64,000 nt of DNA, from assembly GCA_044356325.1 (NCBI GenBank), contig JBIKWJ010000003.1, forward strand, positions 36,749 to 100,748, read 5' to 3'. This DNA is from Minisyncoccia bacterium (GTDB taxonomy: Bacteria; Patescibacteriota; Minisyncoccia; SW-4-49-11). Positions 1-64,000 of the stretch are shown here, piece by piece. The position numbers and the translations under genes are program-made. How positions within the stretch are numbered: position 1 is the stretch's first letter; the number at the start of each line of letters is the position of its first letter. A model generated the notes under the pieces. It was not told the origin of the DNA and made no database searches. It saw only the letters and a list, made by a program, of their open reading frames with translations.

Positions 1-342
1 AACAGGAGTAAAAATAAACAAATATCCAAGAAGGAGAATAGCTAAAGAATATAGCCAACCATTCCACTTTTTTGCTCTCAAATAACTCCGTTCAAATAAA
101 ACAAAACCCGTTACTGTGATAATAGCTCCCCAGAAAGAGACTCTAACTAGATATAGATTAATTGTAGGGGTAAAAATATCTTCTCCAGTTCCAGAATATA
201 ATAAATTCAGTACTGAAGACCAAATTATAGCACCAAATAAAGTGATGCTAAATATTCTTCCTTTTGACTTTCCTGCTAAAATCAAACAGAGTAAAGCTAG
301 GTTAATAGATATAATGATTGTGCTAAGGAGAGCGTATGACAT
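1..342 (-). CDS. Partial polytopic membrane protein; the 3' end runs off the window edge
   Basis: Minus-strand reading frame from an ATG at 340-342 to position 1 with no stop, encoding four hydrophobic helices. More protein-like than the overlapping 116..373 plus-strand ORF. Confidence 0.3.
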   Translation of the reverse strand, partial: MSYALLSTIIISINLALLCLILAGKSKGRIFSITLFGAIIWSSVLNLLYSGTGEDIFTPTINLYLVRVSFWGAIITVTGFVLFERSYLRAKKWNGWLYSLAILLLGYLFIFTPV

Positions 343-378
343 TATATTTTGTTTTATTTTAAAATTTAACTAGTAAAG

Positions 379-1203
379 TTAGATCCTATAAAGAAATTTC
401 CATAAATAACTTGTCTTAATCTCTAGCACACAAACTTCTATATCATTTTTCTTAGAAAAATATCCCTTAATCTCCTCTCTTGATTGTTTATGTTCAGAAG
501 TTAGTGGTAAAAGATTTGGAATTGTAAATTGGACATTAAAGATTTTTTCAATATACGTTTTTAATCTACTCTTTAATGTTACTATTATAAATCTTTTTCT
601 CGTTTTTAACAAATATAAATATAATTTCAGACCTAATAATACTGTCACAATAGGGCTTTTTTTCTTTTTAGCACGATATTCTGGATCATGCACCCAGCGA
701 CCAATATCTACATAATCATAAAGCTCATCTTTTGGAATATCTACATTAAAGTAATTAAGTGTAGATAATTGTGTGGATTTATTATAAAAAATTAATCTCA
801 ATGTTCCTACAATTTGATTGTCTTTTAATACAACTAAATTAGTTGCAAAAGGATCATATCCATCAACAAAGATACCATGCTCTTTTTCCCCATCAATATA
901 TCCAATTTCCAAATAGACTTTATGCCTTAGTTGATATACTTGTTCTAAAAGTGAGCCATCTGCCTTAAGTACTTTATATCCTTGTAATAAAGCTATCCCG
1001 TCTAAAATTTTAACTAGAATTTCAATAATTAATACTTCAAAAAATCTTAAAATTTCTCGAGTATTATCTAAAAAAATAGTCCACAATACCCCTAAAGCAA
1101 TGGCAATATTAACGAAGGTTATAGGTTCCCATATAAAAATTTGTCCTATAATTAGAATACTCGTGATACTTACAATTATTAGCCCCCAGATATTTAAAGC
1201 CAT
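379..1203 (-). CDS. Membrane-anchored GNAT-fold N-acyltransferase (FeeM / acyl-homoserine-lactone-synthase-like)
   Basis: N-terminal two TM helices. C-terminal region (GYDPFATNLVVL...GTLRL...DIGRWVHDPEYR) resembles N-acyl amino acid synthase and autoinducer-synthase-like GNAT domains. Confidence 0.35.
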   Translation of the reverse strand: MALNIWGLIIVSITSILIIGQIFIWEPITFVNIAIALGVLWTIFLDNTREILRFFEVLIIEILVKILDGIALLQGYKVLKADGSLLEQVYQLRHKVYLEIGYIDGEKEHGIFVDGYDPFATNLVVLKDNQIVGTLRLIFYNKSTQLSTLNYFNVDIPKDELYDYVDIGRWVHDPEYRAKKKKSPIVTVLLGLKLYLYLLKTRKRFIIVTLKSRLKTYIEKIFNVQFTIPNLLPLTSEHKQSREEIKGYFSKKNDIEVCVLEIKTSYLWKFLYRI

Positions 1204-1292
1204 ACAATCAAATCATTAATTGACATCACCATAACACCTCTTTTATATTTTGTCAATACCTGACAATCAAGTTAATTCATTTCGGATTCTTT

Positions 1293-1994
1293 CTATTTGA
1301 GTACAATAGTCATAGACTTGATTTCACGGCGGGCAAATTCACTGAGAGCATACAAGGCTAATATAAGACCCATTATTTCGAGGAATTCTTCGATATGAGA
1401 AAGTTGTACATACCAATTAGTAAGCCCCTCCGTGCTCAATACTAGACCTCCAATAGCCTCCACTCCAATAACACCAAGAACATATATAATACCCCCTGCT
1501 ATCAAATAAAATCGTATATTGCGTGGTAATCGGAATAAAAATTGTATGTAGGCAAGTCCCACAATCAGTGCAATAGCCAGCCCTACTATTATCCATGACT
1601 GATATAACCAACCCGTTAATTCAAATGCATTACGCAAAGGTTCTATCAATAATTCATGTAATCCCCCAACCTCATCCAAAGCAATATATACAAATAAACA
1701 AGCTAGCCCTCTCCAACCAGCAGATTTTTTCCCTTGAGACTTCATACTAGATGCAATCAGGGAAGCCGTCAAGGCAGTATACAATGCAATAGAAGCCGTA
1801 AACCATGTCGGAATATTCGCCTCCTGATCTACATTAAAGACACGACTTGGCTCTGACATAATACTATAAGAGAGCGAGGCCTTTTTCTCCAATAATTCAT
1901 CCCCTTGAGGGGAAACAATAGCACTAATTACAATTAATATTACCGCAATCAATACCATTCCCATTATTACCAATCTTTGATTCCAGTATATCAT
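1293..1994 (-). CDS. Polytopic membrane protein, function unknown
   Basis: Long hydrophobic ORF. The tracked start at 2144 overlaps the upstream terminator hairpin, so the internal Met at 1994 (MIYWNQRL...) is the more likely start. Confidence 0.45.
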   Translation of the reverse strand: MIYWNQRLVIMGMVLIAVILIVISAIVSPQGDELLEKKASLSYSIMSEPSRVFNVDQEANIPTWFTASIALYTALTASLIASSMKSQGKKSAGWRGLACLFVYIALDEVGGLHELLIEPLRNAFELTGWLYQSWIIVGLAIALIVGLAYIQFLFRLPRNIRFYLIAGGIIYVLGVIGVEAIGGLVLSTEGLTNWYVQLSHIEEFLEIMGLILALYALSEFARREIKSMTIVLK

Positions 1995-2059
1995 TTCTAT
2001 TCTTATCAGTTCTGTCTCTCGTATTGTATTTATTGTACTATAAAATACGGTATTTAGAT

Positions 2060-2092
2060 AGAGAAAAGCCCGACACATAGTGCCGGGCTTTA
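2060..2092 (-). terminator. Candidate rho-independent terminator for the minus-strand COG0523 operon
   Basis: GC hairpin AGCCCG..CAC-ATA-GTG..CGGGCT at about 2067-2090, followed on the minus strand by TTTCTCTATC. Confidence 0.35.
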
Positions 2093-2106
2093 AAAAATCA
2101 TATGGA

Positions 2107-2502
2107 TTAACAATCAGCAGAAAGTTGGGCAAGATATTGCGCACTCAGAGAAAGTACCGGAATATCTTCAGAACAAGAAACACCACAGCAGTTGTACAGA
2201 GCAAAGTGAACACCCAAGTTGCTTTCACAGACTCTTCTCGAGATATCACATCCCAACAAACGGATGATCTCTTTTCCAACCGAGCCATTGGGATCGTGCC
2301 ATTGAATATCCGGAGAATTCATGGCAACGATTTCTTTGAGTCGGGCCAAGCCCAAATGCAAATCCACATGAAATGCTCTCCAAAGAGCTTGCTCTTGTTC
2401 CGTACGATTCAGCTCCAAAAAGTCAGGAGCAATCTCTCTGATCGAAGGGTAACTCATAGAGTCTCCAGAAAAATGAACAGGCATGATGAGTAATATACTC
2501 AC
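2107..2502 (-). CDS. Small Cys-containing hypothetical protein, last gene of the CooC-like / COG0523 operon
   Basis: Minus-strand ORF co-oriented and contiguous with the ATPase and GTPase genes. Contains CC..C and C..C pairs. The overlapping plus-strand ORF 2080..2493 is Arg/Ser-rich antisense junk. Confidence 0.4.
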   Translation of the reverse strand: MSILLIMPVHFSGDSMSYPSIREIAPDFLELNRTEQEQALWRAFHVDLHLGLARLKEIVAMNSPDIQWHDPNGSVGKEIIRLLGCDISRRVCESNLGVHFALYNCCGVSCSEDIPVLSLSAQYLAQLSADC

Positions 2503-2547
2503 CTCTTAATAATCAAAGGAAATTCACCCTTCATTATTAAAAGATAA

Positions 2548-3405
2548 TTACATTACTACTTTTTCTGCTCTCTTTGACTCAAAATATCTAAGTCGAGCCA
2601 ATGTATCAACTTTGATATATCGAGATTGTAGCTCACTCCAAATATCCTTTAAAGCTTGATTTGTATTACCATCCAATCCTTCAAAATTATATTCAGTGAT
2701 AGCTTCATCAATAGGAATTTCGCCTAATAAAATATCCTTATATTCTTGTTTTATCTGATGATATAAATCATTATCTCGAGGTTTATTTAATATTCCATAA
2801 AATGGGATATCTAATTTTGCTGCAAGTACTCGTAATTGCTCGAATACTTTTTTACTATTAATATGAGGCTCTACCACACCTACCAACATATCGACGCCAC
2901 TAAACAATCCAAAATGCAACATGTCAGCCCCCGCCACACCATCAATAATCACTTGATTATTTCCCTCATTTAATAATGGGAGATAAAATTTGAGAGGGGC
3001 AGAATGTCCATGAGCACACCGAGCACTATACAAAACATCTTCAGCCCCTAGCCCCACTACTTGCAAAGATAGATTATGATGAATTGGATAACTAATAGAT
3101 TGAGTGAATTCATCTGATGGCTGAAAACTAAATTGAGGTAAAATCCTATCTTCAAGAACAATACGAGACCATTTAGAATCTTGTTCTAGACCGACTTTAT
3201 ACTGAAAATCACTATGGGCTCGGTGGAATGTTTGTGTGTCATCTTTAACCTCAAATCCAAGAATGCTAGCCAAATCCATATTATGATCAGCATCAATCGC
3301 AAGTACTGAGTATATTCGAGCAAGATACATACTCAATAGCCATGAAGTTGTACTTTTCCCACTACCACCTTTTCCTACAATAGCAATTTTCATATCACCA
3401 AACAC
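2548..3405 (-). CDS. MinD/ParA/CooC-family P-loop ATPase (metal-centre maturation type)
   Basis: N-terminal deviant Walker A KIAIVGKGGSGKST and AIDAD motif. Overlaps the upstream GTPase gene by 16 nt. Confidence 0.6.
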   Translation of the reverse strand: MFGDMKIAIVGKGGSGKSTTSWLLSMYLARIYSVLAIDADHNMDLASILGFEVKDDTQTFHRAHSDFQYKVGLEQDSKWSRIVLEDRILPQFSFQPSDEFTQSISYPIHHNLSLQVVGLGAEDVLYSARCAHGHSAPLKFYLPLLNEGNNQVIIDGVAGADMLHFGLFSGVDMLVGVVEPHINSKKVFEQLRVLAAKLDIPFYGILNKPRDNDLYHQIKQEYKDILLGEIPIDEAITEYNFEGLDGNTNQALKDIWSELQSRYIKVDTLARLRYFESKRAEKVVM

Positions 3406-4469
3406 TTATCTAATGACTCTACAATAGCTTTTTTATCCATATCAGCTCCAATAAAGACAATTTTCTGTTCACCCTCAATCTCCCCACTCTTAGATTTACT
3501 CCAATATCCATAGGGGTCAAGATTAATAATATTTCCTGCTTGAGACCATAATAAGGCAGTCGTGAGATCAGAATTATCCCAAGCAAATCCCTTAGAGCGA
3601 ACAACCCCTTTTAATGTCCCATTTTGTAATAATTCCATCAACTTTTGTCTATCAAAAGGTTTTTTAGACTCATATACAAAACTACTAATACCATATTCTT
3701 CTGTTTCTGGAGTATGTTCACCTCTCATTTCCTTGAGCCATCCCATATTCTGAGAAGCTTTATCAAAATCAAATAGTCCGGTATTAAGAATTTGATCAAG
3801 AGTAATATCCCCTTTCACCGCCTCAATAATCCGAGCATCGGGATTAAGCTTAGTTACAATACCTCGAATAGTACCCACAGTTCCCTTATCCACCAAATCC
3901 ACTTTAGACAATACAATCACATCAGCAAATTCAATTTGATCTGTAAGAAGTCCCACAATGGTTCGGGTATCTTCTTCCCCAAGAGATTCATCAGTATCTT
4001 TAAGCTGATCTTCTGAGGCAAGATAATTCATAAAATTAGCCGTATCTACCACCGTCACCATGGTATCCAATCGTGCAAAGTTAGATAAAATATCTCCAGA
4101 CTCATCATCAAAGGTAAATGTTTCCGCAATAGGCAATGGTTCAGATATTCCCGTAGATTCAATCACTAGATAATCAAATCGATTTTCTTGAGCTAATTTC
4201 TTCACCTCCACCAATAAATCTTCCCGCAATGTACAACAAATACATCCATTACTGAGCTCAACCAGTTTTTCTTCGGTCTTACTCAGAGAAACCTCATTAT
4301 TAGCCACCAATTCCGCATCAATATTCACATCAGACATATCATTCACAATCACCGCAACCTTAAGACCCTGCCTATTTTTAAGAATAGCATTAAGAAGAGT
4401 AGTTTTCCCACTACCCAAAAATCCAGATAAGACCGTCACCGGTAAACGATGAGATTGAAACTCTAACAT
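3390..4469 (-). CDS. COG0523 (CobW/ZigA/YeiR) family metallochaperone GTPase
   Basis: GFLGSGKTTLLN P-loop and the CICCT metal-binding motif characteristic of COG0523, with a CobW C-terminal-like domain. Confidence 0.8.
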   Translation of the reverse strand: MLEFQSHRLPVTVLSGFLGSGKTTLLNAILKNRQGLKVAVIVNDMSDVNIDAELVANNEVSLSKTEEKLVELSNGCICCTLREDLLVEVKKLAQENRFDYLVIESTGISEPLPIAETFTFDDESGDILSNFARLDTMVTVVDTANFMNYLASEDQLKDTDESLGEEDTRTIVGLLTDQIEFADVIVLSKVDLVDKGTVGTIRGIVTKLNPDARIIEAVKGDITLDQILNTGLFDFDKASQNMGWLKEMRGEHTPETEEYGISSFVYESKKPFDRQKLMELLQNGTLKGVVRSKGFAWDNSDLTTALLWSQAGNIINLDPYGYWSKSKSGEIEGEQKIVFIGADMDKKAIVESLDKCLVI

Positions 4470-4518
4470 ACCAAGATAACTATTATTGTATCATCCTAGT
4501 ATACCCTAATCCTTCCTA

Positions 4519-4539
4519 TATTGCAAATCATTTGCAATA
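4519..4539. promoter_or_regulatory. Perfect 10-1-10 palindrome TATTGCAAATcATTTGCAATA, candidate Zur/Fur-family operator
   Basis: Exact inverted repeat seen in the sequence, 50 bp upstream of the COG0523 GTPase start codon. COG0523 genes are typically Zur-regulated. Confidence 0.4.
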
Positions 4540-4549
4540 TTTTGTATTT

Positions 4550-4945
4550 TTATCTTAATAGAATCCAAATATCTATTATCGTAATAGTTAATGTCACAAT
4601 AATAGCTAAAGCTACTATACTAGACCCAATATCTTTAATCCTCTTGATATGTATATTCCATTGAGGTTCCATAAAGTCACAAGTCAACTCAATTGCAGTA
4701 TTGATAAGCTCCAAAATAATGACAAAAGTTCCAAATAAAATAGTTTGCTTTATTAATGGCCAACTTTGCAGAAATATTTCTAATCCAAGTAATAGTAGAA
4801 TTACTACGCTTGTCTGTATAAACAAATTTTTGTCTCGAGAAAAAGCATATCGTAACCCCTCAATCCAAAGCTGATATTTTGATGATAATTTCATAAAGTA
4901 GTATAATCTTCTACCCGTTATATTACTATTTAGATAAACCACCAA
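4550..4945 (-). CDS. dgkA: Diacylglycerol kinase / undecaprenol kinase
   Basis: 131 aa with three TM helices and the ELINTAIE..D motif of the prokaryotic DgkA family. Confidence 0.75.
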   Translation of the reverse strand: MVVYLNSNITGRRLYYFMKLSSKYQLWIEGLRYAFSRDKNLFIQTSVVILLLLGLEIFLQSWPLIKQTILFGTFVIILELINTAIELTCDFMEPQWNIHIKRIKDIGSSIVALAIIVTLTITIIDIWILLR

Positions 4946-5180
4946 ATATATGTTGTTTCTCTAATTTTATATATAAAAAAATCACTACTCTTGATGTCCT
5001 ACAAGATGTCTTGATACAACAACAAAGATACCTGTAGATCAAATTTTACAGTATAATGAATCTATCAATTCCTTCAAAGACATATCTTCACTAATTTTGA
5101 CTCAAACAGGAAATATACAAATACACCTCACCGATGGTCTCAATCAAATTCAAGACCTCATATCCACAAGTATACCACTA

Positions 5181-5210
5181 GTCCCTCTTAGGAGGGGTTT
5201 TTTCTTTATT
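5181..5210 (+). terminator. Plus-strand rho-independent terminator with no upstream plus-strand ORF
   Basis: CCCTC-TTAG-GAGGG hairpin followed by TTTTTTCTTTATTTT. Confidence 0.4.
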
Positions 5211-5258
5211 TTATTACAAATATGATATACTTATCCTAAATAAGACTTATTTAATATT

Positions 5259-6011
5259 ATGCGTTATCAAGTAGTTTATGATAAATTAATAATTTCTGAT
5301 ATACGATTTGGCTCTCTTAAAGAAGATTCACTTTATTCAGTTTTTGAAAACCTCATTAACTCGGATCCCTTTTCTACAGATCACGAAATAAAGAAAAGTT
5401 TATTTATTAAGTTATCAAAAATATTTGTTTATATAGACTTAGTACTTCCAGAACTTAAATCTCCTCCTATAATAAACTATTCTCTCCCTTTTGAAAGTTT
5501 TCCAAAAACAACCTTTGAGAATGATATTATAAAAAACTTATTTGAAGACATTTGCGTTACATTTAGATCTAGTTTAGATATTTTAACACATTTACTTTAT
5601 ACCAAGATAAAATCTCTTCCTGCATTACCCAAAAAGCCCAATGGAGAATTAGATCCCAATGGGAAATACGAGGGTTTTAAACGAAGCTCTAAACTAAAGG
5701 TAGACACATTAAAAATATTAAAGAAAGATGCTCCGGCTTTATATGCAATATTTCAAAAACATAATGATTGGATAAAGCAACTTTGTGACTATCGTGATAC
5801 TATTATACATAAAAGAGGACATATTGATATTAGTTATTGGACGAAAACTCAAGAAAAGCAGTCAATTACTTGGATAACTCCTATGTTAGATAATGAAGAA
5901 TCAATAGAATTATTTACTATTAAAATTCGTGCGGAGATAATTGAATTTTATAAAGAAATTTTAACTGAATATGATAATCTAACTCCTCAAACCAACCCCT
6001 CGGCGGAGTAG
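5259..6011 (+). CDS. Hypothetical protein
   Basis: 250-aa ORF with no recognisable motif. Its last codons overlap a remnant of the ABC permease 3' end. Confidence 0.35.
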   Translation: MRYQVVYDKLIISDIRFGSLKEDSLYSVFENLINSDPFSTDHEIKKSLFIKLSKIFVYIDLVLPELKSPPIINYSLPFESFPKTTFENDIIKNLFEDICVTFRSSLDILTHLLYTKIKSLPALPKKPNGELDPNGKYEGFKRSSKLKVDTLKILKKDAPALYAIFQKHNDWIKQLCDYRDTIIHKRGHIDISYWTKTQEKQSITWITPMLDNEESIELFTIKIRAEIIEFYKEILTEYDNLTPQTNPSAE

Positions 6012-6025
6012 CATTAAACTTTTTA

Positions 6026-6361
6026 TCAAGCTTTTATCGCTTTCGTATTCTTTATTTTCTGAACAAGATATAATTGCCTCACCATCAAAATATAATTAAT
6101 TGTCATCCATATAATATATTTTACCCATCCATATGCCCATCCAACCTCGGAATCAATTTCCATACCAATACTAAAATGTACTCCCATAATGGATACAAAG
6201 AATATTCCTACTACCCAAAATAATTTTCTCTGATATTTCAGTATAGATATTTGTAACCATAATAACAGAACAAATGGGAAAAGTTGTATATATAATATTA
6301 GTATTGATCCTATTATACCCTCCCATATCATATTCCATTCCATATATATATTATTTAACAA
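6026..6361 (-). CDS. Small membrane protein, paralog of 7757..8077
   Basis: Near-identical to 7757..8077 (MEWNMIWEGI...). About three TM helices. Lies in the tandem cassette unit A. Confidence 0.5.
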   Translation of the reverse strand: MLNNIYMEWNMIWEGIIGSILILYIQLFPFVLLLWLQISILKYQRKLFWVVGIFFVSIMGVHFSIGMEIDSEVGWAYGWVKYIIWMTINYILMVRQLYLVQKIKNTKAIKA

Positions 6362-6362
6362 A

Positions 6363-6716
6363 CTACCTATTAACTTTCTCCTTTGGTTTTATATCAATGA
6401 GAAGAAAGGCTAATGCTAAGGTTAATAGAGTTTTATCAAATGGAATAATAAATAAAGCATTATATGTATTACTCATACTCAAAGCCAGTAAAAGTATTAT
6501 AGTTAAACTAAGTATAATAAGAACTATATAATACCATTTCTTCTCCAATAGAATAATACCCTCTAGATAATGAGCTCCACGTAAAATAGCTAAAATGAGT
6601 AGATACCATATCATAAAACTAATACTCCCTGATGGCTCAAAAACTACAATTCCAAGACTAATCAGTGTGATGAGAATTAATACATATTTTTTCATATAAT
6701 ATCCCTTTATCGACAA
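6363..6716 (-). CDS. Small polytopic membrane protein (candidate immunity protein)
   Basis: 117 aa with four hydrophobic helices, immediately downstream of the secreted protein 6707..7624. Confidence 0.45.
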   Translation of the reverse strand: MSIKGYYMKKYVLILITLISLGIVVFEPSGSISFMIWYLLILAILRGAHYLEGIILLEKKWYYIVLIILSLTIILLLALSMSNTYNALFIIPFDKTLLTLALAFLLIDIKPKEKVNR

Positions 6717-7624
6717 TTACCTCCTGTATATGACCAAAACCAGCTAGGTCCTGAGTATACCTGATGTGTGGCTAAACATGCTCCACGATTATAAGCCCAA
6801 TTAGCCCAGGCTGTAAAGACTCCAAGAGGGACTGACACAAAAGGAAGCCTAAAGAATATCGCTGTACCTGCTCCAGTAGCAAACATAATATTATTTGTTT
6901 CAGATCTATTGAAATAATAACTATATCCCCACCAATGTCTACCAATAACTGGATCAGCTACAACAGGATAAACTATTCCAGACACTTTATGTTCTACAAC
7001 CTGTATAAGCTTATTATTTCTTATTTTAAAATATGTTTTCACTTCTTTTCCCTTAGCATCTTTTGCCCAAGGTGGACTAATAATGGAAATAATTTTTGAT
7101 TGATCTTTATTAAATACTATTACTCCTTTTCCACCATCTTCATTTACCGCCTCTTTCAATACAAATTCTCCCTTGATTCCTATTTTATACTCATATTCAG
7201 TAGGAGCATCTGGATTGTCTATAATTGTGGTCATTCTTACTGAGCCATCATTATTAGCTTGTACGGTATTGCTAAAATCTGATTCACTAGCATAGGCTAC
7301 TACTTCTTTTGCTCCTTCTAATTCTGGTAGGGTTATATTAATAGATGTATTTTCTGCTTTTACATTTACTGGTTCATCAGCGTCTTTTGGTATATCTATT
7401 GTACTGTTATTTGTCTTGACTATTCCTGCAGAATCTTGATCTGATTTGAGATTAACTTGTGATGATTCTGATAGTAATCCATCTATTCCTTCTAATGCCG
7501 ATTTAATTTCTGTATTATCTTTATTTGGTATATTATCTGCTGCATTTACATAGCTCAATACTGAAACCTGACTAACTATTATCCCTACAATCGCTAAATA
7601 TATAATACCCTTTTCTAATCTCAT
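6707..7624 (-). CDS. Secreted protein with a conserved N-terminal domain and a variable Trp/Gly/Cys-rich C-terminus (toxin or bacteriocin-like), copy A
   Basis: Signal peptide. About 200 aa nearly identical to 9086..10054 up to GIVYPVVADPV, then a completely different 78-aa W/G-rich tail ending in two Cys. Confidence 0.6.
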   Translation of the reverse strand: MRLEKGIIYLAIVGIIVSQVSVLSYVNAADNIPNKDNTEIKSALEGIDGLLSESSQVNLKSDQDSAGIVKTNNSTIDIPKDADEPVNVKAENTSINITLPELEGAKEVVAYASESDFSNTVQANNDGSVRMTTIIDNPDAPTEYEYKIGIKGEFVLKEAVNEDGGKGVIVFNKDQSKIISIISPPWAKDAKGKEVKTYFKIRNNKLIQVVEHKVSGIVYPVVADPVIGRHWWGYSYYFNRSETNNIMFATGAGTAIFFRLPFVSVPLGVFTAWANWAYNRGACLATHQVYSGPSWFWSYTGGNCR

Positions 7625-7756
7625 ATGTGTAGTTTATGAATAATAAGAGTGTACATATATTTAATATATTAGGTTTATTTATATCTGTCAATATTTGACA
7701 GGACCGCACCCCCTAACCCCTCAACCCAACAACTTTCCAGAGTAGCATTAAATATT

Positions 7757-8077
7757 TTATTGATTCTTTATCTCTTTCGTATTTTTTATTTTACGGACAA
7801 GATATATTTGTCTTAACATCAAAATATAATTAATTGTCATCCATATAATATATTTTATCCATCCATATGCCCATCCAACCTCGGAATCAATTTCCATACC
7901 AATACTAAAATGAACCCCCATAATAGATACAAAGAATATTCCTACCACCCAAAATAATTTTCTCTGATATTTTAGTATAGATGTTTGTAACCATAATAAC
8001 AGAACAAATGGGAAAAGTTGTATATATAATATTAGTATTGATCCTACTATACCCTCCCATATCATATTCCATTCCAT
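7757..8077 (-). CDS. Small membrane protein, paralog of 6026..6361
   Basis: About 95% identical to 6026..6361. Lies in tandem unit B. Confidence 0.5.
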   Translation of the reverse strand: MEWNMIWEGIVGSILILYIQLFPFVLLLWLQTSILKYQRKLFWVVGIFFVSIMGVHFSIGMEIDSEVGWAYGWIKYIIWMTINYILMLRQIYLVRKIKNTKEIKNQ

Positions 8078-8085
8078 ATATATAA

Positions 8086-8601
8086 CTACTCAATACTAAA
8101 CTCTATTTTTTCTCCCATATTAGGTGATATATATTCTATAATATTTTCTCTTTTTTGAATACCATCAAATATATAGTTAATATCTATAGAACAATCTTCT
8201 GGAATCTTAATCCAAATTGTTCTTCTATCTCCTTTATTTAAGTCATTAAGAGATTTTTCTTCACAACCTAAAATTTGTATATCTGTAATTTTATCTGATG
8301 TAGAGTTTATCAGTGTAATCCTTGCATAATTAATTAATAATATAACAAAATAACTATATGCAATTGCTATCAAAATATTTAGTACTATTATACTACAAGA
8401 TTTTAGTTTTATATTTATACTATTTTTACTAAAAATTATTATAAATCCTAAAATAATACTTATTATAAGAATTATTATCCCTATAAAATAACTTATAAAA
8501 ATAATATCTATTGATAAAGTTATATAATACATCCCAAATAAAACTGTCTCTATCAGGAAAAATACTAGAGCTGTTATGACTGTGAATTTTTGTAAGCTCA
8601 T
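8086..8601 (-). CDS. Membrane protein with N-terminal TM helices and a C-terminal soluble domain (candidate immunity protein)
   Basis: 171 aa with four hydrophobic helices then a roughly 70-aa polar domain. Confidence 0.45.
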   Translation of the reverse strand: MSLQKFTVITALVFFLIETVLFGMYYITLSIDIIFISYFIGIIILIISIILGFIIIFSKNSINIKLKSCSIIVLNILIAIAYSYFVILLINYARITLINSTSDKITDIQILGCEEKSLNDLNKGDRRTIWIKIPEDCSIDINYIFDGIQKRENIIEYISPNMGEKIEFSIE

Positions 8602-8662
8602 ATATACATTAACCCCTATTTCCTCCTAGTTATATACCTTTTGATTATATATTATTATAAAT

Positions 8663-8887
8663 TCACTTTTTTATGGATATTACTATACTGATGATCATAA
8701 GAATTATTACCAATGCGTATGTTTTTATACCATTTACTATGAACTGCAGATACCCTTGTAAGCTCAAGTTCCCAAGCGACTGAGTTATCCAAGCATAAAT
8801 AAAATAAAAAAAGATTGTCCAAATAATTAATATTCCTATTTTTGTATATATTTTCATATTAATATTTAATCTTTTTTCTTTCCCCAT
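8663..8887 (-). CDS. Small membrane protein
   Basis: 74 aa with two TM helices. Confidence 0.35.
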   Translation of the reverse strand: MGKEKRLNINMKIYTKIGILIIWTIFFYFIYAWITQSLGNLSLQGYLQFIVNGIKTYALVIILMIISIVISIKK

Positions 8888-9096
8888 TGATATATAAATA
8901 GTAGTATTAACCCTATATATACCAAAGGATTTCTTATAACACTCATAAACCCTCTCCCCACAGAATTACCCATATCTATAATTGGATTACCTGTTTCCCT
9001 CAAAAATGGAAATGCCAGCCACATAATAAATAAGATAATTATGATGAATACTAAGTATCCTAATGACTGTAAAACTTTATTCTTTTTATCTTCCAT
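8866..9096 (-). CDS. Small membrane protein
   Basis: 76 aa with two TM helices, directly downstream of secreted protein copy B. Confidence 0.4.
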   Translation of the reverse strand: MEDKKNKVLQSLGYLVFIIIILFIMWLAFPFLRETGNPIIDMGNSVGRGFMSVIRNPLVYIGLILLFIYQWGKKKD

Positions 9097-10054
9097 ATGT
9101 AATATTAATTATATATATAGTTCGTGACTGTATATAGTTCTTTACTGGCTGCTTCCAAGGCCCTGGGATAAATCTTCCTGCAACACCAAAAACTAAACCA
9201 CTTGAACATCCATCAACAGCTCCCAGAAGTCTATCCCTCCAGCTCCAGTTTCGATCCTTTCCTACTAAAGTCCTTGCTCCCACTTTCAGTCCTTCCCATC
9301 CAAGATCAGTTATAGCTCCAGAAACACAAGATGTCGCTGCCCACACAGCAAATCCTACAAATGCAGCTGGAATAAACACAGGATCTGCCACCACAGGGTA
9401 AACAATACCAGGGACATTATGCTCTACATATTGTATGAGAGTAAGTCCATCAGTACTAAACCACGTTTTTACTTCTTTTCCCGTTGCATCTTTTGCCCAG
9501 GGTTTGGATATTATAGATATAGCGGTATTGCTATTATTATATAGTACCGCACTCCCATCAGATTGCAACTCTATTTTTCCACCTGTTGGCAAATCTACCT
9601 TATACTCATATTCAGTAGGAGCATCAGGATTATCTATGATAGTTGTCATTCTTACCGATCCATCATTATTAGCTTGTACGGTATTGCTAAAATCTGATTC
9701 ACTAGCATAGGCTACTACTCCTTTTGCTATAACTTTTCCTTCTTTTGCTCCTTCTAATTCGGGTAATGTAATATTAATGGATGTATTTCCTGCTTTTACA
9801 TTTACTGGTTCATCGGCATCCTTTGGTATATCTATTGTACTGTTATTTATCTTGACTATTCCTGCAGAATCTTGATCTGATTTGAGATTAACTTGTGATG
9901 ATTCTGATAGTAATCCATCTATTCCTTCTAATGATTGCTTGATTTCAATTGTCTCTGTATCTATTGCTTGAGCTGTCAATATTGGAGACACCTGTAATCC
10001 CAATATTGCTATAATTGTCAGATTTATAATTTGAGTTTGTAGTTTCATAAACAT
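9086..10054 (-). CDS. Secreted protein with a conserved N-terminal domain and a variable Trp/Gly/Cys-rich C-terminus, copy B
   Basis: Signal peptide. Shares the N-terminal domain with 6707..7624 through ...YPVVADPV, followed by a different 100-aa G/W-rich Cys-containing tail. Confidence 0.6.
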   Translation of the reverse strand: MFMKLQTQIINLTIIAILGLQVSPILTAQAIDTETIEIKQSLEGIDGLLSESSQVNLKSDQDSAGIVKINNSTIDIPKDADEPVNVKAGNTSINITLPELEGAKEGKVIAKGVVAYASESDFSNTVQANNDGSVRMTTIIDNPDAPTEYEYKVDLPTGGKIELQSDGSAVLYNNSNTAISIISKPWAKDATGKEVKTWFSTDGLTLIQYVEHNVPGIVYPVVADPVFIPAAFVGFAVWAATSCVSGAITDLGWEGLKVGARTLVGKDRNWSWRDRLLGAVDGCSSGLVFGVAGRFIPGPWKQPVKNYIQSRTIYIINITYGR

Positions 10055-10101
10055 TTACTTTATATATGAATTCTAGATTTTTTGTTAAATATTGTCAAGT
10101 T

Positions 10102-10872
10102 TTAACTCCTCAATCCAACACCTCGGCGGAGTAGCATTAAATCTGTAATAGAGAGCACAAGGACGAGCATTACGAGAATAGTGACAGATATCCCAATATT
10201 GACATCAGATATTCCAAAAAATCCATATCTAAAACCATTTACCATATAGAGAATTGGATTAAATCGTGAGACATTTTGCCAGAATTCTGGGAGAGCATTA
10301 ACAGAATAGAATACTCCTCCAAGATATGTAAGTGGAGTTAATACAAAGGTTGGGACAATGGCGGTATGGTCAAATTTCTTGGCAAAGACGGCATTCATAA
10401 GGCCTCCTAATGAGAATACTGTAGCAGTGAGTATAGAGAATAATAATACTGCCCAGATATTAAGTAGAGTTAATTTGGTAAATAGTAAAGCAATTAATAA
10501 TACCAATAATCCTACTCCGAGACCCCGTACAATTCCCCCTATAGTATATCCCCAAACTATTACCCAATTAGGGGTTGGAGAAACAAGTAATTCTTCTATG
10601 CTTTTGCCAAATTTAGCTCCAAAGAATGAGCCCACAACATTCATAAAAGCATTGGTAATAATCGCCATCATGACGAGTCCCGGCACAATGAATTGCATAT
10701 AACTCACTCCCTCAATATCCCGAATTTGGGAACCAACAAATGATCCAAAAATAAGAAAATAAAGACTGGTGGTAATTACAGAAGGTAATAATGTTTGTGG
10801 CCAAATTCGAAAAATTCGAATCATTTCTTTATTAATAATAGTATATAATGGTATCCAAATAGGTGCTTTCAT
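10102..10872 (-). CDS. ABC-2 type transporter permease
   Basis: 256 aa with six TM helices, immediately downstream of and co-oriented with the ABC ATPase. Confidence 0.7.
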   Translation of the reverse strand: MKAPIWIPLYTIINKEMIRIFRIWPQTLLPSVITTSLYFLIFGSFVGSQIRDIEGVSYMQFIVPGLVMMAIITNAFMNVVGSFFGAKFGKSIEELLVSPTPNWVIVWGYTIGGIVRGLGVGLLVLLIALLFTKLTLLNIWAVLLFSILTATVFSLGGLMNAVFAKKFDHTAIVPTFVLTPLTYLGGVFYSVNALPEFWQNVSRFNPILYMVNGFRYGFFGISDVNIGISVTILVMLVLVLSITDLMLLRRGVGLRS

Positions 10873-10873
10873 A

Positions 10874-11779
10874 TTATTGATTTACTTTATTGATGAACAC
10901 TTCCTCGAGTCTATTGCTCTTATTGCGTATTCCCATCACTTGAATATTATGCTGATGTAAATCTTGGGTAATAACATATAAATCCTCCCCTTTCAGTAAA
11001 TCGGTCTCAATGGTATCACCATCAGTGATTCGATATCGCTCAGGAAGACCTTTAGCCTCTCCCACAATATCTAATATGAGGGTATCCTTGGTAAGCTCAG
11101 ATAATAATTCTTTGACTGTACCTATTTCAAGAATATTCCCTTTATTAATAATTCCTACTCTATCACATAAATTCTCTGCCTCCTCGAGATAATGGGTGGT
11201 AAGTATAATAGTCACCCCTTCATTATGAAGTTCCCGTACGAATTCCCACATCTCACGCCGAAGGTCAACATCCACTCCTGCTGATGGCTCATCGAGTATC
11301 AGGATTTCCGGCTTATGAATCAAAGCTCGGGCTATCATAAGTCTTCGCTTCATACCTCCAGATAATTGCATAGCAACAGTATCTTTTTTGTCCCAGAGTC
11401 CAAGTCTCTTGAGTAATTCTTCAGAATATTCACGAGCCTGGGCTACTGGTACACCATAATATCCTCCCTGTTGTACTACAATATCCTGAACTTTTTCAAA
11501 CCAATTAAAATTAAATTCTTGTGGCACTACTCCAAGATATGTTTTAGCCTCAGATGGGAATTTAGCAAAATCTATACCATTAATGATAATTTCCCCCTTA
11601 GTTTTATTAGCAAGTGTAGTCAGTACATTAATTAATGTTGACTTCCCCGCTCCATTGGGTCCGAGCAACCCGAATATCTCTCCTTTATATATAGTTAAAT
11701 CAACTCCATTGAGAGCTTTAACCTTACCATCGCTATATGTCTTATATAACCCCTTTATATCTAATGCGATATCTGTCAT
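10874..11779 (-). CDS. ABC transporter ATP-binding protein
   Basis: Walker A GPNGAGKST, signature LSGGMKRRL and Walker B ILILDEP. Confidence 0.85.
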   Translation of the reverse strand: MTDIALDIKGLYKTYSDGKVKALNGVDLTIYKGEIFGLLGPNGAGKSTLINVLTTLANKTKGEIIINGIDFAKFPSEAKTYLGVVPQEFNFNWFEKVQDIVVQQGGYYGVPVAQAREYSEELLKRLGLWDKKDTVAMQLSGGMKRRLMIARALIHKPEILILDEPSAGVDVDLRREMWEFVRELHNEGVTIILTTHYLEEAENLCDRVGIINKGNILEIGTVKELLSELTKDTLILDIVGEAKGLPERYRITDGDTIETDLLKGEDLYVITQDLHQHNIQVMGIRNKSNRLEEVFINKVNQ

Positions 11780-11782
11780 ATA

Positions 11783-12685
11783 TTATACTTTATCTGAATA
11801 CTTTTTGAATATTGCAATCACTCCAATCCCAATCAATATACTTATACCAATTCCAAGTATGTATTCTGAATCCCATGGAGTTTGTAATATATAACTTTTA
11901 TCATTTACCTCCAAAAATGGCCACATTGCCCGTAATGATGCCAAGAGAATTCCCGTAATAATAGCCATAATAATACTATGATAAAAAGCTAGGGCTTTTT
12001 TGATTAAATTAATGAAGAGTAAAAACCCCACTCCAAGTCCACTAAAAAACACAATCAGTGGTAAAAGAGCCGTAAAATCTAATCCCACAATATCCCCCAC
12101 TAAACCAAGAATATACTGATATAATCCCATTGCAACCAAAACAGTAGAACCTCCTGATCCGAGTAACATAGACGCCACTCCTAATACTCCCCCAATAAAA
12201 ATATATCCATAAGATGGGCTCGCAACAAGCTCAGTAGGAGTCAATGAGAATACTCCAAAGAAAACAATACTAGATACGATAAAAAGAATATAATGTAATG
12301 ATTCTTTTTTATGAATACTTGTCCATGGCACTGAGATAGATGCTAAAATAAGCCCAAAGAAAAACCCATATACATATTGAGGTGCAATATCTAATAATGT
12401 ATGCAAAAGCTGAGACAGTCCAATTACCGCAATCAAGGTTCCAATACATAATGAAATCCCAAAACCCCAAGGAATAGCCTGAGCCACCGCCTTAACTTCA
12501 GACCATTTGCCACGACGCAATATGATGACAGCAAATCCTGTTTTAATCAACTGAGAAATCTGAAAGAGAATATCAATGAATTTTTCATATATTCCCAAGA
12601 CTAAGGCCAATGTTGCTGCATTAAGACCAGGAATAAGCTCTGCTACCCCCATCGCGACCCCCTGTAATACGGTAATTAAATTCAT
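11783..12685 (-). CDS. DUF368-family membrane protein
   Basis: N-terminal ELIPGLNAATLALVLGIYEKFI matches the DUF368 (COG2035) signature. Polytopic. Confidence 0.55.
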   Translation of the reverse strand: MNLITVLQGVAMGVAELIPGLNAATLALVLGIYEKFIDILFQISQLIKTGFAVIILRRGKWSEVKAVAQAIPWGFGISLCIGTLIAVIGLSQLLHTLLDIAPQYVYGFFFGLILASISVPWTSIHKKESLHYILFIVSSIVFFGVFSLTPTELVASPSYGYIFIGGVLGVASMLLGSGGSTVLVAMGLYQYILGLVGDIVGLDFTALLPLIVFFSGLGVGFLLFINLIKKALAFYHSIIMAIITGILLASLRAMWPFLEVNDKSYILQTPWDSEYILGIGISILIGIGVIAIFKKYSDKV

Positions 12686-12772
12686 ATACTTTTATACTAA
12701 AATATTAGACCTATTATAGCATAAAGTACGAGACAATGATATAATAAATATAATTGTCAGTAAAAATATGTT

Positions 12773-14056
12773 ATGGTGAAAGCCTTTATAAAAAAACAAT
12801 ATCATAGCCCTCTATTCCGTGGAGGTATGATTGTATTTATGGGATCATTTGGAGTGGGAGCTCTCAATTATATATTCAATATTATTGTCGCTCGCATACT
12901 CGACAAAGAGCAACTTGGTACTTTTGCAAGTTTATTCTCCCTACTCACTATCATCATCGTATTAGGAGGTGCTTTGAGTTTAGTTGTAATCAAATTCTCC
13001 TCGGTACTCTATGCCAAAAAAGATTATCCTGCTCTTGCTTCTTTTATACGAGCTTTATCCTATTATCTTGGACTTATATCCCTAGGGCTTATTATTCTAT
13101 TTGGTATTGCGAGCCCCTTTATTTATCGATTTCTCCATCTTGAATCCTTTGGGCCACTTATCATACTCGCCTTGTCTCTCGAGCTATCTCTGATAGGGTC
13201 TATTGGAACCAGTGTATTACAAGGAACTCAAAGATTTGTCGAATTTTCTCTATCCAGCCTATTTGGAGTAATAGCAAAAATATCAGCTCTTATTATATTC
13301 ACCCTACCTTTTTGGCCTATGTCACCCGTGACTGGAGCAATGCTCGCAGTGCCAATAGCAAGCATATTAGTGCTAGCCCTATCCCTTTATTTTCTCCGAG
13401 ATATTTTAAAGGCATACAATCCAGAAGCACCCCAATTACCCCATTTCAAATGGAAGGATATTATAATTTATACCATACCCACTACCGCTGCTGTATTAGG
13501 AATAACTCTCCTCAATTCTGTTGATATAATACTTGCCAAACATTATCTGATAGATGAGACCTCTGGAGATTATGCAGGACTTGCCACATTAGGTAAAATA
13601 ATATTCTTTGCTACTTCCGCCATTCCTGTTGCTATGTTCCCAATAGTATCCGCCCGCCATGCCGTCAATGAACCTCATCACAAAATGCTGTATGCCTCAC
13701 TCGCCTCTGTGGGATTAATGAGCTTTATTGCTTTTATATTTTATCAGTATTTCCCCGAGCTTATAGTCAACACCCTATTAGGAGAAAAATTCCTCCCTAT
13801 AGTACCCCTGCTTGGGACATTCGCCCTCATTATGGGAATGTATTCTCTTATCAATGTACTCGTCAATTACAATCTCTCTATTCAAAAATATAGTCTCAGT
13901 ATATTCCCTATTATAGGAAGTATAACTATGGCCATTGCTATTGTATATAATAATTCCTCCCTGGAGAGTATTGTGAATGCCGTATTCTGGAATATGACAG
14001 GACTATTTGTAATAATGTCATTGGTAAGTATATATCAAAATCGTAAAGGTGCTTGA
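12773..14056 (+). CDS. Polysaccharide / oligosaccharide flippase (Wzx/MOP superfamily)
   Basis: 427 aa with about 14 TM helices. Architecture typical of polysaccharide biosynthesis flippases. Confidence 0.6.
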   Translation: MVKAFIKKQYHSPLFRGGMIVFMGSFGVGALNYIFNIIVARILDKEQLGTFASLFSLLTIIIVLGGALSLVVIKFSSVLYAKKDYPALASFIRALSYYLGLISLGLIILFGIASPFIYRFLHLESFGPLIILALSLELSLIGSIGTSVLQGTQRFVEFSLSSLFGVIAKISALIIFTLPFWPMSPVTGAMLAVPIASILVLALSLYFLRDILKAYNPEAPQLPHFKWKDIIIYTIPTTAAVLGITLLNSVDIILAKHYLIDETSGDYAGLATLGKIIFFATSAIPVAMFPIVSARHAVNEPHHKMLYASLASVGLMSFIAFIFYQYFPELIVNTLLGEKFLPIVPLLGTFALIMGMYSLINVLVNYNLSIQKYSLSIFPIIGSITMAIAIVYNNSSLESIVNAVFWNMTGLFVIMSLVSIYQNRKGA

Positions 14057-14148
14057 TATATTTGTATTTAATATTATCATTTTCAGGGGATATTTTTCAT
14101 TCCACAACTCAAATATGATATACTATAATAGTACCTTGTCAAAAAATA

Positions 14149-14712
14149 ATGATTAATATGCAGGGTTTGTTTGAAATGTTTCGTAAGACTGATATCAATT
14201 TTAGTTTATGGGGAAGAGGAGAGGGCGCTCCAACCTTAACCCATCTTCTTGATGAAATCAATAGAGGCGAATGTAATCTTACATCTCAAGGTGGGCAAAT
14301 TATCCGTAATATTGCTATTGTTAATACCGCCATATTCTTCTTTGAGAGCAGGCAACTATTTCTTCAAAGCTCACAACAAAACTTATATTCATTTAGTAAT
14401 ATTAATATCACCTCAGATGCTTCTACCTCAATTAGAGTCAACTCTGGTGTACTTCCTTGTGAAGCTACTCAAAAGTTCCTTAACACAGATCCATTTAACA
14501 TTAATTTAACACCTGAGCAGTTAATATCAAGACATCGAACTTATCAATTCATTCCTTCGGTCGAATATCCAGGGATTAGGGATAGAATAATAGTCCATAG
14601 ATTTGAATGCTATCTCAACCCAAAGCAATATCGTCCCGATGGACATCTCCATATTACATCTCAGAGTGTTTCTCAATATCATTGGGTACCTATCCCCTCT
14701 CAGCCAGTTTAG
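14149..14712 (+). CDS. Hypothetical protein
   Basis: 187-aa ORF followed by its own terminator. Confidence 0.4.
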   Translation: MINMQGLFEMFRKTDINFSLWGRGEGAPTLTHLLDEINRGECNLTSQGGQIIRNIAIVNTAIFFFESRQLFLQSSQQNLYSFSNINITSDASTSIRVNSGVLPCEATQKFLNTDPFNINLTPEQLISRHRTYQFIPSVEYPGIRDRIIVHRFECYLNPKQYRPDGHLHITSQSVSQYHWVPIPSQPV

Positions 14713-14733
14713 CGACTGGCTTTTTTCTTTTTT
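14702..14733 (+). terminator. Rho-independent terminator
   Basis: AGCCAGT-ttagcg-ACTGGCT hairpin plus TTTTTTCTTTTTT. Confidence 0.6.
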
Positions 14734-14770
14734 ATATATATACTCCCTTATGTTATACTAAAGATAGTTA

Positions 14771-15514
14771 TTGAACCTTACCATGATCTATCCTGCCCCG
14801 AAAACTTTTTCCCTGATTATTCTTGATATGGATAAAATTTATCGGAGAACTAATCTTAAGCAATTTTTACAGAGCCTACCCGCCCAATATTGCATTCTAC
14901 TCAATGCCACTCATCGAGATATCGAGAGTATTAACAATATATATAGAGTGGCTACACATTTCATTCACCGACCCCGTTCCTGCGTAGTATTGTCTTATAA
15001 AGAAAAGTTACAATATGCAGTTCATCCTCCTCATGTAAATTGGGATAATATTGATAATAATCCCTGCCTGCATATACAAATTCAAGGTGTGAATTTGTTA
15101 CTTGCATATCTTGATCTCCATAGCTCGAGGAAAAGAAGAAAGCTTTTAGAGAATCTTGAGACAGGACATTTCAAGGATTATAAGGGAAAAGAATTAGATA
15201 TACATCTCCTAATCACCTATCTTGATACAAAGATCGCAATAGAGCCAGATATACTTACAACTAGGTATCGTTGGCAATATGTAGAGGCAGATAATAATCA
15301 GGATTCATTTATGGTCTCATCCTTTCATATCCTAGCTAATGTTGAAATAACAGATATACAATACCCTGAAACTGTCGATATATTAGAAGATGAGCAGCTC
15401 CGCATACCACCCTCAGCAGGATATATAGCCTATATCCCCTGTCTTCCGGGATGGAAAATAGATCATCTAAATATTTGCTCGCAGCTCGATCATTTTCCTA
15501 ATACCGTGTCTTAG
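14771..15514 (+). CDS. Hypothetical protein
   Basis: 247-aa ORF followed by a strong terminator. Confidence 0.4.
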   Translation: MNLTMIYPAPKTFSLIILDMDKIYRRTNLKQFLQSLPAQYCILLNATHRDIESINNIYRVATHFIHRPRSCVVLSYKEKLQYAVHPPHVNWDNIDNNPCLHIQIQGVNLLLAYLDLHSSRKRRKLLENLETGHFKDYKGKELDIHLLITYLDTKIAIEPDILTTRYRWQYVEADNNQDSFMVSSFHILANVEITDIQYPETVDILEDEQLRIPPSAGYIAYIPCLPGWKIDHLNICSQLDHFPNTVS

Positions 15515-15548
15515 CCACTCCCCCTACGGAGTGGCTTTTTTCTTTTTT
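15513..15548. terminator. Bidirectional rho-independent terminator
   Basis: AGCCACTCC-ccctac-GGAGTGGCT hairpin plus TTTTTTCTTTTTT. Sits between convergent genes. Confidence 0.7.
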
Positions 15549-16276
15549 AACTTCTTAGCTTGCTTCTGATAATATCTCAGAATTCTAAGACGATAAAATA
15601 TTCCCAATGTATCCACTAGAGTATCTCGGGTAGCTTTATATGTCACTCCACTTGCAGTTAAGTTGAGATATAATCTTACTGGCACTTCCAAAATAGCATA
15701 TTTATAATAGCGAGCTAAAACCAACATCTCTATATCAAAAGCATAACGCTTTACCACCATCTGATCCATAATAAAGGTAATTTTTTCCCGCTCAAAACCC
15801 TTGAGACCAACCTGCGTATCGCTAACCCCCAACCCAAATAATACAAAAGTAGTAAGTTGAGCACCCGCACTAATTACGCGTCGGAAAAAAGGATATTGAA
15901 TCACCGAACCTCTAGCCCGTTTTGACCCAATTACCACAGGCGCTTCGGTAATCTGTAGGGTTGCAATCACCAGAGAAATATTCTCAACCGGAAAATCAAG
16001 CCCCGCATCATAGAATACAACATATTTCCCCTTTGCAAATTGTAATCCGTATTTGAGAGCCCAACCCTTACCTTGATTTGGAGTAGAGAGATTAACAGAG
16101 GTCAACTCAGAGTCATAAGGATAGGCTGCATCAAAAGTCTCCTGACATCCATCAATTGCAATAATAATTTCTATATTTTCTGGCTGTTTGATAGCATAAG
16201 CCTCGAGAGCTAGAATTGTTTTGGCGATATTCTCCTTCTCTTTATAAGCCGGTACAACAATACTAATATCAACCAT
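15524..16276 (-). CDS. GT2-family glycosyltransferase (polyprenyl-phosphate sugar synthase, DPM1-like)
   Basis: N-terminal ISIVVPAYKE..IAIDG GT-A motifs and 250-aa size. Confidence 0.7.
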   Translation of the reverse strand: MVDISIVVPAYKEKENIAKTILALEAYAIKQPENIEIIIAIDGCQETFDAAYPYDSELTSVNLSTPNQGKGWALKYGLQFAKGKYVVFYDAGLDFPVENISLVIATLQITEAPVVIGSKRARGSVIQYPFFRRVISAGAQLTTFVLFGLGVSDTQVGLKGFEREKITFIMDQMVVKRYAFDIEMLVLARYYKYAILEVPVRLYLNLTASGVTYKATRDTLVDTLGIFYRLRILRYYQKQAKKLKKKKATP

Positions 16277-16556
16277 ATATTATGATAAATTCTTACTCCT
16301 ATTGTATCATAAAGATTATATTTTATGCAATTTGTGTACTTCTTCCTCCTAACTCCCAATAACACAATCAGCAATATCCCTAACCCAAAAAAATATTATA
16401 AAGATATATACCTTGTAACCATACACTTAATACATTCGCTCCTTTGATAATATTTCCGAATCCTGGAACAAATAAAGCAAAGATTCCAAGTATGAATATG
16501 CTAAAGGAAATAATTAATAAAATATTAAGGATTTGAGTTAATGATTTCATATAAGA

Positions 16557-16940
16557 TTAAATTTGATTATAATTCAGAATTTTTTTAATTAAAATTGTAT
16601 TCAACCCAATATATATTAATATAGATATCAATAATCCAACCATATTCCAATTTCCTCCTAAATACGAGAGCAGATACTTTATTTGTACAAAGCCATATGT
16701 CCAAGAAAGTATTATAGCTAAAGCTAATACACCTCCTTGTAGCTTGTTTTTTACACTAGTCACTAGTGTAAATATAATTTGGAATATATATATTCCAAGT
16801 GTAAATAGTTGTATTAATAGCATTATATTAATCTCATTAAATGCAAACTCATATCTATTAATGAGATATATAGAAATAATATTAATAGGCATCAGTATAG
16901 CTATTAATATTATATTAGTAATCAAATATTTTTTATTCAT
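16557..16940 (-). CDS. Small polytopic membrane protein
   Basis: 127 aa with four TM helices. Member of the six-gene array downstream of the lectin protein. Confidence 0.4.
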   Translation of the reverse strand: MNKKYLITNIILIAILMPINIISIYLINRYEFAFNEINIMLLIQLFTLGIYIFQIIFTLVTSVKNKLQGGVLALAIILSWTYGFVQIKYLLSYLGGNWNMVGLLISILIYIGLNTILIKKILNYNQI

Positions 16941-16947
16941 AATACAA

Positions 16948-17355
16948 TTATTTATTTCTTTGAGTATAGTAATTTAGCATTATAGTTATAAGAGCTAATA
17001 ATACCCATAATCCATACCACTTATTAGATAGTACAAGATCTGCTAATAGCCTAGAGTTTTCACTAAAATCCTTTACTATATATAAGCTAGCTGATATCAC
17101 AGTGATACTATTTAATATCCAATAATATCGATACCATTTACTTTTTTTATCACTAAATACCCCAAATAATGCTGGGATAAATACTAAAAGAATAATGTAT
17201 GGCAAAGATATAGTAAGAAGAAATCCAATATCTCCAATAGCACCCAATTTAAATTGAAATAAACTATTACCTGTAATATTACCAATTAATAATACCCCCG
17301 ACCCCAATGCCATAAGATAAATTAGTAGATATTTAGTAAAGAAGATTTTTTTCAT
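16948..17355 (-). CDS. Small polytopic membrane protein
   Basis: 135 aa with four TM helices. Overlaps the next gene by 4 nt. Confidence 0.4.
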   Translation of the reverse strand: MKKIFFTKYLLIYLMALGSGVLLIGNITGNSLFQFKLGAIGDIGFLLTISLPYIILLVFIPALFGVFSDKKSKWYRYYWILNSITVISASLYIVKDFSENSRLLADLVLSNKWYGLWVLLALITIMLNYYTQRNK

Positions 17356-17690
17356 ATTCTACTGCTTGCTACTTTATAAGCTATAATCCCATTAACCAAT
17401 ATATATAGTATAGTAACTATTACATTAGTCCAGATACCCAATCTTAGTGCTGGTAAATAAATACTCAAGATATAATATATAATTGCTAAGATTAGGCTCA
17501 AAAATACAAAATTCTTCCCCTCATATTGTTTTAGTAATATCACAATGAATTCTATGAAATAAATAATGAGTGTGAATATAAATATCTGCATTCCCCAAGC
17601 AATATTATCGAAAAGAGAAAAATACCAGACTACTAATACTCCTAAAGAGGTTATACTTAATATATTAAGTTGTATGATTAATTTATTCAT
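17352..17690 (-). CDS. Small polytopic membrane protein
   Basis: 112 aa with three to four TM helices. Confidence 0.4.
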   Translation of the reverse strand: MNKLIIQLNILSITSLGVLVVWYFSLFDNIAWGMQIFIFTLIIYFIEFIVILLKQYEGKNFVFLSLILAIIYYILSIYLPALRLGIWTNVIVTILYILVNGIIAYKVASSRI

Positions 17691-17733
17691 AAAAATTTTG
17701 GAATATTAAGTATTGCTCTTATTATATTACTAT

Positions 17734-17976
17734 TTATCTATTTTTAGAAATATATTTAAAAACATTGTCTATGAGATATACAATTATACCAACCAGCCCC
17801 AAAATGAGTAGTCCTCCCAAAATATACATATTAATACCAAATATATAATTAAACCAAGTAGCCTCCTCCCCAGCCTTGATATTTGAAAGATTAAATATCA
17901 TCCAAGCTAAACTTACTATAAATAGTATTCCTGAGAGACTACATATTATTACATATATTCCAATAATTTTTCTCAT
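17734..17976 (-). CDS. Small membrane protein
   Basis: 80 aa with two TM helices. Confidence 0.35.
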   Translation of the reverse strand: MRKIIGIYVIICSLSGILFIVSLAWMIFNLSNIKAGEEATWFNYIFGINMYILGGLLILGLVGIIVYLIDNVFKYISKNR

Positions 17977-17995
17977 ATAGAAGTAGCAAATGATC

Positions 17996-18457
17996 TTATT
18001 TTACTATCAAAAACAATCCTACAGTACCTACTATCTGCACTATATATAATAGTGTAAACTGTAATCGTGTTTTTGTACATTCACACAACAGAATACTCCC
18101 CAATCCAATGCTAAATATATAATATATTAATATTGCATTCCCATCATAACTCAAGAAAATAACCAAAACAAAAGCTAAAATCATACATAAGAACCCTATA
18201 CCTAAAGACTGATAAAATGATAAATAATATTGCCTTGGCAAAATACACTTACTTATCATTAATTGAGTATATAAGATCAACACACCCACCAACATATACA
18301 GTTCCGTAATATATTGCCAATCAATATAGGTGGAAATAAGAATACCCCCAATAAACCAAAGCCAAGTTAGCATTATCAAGATAATACCATTTCCAAACGC
18401 ATAAAGTATAGATTGTTTTATACCTGGATGAATTAAGATTGATTGATTAAGTTTCAT
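17996..18457 (-). CDS. Small polytopic membrane protein
   Basis: 153 aa with four to five TM helices. Confidence 0.4.
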   Translation of the reverse strand: MKLNQSILIHPGIKQSILYAFGNGIILIMLTWLWFIGGILISTYIDWQYITELYMLVGVLILYTQLMISKCILPRQYYLSFYQSLGIGFLCMILAFVLVIFLSYDGNAILIYYIFSIGLGSILLCECTKTRLQFTLLYIVQIVGTVGLFLIVK

Positions 18458-18465
18458 ATTGAAAC

Positions 18466-18906
18466 TTAATATAAAGTACTCCCTACAATCACCAAAGCTA
18501 AGGAGAGGTGGACAACAAATAGTATCATCACATACGTGTTGCTCTTAATAATGAGAGAAAATATTGATAGCGGAATTATTAATACAATGTAATAATATAA
18601 GGATGAGATAATAGGGCTGCTCTTTCCTAAGAGATACATTGTAATCACTACAATCTCTATGATTAATATAAGGTATAACGGAGACGAGACAATATTTTTT
18701 TTCATTCTTATTCTCTGCATCCATAGTAATAATCCAAATACTAGACCTAATATTCCTAAATAGATAATGGTAATATTAAAGTTGGGTTCTGTTATTTTAC
18801 CCCAAATGTTAGACTGTATTATAAAAGAACCTATTATTAATATTGTAATGATAATAATATTAATAATAGAAAGTCGTATTATAGAGAGTATAGATTGTTT
18901 CTTCAT
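18466..18906 (-). CDS. Small polytopic membrane protein
   Basis: 146 aa with four TM helices. Confidence 0.4.
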   Translation of the reverse strand: MKKQSILSIIRLSIINIIIITILIIGSFIIQSNIWGKITEPNFNITIIYLGILGLVFGLLLWMQRIRMKKNIVSSPLYLILIIEIVVITMYLLGKSSPIISSLYYYIVLIIPLSIFSLIIKSNTYVMILFVVHLSLALVIVGSTLY

Positions 18907-18927
18907 AAACTTATGTATAGATTAATA

Positions 18928-20697
18928 CTAAAGACTATTATACAAAATACCAGGGACATAACAACTAGTAGAGTAGCTAAAGGATCTCTTTATATCCCCC
19001 GTATATTTATTCCACATATCGGTAGAATATTTAGCACAATTATTTGCACACCAACTATATGACTGATTAACATATGAAGGTTTGTATTTAATATATAAAT
19101 TATCAACCTCATATCCCCTTAGATATTTAATCTCATCATACATTTGCTTTGATATAATAATATCTTTATACCTATACCCTGTGTTAATATTATGCTTAGC
19201 TATTTTCCAATCAGCACCACCCTTACCTTCATCGACATTAATATGATTGCCAGTTCCAATATTATTAATACGGTCCCAGTCATTAATATCATTGGTATCT
19301 TTATCGGGCCAAAAACTAAAGGTATTTGTAATTCCCCGTCCTGTTCTTCCTACTGCAGTCAATACGTGACCTTGATATCCCCCTATAACTGGAAATTGAG
19401 TGTTTGAAGCATATATCCTCAAATAGAATCTCTGTCCATTAAAATCATACTCCCCTGCATTAAAGCGTTGATTTTGACCGACATGGCATTGCCAGAGATG
19501 AATTCGACTTCCAAAGGTCACCCCAGCACTCGCGTCAAGACAATAGTCCTGATTGAATTTTGGTCTTATGGTACCATCTGATCTTACTACAAATTTCTGA
19601 TTATTACCACCATGACAATCCCATAAGTGCACCCTATCTCCATTATCATACTGTCCATTTGCCATATCTACATCTATACATTTCTCTACTCCTGGCTTAC
19701 CTACAAAGCGTATTTCTGAGCGCGCATCCACAAAACGGAATTGCTTTGGACCATCATTTGACCTTCCCCATAATTTAAAAGTTTGCCCATTCACTGCATT
19801 GGCATTATCTACATCCCAGATATAATCCCAATTTGATCTATTATATATAACCAGATTATTCACTGAATTAGATGAATCTCCCCAAGCAAAAACCTCTGGT
19901 ATTTTGATTAATTGTTTAGCTTTTTCTTTGAATGAAAGTTTAGGCTTTGAGTTATTCTTTAGAAATTCCTCTGATTTCTTCCTCTCTTCTAATATCTCAT
20001 TATTGAGTTTATCTATGCTTTCTTGACTTGGATATAATATATCCATTAACTCTTTATTACTGGTGGTTACTGCTGTTTGGGTTTTTGTTTTTATTGTATC
20101 TACTTGAGATTTTTTATTCCTTATTTTCTTATCCCAATTCCCTTTATTTTTTTGTATTTTTTGTTCTTGTTTAGCTATATTTTCATCTAATTTAGTAATA
20201 GCTTTTTGTATTTCGGTATTTTTCTCTTTCCCTTCTTTTAATTGCTTTCTTTTTTCTCTCTCATTATCTAATCCCTCATTCTTACCTCGATAATAATTAA
20301 TCTCTGTAATTTTAGAGTCATCAATAGTGCTATTATAGCTAATACCTCTTATCTTTTGCCCTGTTTTTATTTGACTGATTGGGATTATTTCTTCTCCAAT
20401 TATTGCTTTTGGCTCTTCACCACTATTGTCTTTAAGATTGACTATAGTATTAATATTTTCTAATTCTTCTTTATTAATTCCATCTCCTGTAAATGTTATT
20501 TCATTATATACTTGATTATATTTAGGGTTTTTACTGGGATCAATATATTCATTGAGTCCTTGCTCTTTGAGAGTTTTATTATTACTTTGGGCTATTGTCT
20601 TTGCAATTATTGTCCCCTTATAAATAAAAAAGATGGCTATCAAAGCCACTCCTAAAACCACCGCTCCCTTATAATATTTCTTATGACTATTCTCCAT
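18928..20697 (-). CDS. Membrane-anchored secreted protein with a ricin-B (beta-trefoil) lectin domain and an unknown C-terminal domain
   Basis: N-terminal TM anchor and a K/E-rich coiled-coil region. Three QxW-type repeats (KLWGRSNDGPKQF, HLWDCHGGNNQKF, HLWQCHVGQNQRF). About 190-aa Cys-containing C-terminal domain. Confidence 0.6.
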   Translation of the reverse strand: MENSHKKYYKGAVVLGVALIAIFFIYKGTIIAKTIAQSNNKTLKEQGLNEYIDPSKNPKYNQVYNEITFTGDGINKEELENINTIVNLKDNSGEEPKAIIGEEIIPISQIKTGQKIRGISYNSTIDDSKITEINYYRGKNEGLDNEREKRKQLKEGKEKNTEIQKAITKLDENIAKQEQKIQKNKGNWDKKIRNKKSQVDTIKTKTQTAVTTSNKELMDILYPSQESIDKLNNEILEERKKSEEFLKNNSKPKLSFKEKAKQLIKIPEVFAWGDSSNSVNNLVIYNRSNWDYIWDVDNANAVNGQTFKLWGRSNDGPKQFRFVDARSEIRFVGKPGVEKCIDVDMANGQYDNGDRVHLWDCHGGNNQKFVVRSDGTIRPKFNQDYCLDASAGVTFGSRIHLWQCHVGQNQRFNAGEYDFNGQRFYLRIYASNTQFPVIGGYQGHVLTAVGRTGRGITNTFSFWPDKDTNDINDWDRINNIGTGNHINVDEGKGGADWKIAKHNINTGYRYKDIIISKQMYDEIKYLRGYEVDNLYIKYKPSYVNQSYSWCANNCAKYSTDMWNKYTGDIKRSFSYSTSCYVPGILYNSL

Positions 20698-20867
20698 ATA
20701 ATTTACATATGTTAAACACCTATATGAAGATAGTATACTTTTTGTTATTAACTGTCAAATTGTGGATAAGTAGATACCAAATAAAATGCTCCCCTCAAAG
20801 TACGAAGAGAAGAAATTGAATAAAAGTAAGGCTCTTAATTGTAAGTCTTCAGGAGAGAGTGTATTTT

Positions 20868-20972
20868 TTGTCCCCCTTCGGAGGGGGCCGCCTGAAAGGC
20901 GGGGGTGGATAAAATATAAACTTGAAGTCTATCCTCCTCCGCCCTGCGGGCACCTCCCCCAAGGGAGGACAA
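20868..20972. repeat. GC-rich mosaic hairpin repeat block R1
   Basis: CCCCCTTCGGAGGGGG, GCCGCCTGAAAGGCGG and CCTCCCCCAAGGGAGGAC modules shared with other blocks. Confidence 0.7.
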
Positions 20973-21066
20973 TATTCTAATTTTATGCTGATATATATAC
21001 AAATTGCCACATGGCACGACCCTTATTGTAGATACAAATCTCAATGGGGGGTTGTTTTTTATATAC

Positions 21067-23445
21067 CTATTTCTTCCCCCAAGACCAAATTTTTTGAATC
21101 CCTAGCCATACAAAACCTAATATTGCGAGGATAATGAGTCCATAGGATATAATCTCAGCAATTACTACATTCCGAGATTTATGATAGCCAAATTCACATT
21201 CTGAATTAGCGGGTAATATTGCCGATTGAGTGAGCCCATTACGCTCAGGTTTGGTATCAATAGTTTTCTCTCCACAAGTCCATTTGAATTGAGGATTATA
21301 AACCTCTGCCACATTCACATTTTGATCCTTATCACCTGTTCTGACAATAGGATTATAGGAAAATGTTGCCACTACCTCATCTCCCGAGACATATTCTTGT
21401 ACCTCAGGCACTTCATAAATACGATATCCCTCTATAGTAGATTTCACCCATTTTAATTCTGATTTCCTCTCTAGAAGATAACAAGCGACCAGATTTCGCT
21501 TTTCCTTGAATCTATCATCACAATAATTATCGTAGTTCGTTGTCACAATATATTTAACATTATTCTCTCGTAGTATAGGAACCCATTCTGGCACAGAATA
21601 TTGAGGTAATATTTTTTCAAAATTATTAAATACTCTCTGATTAATAGCCATAGCTCGCGTATGATTCCAAGCTCCATCATCATCCCGAGTCAAATCGAGA
21701 ATACGATATTCCTGACTAGGATTAAGATTATCGACTAATTTTTTAGCTCTCTCAAAGCCAGGATAATGAGCCTCCATAGAAGGTACCGTATAGAATGTAT
21801 ACATTTTTAGCCCCTGATACCGAGCTGAAACTAATATCATTATCAGGAATACAGGAATAGAAAATACCCCCACCATACGCCATTGCTTTGACTTCATCTC
21901 GCTCACCACATAATACCAAGTAAGCCCACCCAAGATAGCAATACCAAGAGCAAATATCATCATAAATCTACCCGGAGTACGTAGCCCCCAAAAATAAGGG
22001 AAATACTCATTCAATACCCGATATAACCAAGACTTGCTATACCCCAGAGCCAAGTATCCCGCAATACCAGAACCAATCCAAAGAGGAAGTATATATTTGT
22101 TTCGCCTAAACCACAGAATAGATATAATACCAAAACTTGTCCAAATCAACCAAATAATACGATTATCTAGAGGAATATCCTTGAGCGAATATCCAATTTC
22201 CCCCGATACAATACCCTCTTTATTTTGAAGATATACCAGTTCTGTAATAGTAGGAGAATAATAATCTTTTACAAAAGGAACAATACGCTCCTTAGTCTGA
22301 GATTCATCCAATAAACCTGTATTGGCTCGATACCCAAAGAATGTCGGCACCAAAACATGTAGCCCCAATAAACACACAATAATCCATACCCCAGAGAATA
22401 ATCCCAAACGCCGCATTAATTCTCTCTGAGACTTATAATCAATCAAAGCAATACCCAACATAATAATTATCAGAGGAATAACATTGCTAAATACCATAGT
22501 AATCCCTGAAATCAATGTACTCAAAGCCACAATAATACCCAATACCAAAGTCCGATGTATAAGCCCAAACCAATTTGGCTTATGTCTCATCAACCATATC
22601 CAATCATTTACAATCCAAGGAAGCAAAGCATAAGCAATACCGAATTCCACCACACCATTTAATACCGAGAGATAAAATGGATTCAATATATATATAAGCG
22701 TAGCGAGAATTTGAACCCCAATACCACGACTACTTTTTGTCACCTGAGGGAGAATAGCTCTCATCAACTTTATAATACCCACAGCCGCAATACCAATACT
22801 CAAAAGCTGATGAATTTTTATCCCGAGATAAAAGTCCCCCGCCAAGAATGAAAGAATATGAGTGTATAATACCGCCCAATTACTCGTCAATATATTCCAA
22901 GCAAATCCAAATTGATAAAACCATCCAATCCAAAATGTCAAAAAAGCATCAAGATGAACAACTCCTCCCCCCATATCCAAAAAACTATTATGAGGAATAC
23001 CATCTTTAAAGAAATACTTCCCTGACACATAAATAAGAGATATACCCAATATCCCAATAATCCATATATAAATAGGGATTTTGGTGATTTGTTTGTGCCC
23101 CCAATTACCCGCTTTTTCTAAAGAACTCTCTAATCCTTTCCATCGCCATCGCTGCCCACTCCATATTTCACTAAACACCATAATACACATAAGATAAAAA
23201 ACATTCACCGCAAAAGCTTCAGCCAATTTATCTAATTTGAGAGACAAGGCAATAGGAGCGAGTACAAGAAAGGTAATCGCCCCATACCCTGCATATTTAC
23301 CATCTAATCGAAATAATATTACCACTCCAATATATGCCCAGATTAAAGATGACCATATACTTCCCAAAAGCAAAAAAGCAATCACAAAAATTGCAATAAC
23401 AATTGCTAATTTCACCCAATCTAGACCAGTAATTTCTGATTTCAT
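21067..23445 (-). CDS. Large polytopic membrane protein with a C-terminal soluble domain (GT-C-like glycosyltransferase candidate)
   Basis: 792 aa with at least 14 TM helices over about 520 aa, then a roughly 270-aa hydrophilic domain. Confidence 0.55.
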   Translation of the reverse strand: MKSEITGLDWVKLAIVIAIFVIAFLLLGSIWSSLIWAYIGVVILFRLDGKYAGYGAITFLVLAPIALSLKLDKLAEAFAVNVFYLMCIMVFSEIWSGQRWRWKGLESSLEKAGNWGHKQITKIPIYIWIIGILGISLIYVSGKYFFKDGIPHNSFLDMGGGVVHLDAFLTFWIGWFYQFGFAWNILTSNWAVLYTHILSFLAGDFYLGIKIHQLLSIGIAAVGIIKLMRAILPQVTKSSRGIGVQILATLIYILNPFYLSVLNGVVEFGIAYALLPWIVNDWIWLMRHKPNWFGLIHRTLVLGIIVALSTLISGITMVFSNVIPLIIIMLGIALIDYKSQRELMRRLGLFSGVWIIVCLLGLHVLVPTFFGYRANTGLLDESQTKERIVPFVKDYYSPTITELVYLQNKEGIVSGEIGYSLKDIPLDNRIIWLIWTSFGIISILWFRRNKYILPLWIGSGIAGYLALGYSKSWLYRVLNEYFPYFWGLRTPGRFMMIFALGIAILGGLTWYYVVSEMKSKQWRMVGVFSIPVFLIMILVSARYQGLKMYTFYTVPSMEAHYPGFERAKKLVDNLNPSQEYRILDLTRDDDGAWNHTRAMAINQRVFNNFEKILPQYSVPEWVPILRENNVKYIVTTNYDNYCDDRFKEKRNLVACYLLERKSELKWVKSTIEGYRIYEVPEVQEYVSGDEVVATFSYNPIVRTGDKDQNVNVAEVYNPQFKWTCGEKTIDTKPERNGLTQSAILPANSECEFGYHKSRNVVIAEIISYGLIILAILGFVWLGIQKIWSWGKK

Positions 23446-24424
23446 ATATATCTAATTGTATCATTTTTAGGACAATTAGCAACTTACCTACTTATACTAT
23501 AACCATCACTAAATAAAAAAGATGTGGCACAGATAAGGACTAACCCTTCACCACACGATATACATATAATTTATCCCTATACAAGCTTAAACCCACCTAC
23601 AAAGTTGAGGTGGGTAAATTATTGCTTTTTCCTTGTAGGAATATATCTAGCCTGACTATAATATATAGATTGCCAATCATCTTCTAATTGAAGCAGCCTG
23701 CATATTTGTTGTTTATATAAATATAAAGTGAGTGCTTTGTTGTGACAATGAGATTGTTTCAGCTTTTTCATATTAGCCTGTACTCTTTTAATCTCGTTTC
23801 TAATTTCTTGTATCCTCATCAGAAAACCTCCAAAAAAACACCCATCTACAATACCCAAAATGTTGATTTTTGTCAAATAAAAAGCTGTACAAAAAGCCAA
23901 AAATATGTTATTAATATGTTGGTTTTCATTATCAACCCATGACCAAAAACCATCGTTCAAAGTATCCGAGAATAATACTTATTTGTACAATTACAGCAAC
24001 CTTGTGCTTCGCAGTAGCTGCAAATGGGGCCATAAATCCCAAACAAATGCTAATATTGGCGAGTAATAATCTACATAGTTTTATCGATGACAAAACATAC
24101 CCAGATCCAAAAGATCCAAATGCTCAATGCTCAGCTATGACGCAAAGGCCTTGGAATCAAAGGTGGGGACCTTGCTGGAACTAGCGTCACATCACAACAA
24201 TACTCCATCGCAGGCAAACTGCGGTGGTTTTTTCATATATATTATTGACAAAAAATTTCTTAATGACCCAGATTTAAATAATCTCTTTGAACGGATTAAA
24301 TTACAGATACGTATAGATCAAGAAAGAGCAAAGGCAGAACAAGAATCTTTACCTAAGCAACAGGAGTAGAAAACATCAACCCCAAATCTGGCACATCTTG
24401 TGACCAGATTTTTTATTTACAGAT

Positions 24425-24722
24425 TCTGTCCACACCCACCGCAAAGCAGTCCCCCCTTCCACCTACGGTCGACAAGCTGCCGGCGAGGCCTGCCTGCGGT
24501 AGGCAGGGAGAGTTTTGAGGGCTTTCACTTCTAGCCCCCTTCGTAGGGGGGGCTTTCAGTCACCTGTATTTTGTACTAAATTCCCCTCTCTCCCTACGGG
24601 AGATAAATTGAGGGAGGTGGCCAGGCTTTGCCTGACGGGGTGGAGTAGTTTGCACTTTGCTCTTGCCCTTCTGTCCTCCCTTGGGGGAGGTGGCACGGAG
24701 TACTGGGTGTGGACTGTATTTT
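24425..24722. repeat. GC-rich mosaic hairpin repeat block R2
   Basis: Contains modules A, B, C, D and F shared with R3-R13. Confidence 0.75.
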
Positions 24723-24745
24723 TGTTTCTTATCTCCGAACCTAAT

Positions 24746-25816
24746 TCACCCAATACTTTGAAAATAATTATTCACAGCAAATTCATATTGCTCCATGAAT
24801 ATCTTTTTAAAATAAGTAATATTATTAGTCTCATAAAATAATATACTAGCCTTTTTATACTCAGCCTCAGAAACCCCTCTATAAGACAACGGGGTATAAT
24901 CACAAGCAATCAACATAGCATTAGATACAAGTCTAGCAGTCCTTTTATTCCCATCCTCAAAACCCTGTATATATGACAATAAAATCAAGCTAAAAAATGC
25001 CTTCTCAAACACATTAGAAGTCCCATTCACCAATTTCACCATAGACTTTATAGCCTCCTCAATATGAAACATATTATCTATTGGCCTATAATTAGTTCCC
25101 ACAATCCCCACTGGAGACTTTCTCAAATTATGAGTAATATTCAAATTTTTAACCAAAATCTGATGAGCTTTTTCAATAAAAGCCTGCTTCAAAACTTTAA
25201 AACTCTTTTTATGAGCTATCACAAAATCAAAAGCCTCCTTATGATTAAGGATCATTTGAGTCTCCTCCTGACTTTTACCAACCGCACTTTGATGATTTAC
25301 AATCAAAGACTCCGTATCCAAAAGAGAATAAGTGTTTCCCTCAATCTGAGAAGATTTCCACGCAAACTCAATAATTATCCTTTCAAACTCCTTATGCTTA
25401 ATCACATCACTATCTATACCCTCAAGATTACTAACAAAAGTATTATGCAAACCCTCCAAATAACTCATTTCCTCCTCCGTAAAAACTGAAGTCTCCGCCA
25501 AAAGTTTAAAAACATCAAAATTAAATTTACTATTAACTAACCTCTCATCCTGAGGAATAACAAAATACTCCTCTACATCTATAGGCCTCAAAAGAGCATA
25601 GCCGGGAGCCAAATTATACTCCACACCTCGCCCAGCACCAGTCTGCATCAAATATCCAAGCTCACATAATAATTGCAAATCCCTGACAATAGTCACGCGA
25701 GACACCTCCTCAGCCAAAAATTCCATTATATCCAAAACCGCCCCACTACTATGAGACTCAAAAAACTCTATAATTCTAAGTTGGCGAACATTAAGACCAA
25801 TATTATTCTGCTTCAT
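24746..25816 (-). CDS. Fic-family protein with N-terminal wHTH and a degenerate active-site motif
   Basis: Fic-fold region with QGFEDGNKRTAR in place of canonical HPFx(D/E)GNGRxxR. N-terminal HTH-like segment. Confidence 0.55.
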   Translation of the reverse strand: MKQNNIGLNVRQLRIIEFFESHSSGAVLDIMEFLAEEVSRVTIVRDLQLLCELGYLMQTGAGRGVEYNLAPGYALLRPIDVEEYFVIPQDERLVNSKFNFDVFKLLAETSVFTEEEMSYLEGLHNTFVSNLEGIDSDVIKHKEFERIIIEFAWKSSQIEGNTYSLLDTESLIVNHQSAVGKSQEETQMILNHKEAFDFVIAHKKSFKVLKQAFIEKAHQILVKNLNITHNLRKSPVGIVGTNYRPIDNMFHIEEAIKSMVKLVNGTSNVFEKAFFSLILLSYIQGFEDGNKRTARLVSNAMLIACDYTPLSYRGVSEAEYKKASILFYETNNITYFKKIFMEQYEFAVNNYFQSIG

Positions 25817-25896
25817 ATAAAATATATTAAATCATTAATTCAATCTAATTGTATCATAAATGATACAATTAAGCAATCGCAATGATACAATTAAAT

Positions 25897-26160
25897 CCAG
25901 CACTCCCTCCACTTCGTAGAGGCGACCTTTCAGTCACCTGTATTTTGTACTAAACTCCCCTCTCTCCCTACGGGTTTACCTCCCGTAGGGGTGGAGATAA
26001 ATTAAGGGAGGTGGCAGGGCGGTCCCTCCCATACTTTAAGTTTGGGAGGGGACGGAGGAGGACTTTTCAGACGGCGGAATGAGGACAAAAACCCCCTACT
26101 CCCCCACAGAATCACTATCTATCTTAGAGCGACTCCCCTGTTTTCGCTGACGATAAAAAG
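25897..26160. repeat. GC-rich mosaic hairpin repeat block R3
   Basis: Modules F and E. The 70-bp module E is identical to 28258-28335. Confidence 0.75.
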
Positions 26161-26236
26161 TATAGCCAAGGTAGCTAATATATATATAATTACAATTTCC
26201 TATGATATAATATAAAGACCATATTTACAAAATACT

Positions 26237-26674
26237 ATGAACAAAAATATTAAAAAATTTATAAAAAGATTTCAGGAATGGTTCATAATAAAACCAAACC
26301 TAGACATCTCAGAACACAAACCTCCCTTCTTTTCTGAAAGAGATATTTGGTGGTGTCGTTTAGGGGAGAATATAGGGATTGAAATAAGTGGCAAAGGTCG
26401 AGAGTTTGCTAGACCAGTAATAGTATTGAAGAAATTTTCACAAAGATTACTTTTAATAATACCAACTACAACAAAACTTACATTTTCTAATGGAACAGAA
26501 AAAGAGGGAGAAAGATTTATAAAATTTATTTATAATGACATTGTAATGTTAGCTTGCTTAGAACAAGTTAGAACTATAGACTATAGAAGATTAAAAAACA
26601 AATTAGGTCAATTAGATAAAAAAGATTTCAACTTGATACACACATCTTTTCAAAACTTATTTATAAAAAAATAA
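26237..26674 (+). CDS. PemK/MazF-like toxin fold protein
   Basis: RDIWWCRLGENIGIEISGKGREFARPVIVLKK...LLIIPTTTK matches the MazF/PemK core (W..dl.p..G.E..g.RP.lVl...vv.Pit). Confidence 0.5.
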   Translation: MNKNIKKFIKRFQEWFIIKPNLDISEHKPPFFSERDIWWCRLGENIGIEISGKGREFARPVIVLKKFSQRLLLIIPTTTKLTFSNGTEKEGERFIKFIYNDIVMLACLEQVRTIDYRRLKNKLGQLDKKDFNLIHTSFQNLFIKK

Positions 26675-26837
26675 GCCCTCTTGCGAGGGGCGCGGCTAGT
26701 GCCGAATACAATAGTAATATATACCAAAACTTTACATTTGTCAAGTCAAAATTTTCTGTCCCCTACTTCTTTATTTTCACAGTATTATGCTCTTTTGACT
26801 TAGAATGTTTTTTCTTCTGTCCTTCGTTGGTGAGTAT

Positions 26838-27012
26838 GGACTGAGATTTTTGTTCTCCATTCCCCTCTTGAGGGGTGGACAGCTTCGCTGGACGGGGTGG
26901 AGTATTTTGTCCTCCCTCACTAGCACTCTGTCCCTCGCTGGCAGCTTGTCGACCGTAGGTGGAAGGGTGGCACGGAGTGCCGGGTGTGGACTGAGCTTTA
27001 TTCCCCCTCTTC
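26838..27012. repeat. GC-rich mosaic hairpin repeat block R4
   Basis: Modules C, B and A in order. Confidence 0.75.
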
Positions 27013-27030
27013 CTAACCCAATAAAACCCA

Positions 27031-27094
27031 AGATACCCTAGACATAGAATCAAGGTAGTGCCCGAGATAATAATACCAAGATAAAAAATATGAT
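27031..27094 (+). repeat. 64-bp direct repeat, copy 1 (duplicate of the 3' end of the 28272..30518 gene)
   Basis: About 60/64 identical to 28345..28407. Encodes an ...ILCLGYLG... TM segment on the minus strand. Confidence 0.7.
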
Positions 27095-27126
27095 ATAATT
27101 AGTACTATATTCCAAAAATAAATATT

Positions 27127-27768
27127 ATGACTTATATTTTTTTAGATGAGAGTGGAGATTTAGGTTTTAACCTAAATAAAAGTGGGACAAGTGAAAACTT
27201 CATTATTACATTCTTTGTAATAAAAAATAAAAAGCCCTTTGATAATATTGTAAAGAAAACTCTTGCCAAAATGAATAAAGTAGAAAGAAAGTCTATACAA
27301 GGTGTTTTGCATTCTTATAAACTATTACCTAGAAGGAGAAAGAAGTTATTAAAATCTATATTAGAATATGATTTCAAGTTGATGGTAATAAGGTTAAATA
27401 AATCCAAAGTATACACACATTTACATAATGAAAAGCAGGTAGTTTACAATTATATAACCAATATATTACTAAATAGAATATTAGATAAAAAACTAATAGA
27501 CACTGATCAAAAAGTTCATCTTATAGCATCAAGAAGAGAAACAAATAAATTTCTAAATTCAAATTTTAAAAATTACTTAAAGAATAAAGCTCAAAAAAAC
27601 CATTCTATTGATATAGATATAAATATTGCATTATCCAATCAGGAAAAGTGTTTACAGATAGTAGATCTGATAAGCTGGTCATATTTCAGACACATAGAAC
27701 ACAAAGATAGTAGCTACTACAATATAATCAAAGAGATGATGGAAGAAGAAGTAATTTTGTTCCAATAA
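27127..27768 (+). CDS. DUF3800-family protein
   Basis: N-terminal IFLDESGDLGF is the DUF3800 hallmark. 213 aa. Confidence 0.55.
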   Translation: MTYIFLDESGDLGFNLNKSGTSENFIITFFVIKNKKPFDNIVKKTLAKMNKVERKSIQGVLHSYKLLPRRRKKLLKSILEYDFKLMVIRLNKSKVYTHLHNEKQVVYNYITNILLNRILDKKLIDTDQKVHLIASRRETNKFLNSNFKNYLKNKAQKNHSIDIDINIALSNQEKCLQIVDLISWSYFRHIEHKDSSYYNIIKEMMEEEVILFQ

Positions 27769-27924
27769 AACAAAACCCTAAGTGCCATTTAGAGGAACCA
27801 TACGGAGCCTCACACTTAGGGAATTACTTGTTGATTAGATTATAACAAATATACTCAAGTTTTGTCAAGACAAAAGCTCTCCCCTACTTCTTAATCTTAA
27901 TTACACTCTTAGACTTATTTTTCT

Positions 27925-28336
27925 TCTGTCCTTTATGTCTGTCCCTGCCTACCGTAGGTATGGCCTCCCTACTCACCTGTCCTCCCTTTTTTAATCCACC
28001 TTGGGTGGAGGGGGTGCCTGCAAGGCAGGGGTGGATGTATTTTGCAATTTGAGCTTTTGTCTCCCTTAGGAGGCTTTCGTCCCTCCTATATTTATTTAGG
28101 AGGGGGAGTACCCGCAGGGGGAGGGTGGATCAAACTCAAAATAAAATACTAAAATAATAACTGAGTTATAAAATTACAATTATCCACCTCCGGCACTCCG
28201 TGCCACCTCCTCCAACTACCTACGGATTTACCTCCCGTAGGGATGGAGTTAAAAAGGAGGACAAAAACCCCCTACTCCCCCACAGAATCACTATCTATCT
28301 TAGAGCGACTCCCCTGTTTTCGCTGACGATAAAAGG
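27925..28336. repeat. GC-rich mosaic hairpin repeat block R5
   Basis: Modules B, D, H and A, ending in the 70-bp module E. Confidence 0.75.
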
Positions 28337-30518
28337 AATACCCTAGATACCCTAGACAAAGAATCAAAGTAGTGCCCGAGATAATAATACCAAGGTAAAA
28401 ATATGATTGAGGTTTGAAGTATAAAGTTAGCTCTAGATCTATACTTCCATCTAGATTCTCCTTGTACATAGACTTATCAAAATTAGCTTTGATATACTCA
28501 GGGTCAATAGTCCATTGATTAGCATAGTCATATACAAGTTTATGGGTGTCTTCAAAGAGGGGTTTTTGGAATAAAATATTTATATCACGCTGGGTAGCAT
28601 ATTTAAATTGTGTATCATTGTAATGTTGAATATTAGGGTTTTGATTATCTAGATAAAGTTTATACTGCTTATTAAATCCTTCTAAAAAGTTTAATTGTGT
28701 ATTATCCTTTATCCCCTTCAAACTAATATTATATTGAGTGATATTGGTTTTAGTAAATGAATATTCTTGATTATCTGGCAGAACTATTTTAGGAGTAAAA
28801 ATTTCATCTGGAACTTTATATAAACTTAAATATTGATTGTCTATAATTTTGGTAACATTCGTAGAGTTTACAATTTCAATCATTTTATTTATATCTTTTT
28901 CTTTATCAAAAATATCTTTACGTATTAAAATATATTTAATATTAGTATTTTGTAATACATTAATATCTTTAGTTTCAACAAATTGTTTTAACAAATCATC
29001 TTGTAAAGAATCATAGTATACAGGATTTTCTCTTATTAGAGTAGCAATAATATCTCTTCCTATATATAATTTTTTATTGGTATCATAAACTCTAAAACCT
29101 CCAGATTCTGGTAAACTTAAAACTTTGTAAAAGTCTTTATCCTCATTTAAATAAGTCACTGTATCTGTATATTCCTGAGGGACATCAAATACATATGATC
29201 CACTATTTGGATAATTATCTTTAGATAATACGACTTCTTTTGTCAAGAATGGATATGAAAATAGTATAACTAAAAAAATAATATATAGACCAAATACATA
29301 TCTAATAGTCTTCTTATTATAGGAAGAGAATATGTATAGAAAAATAATAATAACTGTAATAGGAATTAATACCGAGAATTTATTATCAGGAGAGCGGACA
29401 GCACCAAACAATGATATATTATCAAGTAAAAAAGAATATATCCCTCCAAAGGGGGGTAATGGCCCTTTTGCAAAAAATATACTTATTAACAATATAGTTA
29501 TATACGGTAGTATTTTATGTCTAATAGCCTTTGCTAGAAGGGCAATGGTCATTACAATATATATTGATAATGAACTTAGGATAAACAGAGGCCCATTAAT
29601 ATATGTTGAGAACGTATAAAGACTCTTAGAGGTCCAAGAAGTATATATTGGCCAATGATAGTGTCCCTTCAAAATTGTTAATATGCCACCTTGAACCAAA
29701 TTATTTGTAGAATTAATTAAATTATTGGCAACAAAACTTTGATCTTTAGCCTGTACTAAAAAGGGTATAATAGTTGGCAGTCCTATAATAATTAAAAATG
29801 GAACTATTATTATAGTCCTATTAATAAAACATTTCCACCTAATTTGTGAGAAATGGAATCCTATCAAGATTATAGATAAGAAAATAATAGGAATTACATA
29901 CGTAATATGAAATAAGATAATACTACTTAATAGTATCAGCCATATAAGCCCTATATTACTTATATTTGATTTAATAAGTTTTAAAAGATAATATACAAAA
30001 AGTGGTATAGCACCATAGGAGATATATGATATTGAGAAAAAAATACCATTATTTATATTGCTAATATTAAATGGGTTAACAAAATAAAATAAAGTAGTTA
30101 AAATTATAATAAAGTAATCCTCTCTCTTTAAAAGTTGTTTATTTACGATATACTCATAATATATAAAATATATACCTAAAAATGATAGTATTAAGATAGA
30201 TGTTTGTATAAAAAAATATAGAATAATTGTTGTTTGCCCAAAAGATATTCCTGTTATCGTATGTATTATCATTTGAAATAAATCTGTAACTAAAAATTGA
30301 TATGGATTTACAGCCTGAAACATATCAAATCCATTATAAAAGGGTGGCTTTATAATCAATGAATTATTAAAAAAACTATATGCTGAATTTACCGATAAGG
30401 TATCATGAACTACTAATAAATTGTTTTGTTTAAAATTTAAAAATAGATATCCCGTTATCAATAAACTGAAAAACACAAGCCCTACACAAATGATTATTAT
30501 ATTTTTACTTTTTACCAT
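28272..30518 (-). CDS. Large polytopic membrane protein with a C-terminal periplasmic domain (GT-C-like). Last codons lie in repeat R5.
   Basis: 748 aa with about 13 TM helices, then a roughly 330-aa hydrophilic domain and a final TM. Overlaps the upstream methyltransferase by 14 nt. Confidence 0.55.
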   Translation of the reverse strand: MVKSKNIIIICVGLVFFSLLITGYLFLNFKQNNLLVVHDTLSVNSAYSFFNNSLIIKPPFYNGFDMFQAVNPYQFLVTDLFQMIIHTITGISFGQTTIILYFFIQTSILILSFLGIYFIYYEYIVNKQLLKREDYFIIILTTLFYFVNPFNISNINNGIFFSISYISYGAIPLFVYYLLKLIKSNISNIGLIWLILLSSIILFHITYVIPIIFLSIILIGFHFSQIRWKCFINRTIIIVPFLIIIGLPTIIPFLVQAKDQSFVANNLINSTNNLVQGGILTILKGHYHWPIYTSWTSKSLYTFSTYINGPLFILSSLSIYIVMTIALLAKAIRHKILPYITILLISIFFAKGPLPPFGGIYSFLLDNISLFGAVRSPDNKFSVLIPITVIIIFLYIFSSYNKKTIRYVFGLYIIFLVILFSYPFLTKEVVLSKDNYPNSGSYVFDVPQEYTDTVTYLNEDKDFYKVLSLPESGGFRVYDTNKKLYIGRDIIATLIRENPVYYDSLQDDLLKQFVETKDINVLQNTNIKYILIRKDIFDKEKDINKMIEIVNSTNVTKIIDNQYLSLYKVPDEIFTPKIVLPDNQEYSFTKTNITQYNISLKGIKDNTQLNFLEGFNKQYKLYLDNQNPNIQHYNDTQFKYATQRDINILFQKPLFEDTHKLVYDYANQWTIDPEYIKANFDKSMYKENLDGSIDLELTLYFKPQSYFYLGIIISGTTLILCLGYLGYSFYRQRKQGSRSKIDSDSVGE

Positions 30519-31380
30519 ATACCATATAAACCGCTCCTGTAAAAATATTGTTTTGAAGTATATAATATATTTTCCTCAAAAAATCATTTTTCATCTTTTC
30601 CTCAGATGGATAAAATGCAAAAGAAGACACAATTATATTATTAAACTGATTACTTTTATGTAATTTTTTTAATTTATAGGTGGTATAACTTAGTTCATAT
30701 CCATAATAACGTTCTAGAACTTTGCCTTTTAATAGATTTATATGGATATACTCCAATACTTGTCGTATTCCTAGTATATCTGGAATATTATTAAAAAATC
30801 GAAATATCCACCACAAATTAAAAGCAGGGACAGTATTAAATGATACTCCCCCAGGTCTTAATACTCTATAACTCTCCTTTAAGATATTATTGGTATCTTT
30901 AAAATGCTCAATTACCCCTCCCCCATAAATAAAATCTACACTATTGTCTTTTAAGGGCATATTATTGATATCATCATAAATAAGAATATATTTTGTATAT
31001 TTTTTTTCATCAAAATATTTTTTGAGAGTTAAAAGCATTTCATAGTTAAAATCTATTCCAACAAAATAAGCATTATACGTCTCTAGCACATAGTCTGCAA
31101 TATGAGCAGGCCCACAACCAATTTCTAAATATATTGAATCTTGATTTATAGTATAAGCTTTTTCAATATATCTAATAGCATCTTTTAATTTACTCTCATT
31201 AAAATCTTCCCGATCTTTTTTTAATTTTTCCAAACTAAAATCATAAATTTTAGTCCAAGCTTTTTTTGAAATAGCGATGTCTTGACCGTCGCTAAATTCT
31301 TTTAGTGACTTATTTACATAAATTCCATTATTATCAACAGATAATTTCCCTTCTTTTATAATTTCATTTAAATTTAGCAT
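30505..31380 (-). CDS. Class I SAM-dependent methyltransferase
   Basis: Motif I LEIGCGPAH. Confidence 0.65.
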   Translation of the reverse strand: MLNLNEIIKEGKLSVDNNGIYVNKSLKEFSDGQDIAISKKAWTKIYDFSLEKLKKDREDFNESKLKDAIRYIEKAYTINQDSIYLEIGCGPAHIADYVLETYNAYFVGIDFNYEMLLTLKKYFDEKKYTKYILIYDDINNMPLKDNSVDFIYGGGVIEHFKDTNNILKESYRVLRPGGVSFNTVPAFNLWWIFRFFNNIPDILGIRQVLEYIHINLLKGKVLERYYGYELSYTTYKLKKLHKSNQFNNIIVSSFAFYPSEEKMKNDFLRKIYYILQNNIFTGAVYMVYGKK

Positions 31381-31382
31381 AG

Positions 31383-32525
31383 TTATAATTCTAAATTCTT
31401 AAAAATATCAGCATAATTAAATTTTCTAGCATATTGTTTTGCATTCTGACGATACTGTATATTATTACTTTTTTTCAATAGAAAATCAATAGCATGTATT
31501 ATACTTTCTTTTGTCTCATCAATAATAATTCCACATTTACTCTCTTCAATATCTTTGGCATTCCAAGGAATATCTGTAAGTAGTACAGGTACCCCACAAG
31601 CAATATATGTTTTGATTTTTCCAGGATCGGCATAGTATGTCCAAGTATCTAATTTTTTAATATATGGTGCTACTGCAATTGTGGACTTTGCGACTTCATT
31701 TTCTAATTCTTTAATATCTTCTATTTTACCTAAGAAAATACAATGTTTTCTTATATGTAATGTGTCCACTAATACTTCAAGTTCATCTCTATAAGAACCT
31801 CCTCCAATAATTTTAAATATTATTTTAGGATATTTTTTAATAATATCTGGGAGATATTTTAGAATTAACTGCACACCTTGTTTGGGTAATAAATGCCCCA
31901 TAAAAACAATAGTATAAGGGTCAATCTCATCATATGAATATGTTTTTACTTTATCTACCCACATACCATAAGGTACCACTTTATGAGATTTGTAATTTTC
32001 TTTTTTTATATCTAAGAATTTCTCTCTTGCCTCCAACATACGGGGACTCAAATCCCACATTTCATCAGATTCTTTATATCCAGATATATTAATCCAGTGA
32101 TAAATTTTATTCTTCCATCCACCCTGAAATCTATTTTCAGGGACAAAATCCATAGTCCAAAAAACTACTTTTTTTACCTTACCAAAAAATTTTAATAATC
32201 GACCAAATAAGACACATAGACCATCCATCCCTATATAGGTATCAAATATAATCTTAGTTTTATAGGTATACCTAAATGTTGCCCATAATTCTTTGAGATA
32301 TAATATTGGTTCAGGTAAATATGAATAGTCTTTACCTCTATATTCCTCAACTAATTTCCCCTTTTTATATAATCTATAATAACTACATCTATCTGGAGCA
32401 TCAGAAAAGCTGTGAAGAATGTGTAATACCGTTGAATATTTTTGATCATTCAAATATACAACCAATTCATCATCTGGCTGAGTAAGAAATTTATGCGCAA
32501 CAATTACAATATTATTATTTGACAT
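31383..32525 (-). CDS. GT4 (GT-B fold) glycosyltransferase
   Basis: C-terminal GT-B domain (...ESKCGIIID...). Confidence 0.6.
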   Translation of the reverse strand: MSNNNIVIVAHKFLTQPDDELVVYLNDQKYSTVLHILHSFSDAPDRCSYYRLYKKGKLVEEYRGKDYSYLPEPILYLKELWATFRYTYKTKIIFDTYIGMDGLCVLFGRLLKFFGKVKKVVFWTMDFVPENRFQGGWKNKIYHWINISGYKESDEMWDLSPRMLEAREKFLDIKKENYKSHKVVPYGMWVDKVKTYSYDEIDPYTIVFMGHLLPKQGVQLILKYLPDIIKKYPKIIFKIIGGGSYRDELEVLVDTLHIRKHCIFLGKIEDIKELENEVAKSTIAVAPYIKKLDTWTYYADPGKIKTYIACGVPVLLTDIPWNAKDIEESKCGIIIDETKESIIHAIDFLLKKSNNIQYRQNAKQYARKFNYADIFKNLEL

Positions 32526-32527
32526 AC

Positions 32528-33355
32528 CTATGACCTTCTTTGTCTTAAAAAGTTAAATAATACTACTTTTACTGAATTAGGTAAAATTGGTATTAATATT
32601 AATTGAAATACACTTGATAAAATGTCTTTAGTGGAGGCTTTATAACCGTATTCTACCAAAGCCTTGAGCCGGATATATAATGTAAGATATTGCTGTCTAT
32701 TTGCTTTAGCTGATGAAGACTGAGTTTCACTTGTACGATATTTTAATACTATATCACTAAGATTTGCAAATTTATATCTCTTCCCAACTCTAAAATAAAA
32801 ATCATAATCTTCGGTAGGACTAAGTTTGTCATTATATATATTGTCTTGTATTACTTCTTTTCTATACATGATACAAGGATGAGAAAATGGACTTTGTTTA
32901 AATATATATTTACGTAGGGAAGTATCATCTGCATAATATGATCTCGCATAGAGCACTTGATCTAGTGATTCATTATATACTTCCATTGCCCCACCCACAA
33001 TTCCTACTTCTAAGTTAGAATCTAAAAAGGATACTTGTTTCTCAAATCGCTCAGGGTAGGTCCAATCATCTGCATCCATTCGAGCTAAATATTTACCCTT
33101 GGATAATGAAATAGCCTTATTGAGATTACCAGCAATTCCTAAATTTTTTTCATTTTTAACTCCCACAATACGAGAATCTTTTTTTGCATATTTTTGAATG
33201 ATTTTCCAAGTACTATCTGTAGAACAATCATCTATAATAATACATTCAAAATCTGTAAATGTCTGATTCAATATACTATCTATTGCTTCACCTAAATACT
33301 TTTCTGCATTATAGGCTGGTATAAGTACTGAAACTTTTGGCACACTCATATTCAT
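32528..33355 (-). CDS. GT2-family glycosyltransferase
   Basis: VSVLIPAYNAEKYL...IIIDDCSTD...DADD motifs. Confidence 0.8.
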   Translation of the reverse strand: MNMSVPKVSVLIPAYNAEKYLGEAIDSILNQTFTDFECIIIDDCSTDSTWKIIQKYAKKDSRIVGVKNEKNLGIAGNLNKAISLSKGKYLARMDADDWTYPERFEKQVSFLDSNLEVGIVGGAMEVYNESLDQVLYARSYYADDTSLRKYIFKQSPFSHPCIMYRKEVIQDNIYNDKLSPTEDYDFYFRVGKRYKFANLSDIVLKYRTSETQSSSAKANRQQYLTLYIRLKALVEYGYKASTKDILSSVFQLILIPILPNSVKVVLFNFLRQRRS

Positions 33356-33416
33356 ATTTAAATAATTTCATTTTATTATATCACAAATAGTTTATAGTGC
33401 TAAACTCGGTCTACCA

Positions 33417-33742
33417 TCCCCTGAGGGAGGGGGTGAGAGCAGTCCACACCCGGCACTTTGTGACACCCTTCCACCTACGGTCGACAAGCTGCCAGCGAGG
33501 CCTGCCTGCGGTAGGCAGAGACAAAAAATACCATCCACCCCGTCAGACATAGCCTGCCACCCCTCAAGAGGGGAATTTTTAGGGCAAGTTGCAAATTACA
33601 TCCACCCTCCCCCGTCGCAAATGGGATTTGCTCCTGTCCTCCTCCGTCACCTACGGTGACACCTCCCCCAAGGGAGGACAAGAGTGCAAGTTGCAAAATT
33701 AAATACAGGCGACTGAAAGGTCGCCCCTACGAGAAAGTAGGA
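33417..33742. repeat. GC-rich mosaic hairpin repeat block R6
   Basis: Modules A, B, C, D and F. Confidence 0.75.
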
Positions 33743-33760
33743 TAATAGCTTAATTTTTAA

Positions 33761-34777
33761 TTAAAAATTTATATTGGATAATCTTTTTATAATAGCTTCT
33801 TCGCTAGGTAGATATTTTGCATATTCTTTGGGGAGATTTTCGTATTTGTTATAGGTGGCTACTCCGATTGGATCTTTGGCTTGTTCTAGCATATATTCTA
33901 CTTCTGTTCTGTTTTTGTCTTTGCAGATTACGATGCCGATGGTGCGATTGTGTTGTTCTTGTTTGACTTGTTTGTTGATTAGTTGCATATACATTTGGAC
34001 TTGCCCCATATCTTTGGGTTGAAATTCTCTTGCCTTGAGTTCGAAGACTATATAGCAGTTGAGTTTGAAATTAAAAAACAAAAGATCTATAAAATACTCT
34101 TTTTCTTCTATGGTTAGTCTGTATTGTCTACCTACAAATGCGAAGCTCCCTCCCATATCTGCTAGAAAATTGACGACATTGGTGACTATGGTGTTTTCTA
34201 TTTCCTTCTCGCTAAATGGTTGGTCGGGGCTGATTAGCTCTATATTATAATCATCTACAAACTCCCAAGCGACTTGGGCTTTGAGTGTGTCTAGGATGGT
34301 GGTGTTGAAATTGTTCTGAGCTAGGGCTTGATTTTCGAAATGGTGAGATTTTATTTTATCTATTAGGTCTAGTTTTGACCAGCCCATTTGTTTGGTCTTT
34401 TTGAGGTAGTATTCTTTTTGAATATCGTCTTTACATTTTTCAAAAATAAGTTTGTTTTGTATCCAGCCAATTTCTCGCACCAGTGGAGCGAGTTTTTTAT
34501 TATCTTTGTATGTTTCATAAAAAGTTTTCATTCTCCATAGATTGGATGCTGAAAAACCTTTAATTCCTGGGAATTCTCTTTGTAAATCTTTGGATAATTG
34601 TTCTACTATGGATTTCCCCCATCCTTGATCTTGCATTTGCTGGCTGACTGATTTTCCTATTTCCCAATATAATTCTACTGTCTGTTTGCTGACTGTTTTG
34701 AGCATTTCATATCTGGCTGATTGGATTTTGGTTAGAATTTGCTCTAAAAATGGTTGGTATTGGGTGATTTGTGTCAT
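33761..34777 (-). CDS. YhcG-family (DUF1016) PD-(D/E)XK nuclease
   Basis: N-terminal ELYWEIGKSV and C-terminal IDLLFFNFKLNCYIVFELKAREFQPKDMGQVQMYM (PDDEXK core) are typical of DUF1016/YhcG. Confidence 0.7.
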   Translation of the reverse strand: MTQITQYQPFLEQILTKIQSARYEMLKTVSKQTVELYWEIGKSVSQQMQDQGWGKSIVEQLSKDLQREFPGIKGFSASNLWRMKTFYETYKDNKKLAPLVREIGWIQNKLIFEKCKDDIQKEYYLKKTKQMGWSKLDLIDKIKSHHFENQALAQNNFNTTILDTLKAQVAWEFVDDYNIELISPDQPFSEKEIENTIVTNVVNFLADMGGSFAFVGRQYRLTIEEKEYFIDLLFFNFKLNCYIVFELKAREFQPKDMGQVQMYMQLINKQVKQEQHNRTIGIVICKDKNRTEVEYMLEQAKDPIGVATYNKYENLPKEYAKYLPSEEAIIKRLSNINF

Positions 34778-34840
34778 ATTTTGATTTAGTATATGGTTTT
34801 ATTATAACATGGGAAAAATAATTATGAATTAATTAATTAC

Positions 34841-35030
34841 CATCCACCCTCCCCCTTCGGGTACTCCCTCCTAAGGGAGACAAAAGCTCAAGTAACAAAA
34901 TCCACCCCGTCCAGCGAAGCTGTCCACCCCTCAAGAGGGGAATTTAGTACAAAATACAGTCCTCCTCCGTCACCTACGGTGACACCTCCCCCAAGGGAGG
35001 ACAGAAGGGAAGAAGCTCAGTCCACCCTAT
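34841..35030. repeat. GC-rich mosaic hairpin repeat block R7
   Basis: Modules C and D. Confidence 0.75.
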
Positions 35031-35090
35031 TCTATATTTTTTATAAAAGATATGTTATAATAAATATAGGATAAAAAATAATAAACATAT

Positions 35091-35816
35091 ATGATTGAGT
35101 TAAAAGGAGTGAGTAAAAAGTTCAAGAATAAAACCGTCATTCATGATCTGGATTTGACTATCAAAAAAGGTGAATTTTATGCTCTTATTGGTCCTAATGG
35201 TGCAGGCAAAAGTACCCTTATCAAATTATTGACGGGTTTATTGAAGCCTACCGAAGGGGATATTCTTCTTGATGGGGTTAGTATTGTGGATGAGCCTCAG
35301 AATGCTAAATCTTTTATTGGATATATTCCTGATGAACCTACAATTTGGGATGGTATGACTGGTTTTGAATTTCTCAATTTTGTGGGTGCTCTATATAATC
35401 TGCCTGTTGATGAGAGAATGCGTAATATTCGCAAATTATTAAAGCTGTATAAGCTTACTGGTACCGAAAATCAATTGTATCAGGATTATTCTCGTGGATA
35501 TAAGCAAAAATACTCTATTATTGCAGCTCTATTGCATGATCCTGCTATTCTCTTTATTGATGAGCCTATTGTAGGTCTTGATCCTATTAGTATTGATCTT
35601 ACTAAACATATTTTTGATACATTTGTAAAAGAAGGTGGTACTATTCTGATGGTTACCCATACTTTATTTGTGGCTCAAGAATTGGCTAGCTGTATTGGTA
35701 TATTTGAAAAGGGTAAAATTATAGCTGAGGGAACTTATAAAGAATTAGCTGACAAAGCTCATCTTCCTACCAAAACTTCTCTTGATGCAGTGTATAAAAA
35801 TTATTTAGATAAATAA
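35091..35816 (+). CDS. ABC transporter ATP-binding protein
   Basis: Walker A GPNGAGKST, signature YSRGYKQK and Walker B LFIDEP. Confidence 0.85.
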   Translation: MIELKGVSKKFKNKTVIHDLDLTIKKGEFYALIGPNGAGKSTLIKLLTGLLKPTEGDILLDGVSIVDEPQNAKSFIGYIPDEPTIWDGMTGFEFLNFVGALYNLPVDERMRNIRKLLKLYKLTGTENQLYQDYSRGYKQKYSIIAALLHDPAILFIDEPIVGLDPISIDLTKHIFDTFVKEGGTILMVTHTLFVAQELASCIGIFEKGKIIAEGTYKELADKAHLPTKTSLDAVYKNYLDK

Positions 35817-35822
35817 AAAAAT

Positions 35823-37502
35823 ATGTCGGATTCATTTGGATTATTCTTGTCTTATCCTGGGCAAGTTATTAAAAGATATTTATCTCGTGAACGATTTACT
35901 CGAGTTTTTACTATAAGTATTTTCTTGATTATTATTGCTTTGGTAGCGGCTGCAATTTATGCTATTACTTTTGGAGGATTGACTTTTATTAAAACAGATC
36001 AAGAATTGAGAGAAGGTTTTCAATTCTATATTATTCAATTATTTGGATTGCTGATATTTGTTTTAGGATTTGTTAATAGTGTTCTGATTATTGCATCTGG
36101 ATTTGCTCGAAGGAATTATCAGTGGATTGCAATTACTCCATCATTTTCTATCTTAGCTTTTATTCAATTATTTCAGCTTTTGACTTCTAGTCTTTGGATT
36201 TTTTTAGCTATTATTACTCCCGTTTTATTGGCTATTGTGAATTTTACTGGTATTAGTTGGTTTGGATTTGTATTGAGTTTTCTTTTAACTACTGCGTTGA
36301 TTATAACCGCTAGTGTGAGTGGTACATTTTTCTATCTTGTAAGTATTTATATATTACAGGGATTTTCTCAGCTTCTGAAGAGGAATATCGTCACTCAATC
36401 TCGAGCTATATTTATTTTAATTATATTCTCTATTATTGCTGCTATTGGATTATGGCGCACTGCTATTCCTCAAGATTTTGTGCAATTCTTTGATGGGAGC
36501 TCTGTTGAACAGATTGATACCCTTCAAGAAAAATTAATATTCTTGCCTACATTTGGTATTTCTCAAGTTTTACATAATGTTTTATTTGATTCTACTTCAT
36601 TTGGAATTAGATATGTAATAATATTGATTATTCTTTCTCTTGCAGCACTTGTAACTCTCTATGCTCTGCTTCGTATTCAATATTTGTCTATTTGGCAATT
36701 ATTACAGGAAGGTAACTATGTAGCGGATAAAAGTGTTTTTGAGCCTAATTATAAGCCTTATAATTTCCCTTCATCGAGCATTGTGCATACTATTATTGAT
36801 AAAGAATTACTTCTTATTTGGAGAGATAAAAAAAATCTCCTATGGCTTTTGATTGTCATAGCTCTTTGGGGGGCTCAAACTGCTGTGAGCTGGCGTGTTA
36901 CTACTAATGCAGCTTCTTATGCTTATGGAGCAGTCGAAACTATTCCTAATTTTGTTTACCCTTTGATTCTTGCTATTGGATTATACTTTATTAGTGCTCT
37001 TGCCCTCAGATTTGTATTCCCTACTTTTAGTGCTGAGCGAAAAGTAGCCTGGATATTAGGGGTTGCTCCAATTTCTCTTTGGAATATTGCTGTTGGTAAA
37101 TTATTAATATATGCAGGATTATTCACTTTGATTGGGAGTCCTTTGCTTATTGCAAATTTTGTCCTTTTAAATTTTGAATTTTTCCCTGCTGTTATCTATT
37201 GGCTTGTGTTTGGGCTTTCTGTTATCTTGATTGTACTACTTGCTATATTCTTGTCTGTACGATATCCAAATCGTTTTTCTAGCGATCCTGAAACATTATC
37301 TACTACATTACCTGGCCTTGCTTTTACTAGCCTTGCTCTTGGGGGAAGCTTGATTATATCTAATATTATGTATTTGGCTCTCACCACAATAGATTTAGCT
37401 ACACTATTGATGCTATTGATTACTATTCTTAGTCTCTTACTTACGAGTTTGATTTATAGGGCTGCCGAGAAATTTGAATATTCTGGAGAAATTATTGCTT
37501 AG
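35823..37502 (+). CDS. Large polytopic membrane protein, putative ABC permease partner
   Basis: 559 aa with at least 12 TM helices, directly downstream of the ABC ATPase. Confidence 0.5.
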   Translation: MSDSFGLFLSYPGQVIKRYLSRERFTRVFTISIFLIIIALVAAAIYAITFGGLTFIKTDQELREGFQFYIIQLFGLLIFVLGFVNSVLIIASGFARRNYQWIAITPSFSILAFIQLFQLLTSSLWIFLAIITPVLLAIVNFTGISWFGFVLSFLLTTALIITASVSGTFFYLVSIYILQGFSQLLKRNIVTQSRAIFILIIFSIIAAIGLWRTAIPQDFVQFFDGSSVEQIDTLQEKLIFLPTFGISQVLHNVLFDSTSFGIRYVIILIILSLAALVTLYALLRIQYLSIWQLLQEGNYVADKSVFEPNYKPYNFPSSSIVHTIIDKELLLIWRDKKNLLWLLIVIALWGAQTAVSWRVTTNAASYAYGAVETIPNFVYPLILAIGLYFISALALRFVFPTFSAERKVAWILGVAPISLWNIAVGKLLIYAGLFTLIGSPLLIANFVLLNFEFFPAVIYWLVFGLSVILIVLLAIFLSVRYPNRFSSDPETLSTTLPGLAFTSLALGGSLIISNIMYLALTTIDLATLLMLLITILSLLLTSLIYRAAEKFEYSGEIIA

Positions 37503-37555
37503 AGTTTTTAGATAAAATACTATCAATCATGCTCCGTCCCTCTCATATAAATATA

Positions 37556-37656
37556 GGAGGACAGTGTATTATGTTCCTGCCTACCGCAGGCAGGCCTCAC
37601 TGGTAGCTTGTCGACCATAGGTGGAAGGGGGACCACGTCAGTGGTGGGTGTGGACA
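37556..37656. repeat. GC-rich mosaic hairpin repeat block R8
   Basis: Module B in reverse orientation, then module A. Confidence 0.7.
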
Positions 37657-37684
37657 AACCTAATCTTCTTATAGGAAGATTACT

Positions 37685-38059
37685 TTACAACAAAATCTTA
37701 CTCTTAATAAAATCCTCCAGTATAGGGGTTATACTATTTATAGATTTGAGTACTTCTTCATCAGTAAATCGTAACACAGTAAAACCTAAATTTTCTAAAT
37801 ACCTTTGCCTTATTAGGTCATTTTCATAAATTTCAGGGTGATTATGGCTTTCTCCATCTACTTCAATGATGAGTTTTAATTCTAGACAAATAAAATCTAC
37901 AACATATTTACCTATTGGTCTCTGTCTTCTAAATATAACTCCTAGTTTTTTACCTTTTAATATATATTTCCAGAGACTAGCCTCTGCTTTTGTCATTGAT
38001 TTACGAAGTTTGTGAGCAATGGGTTGTAATTGAGAATTATAATTATTATTTTGTTTCAT
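37685..38059 (-). CDS. DUF559 (Vsr-like endonuclease fold) protein
   Basis: YVVDFICLELKLIIEVDGESH...RQRYLENLGFTVLRF matches the DUF559 core. Confidence 0.65.
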   Translation of the reverse strand: MKQNNNYNSQLQPIAHKLRKSMTKAEASLWKYILKGKKLGVIFRRQRPIGKYVVDFICLELKLIIEVDGESHNHPEIYENDLIRQRYLENLGFTVLRFTDEEVLKSINSITPILEDFIKSKILL

Positions 38060-38095
38060 AGGAAAATATTATTCCTATGGGGGTATTGCTGAGTA

Positions 38096-38320
38096 CTGTC
38101 CACACCCACCACTAACGTGGTTCCCCCTCGCCAGCGAGGGACAAAAAGCTTTGTCCTCCCTTGGGGGAGGTGCCTGCAAGGCGGAGGAGGATATACCTTA
38201 CCAGCTACCTCCTCCGTCGCAAACAGGATTTGCTCCTGTGAAACCTCACGGTTTCCCAAACCTTCCTACACGGGAAAACTCCCGTTTTCCCGACCCCTTT
38301 CCCGGAGGCAGAAGCTTACC
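38096..38320. repeat. GC-rich mosaic hairpin repeat block R9
   Basis: Modules A, D and G, plus the gcttaccagctaccgcctccg module that extends into the 3' end of the DUF2207 gene. Confidence 0.7.
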
Positions 38321-39944
38321 AGCTACCGCCTCCGCCTCCACCAGAGCCACCACCAGCAGAACCTCCACCAGATGAGGCTGATGACATAGTGGAAGATAAT
38401 GAGCTATCTATACTACTGACAAAATCAGTTGGAATAAATACTACTCCATTATTAGAATGATACCAATCTGGATTGGTTGTAATAAGTCCTTCAAAGGCTT
38501 TTGCCCATACTGTTGCCAGCCCAAGAGCAATGGCAAAAGGTAATATTTCAAAAAATATATATTCTTTTTCTTGGAATTGTAATCTATCTTTTTCTGCTAC
38601 TCTAATATATTCTTCTAGTCCTAGAATATGTTCTAATACTCTTGTCCCCTCTTCTGTTCTCTTTGGGGCATAAAATGCTGAGATAGCGGCCAATATTGCT
38701 AGAATATTTAATGATATTGCAATCCATCCTGAAATAAACACCCCAATAATAAAAGCTAATATGAATAGGCCTACTACTATGACACCTAATATACTTCTTG
38801 GTATATTGGGATTTATTGCAAAATATTGTTTCACCTCATCTCTATATATGCTCTTATATATTATATTAAATTTATCCCCTATATGCTCATCTGTTAAATC
38901 TTTCGTAGTGACAGTTTTTCTCTTACCTTTAAATAATATACCTAATAATTCCTGCTCAAATGGCTTTAATGTTTTACCCTTTGGTATATCTTTGAGGTCA
39001 AATTGAAATATCCCATTACTAAACCATTTCTTCTCTTCTATTTGGGTTATATTGAGTATGCCTTGTTGCGCAAGGGATATAATAGTAGCAGATATCTCTA
39101 CTGGGGTTGAATAAGTGTTCTTGAACCGTATAATTGCAGCTGGGCTCATACCCTTTGGTGCATCATATTGTCTTACTATAGGTGTGCGGATTTTGGGGTC
39201 TCTTGCCCAAGCATTCCAGACAAAATATAATATTAAACTTCCTATGATGAGAATTACCCCCGCAATACTCTTATATATAAGCTCTTGATTCTCTTCCCAC
39301 CAAGTTGGAGGGGTAAGTGTACCAAGTGGAAATCCTATTGCAAAAGTTAACCCTTCTCCCGCTGCAAGTGATTGATTAGATGTTATCTCAATAGTACGAG
39401 CATTTGTCCAAGTAATAGTACAGTCTTGCGCTTTTGATGAAGACATACCGGTATAACAATATAATTTGTCCCCGACTTTGTCTTGTAAATCTTCTGGTAA
39501 TAGAATTGTTGCGGAAGCTTGCTCTATGGGGACTTCCCAGTCAGTTCCTGTTATTTGCCAATATAATTCATCTCTATCTTGGAGTTTTTCGATCACGCCC
39601 TTTACTTGATAGGTAATACTATATTGATTGAGGCCTGTAAGGTATATATCTGCATCTCCTATTTTGATATTAATTTCTCCACCCCGACTAATTTCCTGAG
39701 TTGCCGCCCTCCCATTTTGTAATGCCTGTATATCCCCTTGTATATTAATTCCTTTGAGGGGAATTGTCCGATAAATTCCACGCCTTTCATTTTCTCCAAA
39801 ATCATAGGATATATTCTCCTCTACTTGTATACTCCTATCAGTATTGACTGTAATAGTACTCTTAAAATCTCGTATAGTCTCGGCTGATACCAATACTGGG
39901 AAAATATATAAAACTATTGCGATCAGAGCATATTGAGCTTTCAT
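38316..39944 (-). CDS. DUF2207-like membrane protein with a C-terminal Gly-rich tail
   Basis: Signal peptide, a roughly 200-aa extracytoplasmic domain, TM helices and a C-terminal SGGGSAGGGSGGGGGGSW tail. Confidence 0.5.
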   Translation of the reverse strand: MKAQYALIAIVLYIFPVLVSAETIRDFKSTITVNTDRSIQVEENISYDFGENERRGIYRTIPLKGINIQGDIQALQNGRAATQEISRGGEINIKIGDADIYLTGLNQYSITYQVKGVIEKLQDRDELYWQITGTDWEVPIEQASATILLPEDLQDKVGDKLYCYTGMSSSKAQDCTITWTNARTIEITSNQSLAAGEGLTFAIGFPLGTLTPPTWWEENQELIYKSIAGVILIIGSLILYFVWNAWARDPKIRTPIVRQYDAPKGMSPAAIIRFKNTYSTPVEISATIISLAQQGILNITQIEEKKWFSNGIFQFDLKDIPKGKTLKPFEQELLGILFKGKRKTVTTKDLTDEHIGDKFNIIYKSIYRDEVKQYFAINPNIPRSILGVIVVGLFILAFIIGVFISGWIAISLNILAILAAISAFYAPKRTEEGTRVLEHILGLEEYIRVAEKDRLQFQEKEYIFFEILPFAIALGLATVWAKAFEGLITTNPDWYHSNNGVVFIPTDFVSSIDSSLSSTMSSASSGGGSAGGGSGGGGGGSW

Positions 39945-39982
39945 AATAGAATATTTTATATTCTTAGTATAGCATATATTAC

Positions 39983-40708
39983 CTACAGATAATCTAAGAT
40001 TTTATCATAATTCAAAAAATTCAATCCGCTGAATAGATATTTTGCTATTATTTCTAAGTTACTGGTGATAAATAATATTCCAATTAACACCAAAAATATT
40101 CCACTAATAACTCTAATAATAGGTGTTATATGCTCTATCTTTTGCAATAATTCTCGCCCTTGAGCTAATGATAAAGCAGTAAGTAAAAATGGTACTGCAA
40201 GTCCAAGAGAGAATACAAACATCAAAAAAGCTCCCTCTAATACCGTCCCATCATTGATAAGAAAAGTCAGTATAGTCCCGAGTATTGGCCCAATACAAGG
40301 ACTCCACCCCACTCCTAAAAGCATTCCTAATAATACCGAACTCTGAGCTGTCCCTGCTCTCAATGATTTGATTCGAGGTGTCCAGGTTTTTTGGAATAAT
40401 GCAAATCGGAATAATCCTATCATTTCTAATCCCCAGATAATAATAATTATTCCTGCGATACGAGAAATAAGTAGCCGAGTTTCTGCATTTAATAGTCCTG
40501 CTAGGCTGGTTGCAAATATTCCAAGAGTCACAAATACACCCATAAAACCGAGTATAAATAAGGCTCCATTGCGTATAGTTTGGAATTTGTTAAGCTTACC
40601 ATCCCCTGTTATAAAGCCAATATAGGCGGGTATAAGAGGAAATGTACAAGGAGCAAGAAATGTGAGCATTCCTGCTACAAAACTTGCTCCTATTAATGAA
40701 CTAGTCAT
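39983..40708 (-). CDS. ccdA: Cytochrome c-type biogenesis protein CcdA / DsbD transmembrane domain
   Basis: FLAPCTFPLIP and a second SPCIGPIL Cys motif. Six TM helices. Confidence 0.75.
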   Translation of the reverse strand: MTSSLIGASFVAGMLTFLAPCTFPLIPAYIGFITGDGKLNKFQTIRNGALFILGFMGVFVTLGIFATSLAGLLNAETRLLISRIAGIIIIIWGLEMIGLFRFALFQKTWTPRIKSLRAGTAQSSVLLGMLLGVGWSPCIGPILGTILTFLINDGTVLEGAFLMFVFSLGLAVPFLLTALSLAQGRELLQKIEHITPIIRVISGIFLVLIGILFITSNLEIIAKYLFSGLNFLNYDKILDYL

Positions 40709-40714
40709 AGTAAT

Positions 40715-41917
40715 TTATTTGTTTCGATATTCTAATACCAATGCGCCGAGTGAAGTATATACCACTCCTAATCCTATGATGAATCCAAGAATTGGTAACC
40801 AAGCTAAGAGTGACAATACTACATATATTCCTAATGCTATGAAATATATTTGCCAATCAGATTTTCCAAATTGATATTTTTTATGTAACCATTGGGCAGT
40901 CACAATACTAGCTATTGCTTGAGAGAATACAATTAATGAGATATAAGCAAATAATGTAAATAGAGCTAATGGAATACCAATAATAGTAATTATGAGGAGG
41001 ATAATTATAGCAATCGGAATAAAGAATAATAATGCTCCATAGATAAATGCTCTAAATCCTTCTTCCCAATTAGAAACTCTTTTTACTGCTTTTTGAATGA
41101 ATTTTTTATTGAAATTGAATATAAGTCCGATTACAAGAGCTGCTGATAATATTTCCCATACGAGGAACCCTGAGAAGACTTTAGGTCCCATATCTTTTTT
41201 ATTTACCTTTTCTTTTAATAATTCAGCATCAAATGTTGCCTTTGTTCCTTCGGCAAGATTTGGAGTTAAATCTAATTCTTTGGTAAATCCATATATTACA
41301 TTTCCCCCGAATAGAGATGCTTCACTAATATCTACGGTTTCACTTGCAACAAAAGTTGTTTTTCCTCCAAGTTTTCCATCAAGCGTAAAATCTCCTGTTC
41401 TAATATTACTATCTCCTTGTACTTCTCCTGTGATGGTAGTATTCTCAGAAGCCACTCTAATATTTCCTTTTACTGTCCCATCTAATTTAAGTTGTGACAC
41501 AAAAGCAATAATATCTCCAGAAATAGTTGCATCTTTATCTATGATTAAGGTTTGGGCAAATACAATCACATCCCCTTTTACATTACCTTTAATAGTAACA
41601 TTAGAAGCTGCAATTCTAACATCATCTCCAATATCTTGATTTACCGCAACGGAATCTCCTGCCACTATTAAATCTTCTGAAATGGTAGCATCAATATCTA
41701 CTCTACCCGATGCAATCACAGCATCCCCCTCTATCGGGCTATCTATTTGCACTGTCTGTCCTGCCAAATAAGCATCTCCCTGAACTTTTTCTTTTGGATT
41801 AACAATATCCCCAGCATCTAATAACAAAGCAGATGCAGACTGAGTTCCAAACAGTACTAGTACAGCTACTAGTGCAATAAGATATTTTTTCATAGTAGTA
41901 TGATTATTAATATACAT
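40715..41917 (-). CDS. Secreted beta-helical repeat protein (bactofilin / DUF4097-like repeats) with a C-terminal four-TM anchor
   Basis: Signal peptide. Repeats of the form GD.V....V.I.G.V.GD. Hydrophobic C-terminus. Confidence 0.4.
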   Translation of the reverse strand: MYINNHTTMKKYLIALVAVLVLFGTQSASALLLDAGDIVNPKEKVQGDAYLAGQTVQIDSPIEGDAVIASGRVDIDATISEDLIVAGDSVAVNQDIGDDVRIAASNVTIKGNVKGDVIVFAQTLIIDKDATISGDIIAFVSQLKLDGTVKGNIRVASENTTITGEVQGDSNIRTGDFTLDGKLGGKTTFVASETVDISEASLFGGNVIYGFTKELDLTPNLAEGTKATFDAELLKEKVNKKDMGPKVFSGFLVWEILSAALVIGLIFNFNKKFIQKAVKRVSNWEEGFRAFIYGALLFFIPIAIIILLIITIIGIPLALFTLFAYISLIVFSQAIASIVTAQWLHKKYQFGKSDWQIYFIALGIYVVLSLLAWLPILGFIIGLGVVYTSLGALVLEYRNK

Positions 41918-41985
41918 ATAGTATACACCTTCTAGTAAAAATCACAAAATAAAGGTATAGTGTATGTAGAATAAGATAAAAATAT

Positions 41986-42987
41986 ATGAAATTACTTGCC
42001 TTTGAAATAGACGAATCAGAAAAATTATATTTAGAAAATCATTTACCTGAGTCTCTTGCCCGAGAATATTATTCAGATATTCTAAGCCTTGAAGCTTTAG
42101 AGAATAAAGAAGATACCACACATCTTGCGGTATTCGTATACTCTCAAGTTAATACCCAAGTTCTAGACAAACTCCCAAACTTGAAAGCAATATTTACTAT
42201 GTCTACAGGATATGATCATATTGATATTACAGCTGCTCAGAACCGAGGAATTAGTGTACACTCCGTACCTTTTTATGGTGAGAATACGGTAGCGGAGCAT
42301 ACTTTTGCCCTGATATTAGCTTTGTCTCGACAAATTGTCCCCTCAGTAGCTCGTACTCGTACTTTTGATTTTAATCCTGCTGGATTAGAGGGTTTTGACC
42401 TCAAGGGGAAAACATTAGGAATTATTGGTATGGGACATATTGGATCTTTTGTTGCCCGTATTGCCAAAGGATTTAGTATGAATATAATAGCCTATGACCC
42501 ATTTCCTAAACCGGAACTCGCTACTGAAATTGGATTTACTTATGCGAGTCTCGAGGAATTACTCCCCCAATCAGATATTGTCACTCTTCATACAGCATAT
42601 AGAGCTGAGACACATCATATTATTAATCAGGAATCTATACAATTATTCAAGAGAGGTTCTTATCTTATTAATACTGCTCGTGGAGGATTGGTTGAAACTT
42701 CGGCTCTTATCAAAGGACTTGAAGATGGGATTCTAGCTGGAGCTGGGCTAGATGTATTAGAAGAGGAATGTTTTATCAAAGAAGAAAAAGAATTATTATC
42801 TGAGTCTTTCCGTAAAACCTGTGATCTCACCACCGTGGTACAAGATCATCTCCTCATCCAAGACCCCCGTATTATTGTGACCCCTCATAATGCTTTCAAT
42901 TCTCGTGAAGCTCTCGAGCGAATTCTCGAGACAACAGTTACTAATATTACATCTCAATTAGAGAATAATCTTGTGAATCAGATATAG
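41986..42987 (+). CDS. D-isomer-specific 2-hydroxyacid dehydrogenase (NAD-binding)
   Basis: GKTLGIIGMGHIGSFVARIAKGF Rossmann motif and the catalytic R..E..H arrangement. Confidence 0.8.
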   Translation: MKLLAFEIDESEKLYLENHLPESLAREYYSDILSLEALENKEDTTHLAVFVYSQVNTQVLDKLPNLKAIFTMSTGYDHIDITAAQNRGISVHSVPFYGENTVAEHTFALILALSRQIVPSVARTRTFDFNPAGLEGFDLKGKTLGIIGMGHIGSFVARIAKGFSMNIIAYDPFPKPELATEIGFTYASLEELLPQSDIVTLHTAYRAETHHIINQESIQLFKRGSYLINTARGGLVETSALIKGLEDGILAGAGLDVLEEECFIKEEKELLSESFRKTCDLTTVVQDHLLIQDPRIIVTPHNAFNSREALERILETTVTNITSQLENNLVNQI

Positions 42988-43414
42988 TAAAAATTGAATC
43001 GCCTTGTTATCAAAACTTGACAAAATACATACTTTGTGATATAAAAGCACTGTCCTACTGACTTCATCTTATGCTAAGACTTCGTAGACACCCTTTGCCT
43101 GTTTGGAAAGGGCCTGTTTGGAAAAGACTTTTGCGCTATGTGATACAAGATTGTAGGAGTTTTAGTCTCATCGCTTGTTGGCGGGGGAATGGGTGGTGGG
43201 GTAAGCTTTTGCTCATTTTCTATGGTGGGTTCCTTTTTTCATTATTTCCTCTGTTTTTTGGAGATGTTGTTCTCTTTGTTGTCATTAACCTATTTTTCAT
43301 ATTTCCCCTAGCACTTTTAATACTAATTCTCATTACATGCGACGACTTTTGTCACTGGTGGCAAGAAAAAGAAGCAGAGAACCACACAATCTGAATCAGA
43401 GACTTCATCTTATC

Positions 43415-43445
43415 AACCCCTCCTCTAGAGGGGTTTTTACTTTTA
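43415..43445. terminator. Rho-independent terminator
   Basis: CCCCTC-ctcta-GAGGGG hairpin plus TTTTTACTTTT. Confidence 0.55.
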
Positions 43446-43462
43446 TAATCTTCTAGAACTCA

Positions 43463-44014
43463 TTATCCTACTACTATTTCACTTAATATTTTTGCCCATT
43501 TGGCATCCAGGAAATGACTACTATTTGGGATTGCTATTAACTCCCCTTCTAAATCTTTTGCAATATTCTGAGCTTGTATAAAAAGGATATTAGTATCATC
43601 CTCTGAGCCGATGACTTTAATCTCCCCTTTTATCTTGGATTTCACCTGATTAATATCTATCAAATGCTCAAAAAAATTAGCATAATTGCCATCACGGAAG
43701 CTGGCATTGCTAATAGAGTTATCAAAAGGGGCTATGAGGACAATATTCTCTACACTTAACTCTGCCTGCTCCAACAATAATAGTACGGCTCTCGTCCCCA
43801 GACTATGTCCTACAAGAGTTATAGGGTATTGAGAGTCTCTCACCGCCTGCTCTATAATAGGATACCAATCTGTGAAGACAGGATATTTACCTCCAGGCAA
43901 ATCGAGAGTTATAATTTCATTCCCCTCTTCTGTTATCAATTGCCGGAATTCTGGATGCCAAACACTTTCACTGCTGTGATTATATCCTGGTATATCTATG
44001 ACGGTAATTGCCAT
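43463..44014 (-). CDS. Alpha/beta hydrolase, YdeN/RBBP9-like serine hydrolase
   Basis: GHSLG nucleophile elbow. 183 aa. Confidence 0.55.
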   Translation of the reverse strand: MAITVIDIPGYNHSSESVWHPEFRQLITEEGNEIITLDLPGGKYPVFTDWYPIIEQAVRDSQYPITLVGHSLGTRAVLLLLEQAELSVENIVLIAPFDNSISNASFRDGNYANFFEHLIDINQVKSKIKGEIKVIGSEDDTNILFIQAQNIAKDLEGELIAIPNSSHFLDAKWAKILSEIVVG

Positions 44015-44214
44015 TATTTTTGGAAATAATTAATAATTAATTGTATGAATCCAATAATAGTAATCACTATACCTACTCCAATCAAAATAGGAAAAAGAAT
44101 CTGAGCAATAAATTGAGCCACAAAACAAAATACCGCAAGTCCCAAACCTCCCCAGATTAACCATTCTGGCTTTGCTTGTCCTTGGGTTTTCTCACCTACA
44201 ACTTTAATCTCCAT
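44014..44214 (-). CDS. Small membrane protein
   Basis: 66 aa with two TM helices. Confidence 0.3.
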   Translation of the reverse strand: MEIKVVGEKTQGQAKPEWLIWGGLGLAVFCFVAQFIAQILFPILIGVGIVITIIGFIQLIINYFQK

Positions 44215-44279
44215 ATATAACTATTTATCCTGAACTTAATAATTATATTATATCATATTTCATATAGTATATTCACTAT

Positions 44280-44990
44280 TTACTCAACTATATAAGAAAT
44301 TTTTGTCATGCCCTTATTAGATTTTATTTTCCTAATTATTATCTTACCAATTTCAGCAGATTGTTCTATATGAGTTCCCCCACAACCACATCCTGGAAAG
44401 CCCGTAAAGTTTATTACTCTTGCTGACTTACCTGCAGGTGCCAAAATAGATTGTGCTTCAGCTTCTTTAGGAGTTAAATTATTCTTTTCTATGGATAAAT
44501 TCTTATTTATCAAATCATCAATTTTTTCTTGTAAATTTATTATCATTTCACTCGAGTTTTCAACTATTCCCTCATATTCTACATAGGGACCATTGGGAAA
44601 ATGAAAACCTTTTCCTGGTTTTAAATTATCTAAACCCATTTCTAATATAGCACAATCTATCAGATGTCCAGCTGAGTGTAGTTTTGCATTTTGTATACGT
44701 CTATTTTGATCAATTTTCAATAAAACAGCATCCCCTTTTTGAAATTCTCCATTTTTAAATTCTCCAAAATGCCAAATATCTCCTGATTCATCTAATCTAA
44801 CATCATTAACCAAAAAAATAATATCCCCAAAAACTATTTTTCCATTGTCAGCAGGCTGTCCTCCCCCTTGAGGGTAAAATATTGTTTTATCTAAAATTAC
44901 TGCCTGACCTTTCTCACTATTTCTTATATCAACAACTTTTGCATCGAATTCAAATAAATATGTATCATCTAAATATTCTAACTTTGTCAT
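44280..44990 (-). CDS. alaX: Alanyl-tRNA editing protein AlaX-like (tRNA synthetase SAD domain)
   Basis: HSAGHLI and CGCGGTHI zinc-binding motifs. Confidence 0.75.
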   Translation of the reverse strand: MTKLEYLDDTYLFEFDAKVVDIRNSEKGQAVILDKTIFYPQGGGQPADNGKIVFGDIIFLVNDVRLDESGDIWHFGEFKNGEFQKGDAVLLKIDQNRRIQNAKLHSAGHLIDCAILEMGLDNLKPGKGFHFPNGPYVEYEGIVENSSEMIINLQEKIDDLINKNLSIEKNNLTPKEAEAQSILAPAGKSARVINFTGFPGCGCGGTHIEQSAEIGKIIIRKIKSNKGMTKISYIVE

Positions 44991-45092
44991 ATTATTGATA
45001 ATTAAATTTCATATTTTCAATTATACACTACTTATAGATATAATAATAGATTGAAATATATTATGTACTAATCCATTTTATAAAACCAAAAA

Positions 45093-45224
45093 CCCCCACG
45101 AGGGGGGCTTGGTAAAAATATAAAAGAGCTTGAATAGTATACCGATTTTAGATAATTATGTCAATATTACTTTTTTATATTCCCCTCTTGAGGGGTGTCA
45201 TCTTTGATGATGGGGTGGAATGTC
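45093..45224. repeat. GC-rich mosaic hairpin repeat block R10
   Basis: CCCCCACGAGGGGGG hairpin and module C (TTCCCCTCTTGAGGGGT..GGGGTGGA). Confidence 0.6.
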
Positions 45225-45229
45225 CTAAA

Positions 45230-45889
45230 TTACTCCTTGGTAATTTTTGCTGAGATAATTTTGACATCTTCGACTGGTCTGTCTCCAGGGGCGGTTGCTA
45301 CATTTCCAATACTTTCTACAATATCGAGTCCCCCGATTACTTTTCCTACATTAGTATGTACTCCATCTAGCCAAGGAGTTGACTCAGCTGTTACAATGAA
45401 GAATTGTGAGCCATTAGTATTAGGTCCAGAATTGGCTAGGGCAAAACTTCCCTTTACGAGAGGCTCATCATTGAATTCATCATCATATTTTTCTCCAGCA
45501 TCTCCAGTTCCATATAAAGCAGATTTGCTTGGGTCTTTGGTATTAGGGTCTCCTCCTTGTATCATAAAATCTTTTATCACTCGATGGAATATGGTATCAT
45601 TATATACTCCATTGTTAGCGTATTTAGTGATATATTCTACTGTTTTAGGGGATAAATCTTTGAATAATTCGATAGTTATTACTCCTTTGTTGGTGGTAAG
45701 TTCAAGTATTGGTCGCTCTTTCATAATATCTTCATTTAATTTGGTAATTTGTTGAGTAGTATTGAGACTAGCCTTAATCTCATCATTTCCTTTTTTACTA
45801 AAATCTTGATTAATATACATTCCTACTCCTGCTACTATTAAAAAGATTCCTATTGCAAAATATCCTAATTTCCTCATATCTGTATTCAT
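45230..45889 (-). CDS. ppiB: Cyclophilin-type peptidyl-prolyl cis-trans isomerase, membrane-anchored
   Basis: FHRVIKDFMIQGGDP plus an N-terminal TM helix. Confidence 0.85.
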   Translation of the reverse strand: MNTDMRKLGYFAIGIFLIVAGVGMYINQDFSKKGNDEIKASLNTTQQITKLNEDIMKERPILELTTNKGVITIELFKDLSPKTVEYITKYANNGVYNDTIFHRVIKDFMIQGGDPNTKDPSKSALYGTGDAGEKYDDEFNDEPLVKGSFALANSGPNTNGSQFFIVTAESTPWLDGVHTNVGKVIGGLDIVESIGNVATAPGDRPVEDVKIISAKITKE

Positions 45890-45947
45890 TATTCATATTG
45901 GTATGAATATAGTATATCATAAAAAGTTTTTATCAAAAAATAAATCT

Positions 45948-46619
45948 CTATTTCTCCAAATGAGAATGGTCATTATATACCCATACTCTCCAGCCGGTAT
46001 ACGGATATTCAGGATTATATTGTAAAATTGTGAGTCCGGCATTCTCTATCCAATATTGCTCTTGTAGCCGATCATATAATTCCGGGTTAATAGTATCTCC
46101 TAGAATTGCTCTGATAATCAGGGTATTGAGGAAAAATTGATGAGTTACTACACCTATATTTTGTTCTGGTCTTGATTGTAATAATTCTAAAGCTTTATCC
46201 ACTCGAACAATCATAGTATCATAACTATCTCCATCTTCTACCTGCTCACCTGAATTAAACAAACTATGTTTCCAAGCATTTTCTGTAGCTAATATCAGCT
46301 CATCACTACGCAATTTACCAATAATAGAACTAGGTTTTTGTCTCTCTATGAAGAAATCTGAGTATTCAATATTATAGTCGCTATACTGACTAATAATTTC
46401 TGTGGTCTCACGAGCACGAGTTAAAGTACTAGATAATAATACATCTAATTCAAATTTAGCTATACGCTTAGCTAATCTTTGAGACTGCTCTCGCCCTAAT
46501 TCCGTAAGATACTGTTCAGCTAAATGTATATCTTCATTAATAGAATCAAGATGTTGTATATTACCTTCACTTTGGCCATGCCGGAAAAAATAAATAGTTT
46601 TTTGTGGTTTTGATTGCAT
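45948..46619 (-). CDS. Histidine phosphatase family protein (phosphoglycerate-mutase-like)
   Basis: IYFFRHGQSEGN RHG motif. Confidence 0.7.
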   Translation of the reverse strand: MQSKPQKTIYFFRHGQSEGNIQHLDSINEDIHLAEQYLTELGREQSQRLAKRIAKFELDVLLSSTLTRARETTEIISQYSDYNIEYSDFFIERQKPSSIIGKLRSDELILATENAWKHSLFNSGEQVEDGDSYDTMIVRVDKALELLQSRPEQNIGVVTHQFFLNTLIIRAILGDTINPELYDRLQEQYWIENAGLTILQYNPEYPYTGWRVWVYNDHSHLEK

Positions 46620-46648
46620 AATAAAAGGTTAGTGGACCGTACTGGGAT

Positions 46649-46745
46649 ACAAACCGGACGCCTTGTCCTGGGAAACCCTCGGTTTCCCAACCTTCCAACA
46701 CAGGAAACTCCCGTTTCCCGACCCCTTCCCTACTGGTTCGATTAA
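46649..46745. repeat. GC-rich repeat block R11 (module G)
   Basis: GGTTTCCCAACCTTCCAACACAGGAAACTCCCGTTTCCCGACCCC is nearly identical to 38250-38300. Confidence 0.7.
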
Positions 46746-46761
46746 TAATACAAAGGCCATG

Positions 46762-46834
46762 TGGACCGTACTGGGATCGAACCAGCGACCTCTTCCATGC
46801 CATGGAAGCGCGCTACCAACTGCGCCAACGGCCC
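46762..46834 (-). tRNA. tRNA-Ala (anticodon GGC)
   Basis: Cloverleaf folded by hand from the reverse complement. G3:U70 Ala identity pair. Anticodon loop AUGGCAU. No encoded CCA. Confidence 0.85.
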
Positions 46835-46935
46835 CTTATATATCTAGTATATCAGGATATAAAGTCTATTACAATATATTGAATTCTACCCAAATATATA
46901 GTATACTATATATACTTAGCAACTAATCTAATCAT

Positions 46936-47304
46936 ATGACTAGTAAAAATGCTTTTGGAATTATTATCATTGGATTTGGAGTAATATGGCTATTGGGTAG
47001 TTTTGGAGCTCCTACTCCAAAACTGGGGGATTGGCTACCTGCTTTATTTATTGCGGCTGGAGTTTGGAAATTATTAGAATCTCAGTTCAAATCAATTACT
47101 TTTTCTATTATTCTCATTGGTATTGGAGTAGTTCTAGGTCTTCTTCGATTAGAAATTATTACTTGGGAGGATTTCTGGCTTGCTGTGGGACCTATTATTG
47201 TTATTCTGATTGGTATCAATATACTTATCGGCAACAAGTATAATAAAGGGTATAAAGAAGGAGATACAAAGCCTAAGGTATCAGAGGAAGAAGAGAAGAA
47301 ATAA
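46936..47304 (+). CDS. Small polytopic membrane protein
   Basis: 122 aa with three to four TM helices and a K/E-rich tail. Confidence 0.4.
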   Translation: MTSKNAFGIIIIGFGVIWLLGSFGAPTPKLGDWLPALFIAAGVWKLLESQFKSITFSIILIGIGVVLGLLRLEIITWEDFWLAVGPIIVILIGINILIGNKYNKGYKEGDTKPKVSEEEEKK

Positions 47305-47366
47305 TTCTATTGACATTTTTTTCATTTCGGTTCATACTTAATATATACTAAATAAATATTAAATAT

Positions 47367-48203
47367 ATGGTTTCTTTCAAATTACACAATGGTTTTGATC
47401 GGCTTAAGATGTATAATGGATTGATGGGGGCTCTCCACTTCTTCCAAGCTGGATTAATGTTATATATTTCTAAAGAATATTTACTACCTGTATTTACCCA
47501 TTATCTCAAATTTGATGCTGCAAATCGTAGCGCTATACCTATGCCAGTAGAAGAAAAGTTATTTGATGTAAATGTTGGACCAGCTGTTGCTTTATTCTTA
47601 TTATTATCAGCATTAGCCCATTTTATTACAATTTTACCTAATGTGTATCCTTGGTATATCAAAAATCTCAAGAAGCATATTAATGTGATCAGATGGTATG
47701 AATATGCTCTATCATCATCAATAATGATTGTAATAATAGGATTGTTGGTTGGTATTTATGACTTCTCTACTCTCTTATTACTCTTTGGACTTAATGCCGC
47801 TATGAATCTTTTTGGTCTTGTGATGGAGCAAATCAATCAAGATAGAAAAGATGTTAATTGGCTTCCATATATATTTGGATGTATTGCAGGTATAATCCCT
47901 TGGATTGTTATTTTCCTTCATTTCCAAGGAGCTCTTGCTAATGTCGATGTAGATGTGCCAAGTTTTGTATATTGGATTGTATTCTCATTATTTGCAGTAT
48001 TCAATGTATTTGCTATTAATATGTTCCTTCAATACAAAAAAGTTGGGCCTTGGAAATCATATGTGTTCGGAGAGAAAATCTATGTTTTCCTATCCCTATT
48101 TGCTAAAACATTATTAGCTTGGCAGGTATGGTCAGGAACTCTTAGAGGTCGTGAGAATGACGTATCATCTGCTATTAATCATATTATTAACTTAATTTCA
48201 TAA
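47367..48203 (+). CDS. Heliorhodopsin (seven-TM retinal protein, inverted topology)
   Basis: Diagnostic motifs IRWYEYALSSSIMIV, FGCIAGIIPWIV, VPSFVYWIVFSLF and FLSLFAKTLLAWQVWSGTL (Schiff-base Lys). These closely parallel heliorhodopsin 48C12 as recalled from memory. 278 aa. Confidence 0.8.
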   Translation: MVSFKLHNGFDRLKMYNGLMGALHFFQAGLMLYISKEYLLPVFTHYLKFDAANRSAIPMPVEEKLFDVNVGPAVALFLLLSALAHFITILPNVYPWYIKNLKKHINVIRWYEYALSSSIMIVIIGLLVGIYDFSTLLLLFGLNAAMNLFGLVMEQINQDRKDVNWLPYIFGCIAGIIPWIVIFLHFQGALANVDVDVPSFVYWIVFSLFAVFNVFAINMFLQYKKVGPWKSYVFGEKIYVFLSLFAKTLLAWQVWSGTLRGRENDVSSAINHIINLIS

Positions 48204-48226
48204 TTTCAAAGAGAAATTAAAGTACT

Positions 48227-48256
48227 AAAAAAGCTCCGATTACTCGGAGCTTTTTT
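48227..48256. terminator. Bidirectional rho-independent terminator
   Basis: AAAAAAGCTCCG-attact-CGGAGCTTTTTT. Confidence 0.7.
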
Positions 48257-48268
48257 AGTATCGAGGAC

Positions 48269-48520
48269 TTATTCTCGAGGCTTAGCAGGTTGAATAGAGA
48301 TTTCTCTTTCTAGAAGAGATGCTCCATCTAACTGTTGAATTGCTCGCTCAGCTTCTTCTTCTGTGGCAAATTCGACGAAACCGTAACCTTTGCTACGTCC
48401 CTCTTCTTTGTCAAAGATGATTTTTGCTGATATTACAGTTCCAACAGTCTCAAAAAGAGATTGTAAGTCCTGGTTTGTTGCTTTGTACGCAATATTTCGT
48501 ACAAATAGATTCTTGCTCAT
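48269..48520 (-). CDS. RRM-domain RNA-binding protein
   Basis: RNP-2 LFVRNI and RNP-1 KGYGFVEF. Confidence 0.75.
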   Translation of the reverse strand: MSKNLFVRNIAYKATNQDLQSLFETVGTVISAKIIFDKEEGRSKGYGFVEFATEEEAERAIQQLDGASLLEREISIQPAKPRE

Positions 48521-48661
48521 AATTTACATTGTTGAAGAAAGATTGCTCTTTCTTGCTAATACTTTATCTCCTGTCGACCTGCCTAAGCCCAGGATTAATA
48601 TCAATATACCATATATGTCAAAATTTGTACAATATTATCCACAATTTAGAGAATAATTGAA

Positions 48662-49606
48662 TTATCCAACCAAAATATCTTGTAAATCAGACACTAAGTC
48701 GAGAGCTTCTACATTTGGTCTTTGAAAAGCATTTCTTCCCATAATAGTTCCAAAAGCACCTCCTTCACGAATAGCTCTCACTTCCTCTTCTAAAGTCTCA
48801 GCATTTGTAAAGTCTCCCCCTGAATGAATAACAATACGATGTCCATTATAGGCGGCCTTCATAACAAGACCTATTCTGTTTTTGAGAGTTTTGGTATTGA
48901 GATTATCATAAATACCAAGTTTTTTATTAGATTCAAGTCCATATCCCTCAAGAGGAAGCTTTACCTTGATAATATGAGCTCCCAAACTAGCTCCAAGTGC
49001 AACTGCATAAGCGATAATGTCTACTGCTCGCTCTTGTCCTGGAATCAGCCCCTCTCCTCGAGGATATATCCATAATATGGTAATTAGTCCGGCCTTTCGA
49101 GCATCAGCTATTAATTCTTTCGCCTGTTGTTCTATTTGATTACTATGTATTGATCCTGGATAAAGAGTGAATCCTACTGCCTCACATCCTAGTCTCACAG
49201 CGTCCCCCACCCAAGAATGAATTGATGGTCGGGGATTTTTCTCATCAGGTATCATCAAATTATGAGAATTTACTTTCAGAATAGTAGGAACATTGTGACG
49301 CGCCAATAATTCAAAACCTCGCTCAAGAGATCCTAGTGGAGCTGCAAAAGCATTGAATCCACCATCTACCGCAAATTGTGCCTGCTCTAGGGGGTCATAC
49401 ATAATAGGATTGGGCTCAAAGGCCCTTCCTGGTCCATGTTCAAGAATTTGATCAATAGGAAGTATCATCAATTTACCGGTACCTCCAATTCTTCCGTGAT
49501 TAAGAATACGTAATAGATTTTTTTGCTGAGCTGGAGTATTGGTACTACGATACCAAGAAATAATTTCCTCCATACGAGCTTTATGTTTGGGTTTTGTAGA
49601 AGGCAT
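48662..49606 (-). CDS. Class I fructose-bisphosphate aldolase (DhnA/FbaB, archaeal-type)
   Basis: DeoC/LacD-family TIM barrel with a Schiff-base Lys in IIKVKLP. 314 aa. Confidence 0.55.
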   Translation of the reverse strand: MPSTKPKHKARMEEIISWYRSTNTPAQQKNLLRILNHGRIGGTGKLMILPIDQILEHGPGRAFEPNPIMYDPLEQAQFAVDGGFNAFAAPLGSLERGFELLARHNVPTILKVNSHNLMIPDEKNPRPSIHSWVGDAVRLGCEAVGFTLYPGSIHSNQIEQQAKELIADARKAGLITILWIYPRGEGLIPGQERAVDIIAYAVALGASLGAHIIKVKLPLEGYGLESNKKLGIYDNLNTKTLKNRIGLVMKAAYNGHRIVIHSGGDFTNAETLEEEVRAIREGGAFGTIMGRNAFQRPNVEALDLVSDLQDILVG

Positions 49607-49616
49607 AAAAATAGTT

Positions 49617-50303
49617 TTAGATATGTTTTTTTGATATTACATTATTTTCACTATCTAAATTATATACCAAAATATCCCCAATAGCAAATTCTACTCCTTC
49701 AATCTCATTATCAGACAAATGATCGAGATATTTTAATATAACTCGCAAGGTATTACCATGTAGAGATAATACAATTTGCTCATTATCTTGTAGAGCTGAG
49801 ATAATATGCCCCTCTAGATAAGGGATTACTCTCTTATAGGCATCATCGAGGCTTTCTGTACGAGGAAGCAAATCCTTAGAAACAGAAATATATTTAGGGT
49901 CTAAATAGGCATTACGAGGATCATCTAATTCTAATTCCGCGGGTCTCGTATAATATCCTCGGCGATAATTATGTAATTGTTCCCAAGATAACTCATCCAA
50001 AATATCTACTTTTGATTTACCTTGTAATTTGCCATAATGCCTCTCATTTAGCCTCCAGTCACGAGTTATCGGGATATTGGTTTGTCCCATTTCCTCTAAA
50101 ATAGTATCTAGGGTTATAATGGCTCTCTTCAATACCGACGTATATGCTCTATTGAATACAAAACCTTTAGTTTTAAGTTTTTGCCCCATTAATCGAGCCT
50201 CCTCCACACCCTCAGGAGTTAAATCAACATCAGTCCAACCTGAGAATAAATTTTGTTTATTCCATAAACTTTGCCCATGCCTTACTAATACCAATTTCTT
50301 CAT
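49617..50303 (-). CDS. gpmA: 2,3-bisphosphoglycerate-dependent phosphoglycerate mutase
   Basis: LVLVRHGQSLWN..FSGWTD motif. Start taken at MKKLV, which gives an ATGA overlap with the xth stop. The tracked upstream start at 50336 is less likely. Confidence 0.8.
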   Translation of the reverse strand: MKKLVLVRHGQSLWNKQNLFSGWTDVDLTPEGVEEARLMGQKLKTKGFVFNRAYTSVLKRAIITLDTILEEMGQTNIPITRDWRLNERHYGKLQGKSKVDILDELSWEQLHNYRRGYYTRPAELELDDPRNAYLDPKYISVSKDLLPRTESLDDAYKRVIPYLEGHIISALQDNEQIVLSLHGNTLRVILKYLDHLSDNEIEGVEFAIGDILVYNLDSENNVISKKHI

Positions 50304-51079
50304 TCTATTATATCTAATTCTAGTACTACAGGACAATGATCAGAACCATATACATCAGATAATATATAGGCATCCCTCACCTTGTCTTTTAATAATTCAC
50401 TGACAAAAAAATAATCTATTCTCCAACCCACATTGCGGTCTCGAGATCGCGTCTTCATATCCCACCAAGTATATAATTCTGGCTTATCTGTTTTGAGTCT
50501 GAGAGTATCTGTAAACCCATATTCTTGAGTTAGTGTATCAAGCCAAGCTCGCTCTTCTGGGAGGAATCCTGAGGTTTTGAGATTGTCTTTTGGGCGAGCT
50601 AAATCTATTTCGGTATGAGCAGTATTCACATCTCCTGTAATAATAATTTGCTTTGTGTGATAATCTATCCCTTTTAAATATTGTAATAAAGCTTCATAGA
50701 ATTTAAGCTTATATCCAAGTCTCTCTGGACCAGAACCTCCATTGGGGAAATAAATATTTATCAAAATAAATTTCTCATAGGTAGCAATTTGAATTCTCCC
50801 CTCTTGGTCAAATATATCATCTAACTTAAATCCTGTTTGTATAGATATTGGCTCAGTTTTGGAGTAAATTGCGACACCACTATACCCTTTGCGAATACCT
50901 GATTCAAAATAAGAAGTATATCCTGGTATATACAAAATATCATCAGTTAATTGCTCCCGATGAGATTTGGTCTCTTGCATACACAGAATATCTGGCTGAT
51001 ATTTTTCCAAAAAGGGCTGGAATAATTCCTTTCTTTGCAATGCCCGCAATCCATTTACATTCCACGATATTAATTTCAT
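50300..51079 (-). CDS. xth: Exodeoxyribonuclease III
   Basis: MKLISWNVNGLRA start, the ...QETK motif and a C-terminal SDHCPV. Confidence 0.85.
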   Translation of the reverse strand: MKLISWNVNGLRALQRKELFQPFLEKYQPDILCMQETKSHREQLTDDILYIPGYTSYFESGIRKGYSGVAIYSKTEPISIQTGFKLDDIFDQEGRIQIATYEKFILINIYFPNGGSGPERLGYKLKFYEALLQYLKGIDYHTKQIIITGDVNTAHTEIDLARPKDNLKTSGFLPEERAWLDTLTQEYGFTDTLRLKTDKPELYTWWDMKTRSRDRNVGWRIDYFFVSELLKDKVRDAYILSDVYGSDHCPVVLELDIIE

Positions 51080-51169
51080 ATAATTTTATGACCTATTGGT
51101 ATTATTATATCATAAAAACATGATATTTAGAATTGTATGTATGGTTTATTTCTGCAAAGTGAGCTTTTT

Positions 51170-51360
51170 GTCCTCCTTCGGAGGAGCTTTAAGTCCCTCC
51201 TATATTTATTTAGGAGGGGGTGGCATGGAGTGCCGGAGGTGGATGTCCGTAGAGTCGGCGACCCCGCCGACATTGGTTTCGTAGAGGCGACCTCTCAGTC
51301 CCTGCATTATCGTAGCGGAGGGTTTATCCCTCCACACGCAACCAATTCCGCTAATTACCC
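51170..51360. repeat. GC-rich mosaic hairpin repeat block R12
   Basis: Modules H, A and F. Confidence 0.7.
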
Positions 51361-51843
51361 TTGACAAAATTAGAGAAATGTGCTATATATCAAACGTTCC
51401 TATCGAGAATCATTATGAGCACTGAATTGGTTGAAATTACTCTTTTGATGAGGCAATCTTTCTTTGACCTTCTATCGTTTATTGAAGAAACGTATGGCCA
51501 GCCAAGAGAAGAAGCAATTCATGGATCTGTAGGTCTTTATGCCCGAAATAGAATTGAATCAAAAAAAGGAAATCGGTTAGCTTCAATACGCCATAATAAT
51601 ACTATTGTGAGAGCATATGAAGAGATTCAGAGTAATAACCTCACCCAATTAATTGAACTTAGACTTTGTGTACATGAATCTTTTGCTGAGGCGCTACAAT
51701 TGCTTGCATATAATGATAGAAAAACAAGGCCAGAAATACTACATAAATCTGTAAACCTATATGCAGAATATATGGCTGATTTAAAAAAAGGATATAGATT
51801 AGCTTCAATAAGATCTGATAATTCTATTGAAACAATCTATTAA
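51361..51843 (+). CDS. Hypothetical protein with two tandem repeats of about 62 aa (possible tandem ribbon-helix-helix)
   Basis: The repeats ELVEITLLMRQSFFDLL...GNRLASIRHNN and QLIELRLCVHESFAEAL...GYRLASIRSDN are clearly homologous. The real start may be the internal Met (MSTELV...). Confidence 0.4.
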   Translation: MTKLEKCAIYQTFLSRIIMSTELVEITLLMRQSFFDLLSFIEETYGQPREEAIHGSVGLYARNRIESKKGNRLASIRHNNTIVRAYEEIQSNNLTQLIELRLCVHESFAEALQLLAYNDRKTRPEILHKSVNLYAEYMADLKKGYRLASIRSDNSIETIY

Positions 51844-51936
51844 GATGTATCTTCATACATCTTCCAACCCTGGTAACCCAGGGTTTTTTCTTTTTCATAC
51901 AATCTACTTTTGTTTCAAAACACAAACACTATAGGC

Positions 51937-52298
51937 TAGTGAGGGGGCGTGGAGTTCTGTCTCCCTTTGGAGGGAGTACCCGTAGGGGGAGGGTGGATTT
52001 GTTTTTAACATATTAAATAATTAAAACTCTATCCACCTCCGACCTGACGGCCACCTCCTCCAAAGGAGGACATGATAGAATTAGAACCCTCCGCTACAAA
52101 ATACCGTCCTCCTCCGTCACCTTCGGTGCCACCTCCCCCACCTGTCTGCCATAGGTAGAAGGTAGGACAGTATTTCTGTCCCTGCCTGCCGTAGGCACGG
52201 CCTCGCTGGCGAGGGTGCCCGCAGGGTGGGTGTGGACTGAGCTTAGATTCCCCTCTTGAGGGGTATCAGGCTTACCTGACGGGGTGGAGGTAATTTTT
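51937..52298. repeat. GC-rich mosaic hairpin repeat block R13
   Basis: Modules H, D, B, A and C. Abuts the hisS stop codon. Confidence 0.75.
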
Positions 52299-53589
52299 AC
52301 TCAATCTCCCCCAAATCTTCAAGCAATACAATTTCCTGTTCTCCTGATTCCATATTTTTGACGAGTACTTCTCCGGCTTTCGCCTCATCACCTCCAAAGA
52401 ATATAGCCTCCGTATAGCCTTTACGATTGGCATATTGTAAAGCTTTTTTAAAATTGGTAATTTCTGGATACACGTCAAAAGCTATTCCCTGCTCATCTCG
52501 GAGGGCAACAATTGATTTGATATCATCTGTTACAGTCTTATCATTTAATAAAAATACTCCTATTTTAGTAGTATCTCCATATTGAATTGATTGAAACCAC
52601 TCTTGCTCCCGCAGAATTCCAAATAGACGACTTACTCCAATAGAGGCTCCAAATCCGGTAATAGGAGTATCAATATAATGGGATACGAGATTATCATATC
52701 GCCCTCCTGAACACATACTCCCAAAAGACTCCAACCCTGCCAGGAAACTCTCGAATACTGTTCCGGTATAATAATCCTGACCTCTTACTATAGAGATATC
52801 TATACTATAATCTTTAATTTGGAATGAATCTAAATACTGAATTAACTGAGTAAGCTCATCAATTCCCTCTTGATACAAAACATTATCGATATTCTGTTGC
52901 TGTAATAATTCTATTATTTCTTGATTATTTTTCCCATTTTCAAATAAACTTAATAATGTATCTATTACTAAATCTGGTGTTTGTATATCCCTGAGAGCTT
53001 GTATCCAATCTGCCTCCGATAATTTAGCTTTTTTATCTACAATTCTCAGAATTGAAGCTATATCTGTAATACTATATGAATCCAATAATCCTGCAAGAAT
53101 TTTACGATTGCTAATTTTGAAAGTAATAGCTGGTAATTCTAATATATCAATAGTATTCTGAATTACTGATAATATCTCAGCCTCAGCCAATCTACTATTA
53201 TTGCCCAGTATATCAATATCCGCCTGATATAATTCTCGGTATCGCCCCTTTTGTGGTTTTTCAGCTCGCCAGGATTTACCAATTTGATATATTTTTGCGG
53301 GTAATACTATATTGCGATTATGCTCAGCTATGTAGCGGGCTAATGGCACAGTCAAATCAAAGCGTAAACTCAAATCTCTATCCCCTTTTTGAAAACGATA
53401 TATTTCTTTATCTAATTCTCCTCCGGCTTTGGCTAGAATTACCTCAGAATATCCGATAGAAGCTGTTTCAATAGGAACAAATCCTGCATGTTCATATTCT
53501 TCTCGAATGGTATCCAATATGTAATTAAATTTCACCTGCTCTTCAGGAGTATATTCAATAAATCCAGATGGTAATTGGAATTTTGGCAT
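52297..53589 (-). CDS. hisS: Histidine--tRNA ligase
   Basis: Class II aaRS motifs plus HisRS-specific RYIAEH and SMCSGGRYDNL. Confidence 0.9.
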   Translation of the reverse strand: MPKFQLPSGFIEYTPEEQVKFNYILDTIREEYEHAGFVPIETASIGYSEVILAKAGGELDKEIYRFQKGDRDLSLRFDLTVPLARYIAEHNRNIVLPAKIYQIGKSWRAEKPQKGRYRELYQADIDILGNNSRLAEAEILSVIQNTIDILELPAITFKISNRKILAGLLDSYSITDIASILRIVDKKAKLSEADWIQALRDIQTPDLVIDTLLSLFENGKNNQEIIELLQQQNIDNVLYQEGIDELTQLIQYLDSFQIKDYSIDISIVRGQDYYTGTVFESFLAGLESFGSMCSGGRYDNLVSHYIDTPITGFGASIGVSRLFGILREQEWFQSIQYGDTTKIGVFLLNDKTVTDDIKSIVALRDEQGIAFDVYPEITNFKKALQYANRKGYTEAIFFGGDEAKAGEVLVKNMESGEQEIVLLEDLGEIE

Positions 53590-53600
53590 AATGCATTACT

Positions 53601-54086
53601 CTAAGACAATACTTCTAATACTTGCCCAGCATGCTTTAAGGGATTCACCTTTTTAAAATGTTGTATAAGCTTACCCTCCTCATCAATAAGGAATGTATCT
53701 CGCTGTATACCCATATATTTTTTCCCAAACATAGATTTCTCTTTCCAAACTCCATATTCCTGTACTACTTTTTTATCTGTATCGGCTAAAAGAGGGAAGT
53801 TGAGATTATGCTTTTCCACGAATTTCTTATGGGATTTTACATCATCTACACTTACTCCTAACACCACAATCCCCTTGGCTTCAAGGTCATTCATAGAATC
53901 ACGCATACCCTCTGCCTGAACCGTACATCCAGGAGTCATATCTTTTGGATAAAAGTATAATATTACTTTTTTACCCCGATATTGTGACAAAGTATGAGAC
54001 TTTCCATCTTGATCTTGTAGTGTAAAATCTGGTACCAATTCTCCAAATGTAGGCATATATTTTCTCTTATCGTATAGATTCATCAT
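53601..54086 (-). CDS. bcp: Peroxiredoxin Bcp/PrxQ
   Basis: YFYPKDMTPGCT peroxidatic Cys motif. Confidence 0.8.
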   Translation of the reverse strand: MMNLYDKRKYMPTFGELVPDFTLQDQDGKSHTLSQYRGKKVILYFYPKDMTPGCTVQAEGMRDSMNDLEAKGIVVLGVSVDDVKSHKKFVEKHNLNFPLLADTDKKVVQEYGVWKEKSMFGKKYMGIQRDTFLIDEEGKLIQHFKKVNPLKHAGQVLEVLS

Positions 54087-54115
54087 AGCATAATATCAAT
54101 AATACAGCAATTGAA

Positions 54116-54622
54116 TTATACTTTTCTTAATAAGCCCCTCAAAATTTTATAATCAGGACAATATCGAGCAACAATATTCCAAAATCTCACCGAATGATTC
54201 ATCTCTACCAAATGAGCAAGCTCATGTATTACCACATAATCCATCAATTCAGGCTCCAGAAACATAAGCCGATAAGAAAAATTGAGATTACACTTACTCG
54301 AACAACTACCCCAACGAGTAGTAGTATGCCGTATACTCAAGCGATTATAACTAAGTCCCATCACCTCTGCCCAATATACCACTCTCGCGGTAATAATAAT
54401 TCTTGCCCTATCTCTATGTTCCTGATAATGTTGCTCAGTATAGATATTTTCCGGAATAGTAGCCAATTTTTCTCGTATCCAATCCTGCTTAGATTCTACA
54501 AATTGCTTGGCAATATATTGCGGTACTCTTGGGGGAATAGTAACGATAATTTCACGGTTCGCATTGATACGAATACTCACTCGTTTTGTTTTATTGGATT
54601 TTTTAATCGTGTATGCTAACAT
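54116..54622 (-). CDS. YgjP-like (DUF45) zinc metallohydrolase
   Basis: HELAHLVEMNHSVRFW motif. Confidence 0.65.
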   Translation of the reverse strand: MLAYTIKKSNKTKRVSIRINANREIIVTIPPRVPQYIAKQFVESKQDWIREKLATIPENIYTEQHYQEHRDRARIIITARVVYWAEVMGLSYNRLSIRHTTTRWGSCSSKCNLNFSYRLMFLEPELMDYVVIHELAHLVEMNHSVRFWNIVARYCPDYKILRGLLRKV

Positions 54623-54652
54623 ATATTTAGTATATCATGTATCTATATTCTT

Positions 54653-55177
54653 ATGCGTGAATCATTTGAACAAATGCTAACAGGAGGTCATCCCAACTCA
54701 CTGGGACGAACATTAGAAGTAGTAGAATTAATACTTCAAGATAAAAAAAGAGTAGCTGAATTATTAGACACCTATTCATCATCAGATGAAGTAGTAAGAC
54801 TGCGTATTTCTAATGCCCTAAAACGCATATGCAAAGAACATCCAGACTGGATATATCCATACACCGATATATTACTCTCAAAAATTGCTAAAATTAATCA
54901 AGCATCCACCCAATGGACTTTAGCTACCCTATTTCGATTATTATCATCCTCCTTAACTACCGATCAAAAAGACCTTGCCATACAACATCTCAAACATAAT
55001 CTGGATACTCATAGTGATTGGATTGTAATCAATACCACTATGGAAACATTATTCACTTGGGGCAAAGATAATCCCCCATTAGCTGAATGGCTTATTCCAA
55101 GACTTAAAAAATTCCAACAAGATACCCATAAATCAATATCCGGAAGGGCAACTAAATACCTTATAGCCTTATCTTGA
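54653..55177 (+). CDS. HEAT-repeat protein, possibly DNA alkylation repair (AlkD-like)
   Basis: All-alpha repeat composition. Weak resemblance only. Confidence 0.3.
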   Translation: MRESFEQMLTGGHPNSLGRTLEVVELILQDKKRVAELLDTYSSSDEVVRLRISNALKRICKEHPDWIYPYTDILLSKIAKINQASTQWTLATLFRLLSSSLTTDQKDLAIQHLKHNLDTHSDWIVINTTMETLFTWGKDNPPLAEWLIPRLKKFQQDTHKSISGRATKYLIALS

Positions 55178-55367
55178 CTATATCTCTCTTATTCGGTACA
55201 ATATACAAGTACCTTTCAAATCTAATTCCGCGATAGCTTTACCTCAAAGCTGTCCCTTCTCGAAAAGAAGCAAGGGAATTAGAAAAAAAGTTAAAATCAG
55301 GACAAGGAAAAGAATATCTGAAATCAATTATGATTAAGAAATTCAATCTCAATTCTGACTAGATAAT

Positions 55368-55442
55368 TCCGCGATAGCTCAGCGGTAGAGCAGTCGACTG
55401 TTAATCGATTGGTCGTAGGTTCGAATCCTACTCGCGGAGCCA
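55368..55442 (+). tRNA. tRNA-Asn (anticodon GTT)
   Basis: Hand-folded cloverleaf. Acceptor stem UCCGCGA/UCGCGGA, anticodon loop CUGUUAA, encoded CCA. Confidence 0.9.
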
Positions 55443-55454
55443 AAACAAAATAAT

Positions 55455-55482
55455 GCCAGGTTTTTACCTGGTTTTATTTTTG
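55455..55482 (+). terminator. Rho-independent terminator after tRNA-Asn
   Basis: CCAGG-ttttta-CCTGG hairpin plus TTTTATTTTT. Confidence 0.55.
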
Positions 55483-55518
55483 TTATTGCTTTTGAGAAAG
55501 TAGGATGAGAAGTTAAGT

Positions 55519-55549
55519 AAAAAAAACCCCCCAGCAATGGCGCTGGGGG
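55519..55549 (-). terminator. Rho-independent terminator for the high-GC gene
   Basis: On the minus strand, CCCCCAGC-gccatt-GCTGGGGG followed by TTTTTTTT. Confidence 0.6.
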
Positions 55550-55616
55550 AAATAGAATGGGTGACAGTATAACCCTTAGGCGTCGCGAGTACTCTCGCGT
55601 GAGGTGTTGTTCCCTC

Positions 55617-55958
55617 CTACTTCCCCGCGGGCTTGAACAGCGGGTGCTGCCTGATGTCGTTGGTGAGGTGCAGGAGTAGTGAGAACATCGCTAGGGACAA
55701 CTGAGAAGCATTACCTTTCGATTTCACTTCATCGCAGTAGCACTCAACCTCCACTCCTGGGATCCTCAAGGCGTCCAAGACAGCTTTCACCTGGGCGTGC
55801 ATCTCCTGCAAGTAGTTTAGCCGGTCCGCTTCATCCACGAACAGGGTCTTTCGGACTGAGAGGGTGAGTGGTGAGCCCCCCTGCGGTATCACGACAACTT
55901 TGTCCCAATCGGTCGACCCTTGTGATGTAGCTGTGTCGAGGGTGGTGGTAGTGGTCAT
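55617..55958 (-). CDS. Hypothetical protein encoded by a compositionally foreign (about 55% GC) segment
   Basis: 113-aa ORF with a codon composition unlike the flanking 28-30% GC DNA. Has its own GC-rich terminator. Sits immediately 3' of tRNA-Asn. Confidence 0.45.
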   Translation of the reverse strand: MTTTTTLDTATSQGSTDWDKVVVIPQGGSPLTLSVRKTLFVDEADRLNYLQEMHAQVKAVLDALRIPGVEVECYCDEVKSKGNASQLSLAMFSLLLHLTNDIRQHPLFKPAGK

Positions 55959-56061
55959 AACTGCTGTCTAGGAATTTCCTTAGACATGAAGGTCTTGGTG
56001 ACTATATCATATTTATTTCATTTTGTCAATCTAATATAACTAAAGATATTTGTGAGGATTC

Positions 56062-56093
56062 TCCCAAACTATAGTGAGAAGGTAGTGGGGTAA
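56062..56093 (+). repeat. 32-bp direct repeat copy 1 (TCCCAAACTATAGTGAGAAGGTAGTGGGGTAA)
   Basis: 31/32 identical to 62332..62363. Confidence 0.7.
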
Positions 56094-56169
56094 TAATTTG
56101 ACAAAAATATATAAATTACATAGACTGTAACTAATTAGTAAACAAAGTCTATTCTCTCTTATACTATTT

Positions 56170-56901
56170 ATGTTTAACTTTTCTAAGACCAATAAGAACC
56201 CCGAGGGACTTATTAGATTTTATTCTTTAGAGAGTTTTTGGTTACAGAGTTTTTCACAAGAAGAAAAAGTATATATTGCAGAAACCTATCAACCGATAGG
56301 AACAAATAAAAAAGAGTCGCTTATAAAAGGATCTATTCTGGATTCAAGCCAGACAGCATCAATGTTTCTCTCAACATTAGCAGGTTGGTTTGATAATCCA
56401 AGAGATAGAAGTATAGCTGTAAGGCTTATTAGAAAATCTATAGACCTAGCTAAAGAAGGGGGTGAAAATTCATATATAGATTTAGATTATGCATTATCCT
56501 CGGCAATAACTATTCTATATAAATTAAGAGATGATGAAAAAATATTAGAAGAGGTAATTAACTTATGTTATTCTCAAATTTCAATCGCTAAAGACGTTTT
56601 CCCAAAACTATTAGTATTTTTCAATCCTCCCTATAATAAAAATGACTTTGATCCGAACACAAAAGTTTGGCATTCAAAAAGACAAGAGTATGTTTTGTGG
56701 AAAGACTACAATGAAGTAGCCGTAGATAAAATAATTCCAGGACATACAGGCTATACTCAATTAGTAATTATCTTAAAGAAACAGAAAAAATATAGCGAGA
56801 TAATTAATTTATGTGAACGGGCTAAAAAAGAGGGTTGGTCGGGTGATTGGGATAAAAGAATAGAATTTGCTAAAAAGCAATTAAACAAATTAAATAAGTA
56901 A
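56170..56901 (+). CDS. Hypothetical protein
   Basis: 243-aa ORF downstream of the 32-bp repeat copy 1. Confidence 0.4.
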   Translation: MFNFSKTNKNPEGLIRFYSLESFWLQSFSQEEKVYIAETYQPIGTNKKESLIKGSILDSSQTASMFLSTLAGWFDNPRDRSIAVRLIRKSIDLAKEGGENSYIDLDYALSSAITILYKLRDDEKILEEVINLCYSQISIAKDVFPKLLVFFNPPYNKNDFDPNTKVWHSKRQEYVLWKDYNEVAVDKIIPGHTGYTQLVIILKKQKKYSEIINLCERAKKEGWSGDWDKRIEFAKKQLNKLNK

Positions 56902-57192
56902 TCCGTTATAAGAAAGTGGTGGGGGGAAGGAAAAGTCAAGGAACAAAGGCACCACTTTAGAGTTTGGAAGGTTTAGAGATAGAATCTTATCAAATTCATC
57001 TCGCTTATTTTTGTATGCACTTTCGTCAAAGCTGTATTTTTTTATAATCTTAAAAGCTTTTCTAGCACAATAATCCTCTAGACGCTTAACCTGAGCGGGT
57101 AAAGAATTACCAGCTTCCCTTTGCTCTTCAGTTGATACTCGTGCTAATATTATTGCTTTCATAGTTTTAAAATATTGTTTGTAGACGTTCAA
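56890..57192 (-). pseudogene. Truncated serine recombinase (resolvase catalytic-domain N-terminal fragment)
   Basis: MKAIILARVSTEEQ...SLPAQ..RLEDYC matches a serine-recombinase N-terminus with the catalytic Ser. The frame collapses after about 75 aa and the HTH/DNA-binding domain is missing. Confidence 0.5.
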
Positions 57193-57278
57193 CTAGAGAC
57201 AATTTAATTTGTAGACGTTTAAATCTATTTTAACCTCTACAAATAGATTTGTCTATGTTTTAACATTCACAATTTTAT

Positions 57279-58373
57279 TTACCCTGTAATAGATATTAAC
57301 TCAGGAAATACATATAAACTAGGTTTACTACCTTTACCCTTTCTTAAAAGTTTAATTATTTTAGCTTCTTCTAATTTCTGAATTACCTGACGAGAATAAG
57401 GAGGCCTTACATTAGTTTTTTGTGAAAATTGAGTAGAAGTAAAATAGGGATAAGAAAAGAGAAAATCAAGAATATCAACAGCATATTGAGATTTCGTAAC
57501 GTTTCGTATCTCCTCTTTTTTTTCTCCATATAAAAACATAATATCTTTTGCCTTTTCAATGTTTAGTTCTGACTGCTCCTTAACAGCTTTTAAAAAATAG
57601 ATGATCCAAGAATCCCAATCACCATTAGATGATATCGCGTTTAATTTAGAGTAATAAACTTCTCTATCTTTTTCAAAATATGCACTCAAATAAAACATTG
57701 GTGTCGAAAGAACTTGCTTATAATGAAGAAATAGGGGGAGTATAATTCTACCTAAACGACCATTACCATCCCCAAAAGGATGAATAATTTCAAATTGAGC
57801 ATGTATGATAGCAAGTTGTACAAGAGGATCTTTTTCTTGGGAGTGAATATATGTCTCAAGATTTGCCATTAAGTCATTTATATCCTGAGGTGCAGGAGGT
57901 ACATAACTAGCTTCTTCAATTGTTGTTCCATCACTACCTATAAAAACTTGCCAATCTCTATACTTTCCAATTACTTTAGTTTGAGACCTTACTTCACTAA
58001 GAAGAATCTTATGGATTTCTTTTAATAGTCTTCCTGTTAAAGGAGTTTCTTTCATTTTCTCTATAGCAAAATACATAGATTTCCTATAGTTTAGAACTTC
58101 AAGAATATCTGCTTTTTTTTCATCCATTTCCATCGGATCTGCTTCATATTCAAGAACTTCTTCAAGAGTAGCTTGTGTTCCTTCAATCTTAGAAGATATC
58201 ACAGCTTCTTGAGTGGTTAATGGAGCCAGCAATACACTCGGATTAGGTATCCCTTGTAACAAACCATCAAATTTTGAAAGCCTATCTCTCGCATCACCAA
58301 TTAATGAGATATATTTTACCCAATCAAGATTTTCTAAAGGTAACGTTTTAGGTACAAATGGAGTTTTAGACAT
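57279..58373 (-). CDS. Fic-family protein (canonical AMPylation motif) with C-terminal wHTH
   Basis: HPFGDGNGRLGR motif. 364 aa. Confidence 0.8.
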   Translation of the reverse strand: MSKTPFVPKTLPLENLDWVKYISLIGDARDRLSKFDGLLQGIPNPSVLLAPLTTQEAVISSKIEGTQATLEEVLEYEADPMEMDEKKADILEVLNYRKSMYFAIEKMKETPLTGRLLKEIHKILLSEVRSQTKVIGKYRDWQVFIGSDGTTIEEASYVPPAPQDINDLMANLETYIHSQEKDPLVQLAIIHAQFEIIHPFGDGNGRLGRIILPLFLHYKQVLSTPMFYLSAYFEKDREVYYSKLNAISSNGDWDSWIIYFLKAVKEQSELNIEKAKDIMFLYGEKKEEIRNVTKSQYAVDILDFLFSYPYFTSTQFSQKTNVRPPYSRQVIQKLEEAKIIKLLRKGKGSKPSLYVFPELISITG

Positions 58374-58381
58374 AGTTATAA

Positions 58382-58558
58382 TTATTTAATCTTTACATTA
58401 TTAAGGAAATCATCGAACTCTTGCTTCTCTATTCGAAACTCTTTACCTATCTTATAAGCCTTTAATTTTCCTGCATTTATATATCTATATATAGTCATAA
58501 CATTAAGTTTGAGCTTATCAGATATCTCTTTTGCTGTGTAAAATTCTTGTGTGTTCAT
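58382..58558 (-). CDS. Excisionase-family (MerR-like) HTH DNA-binding protein; 58 aa, below the ORF-track cutoff
   Basis: Hand translation: MNTQEFYTAKEISDKLKLNVMTIYRYINAGKLKAYKIGKEFRIEKQEFDDFLNNVKIK. Xis/AlpA-like pattern (..v.TiyR.i..G.l.a.kiG...ri....l..fl). Confidence 0.5.
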   Translation of the reverse strand: MNTQEFYTAKEISDKLKLNVMTIYRYINAGKLKAYKIGKEFRIEKQEFDDFLNNVKIK

Positions 58559-58602
58559 ATTGTTTGTGATTACTTATATTATACTTTACTTTTCTTAACA
58601 AG

Positions 58603-58974
58603 TCAATTTTTATTATAGATCTGTAAAACCTTTTCATTCTCCTCTATATCCAGAGGAATAAAGTCTTTTAATTGCTTCTCTATCTCTTTTATCCACGGAG
58701 GATATAGATCCCCTTCCATTATATTAGCAACTTTTTTCAACCTATCCATAAGCCTATACCAAGTTCTTTGACTACAATGTGGTTCAATTAAACTTCTGAG
58801 ATCCCTAATTCCCCCATCTTCTTTCATAAGTACAATCATCCCAACCAACATAACGGCTTCTGTGGGTTTAGCTCTTATCGACAGCGTTTGAAGTAGTACA
58901 TCTTGAGGCTTATCCTTAGATATGAAAAAGATTTTATTTCCTTTCATAATAAGATTCTCCCAATACCATATCAC
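58603..58974 (-). CDS. Hypothetical protein
   Basis: 123-aa ORF. Confidence 0.35.
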   Translation of the reverse strand: MIWYWENLIMKGNKIFFISKDKPQDVLLQTLSIRAKPTEAVMLVGMIVLMKEDGGIRDLRSLIEPHCSQRTWYRLMDRLKKVANIMEGDLYPPWIKEIEKQLKDFIPLDIEENEKVLQIYNKN

Positions 58975-59063
58975 TATGTTATGACATATATTACGATGTA
59001 TCTCATCTTATTCAGTTATTGTATTATTGACATCTATAATATCGCATGATAAAGTGAGTTTAT

Positions 59064-59768
59064 ATGAAAAAATCTCCTATTAATTCTCCAGAAACCCCTA
59101 CCCCTTTACGCTTTGCAATACTTGCTACTGATATTGTCCTTTTTACTATATTTGATGGGGCTTTATATGTCAGACTTATGACAGTCAATCGTCCCCCACA
59201 TTTTGTACATCAGCCTGGATTACCTGGAGGACTTATTCGTCCTGATGAAATTGCAGAAGAAGCAGCTCGCCGTATCATTGATGAAAAAGGATATATTAAT
59301 TCAAAAAAAGTATATTTAGAACAGTTATTTACATTTAGTAATATTAATCGTGATCCACGTGGACGAGTTGTTGCTGTTGGCTATATTGGATTAATTTCAG
59401 AAGATAAGTTAACTGCTAAAGAAAAAGATAGTACGGGGGCCACTTATTGGTCACCAGTACATACTGCTAAACATTTAGCATATGATCATGATGAAATTCT
59501 CGCAACAGCATTAAAGAGATTAGCTTCTCGCGTCCATTATACTACCTTAATTGGACAGCTACTTCCTCGTGAATTTACGCTTACTGAATTAGAGAGAGCT
59601 TTTGAAAGTATATTAGGAAATGATCTTGATAGACGTAATTTTCGTAAAAAAATACTCAAGCTTGATATTGTAAAATCTACTGGTAAAAAAAGAGCCAATG
59701 GAGCTTTTCGACCTGCCGAATTATATCGTATGACTTCAAAAAAAGTTGAAGAAATAGAAGTCCTATAA
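59064..59768 (+). CDS. nrtR: NrtR-type regulator (Nudix-like N-terminal domain plus C-terminal winged HTH)
   Basis: Nudix-fold N-terminus with a degenerate Nudix box. C-terminal roughly 90-aa wHTH. Positioned immediately upstream of nadM-nadV, the classical NrtR regulon arrangement. Confidence 0.65.
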   Translation: MKKSPINSPETPTPLRFAILATDIVLFTIFDGALYVRLMTVNRPPHFVHQPGLPGGLIRPDEIAEEAARRIIDEKGYINSKKVYLEQLFTFSNINRDPRGRVVAVGYIGLISEDKLTAKEKDSTGATYWSPVHTAKHLAYDHDEILATALKRLASRVHYTTLIGQLLPREFTLTELERAFESILGNDLDRRNFRKKILKLDIVKSTGKKRANGAFRPAELYRMTSKKVEEIEVL

Positions 59769-59868
59769 AAGAATTATATCCATAATCCTTTTATATATTT
59801 GACAATACTTATTGTATTTGATACACTATCTAAGTTAACACTTCTTTTTTTAACTTTACTAAATGTAT

Positions 59869-59890
59869 TAGTTACACTAAGTAGTGTTAA
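59869..59890. promoter_or_regulatory. Imperfect inverted repeat TAGTTACACTAAGTAGTGTTAA, candidate NrtR operator
   Basis: GTTACAC / GTGTTAA half-sites 25 bp upstream of nadM. A third TTAACAC half-site lies at about 59834. Confidence 0.3.
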
Positions 59891-59914
59891 TGTTCTTTCA
59901 CAAATGGTAATCCT

Positions 59915-60826
59915 ATGGTAGTTCTTCCCCCCTCATCTCTTGGAGTGGTAGTTGGTCGCTTTCAAGTGGCAAAACTACATCCAGGACATCATCGAATTAT
60001 TGAGGCAGCTATGTCTAAGCATGAGAGACTTCTTATTGTTCTTGGTAGTAGCCGTGGATTTGCCTCAGATAAAGACCCCCTTTCTTTTGCAGCCAGGGCT
60101 CAGATGATTGCTCAAGAATATCCAAATGCGATTATTCTTGAGCAATTTGATCATCCAAGTGACTATATTTGGTCTCGGCAACTTGATCATCTTATAGCTG
60201 GTGTTGCAAGAAATTCGATAGTAACACTTTATGGTGGCCGAGATTCATTTATCCCCTATTATAGTGGTTTTTATCCAATAATCACTATTCCTAATTACAG
60301 GGATTATAATGGGACAAAGTATCGCACCATAATTCGTGACCGTATTGGTAAATCCACCGCCTGGAGACAGGGAGTTATTCATGCAGCACAAAATCGCCCA
60401 CCCCAAACCTATAGCACGGTTGATATTACAGTTATAAGACCTGGTCAGGTTTTACTTGCGGAAAAATATCAGGATGAAGGTAAGTTTCGATTTTTCGGAG
60501 GATTTGTGGATAACACAGACATCTCTGATGAAGCTGCGGCTAAGCGAGAATTACGAGAAGAGGCTGGTAGTTTTGAGGTTGCTGATTGGCATTATCTTGG
60601 ATCTACCCGTATTACTGACTGGCGTTATAAAAAAACGCGAGACGGTATTATGACTCGTTTTTTTGTAGCTCGCTACATTTTTGGGCGACCTGAACCTGGT
60701 GATGATATCGATAAACTTCATTGGGTATCCCTTGATACCTTTAAGGAAAATCTTATCCCAAGCCATATCCCCCTAGGAGAAATGCTCCTGCAATTTATTC
60801 AGAACAACCCCAAACACTGTTTCTAA
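59915..60826 (+). CDS. nadM: Bifunctional NMN adenylyltransferase (NadM-type) / Nudix ADP-ribose pyrophosphatase
   Basis: N-terminal VVVGRFQVAKLHPGHH (the archaeal-type (H/T)xGH cytidylyltransferase motif). C-terminal Nudix box GGFVDNTDISDEAAAKRELREEAG. Confidence 0.8.
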   Translation: MVVLPPSSLGVVVGRFQVAKLHPGHHRIIEAAMSKHERLLIVLGSSRGFASDKDPLSFAARAQMIAQEYPNAIILEQFDHPSDYIWSRQLDHLIAGVARNSIVTLYGGRDSFIPYYSGFYPIITIPNYRDYNGTKYRTIIRDRIGKSTAWRQGVIHAAQNRPPQTYSTVDITVIRPGQVLLAEKYQDEGKFRFFGGFVDNTDISDEAAAKRELREEAGSFEVADWHYLGSTRITDWRYKKTRDGIMTRFFVARYIFGRPEPGDDIDKLHWVSLDTFKENLIPSHIPLGEMLLQFIQNNPKHCF

Positions 60827-60836
60827 GGAGATTATC

Positions 60837-62255
60837 ATGCCCCAACAAAACACCCTCAATCTGCGCGGCATCATGAACACCATTCTTCTTTCCGATAGCT
60901 ACAAATTTACTCATTGGAAACAATATCCACCCAATACTCAAAAGGTGTATTCCTTTTTTGAGAGTCGTGGTGGAGTTTTCCCAGAAGTTACATTTTTTGG
61001 CCTTCAATACTATCTCATGGAATATCTTGTTGGAAAACGAGTTACTCTGGAAGATATAGCTGAGGCAAAAAATGATTATGCTCTCCATTTCGGTAATGAT
61101 AAGCTATTCAATGAAAATGGTTGGAAGAGAATCGTAGAAGTGCATAATGGGAAATTACCTGTACGCATTTCTGCAGTTCCTGAGGGATTAACCGTCCCCA
61201 CAGGAAATGTACTCATGACCATTGAGAATACTGACCCGGAGTTGCCATGGATTACTAATTACCTCGAGACTATTCTCTCCCTAGTATGGTATCCAACGAC
61301 CATTGCCACTCAAAGCCGGCAAATGCGTAATGCAGTTTATCAGTCTCTCCTAGAGACGGGTGACCCTGCAGGCATTGATTTCAAAGTACATGATTTTGGC
61401 TTTCGTGGTTCAACCTCGGTTGAATCGGCGGGCATTGGTGGTATGGCTCATTTAACCGCTTTCTCTGGTAGTGATACCTATGCAGGCATCATTTATGCTC
61501 GCCGTTACTATCAAGAGCCCATGGCGGGATTTTCCATACCTGCAGCCGAACATAGCACCGTAACAAGCTGGGGTAAAGAGCATGAGATAGATTCCTATCA
61601 AAATATGCTCAACCAATTCCCAGAAGGCCTTGTTGCAGTAGTGAGTGATAGCTATGACATTTATCGAGCTTGCTCTGAATTATGGGGGACAAAACTCCGT
61701 GATCAGGTGCTTGCAAGAGATGGTGTACTAGTGATTCGCCCAGATAGCGGAGAACCAGTTGAAGTAGTACTAAAAGTTCTTGAATTACTCGGCCAGTATT
61801 TTGGTAGGAGTAAAAATGATAAAGGCTATTGGGTATTAAACCCCAAAGTACGTATCATTCAAGGAGATGGTATTGACTATCAAATGCTGAGAAAAATTCT
61901 TTTCTCAATAGAGCATGCTGGTTGGTCTGCTGACAATTTGGCATTTGGGTCAGGTGGTGGATTACTGCAAAAGGTTAATCGTGATACACAAAAGTTTGCG
62001 ATAAAAGCCTCGGCTATACTTCGCGACAATACTTGGCACGATGTTCTCAAAGACCCCGTAACTGATCCTGGAAAAAAGTCTAAACCTGGTCGCCTCGCAC
62101 TTATTCATACTGACGGTCATTATCGCACAGTAAGAGAAGAAGAGGCTATCAAGCTTAATACCCCAAATCTATTACAGCCTGTTTTTGAGAATGGGAATCT
62201 CCTTCGAGAAACCACTTTTGCAGAAGTAAGAGATAGAGTTCGTACCATGAACTAG
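60837..62255 (+). CDS. nadV: Nicotinamide phosphoribosyltransferase
   Basis: 472-aa NAPRTase-family protein with GFRGSTSVESAGIGGMAHL. Linked to nadM and nrtR. Confidence 0.8.
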   Translation: MPQQNTLNLRGIMNTILLSDSYKFTHWKQYPPNTQKVYSFFESRGGVFPEVTFFGLQYYLMEYLVGKRVTLEDIAEAKNDYALHFGNDKLFNENGWKRIVEVHNGKLPVRISAVPEGLTVPTGNVLMTIENTDPELPWITNYLETILSLVWYPTTIATQSRQMRNAVYQSLLETGDPAGIDFKVHDFGFRGSTSVESAGIGGMAHLTAFSGSDTYAGIIYARRYYQEPMAGFSIPAAEHSTVTSWGKEHEIDSYQNMLNQFPEGLVAVVSDSYDIYRACSELWGTKLRDQVLARDGVLVIRPDSGEPVEVVLKVLELLGQYFGRSKNDKGYWVLNPKVRIIQGDGIDYQMLRKILFSIEHAGWSADNLAFGSGGGLLQKVNRDTQKFAIKASAILRDNTWHDVLKDPVTDPGKKSKPGRLALIHTDGHYRTVREEEAIKLNTPNLLQPVFENGNLLRETTFAEVRDRVRTMN

Positions 62256-62280
62256 TTAAGTCCCAACTTCATCATACTCA

Positions 62281-62312
62281 CCGGCATACAATATTGTATG
62301 CCGGTATTTTTA
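62281..62312 (+). terminator. Rho-independent terminator after nadV
   Basis: Perfect 24-nt palindrome CCGGCATACAATATTGTATGCCGG plus TATTTTTAT. Confidence 0.7.
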
Positions 62313-62331
62313 TCTAAATTTTCAAAAACTA

Positions 62332-62363
62332 TCCCAAACTATAGTGAGAGGGTAGTGGGGTAA
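62332..62363 (+). repeat. 32-bp direct repeat copy 2
   Basis: TCCCAAACTATAGTGAGAGGGTAGTGGGGTAA. Confidence 0.7.
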
Positions 62364-62429
62364 AGAGATTATATTGTGCTATACTACAAATATAATCTAT
62401 AAGCAAAACTTTTATCAAAATATAAAATT

Positions 62430-63242
62430 ATGAAAGAAGAAGATGCATTAAATCGAATACAGTCCCTTTTGTTATCAAATCAAGATAACATCTCTAGTAT
62501 AGAAGACCTCAGAAACATTATCAAAAGTCCATTTACTAAAGAAAACCCCCTTATCCTTATTGATAATCATGAAATAGTACAAGAACAAATTAAATCTAAT
62601 ATTTCTCATATACAAAGCTATTTGGATGAGCTCTTCCCATTTATATTGAAAATAAAAGAAGATTACATTGAAGATATTACCGAAGAGACTACTTTTTGTG
62701 CAGTTTACTTACTAATGAGATTTACCGTACAAAATTGGAGTTCTGTACTATCTCTCGCAAAGCAAGGTGATTATGGAAGCCTTCCGTTAATTCGTATATC
62801 AAATGAAGCAGTAGACCTAGCAACTTTATTTGTTTTTGATCATCACAAAGGAGAAGATCACAATCTCATGAAATGGTTTGGGGGTAAAATTATTAAACAT
62901 GAAAAATACAGAAATAAATATCCAAAATTTTTTAATAAAGAAGGCCAAGAAGCTACCCTGTTAAGCAACGCTCTAAATTACCTACATCAAACAGAGAGTT
63001 TAGCTACCCATCCCTCTTATATTAACATGATACAGAATATCAGCCCCCTCACAGAAGACTTTGATACCTCAGGTATGGTACAATATTCTCGCGTATATGA
63101 TGGACTAAGTTATGTGCTGGAAGCAATAAGAATCATGAATACTAGCTTAAAACTTGTTTATAAAATTCTTCTCAAAGACCTCCAAGGATGTGAACAGCTA
63201 AGTAAAATTAAATATAGATATGACACTCCTACTGTAGAATAA
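62430..63242 (+). CDS. Hypothetical protein
   Basis: 270-aa ORF downstream of the 32-bp repeat copy 2. Confidence 0.4.
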   Translation: MKEEDALNRIQSLLLSNQDNISSIEDLRNIIKSPFTKENPLILIDNHEIVQEQIKSNISHIQSYLDELFPFILKIKEDYIEDITEETTFCAVYLLMRFTVQNWSSVLSLAKQGDYGSLPLIRISNEAVDLATLFVFDHHKGEDHNLMKWFGGKIIKHEKYRNKYPKFFNKEGQEATLLSNALNYLHQTESLATHPSYINMIQNISPLTEDFDTSGMVQYSRVYDGLSYVLEAIRIMNTSLKLVYKILLKDLQGCEQLSKIKYRYDTPTVE

Positions 63243-63265
63243 GCATCCTACATCCCCCACTCAAA

Positions 63266-63296
63266 GGTTCGAACGTCGTCTAGCTCGCGGAGCCAA
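63266..63296 (+). repeat. tRNA-Asn 3'-end fragment (GGTTCGAA...CTCGCGGAGCCAA), candidate attR
   Basis: The 13-bp CTCGCGGAGCCAA is identical to the tRNA-Asn 3' end at 55431-55443. The T-loop GGTTCGAA is also retained. Confidence 0.6.
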
Positions 63297-63399
63297 CTCT
63301 CTTTAAATAGTTTTTTTAGCTTTTGTTTGGTTTACCATATAATATATTTGTTCGTATTTATTAAATATGTTACATTACATATAATACTACATAAATACT

Positions 63400-64000
63400 A
63401 TGGATGTGAAAGAAAATAACTTTATGAATATTAACAAAAAAACTATGAGTACTATATTGATAATTGTCGGGATTGTGTTAGTTGTGTGGCTTCTGTATAC
63501 CTGGCTTCCAGTGGATAATATTGAGGAGCCCAAATATACACTTATAAGCAAGACAAGTGGCTATGAGATACGAGAATATGCCTATTATATACTCGCCGAA
63601 ACCACAATCAGCGGTGCAGAGAACAGAGACGAGGCGTCAAGAAAAGGTTTTTCTATAATCGCTGGCTATATCTTTGGCGATAATATCAAGAGAGATAAAA
63701 TCTCTATGACAGTACCCGTTAATACCGAGGAGAGTACTTCAGAAAAGATCGCTATGACAGCACCGGTTAATACTGAGAAAATAGAGATGACTATGCCGGT
63801 TAATACTGAGGAAGAAGCAGATAGCGGTGCATACAATGTCTCTTTTGTCATGCCAAGCAAATATACACTAGAGACTTTGCCCGAGCCAAATGATAAGAGA
63901 GTAAAATTACGTGAAGTGCCGGCGCATAAGGTGGCAGTGAGGAGGTTTAGTTGGACGACTAGCGAATCAGCTTTTAAAAAAAACGAGGCAGAGCTATTGA
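63400..64000 (+). CDS. SOUL/HBP heme-binding family protein; 3' partial, runs off the window
   Basis: N-terminal TM helix then EEPKYTLISKTSGYEIREYAYYILAET, the SOUL family signature. The alternative start is 63424. Confidence 0.6.
   Translation, partial: MDVKENNFMNINKKTMSTILIIVGIVLVVWLLYTWLPVDNIEEPKYTLISKTSGYEIREYAYYILAETTISGAENRDEASRKGFSIIAGYIFGDNIKRDKISMTVPVNTEESTSEKIAMTAPVNTEKIEMTMPVNTEEEADSGAYNVSFVMPSKYTLETLPEPNDKRVKLREVPAHKVAVRRFSWTTSESAFKKNEAELL

Follow-up and report, generated by a model that had tools for sequence, protein, structure and literature searches.

Apparent modular mosaic downstream of a tRNA-Asn gene in a Parcubacteria bacterium

The interval of about 7.9 kb that follows a tRNA-Asn gene in the genome studied here is a mosaic of about five modules and not one island. 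It is probably the tRNA-proximal part of a hypervariable array, built within the clade downstream of this tRNA gene, whose units were inserted site-specifically. The interval lies in a window of 64 kb, the whole stretch of DNA that was analysed. The host is a freshwater Parcubacteria/Paceibacteria (CPR) bacterium. Established here are the anatomy of the interval, the maps of related loci, and the figures for composition and identity; the mechanism of insertion is what we infer. A first-pass annotation had described a single integrated element bounded by attL and attR sites. These sites are genuine and mark the tRNA-Asn 3' end as a place where DNA has inserted site-specifically, but they do not enclose a single 7.9-kb element. 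The interval is indeed accessory DNA, and its content varies between close relatives.

Anatomy of the interval

The features of the interval are the following:

55368-55442, + strand: tRNA-Asn(GTT) (ARAGORN; Rfam RF00005, 74 bits)
55431-55443, + strand: attL core, the tRNA 3' end CTCGCGGAGCCAA (exact pattern search)
55455-55472, + strand: R1 terminator hairpin, after the tRNA (terminator prediction, arrays of relatives)
55527-56029, - strand: cargo of module 1, a high-GC orphan gene, CDS 55617-55958 (113 aa)
55550-55527, - strand: predicted terminator of the high-GC gene
56029-56001, - strand: predicted promoter-like site of the high-GC gene, TTGACA-17-TATAGT
56062-56093, + strand: A5 copy 1 (..AAACTATAGTGAGaaGGTAGTGGGGTAA), end marker of module 1
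56096-56914, + strand: module 2, the hyp243 gene (CDS 56170-56901) and a promoter of its own at 56098-56126 (identity to L106)
56890-57192, - strand: small serine recombinase remnant, N-terminal catalytic region with ARVSTEEQ motif (Pfam Resolvase)
57279-58606, - strand: HTH_17 gene (58382-58558) and SoFic-type Fic gene (57279-58373) (Pfam, PADLOC)
58606-58578, - strand: predicted promoter-like site for the HTH-Fic pair
58603-58974, - strand: hyp123, no family match in domain and family profile searches (PADLOC and PHROG among these)
59014-62363, + strand: module 4, NAD salvage cassette (identity to L013, domains)
62332-62363, + strand: A5 copy 2, inside the NAD cassette, 3' of the nadV terminator
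62364-63247, + strand: module 5, hyp270, CDS 62430-63242, between A5 and A3
63248-63296, + strand: A3 pseudo-tRNA 3' half with attR core (63284-63296) (repeat search, comparison with relatives)
63297-63335, + strand: R3 terminator-like sequence (comparison with relatives)
63400-64000, + strand: SOUL haem-binding-family gene, running off the window (gene content of the full contig)

The tRNA gene, which anchors the array, is intact and intron-less, encodes its CCA, and is flanked by hyp174, YgjP-like, Bcp and HisRS genes. The direct repeat of its 3' end is real: CTCGCGGAGCCAA occurs exactly twice in 64 kb (55431-55443 and 63284-63296), and 100 shuffles gave no match even when one mismatch was tolerated. 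The repeat is thus not scattered over many non-tRNA sites in the window, and a longer pattern allowing three mismatches detected no further decayed core copies there; the other array motifs, too, are confined to the hotspot within the window. The T-loop GGTTCGAA pointed out earlier at 63266-63273 is non-random as well. It belongs to a conserved pseudo-tRNA 3' half of ~50 nt (..ATATCCCCCACTCAAAGGTTCGAAcnttGTCyArC plus core), which differs from the real T-arm by a 5-nt insertion and is found in 32 distinct conserved copies across related contigs. R1, R2 and R3 are three alternative post-tRNA terminators among the relatives; the R3 sequence at the end of the window directly follows tRNA-Asn in L017 and L107. 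The window contains two cores and two A5 motifs, the latter identical at 31 of 32 bases. In relatives the A5 motif is found again, its 3' edge falling sharply behind GGGGTAA.

Read from the tRNA, the array in the window would comprise, in order, R1 with the high-GC orphan gene and A5; the hyp243 module; the recombinase remnant, the HTH-SoFic pair and hyp123, replacing the A3-core-R2-nadR-pnuC of sister species; nrtR-nadM-nadV with A5; and the DUF5677-like gene, which separates A5 from A3. The internal junctions (56093/56096, 56914, 59014, 62363 and 63248) are each defined by homology to a different relative, which argues against one 7.9-kb element. Module 2 shares 81.6% nucleotide identity with metagenome contig L106 over exactly 56096-56914, a stretch that belongs to a different array there, and module 4 shares 96.8% with L013 over 59014-62352. 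In L013 and L096, A5 and A3 are contiguous after nadV; in the window hyp270 lies between them. The same gene order was independently assembled in at least six samples, and it is therefore not a chimera. The array also extends beyond the proposed attR to the SOUL gene, which on the full contig is followed by degenerate A5/A3 motifs and then by NAD_binding_10; given the degenerate motifs 3' of it, this gene looks like an older cassette.

Only the 113-aa gene proved atypical when composition was compared over the interval (GC 0.556, GC3 0.708, z = +5.4 against 68 window ORFs), the rest lying within +/-1.5 sd of the genome GC3. Its description as a foreign gene with its own terminator stands as regards composition and terminator; its donor is not traceable: it has only six homologues, every one of them from this hotspot within this clade. 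The product has an AF2 pLDDT of 76 and no PDB fold match. The hyp243 product matches PHROG 22434, which has no assigned function, and hyp270 encodes a DUF5677-related, all-helical protein (AF2 pLDDT 90, no PDB match). The truncated serine recombinase was correctly recognized: of the 145 positions in the Resolvase model, its 100 aa cover no more than 1-58, and its homologues reach 150-175 aa. The canonical Fic call is likewise borne out by Fic_N and Fic domains, by the motif HPFGDGNGRLGR, which fits HxFx(D/E)GNGRxxR, and by a PADLOC SoFic match (PDLC03963, 382 bits, positions 7-357 of 361); the translation also has an N-terminal inhibitory motif, SSKIEG. We regard it as a candidate defence gene. 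The HTH gene is separated by 8 bp from the Fic gene downstream of it and is preceded by a promoter-like site of its own. It had been called Xis-like, and it does carry an HTH_17/excisionase-family domain (TIGR01764), but it lacks an integrase partner and is co-transcribed with a Fic gene that carries its own inhibitory motif, so that regulation is a likelier role for its product than excision.

As in a classical island, the interval runs from a tRNA gene to a direct repeat of that gene's 3' end. A phage or satellite element of ~7.9 kb might accordingly have entered tRNA-Asn once, with the NAD genes aboard, and later lost its integrase. The window has exactly one attL/attR pair, and between these two sites are found the recombinase remnant and the excisionase-family HTH. 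NadV and NMNAT/Nudix proteins are also common phage cargo (a NadV homologue occurs in 2019 phage records), and vibriophage KVP40 is an example of a phage with such a pair. This model is nevertheless highly improbable and already contradicted: the junctions match different relatives, the interval contains the 32-bp A5 repeat, the nad unit is flanked by its own core repeats in sister genomes, NadV and NadM are Parcubacteria-like and not phage-like, and GC3 is native in all genes but one. Searches for similarity of the island to phage, plasmid or IMG/VR sequences returned none. Nor did a search for an uninterrupted tRNA-Asn locus in relatives yield a truly empty site; sub-segments are instead shared independently.

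Arrays downstream of tRNA-Asn in related genomes

At least 15 related contigs have a co-oriented array of modules downstream of this tRNA-Asn, each module consisting of a core (a copy of the tRNA 3' end), one of the R1-R3 hairpins, cargo and a pseudo-tRNA arm (A5/A3). All core copies are on the tRNA strand; there are ~9 in L096 and 2-7 in L013, L014, L017, L019, L020 and L102-L109. The L096 array begins, uninterrupted, with tRNA, R2-TypeB-core and two units of R3-gene-A5A3-core, and continues with R2-nadR-pnuC-nrtR-nadM-nadV-A5A3-core, R2-TypeB-core, further units and SOUL. The same co-oriented motifs were present in all eight metagenome contigs with the A3 pattern, two of which begin at tRNA-Asn by YgjP/Bcp. 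Genomes with flanking genes 90-99% identical differ in array content, and the hyp243 module and the high-GC gene occur as separate units in other arrays. All array sequences are metagenome assemblies, in which such dense repeats can be mis-assembled in single contigs, and the argument for an array rests largely on the relatives, the window holding only two cores.

Nearly every pairing of a left arm (tRNA, A3, TypeB) with a right arm (R1, R2, R3) is found, the joint lying exactly at the core, as recombination within the core predicts. Bases 2-3 of the cores that follow A3 are variable (TCC/TGG/AGG/TTC), and the stretch CGGAGCCA is common to nearly all core copies (two listed A3 cores differ), which puts the crossover 3' of those variable positions. 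In none of the arrays examined did Pfam scans of array ORFs or the gene tables reveal an integrase, nor was one seen elsewhere in the 64-kb window; Phage_integrase and Recombinase matches were likewise absent among the scanned island ORFs and in JGI gene tables. Pfam scans of ORFs and gene tables also gave no transfer or recombination genes in the array units, and no excised circle was found for the array.

These observations are best accounted for, in our opinion, by serial insertion. Small DNA units (~0.18 to 5 kb, often just one gene complete with promoter and terminator) would insert by site-specific recombination in the terminal ~10 bases of the tRNA (..GCGGAGCCAA). An incoming unit would bring a new 3' end for the tRNA with a terminator hairpin behind it (R1, R2 or R3) and, at its far end, a conserved pseudo-tRNA arm (A5/A3, or 'TypeB' in relatives). 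Every insertion would restore the tRNA and displace the previous 3' end downstream, giving co-oriented core repeats. The recombinase would act in trans, since no unit encodes a working one, and homologous recombination between shared motifs would then delete, duplicate and swap units.

Homologous exchange at this locus is indeed frequent, as its mosaic of dS values shows (hyp174 is 98% nucleotide-identical to L020, HisRS 82%, and NadM has a dS of 0.025). It is then conceivable, though unlikely, that the repeats are locally amplified terminator/tRNA-like punctuation, which tandem duplication and homologous recombination have spread, perhaps following DNA uptake, and that the region is a plain recombination hotspot. 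Every R element is a terminator-like hairpin, L013 has a tandem duplicate of a ~730-bp unit, and no integrase was found. This explanation does not account for the tRNA acceptor 3' strand that ends every unit, tRNA-oriented whatever the direction of the cargo, for the precise reassortment of left and right arms at the core, or for unrelated cargo of foreign GC between repeats.

A5 and A3 behave as separable modules, each with sharp boundaries, so that there may conceivably be another recombination site, or the cassettes may be framed in another register. A5 always ends ..GGGGTAA and is followed by A3 or by unrelated DNA (twice in the window, and also in L096, L103, L105 and L107), and the A5 and A3 that directly enclose hyp270 stand next to each other in sister genomes. 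Integron-like capture at an attC-like A5-A3 junction, with the tRNA-derived core as a passenger of the first capture, would fit these facts but seems very doubtful: there is no intI-like gene near any array, the predicted A5/A3 hairpin (AGTGGGG/CCCCACT) is found in many copies and not in all, and the R type correlates with the TypeB sequence variant, pointing to crossover at the core.

We offer as a tentative suggestion that Paceibacteria have a tRNA-anchored, integron-like platform for the capture of single-gene cassettes, in which cassettes (promoter, ORF and terminator) would end in a pseudo-tRNA site of ~50-90 nt and an unlinked recombinase would serially insert them into the tRNA-Asn 3' end. 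If so, the platform would be a dedicated locus at which episymbionts with tiny genomes swap accessory functions, among them defence genes and NAD-precursor salvage routes. As a separate observation, many cassettes are GC-rich orphans.

The NAD salvage operon

The genes and signals of module 4 are the following:

59064-59768, + strand: nrtR (NrtR_WHD, 84 bits)
59915-60826, + strand: nadM, cytidylyltransferase-like (NMNAT) and Nudix domains
60837-62255, + strand: nadV (NCBIfam PRK09198, 620 bits, cutoff 405; NAMPT_N and NAPRTase)
59016-59036, 59809-59829 and 59860-59880: candidate NrtR operators (21-bp GT-N7-AC rule, PMC2330246)
59027-59055 and 59799-59827, + strand: predicted nad promoters
62280-62305, + strand: predicted nad terminator

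The domain calls uphold the complete nrtR-nadM-nadV set, and no other NAD genes were seen in the window, which is part of a contig of 109 kb. NadM has both Pfam domains and the motifs GRFQ..HPGH and REx2EE; it scores at most 60 bits against NCBIfam equivalogs with cutoffs above 350, and is thus probably a divergent family member. From what is known of these families, the unit would be an ordinary cellular type II nicotinamide salvage operon. NadV would convert nicotinamide and PRPP to NMN, the NMNAT domain of NadM would make NAD and its Nudix domain recycle ADP-ribose, and NrtR would repress both promoters until ADP-ribose accumulates. The candidate operators overlap both promoters and are kept in the relatives L093 and L095, one of them with a NadV of 77% identity.

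The salvage genes had been proposed as a mobile, phage-derived acquisition, a proposal that the comparisons do not favour. NadV and NadM are at most 53% and 37% identical, respectively, to any phage record and 62-98% identical to Parcubacteria proteins; for NadV alone, identity to other Parcubacteria is 62-82%. There is no compositional signal of transfer, the GC3 of the NAD genes (0.145-0.343) being within the native range (genome 0.262 +/- 0.082). The operon is common to two sister species at the same locus, with dS values of 0.03-0.29, similar to or somewhat lower than those of the flanks (0.23-0.54). More distant Paceibacteria have the same three-gene operon among core genes, without the tRNA. 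Native GC3, the candidate NrtR operators, the Parcubacteria-like NadV, the shared sister locus and the core placement in relatives together indicate that the operon is native to the Parcubacteria lineage and not from phage. Since the unit is stable across three sister species, its mobility is at best historical.

Comparison with known systems

NrtR-regulated nicotinamide salvage by nadM-nadV was described by Rodionov et al. 2008 (PMC2330246). The window operon has the same three functions as that system and as KVP40-type phage pairs; as in the former, its NrtR combines a Nudix-like and a winged-helix domain, and 21-bp GT-N7-AC candidate operators overlap promoters. It differs in its probably divergent NadM, far below the equivalog cutoffs, and, from the phage pairs, in that its genes belong to the Parcubacteria clade. 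The predicted Fic resembles the SoFic anti-phage defence system in its full-length match, canonical motif and N-terminal inhibitory motif; unlike the single-gene system, it is preceded by a small HTH_17 gene.

Integron arrays are similarly serial, with mostly single-gene units that each end in a conserved recombination-site-like element, rapid turnover between strains and largely orphan cassette ORFs. The arrays studied here differ in having a tRNA gene as anchor, with no intI or attI, cassettes with their own promoter and terminator in both orientations, and a terminal element that is a pseudo-tRNA half and not attC.

The closest precedents are the ssrA islands of Dehalococcoides and the integrase-less, att-flanked CIMEs. 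CIMEs, known from accretion at tRNA genes in the Streptococcus ICESt1/ICESt3 family (reviewed in PMC5704250), are likewise att-flanked units without recombination or transfer genes, in tandem at a tRNA 3' end. In contrast to them, no integrase-bearing parent ICE or IME was detected here, and the units are often single-gene, near cassette scale. In the arrays studied here, as in CIMEs and ssrA islands, several co-oriented copies of the target 3' end delimit units of differing content. The ssrA islands are multiple and lie in tandem downstream of one small-RNA gene, with co-oriented 20-bp direct repeats of its 3' end; many have no integration module and were proposed to be cis-mobilizable, moving by accretion, with serine recombinases implicated (McMurdie et al. 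2011, PMC3146451). Their target is tmRNA and not tRNA-Asn, the present host is a CPR bacterium, the present units, at 0.18-5 kb and often with just one gene, are much smaller, and none of ~15 arrays examined has an integration module, the window having only a 100-aa recombinase remnant. The two systems nevertheless share tandem units behind one small-RNA gene (repeats of 20 bp there and 11-13 bp here), a conserved motif that immediately precedes every repeat, strain-specific content, units that lack an integration module and a link to serine recombinases.

The tRNA-Asn locus and its setting

The HisRS of the window, encoded 2 kb upstream of tRNA-Asn, has its closest relatives in Parcubacteria/Paceibacteria MAGs (90%, 79% and 65-71% identity), and on the basis of these matches the host, with about 35% GC, is most probably a CPR (Patescibacteria) bacterium. 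The region beyond the window was read on the full contig (109 kb, freshwater metagenome, JGI Ga0335038_0000027). An identical gene order was assembled in at least six independent metagenome samples, which rules out an assembly chimera and indicates that the arrangement is real. Relatives were compared by mapping the window proteins and DNA onto their contigs. The left flank is conserved (HisRS, Bcp, a YgjP-like gene, the hypothetical gene hyp174 and tRNA-Asn) and the right flank is semi-conserved (SOUL, NAD_binding_10, DUF4336 and aldehyde decarbonylase), while the content between the two flanks is different in each genome compared. Between window positions 54653-55460 and positions 6961-8272 of the related contig L020, hyp174 and the tRNA are 96-98% nucleotide-identical (hyp174 dS 0.063), whereas HisRS, 2 kb away, is only 82% identical to that of L020 (dS 0.55). 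This difference indicates a recent interspecies homologous exchange around the tRNA.

An intact tRNA-Asn(GTT) was found at 55368-55442 by ARAGORN and Rfam. The direct repeat of its 3' end that the first-pass annotation had reported was confirmed: the window contains two copies of the terminal 13 bases of the tRNA, CTCGCGGAGCCAA, one at 55431-55443 and the other at 63284-63296, with no matches in shuffled sequence, and relaxed searches of the window revealed no further, decayed copies. The gene calls of that annotation were likewise all confirmed by Pfam and NCBIfam. The tRNA-Asn of the window is intron-less. In several related Paceibacteria a group I intron (Rfam RF00028, 73-87 bits) interrupts tRNA-Asn(GTT) just 3' of the anticodon, and the intron of L013, a contig of a sister species, encodes a 120-aa HNH endonuclease ORF (7968-8330).

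Group I introns (RF00028) in tRNA-Asn of related contigs
L013, 7773-8324 (-)
L014, 7769-8067 (-)
L018, 761-1059 (-)
L105 and L107, also present

Repeat arrays and modules

Exact-motif scans of the loci of relatives revealed a regular array grammar. The core, TCGCGGAGCCA(A), which corresponds to the tRNA 3' end, recurs many times, always on the tRNA strand, with a terminator-like hairpin of one of three kinds (R1, R2 or R3) after each copy. Most cores are preceded by a pseudo-tRNA arm, A3 (..ATATCCCCCACTCAAAGGTTCGAAcattGTCCAAC), itself usually preceded by A5 (AAACTATAGTGAG..GGGGTAA); some cores in relatives are preceded instead by TypeB, a GC-rich element of 129 nt. The clearest array is that of L096, a 341-kb ENA scaffold from a sister species, with about 9 cores between tRNA-Asn and SOUL. 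The units between these cores range from 180 bp to 5.2 kb, and several of the small ones carry their own promoter-like TTGACA/TATAxT sites and terminator. A scan for the A3 pattern across metagenomes recovered 8 contigs, all 8 with the same co-oriented motifs and two of them starting at a tRNA-Asn that adjoins YgjP/Bcp. In IMG/VR the A3 motif had no matches, and the true tRNA-Asn 3' end was found on two large viral contigs only. Array ORFs, identified by Pfam scan or from JGI gene tables, include M16 and S9 peptidases, MsrA/MsrB, a methyltransferase, CYTH, radical SAM, lectin, JmjC, Nudix and glycosyltransferase proteins and many orphans; no integrase was found among those examined.

TypeB is absent from the window. 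It is nearly invariant between species whose HisRS differ by 30%. Its first part is the tRNA-Asn T-arm in reverse complement, and its end is CCTACTCGCGGAGCCA. Combined with an R hairpin, it makes up a 180-bp unit without an ORF, of which there are up to three per array. The predicted fold is stable (about -41 to -53 kcal/mol), but there were no compensatory pairs; the element may be an RNA gene or a recombination site. Searched against Rfam, the island, the complete window and six relatives gave only tRNAs, plus the group I intron in relatives, and no Rfam family accounts for the high-GC segment of the interval or for the A5, A3 and TypeB motifs.

TypeB elements in related contigs
L096, 4925-5075, 11608-11758 and 15840-15990
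L013, 6755-6925 and 7473-7700
L014, L019, L102, L106-L109 and L112, also present

The 7.9-kb interval of the window was cut into modules by homology to different relatives.

Modules of the interval between tRNA-Asn and its repeat
55444-56093, module 1: R1, a self-contained high-GC gene (own terminator and promoter) and A5
56096-56914, module 2: the hypothetical gene hyp243 and its promoter
56915-59013, module 3: recombinase remnant, HTH_17-Fic pair and the hypothetical gene hyp123
59014-62363, module 4: NAD-salvage operon nrtR-nadM-nadV, terminator and a second A5
62364-63247, module 5: the hypothetical gene hyp270
63248-63296, right end: A3 and core, followed by R3

Module 1 matches small units of L013 and L096 in layout and size. 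Module 2 is 81.6% identical to contig L106 over exactly 56096-56914, where it forms part of another array. Module 3 was not found in any retrieved locus of a relative and is common only to assemblies whose proteins are identical to those of the window. Module 4 is 96.8% identical to L013; the nad unit in L013 and L096 additionally has nadR and pnuC on its left, and in L096 its left border is core-R2 and its right border A5-A3-core. The second A5 is the same as the first at 31 of 32 bases. R3 is the sequence directly 3' of the tRNA in L017 and L107. Degenerate A5/A3 motifs lie 3' of SOUL on the full contig, so the array runs past the right boundary proposed in the first-pass annotation, which had read the interval as one integrated island whose NAD-salvage genes may derive from a phage. 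That reading is contradicted by the internal junctions, which match different relatives, and by the phylogenetic and compositional data presented below. Searches of the island DNA against phage and plasmid collections matched only the tRNA and short conserved NadV/Fic stretches, and neither hyp243 nor hyp270 has relatives in IMG/VR.

The reverse strand of A5 (56062-56093 and 62332-62363) contains CTCACTATAG, which resembles the core of T7-class phage promoters. The likeness is probably coincidental, and the promoter reading was set aside because the orientation of the cargo is inconsistent with it.

Almost every pairing of a left arm (tRNA, A3, TypeB) with one of the three right arms occurs, and the joint lies exactly at the core. 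A3-linked cores vary at bases 2-3, and CGGAGCCA is common to nearly all copies. Both the exact joints and this variation are expected if recombination takes place inside the final ten or so bases of the tRNA. The anatomy of the arrays is directly observed; for the recombination chemistry and the enzyme we infer, as the best reading, serial site-specific insertion at tRNA-Asn combined with homologous reshuffling. Units lacking an integrase would be inserted one after another at the tRNA-Asn 3' end, each bringing a replacement tRNA end and terminator, and would afterwards be reshuffled by homologous recombination between the shared motifs. An origin of the repeats purely by duplication or homologous recombination would account for the mosaic dS values, but it leaves unexplained the strict orientation of the repeats, their reassortment exactly at the core and the foreign composition of some cargo, and we regard it as unlikely. 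A third reading, in which cassettes are captured at the A5|A3 site, touches on module 5, where hyp270 separates an A5 from an A3, two motifs that adjoin each other in both sister genomes; we give it very little probability beside serial insertion at the tRNA.

Cargo and other accessory genes

NadV was confirmed by NCBIfam (620 bits against a cutoff of 405), and NrtR and a protein with NMNAT and Nudix domains, a probable NadM, by Pfam/NCBIfam. The suggestion that NAD salvage here is phage-derived is not borne out. After three near-identical clade members, the nearest NadV relatives are 71-82% identical; more than 100 further proteins follow at 62-70%, and those named by source are all from the Parcubacteria group (Kaiser-, Campbell-, Lipton-, Yonath- and Pacebacteria). 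All 2019 phage matches to NadV fall below 60% identity (best 53%), the best IMG/VR match is a giant-virus MAG (53%), and NadM has only five phage matches, at 37% identity or less. Nor is there a compositional signal of foreign origin: GC3 of nrtR, nadM and nadV is 0.145, 0.284 and 0.343, all within the genome range of 0.262 +/- 0.082. Relative to L013, dS is 0.23-0.47 for the flanks and 0.18, 0.025 and 0.15 for nrtR, nadM and nadV; relative to L096, it is 0.24-0.54 for the flanks and 0.14-0.29 for the nad genes. These figures indicate shared ancestry of the nad genes in the three species together with some recent homologous exchange. The operon is absent at this locus from L020, the next relative (HisRS 79%). 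In Paceibacteria with NadV 77-78% identical, nrtR-nadM-nadV has a giant PG_binding_1 protein on one side and ABC, S20, RuvA and Mur genes on the other, with no tRNA or array motifs near it. In form, the nad unit is an array cassette that has clearly been relocated within the phylum; the sequence evidence points to genes that are native to the lineage and were probably inherited recently with the locus.

Three candidate NrtR sites of 21 bp, one ahead of nrtR (59016-59036) and two ahead of nadM (59809-59829 and 59860-59880), conform to the operator rule of a 21-bp palindrome with a GT-N7-AC core (PMC2330246) and overlap promoter-like sites. The nadM sites are kept in the 77% relatives; one of the sites in these relatives, TTAGTGTAAgtgTTACACTAA, is perfectly palindromic. 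Directly upstream of nrtR, L013 (4488-6168) and L096 (6440-8120) carry pnuC and a nadR-like gene for nicotinamide riboside uptake and salvage. This stretch is replaced in the window lineage by hyp243, the recombinase remnant, SoFic-HTH and hyp123, so that the lineage seems to keep nicotinamide salvage only; no other NAD genes were found elsewhere in the window (for 1-18 kb, among ORFs of at least 150 aa).

The Fic protein has Fic_N and Fic domains (Pfam/NCBIfam), the canonical motif HPFGDGNGRLGR and an N-terminal SSKIEG inhibitory motif, whose placement we take to be that of class II. Its match to the PADLOC SoFic model is full-length (382 bits). The protein is therefore predicted to be an AMP-transferase that inhibits itself, of a kind catalogued among anti-phage defence genes, and not one partner of a toxin-antitoxin pair. 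The gene ending 8 bp upstream of it, which has a strong promoter-like site ahead, encodes a 58-aa HTH_17 protein. Its excisionase-family domain was correctly recognized, but since no integrase is present it more probably acts in regulation than in excision. The serine-recombinase fragment covers only positions 1-58 of the 145-position Resolvase model. Among the best 120 of 250 homologues, all are of 175 aa or less with the catalytic domain only, they come from CPR and Dependentiae, many on short contigs, and none is full-length or linked to an array. No integrase was found elsewhere in the window (for 1-18 kb, among ORFs of at least 150 aa).

The foreign composition proposed for the high-GC gene (55617-55958(-), 113 aa) was upheld: GC is 0.556 and GC3 0.708, a value 5.4 sd above the average for 68 window ORFs. 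GC enrichment is also seen in the small cassette ORFs of relatives (GC 0.43-0.56, GC3 0.39-0.71). The high-GC gene aligns in the manner of a real protein and has only six homologues among 5.8 billion proteins; all three of the contigs examined that carry them have them at the same hotspot in related Paceibacteria. The model of its product (pLDDT 76) had no PDB match at E<=0.001. The hyp270 family has about 110 representatives, and 16 of 42 aligned members match DUF5677; its predicted structure is confident and all-helical (pLDDT 90), again with no PDB match at E<=0.001.

Cassette-like units may also lie outside the tRNA-Asn array. The hypothetical gene hyp142 (51415-51843; region 51361-51950) comes with a promoter and terminator of its own, and an A5-like motif, aacactataggctagtgaggggg, stands next, at about 51925-51947; the gene is present in L020 and absent from L013 and L096. 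The window holds other defence- or toxin-like accessory genes, among them a second Fic-domain gene (24746-25816) and PemK-family toxin, DUF3800, DUF1016/YhcG and DUF559 genes (within 24746-27768 and 33761-38059). A heliorhodopsin gene is located at 47367-48203 (Pfam PF18761, JGI gene table). A GC-rich (50-66%), hairpin-rich intergenic repeat family is dispersed through the window as modules of 30-75 bp common to at least 12 intergenic sites, in both orientations. These repeats also occur in relatives, at other positions; they match no Rfam family and are unrelated by sequence to the high-GC gene of the island.

GC-rich intergenic repeats in the window
20851-21000
24391-24750
25921-26160
26821-27060
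27931-28290
33391-33750
34831-35040
37531-37680
38071-38430
45175-45219
51151-51360
52021-52320

Significance and comparison with known systems

CPR/Patescibacteria genomes are minimal, and the gain and loss of their accessory genes are little understood. The locus has a compact and recurrent layout, with genes for cofactor salvage, candidate defence genes and orphan genes shuffled among close relatives: the window lineage seems to have nicotinamide salvage only, and the sister species also have pnuC-nadR for nicotinamide riboside. The tempting inference of phage-derived NAD salvage is corrected here as unsupported. If a recombinase acting in trans were found, the arrays would offer a tractable new mechanism of cassette capture and a marker by which strains could be followed through freshwater time series.

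There is nothing unusual in the NAD operon, the Fic gene or the tRNA-linked repeat taken singly; our literature searches found no description of such arrays in Patescibacteria. The nearest documented system is the ssrA island array of Dehalococcoides, in which the tmRNA 3' end, repeated as 20-bp copies that each have a conserved motif next to them, bounds tandem islands, and in which CcrB-like and small serine recombinases occur. For 15 of the islands, which have no integration module, the proposal was that they are cis-mobilizable elements and move by accretion (PMC3146451). The tRNA-Asn array shares this logic, but its target is tRNA-Asn, its host phylum is CPR, no array examined has an integration module, and its units are as small as 180 bp and often hold one gene. 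Integrons are alike in cassette scale only.
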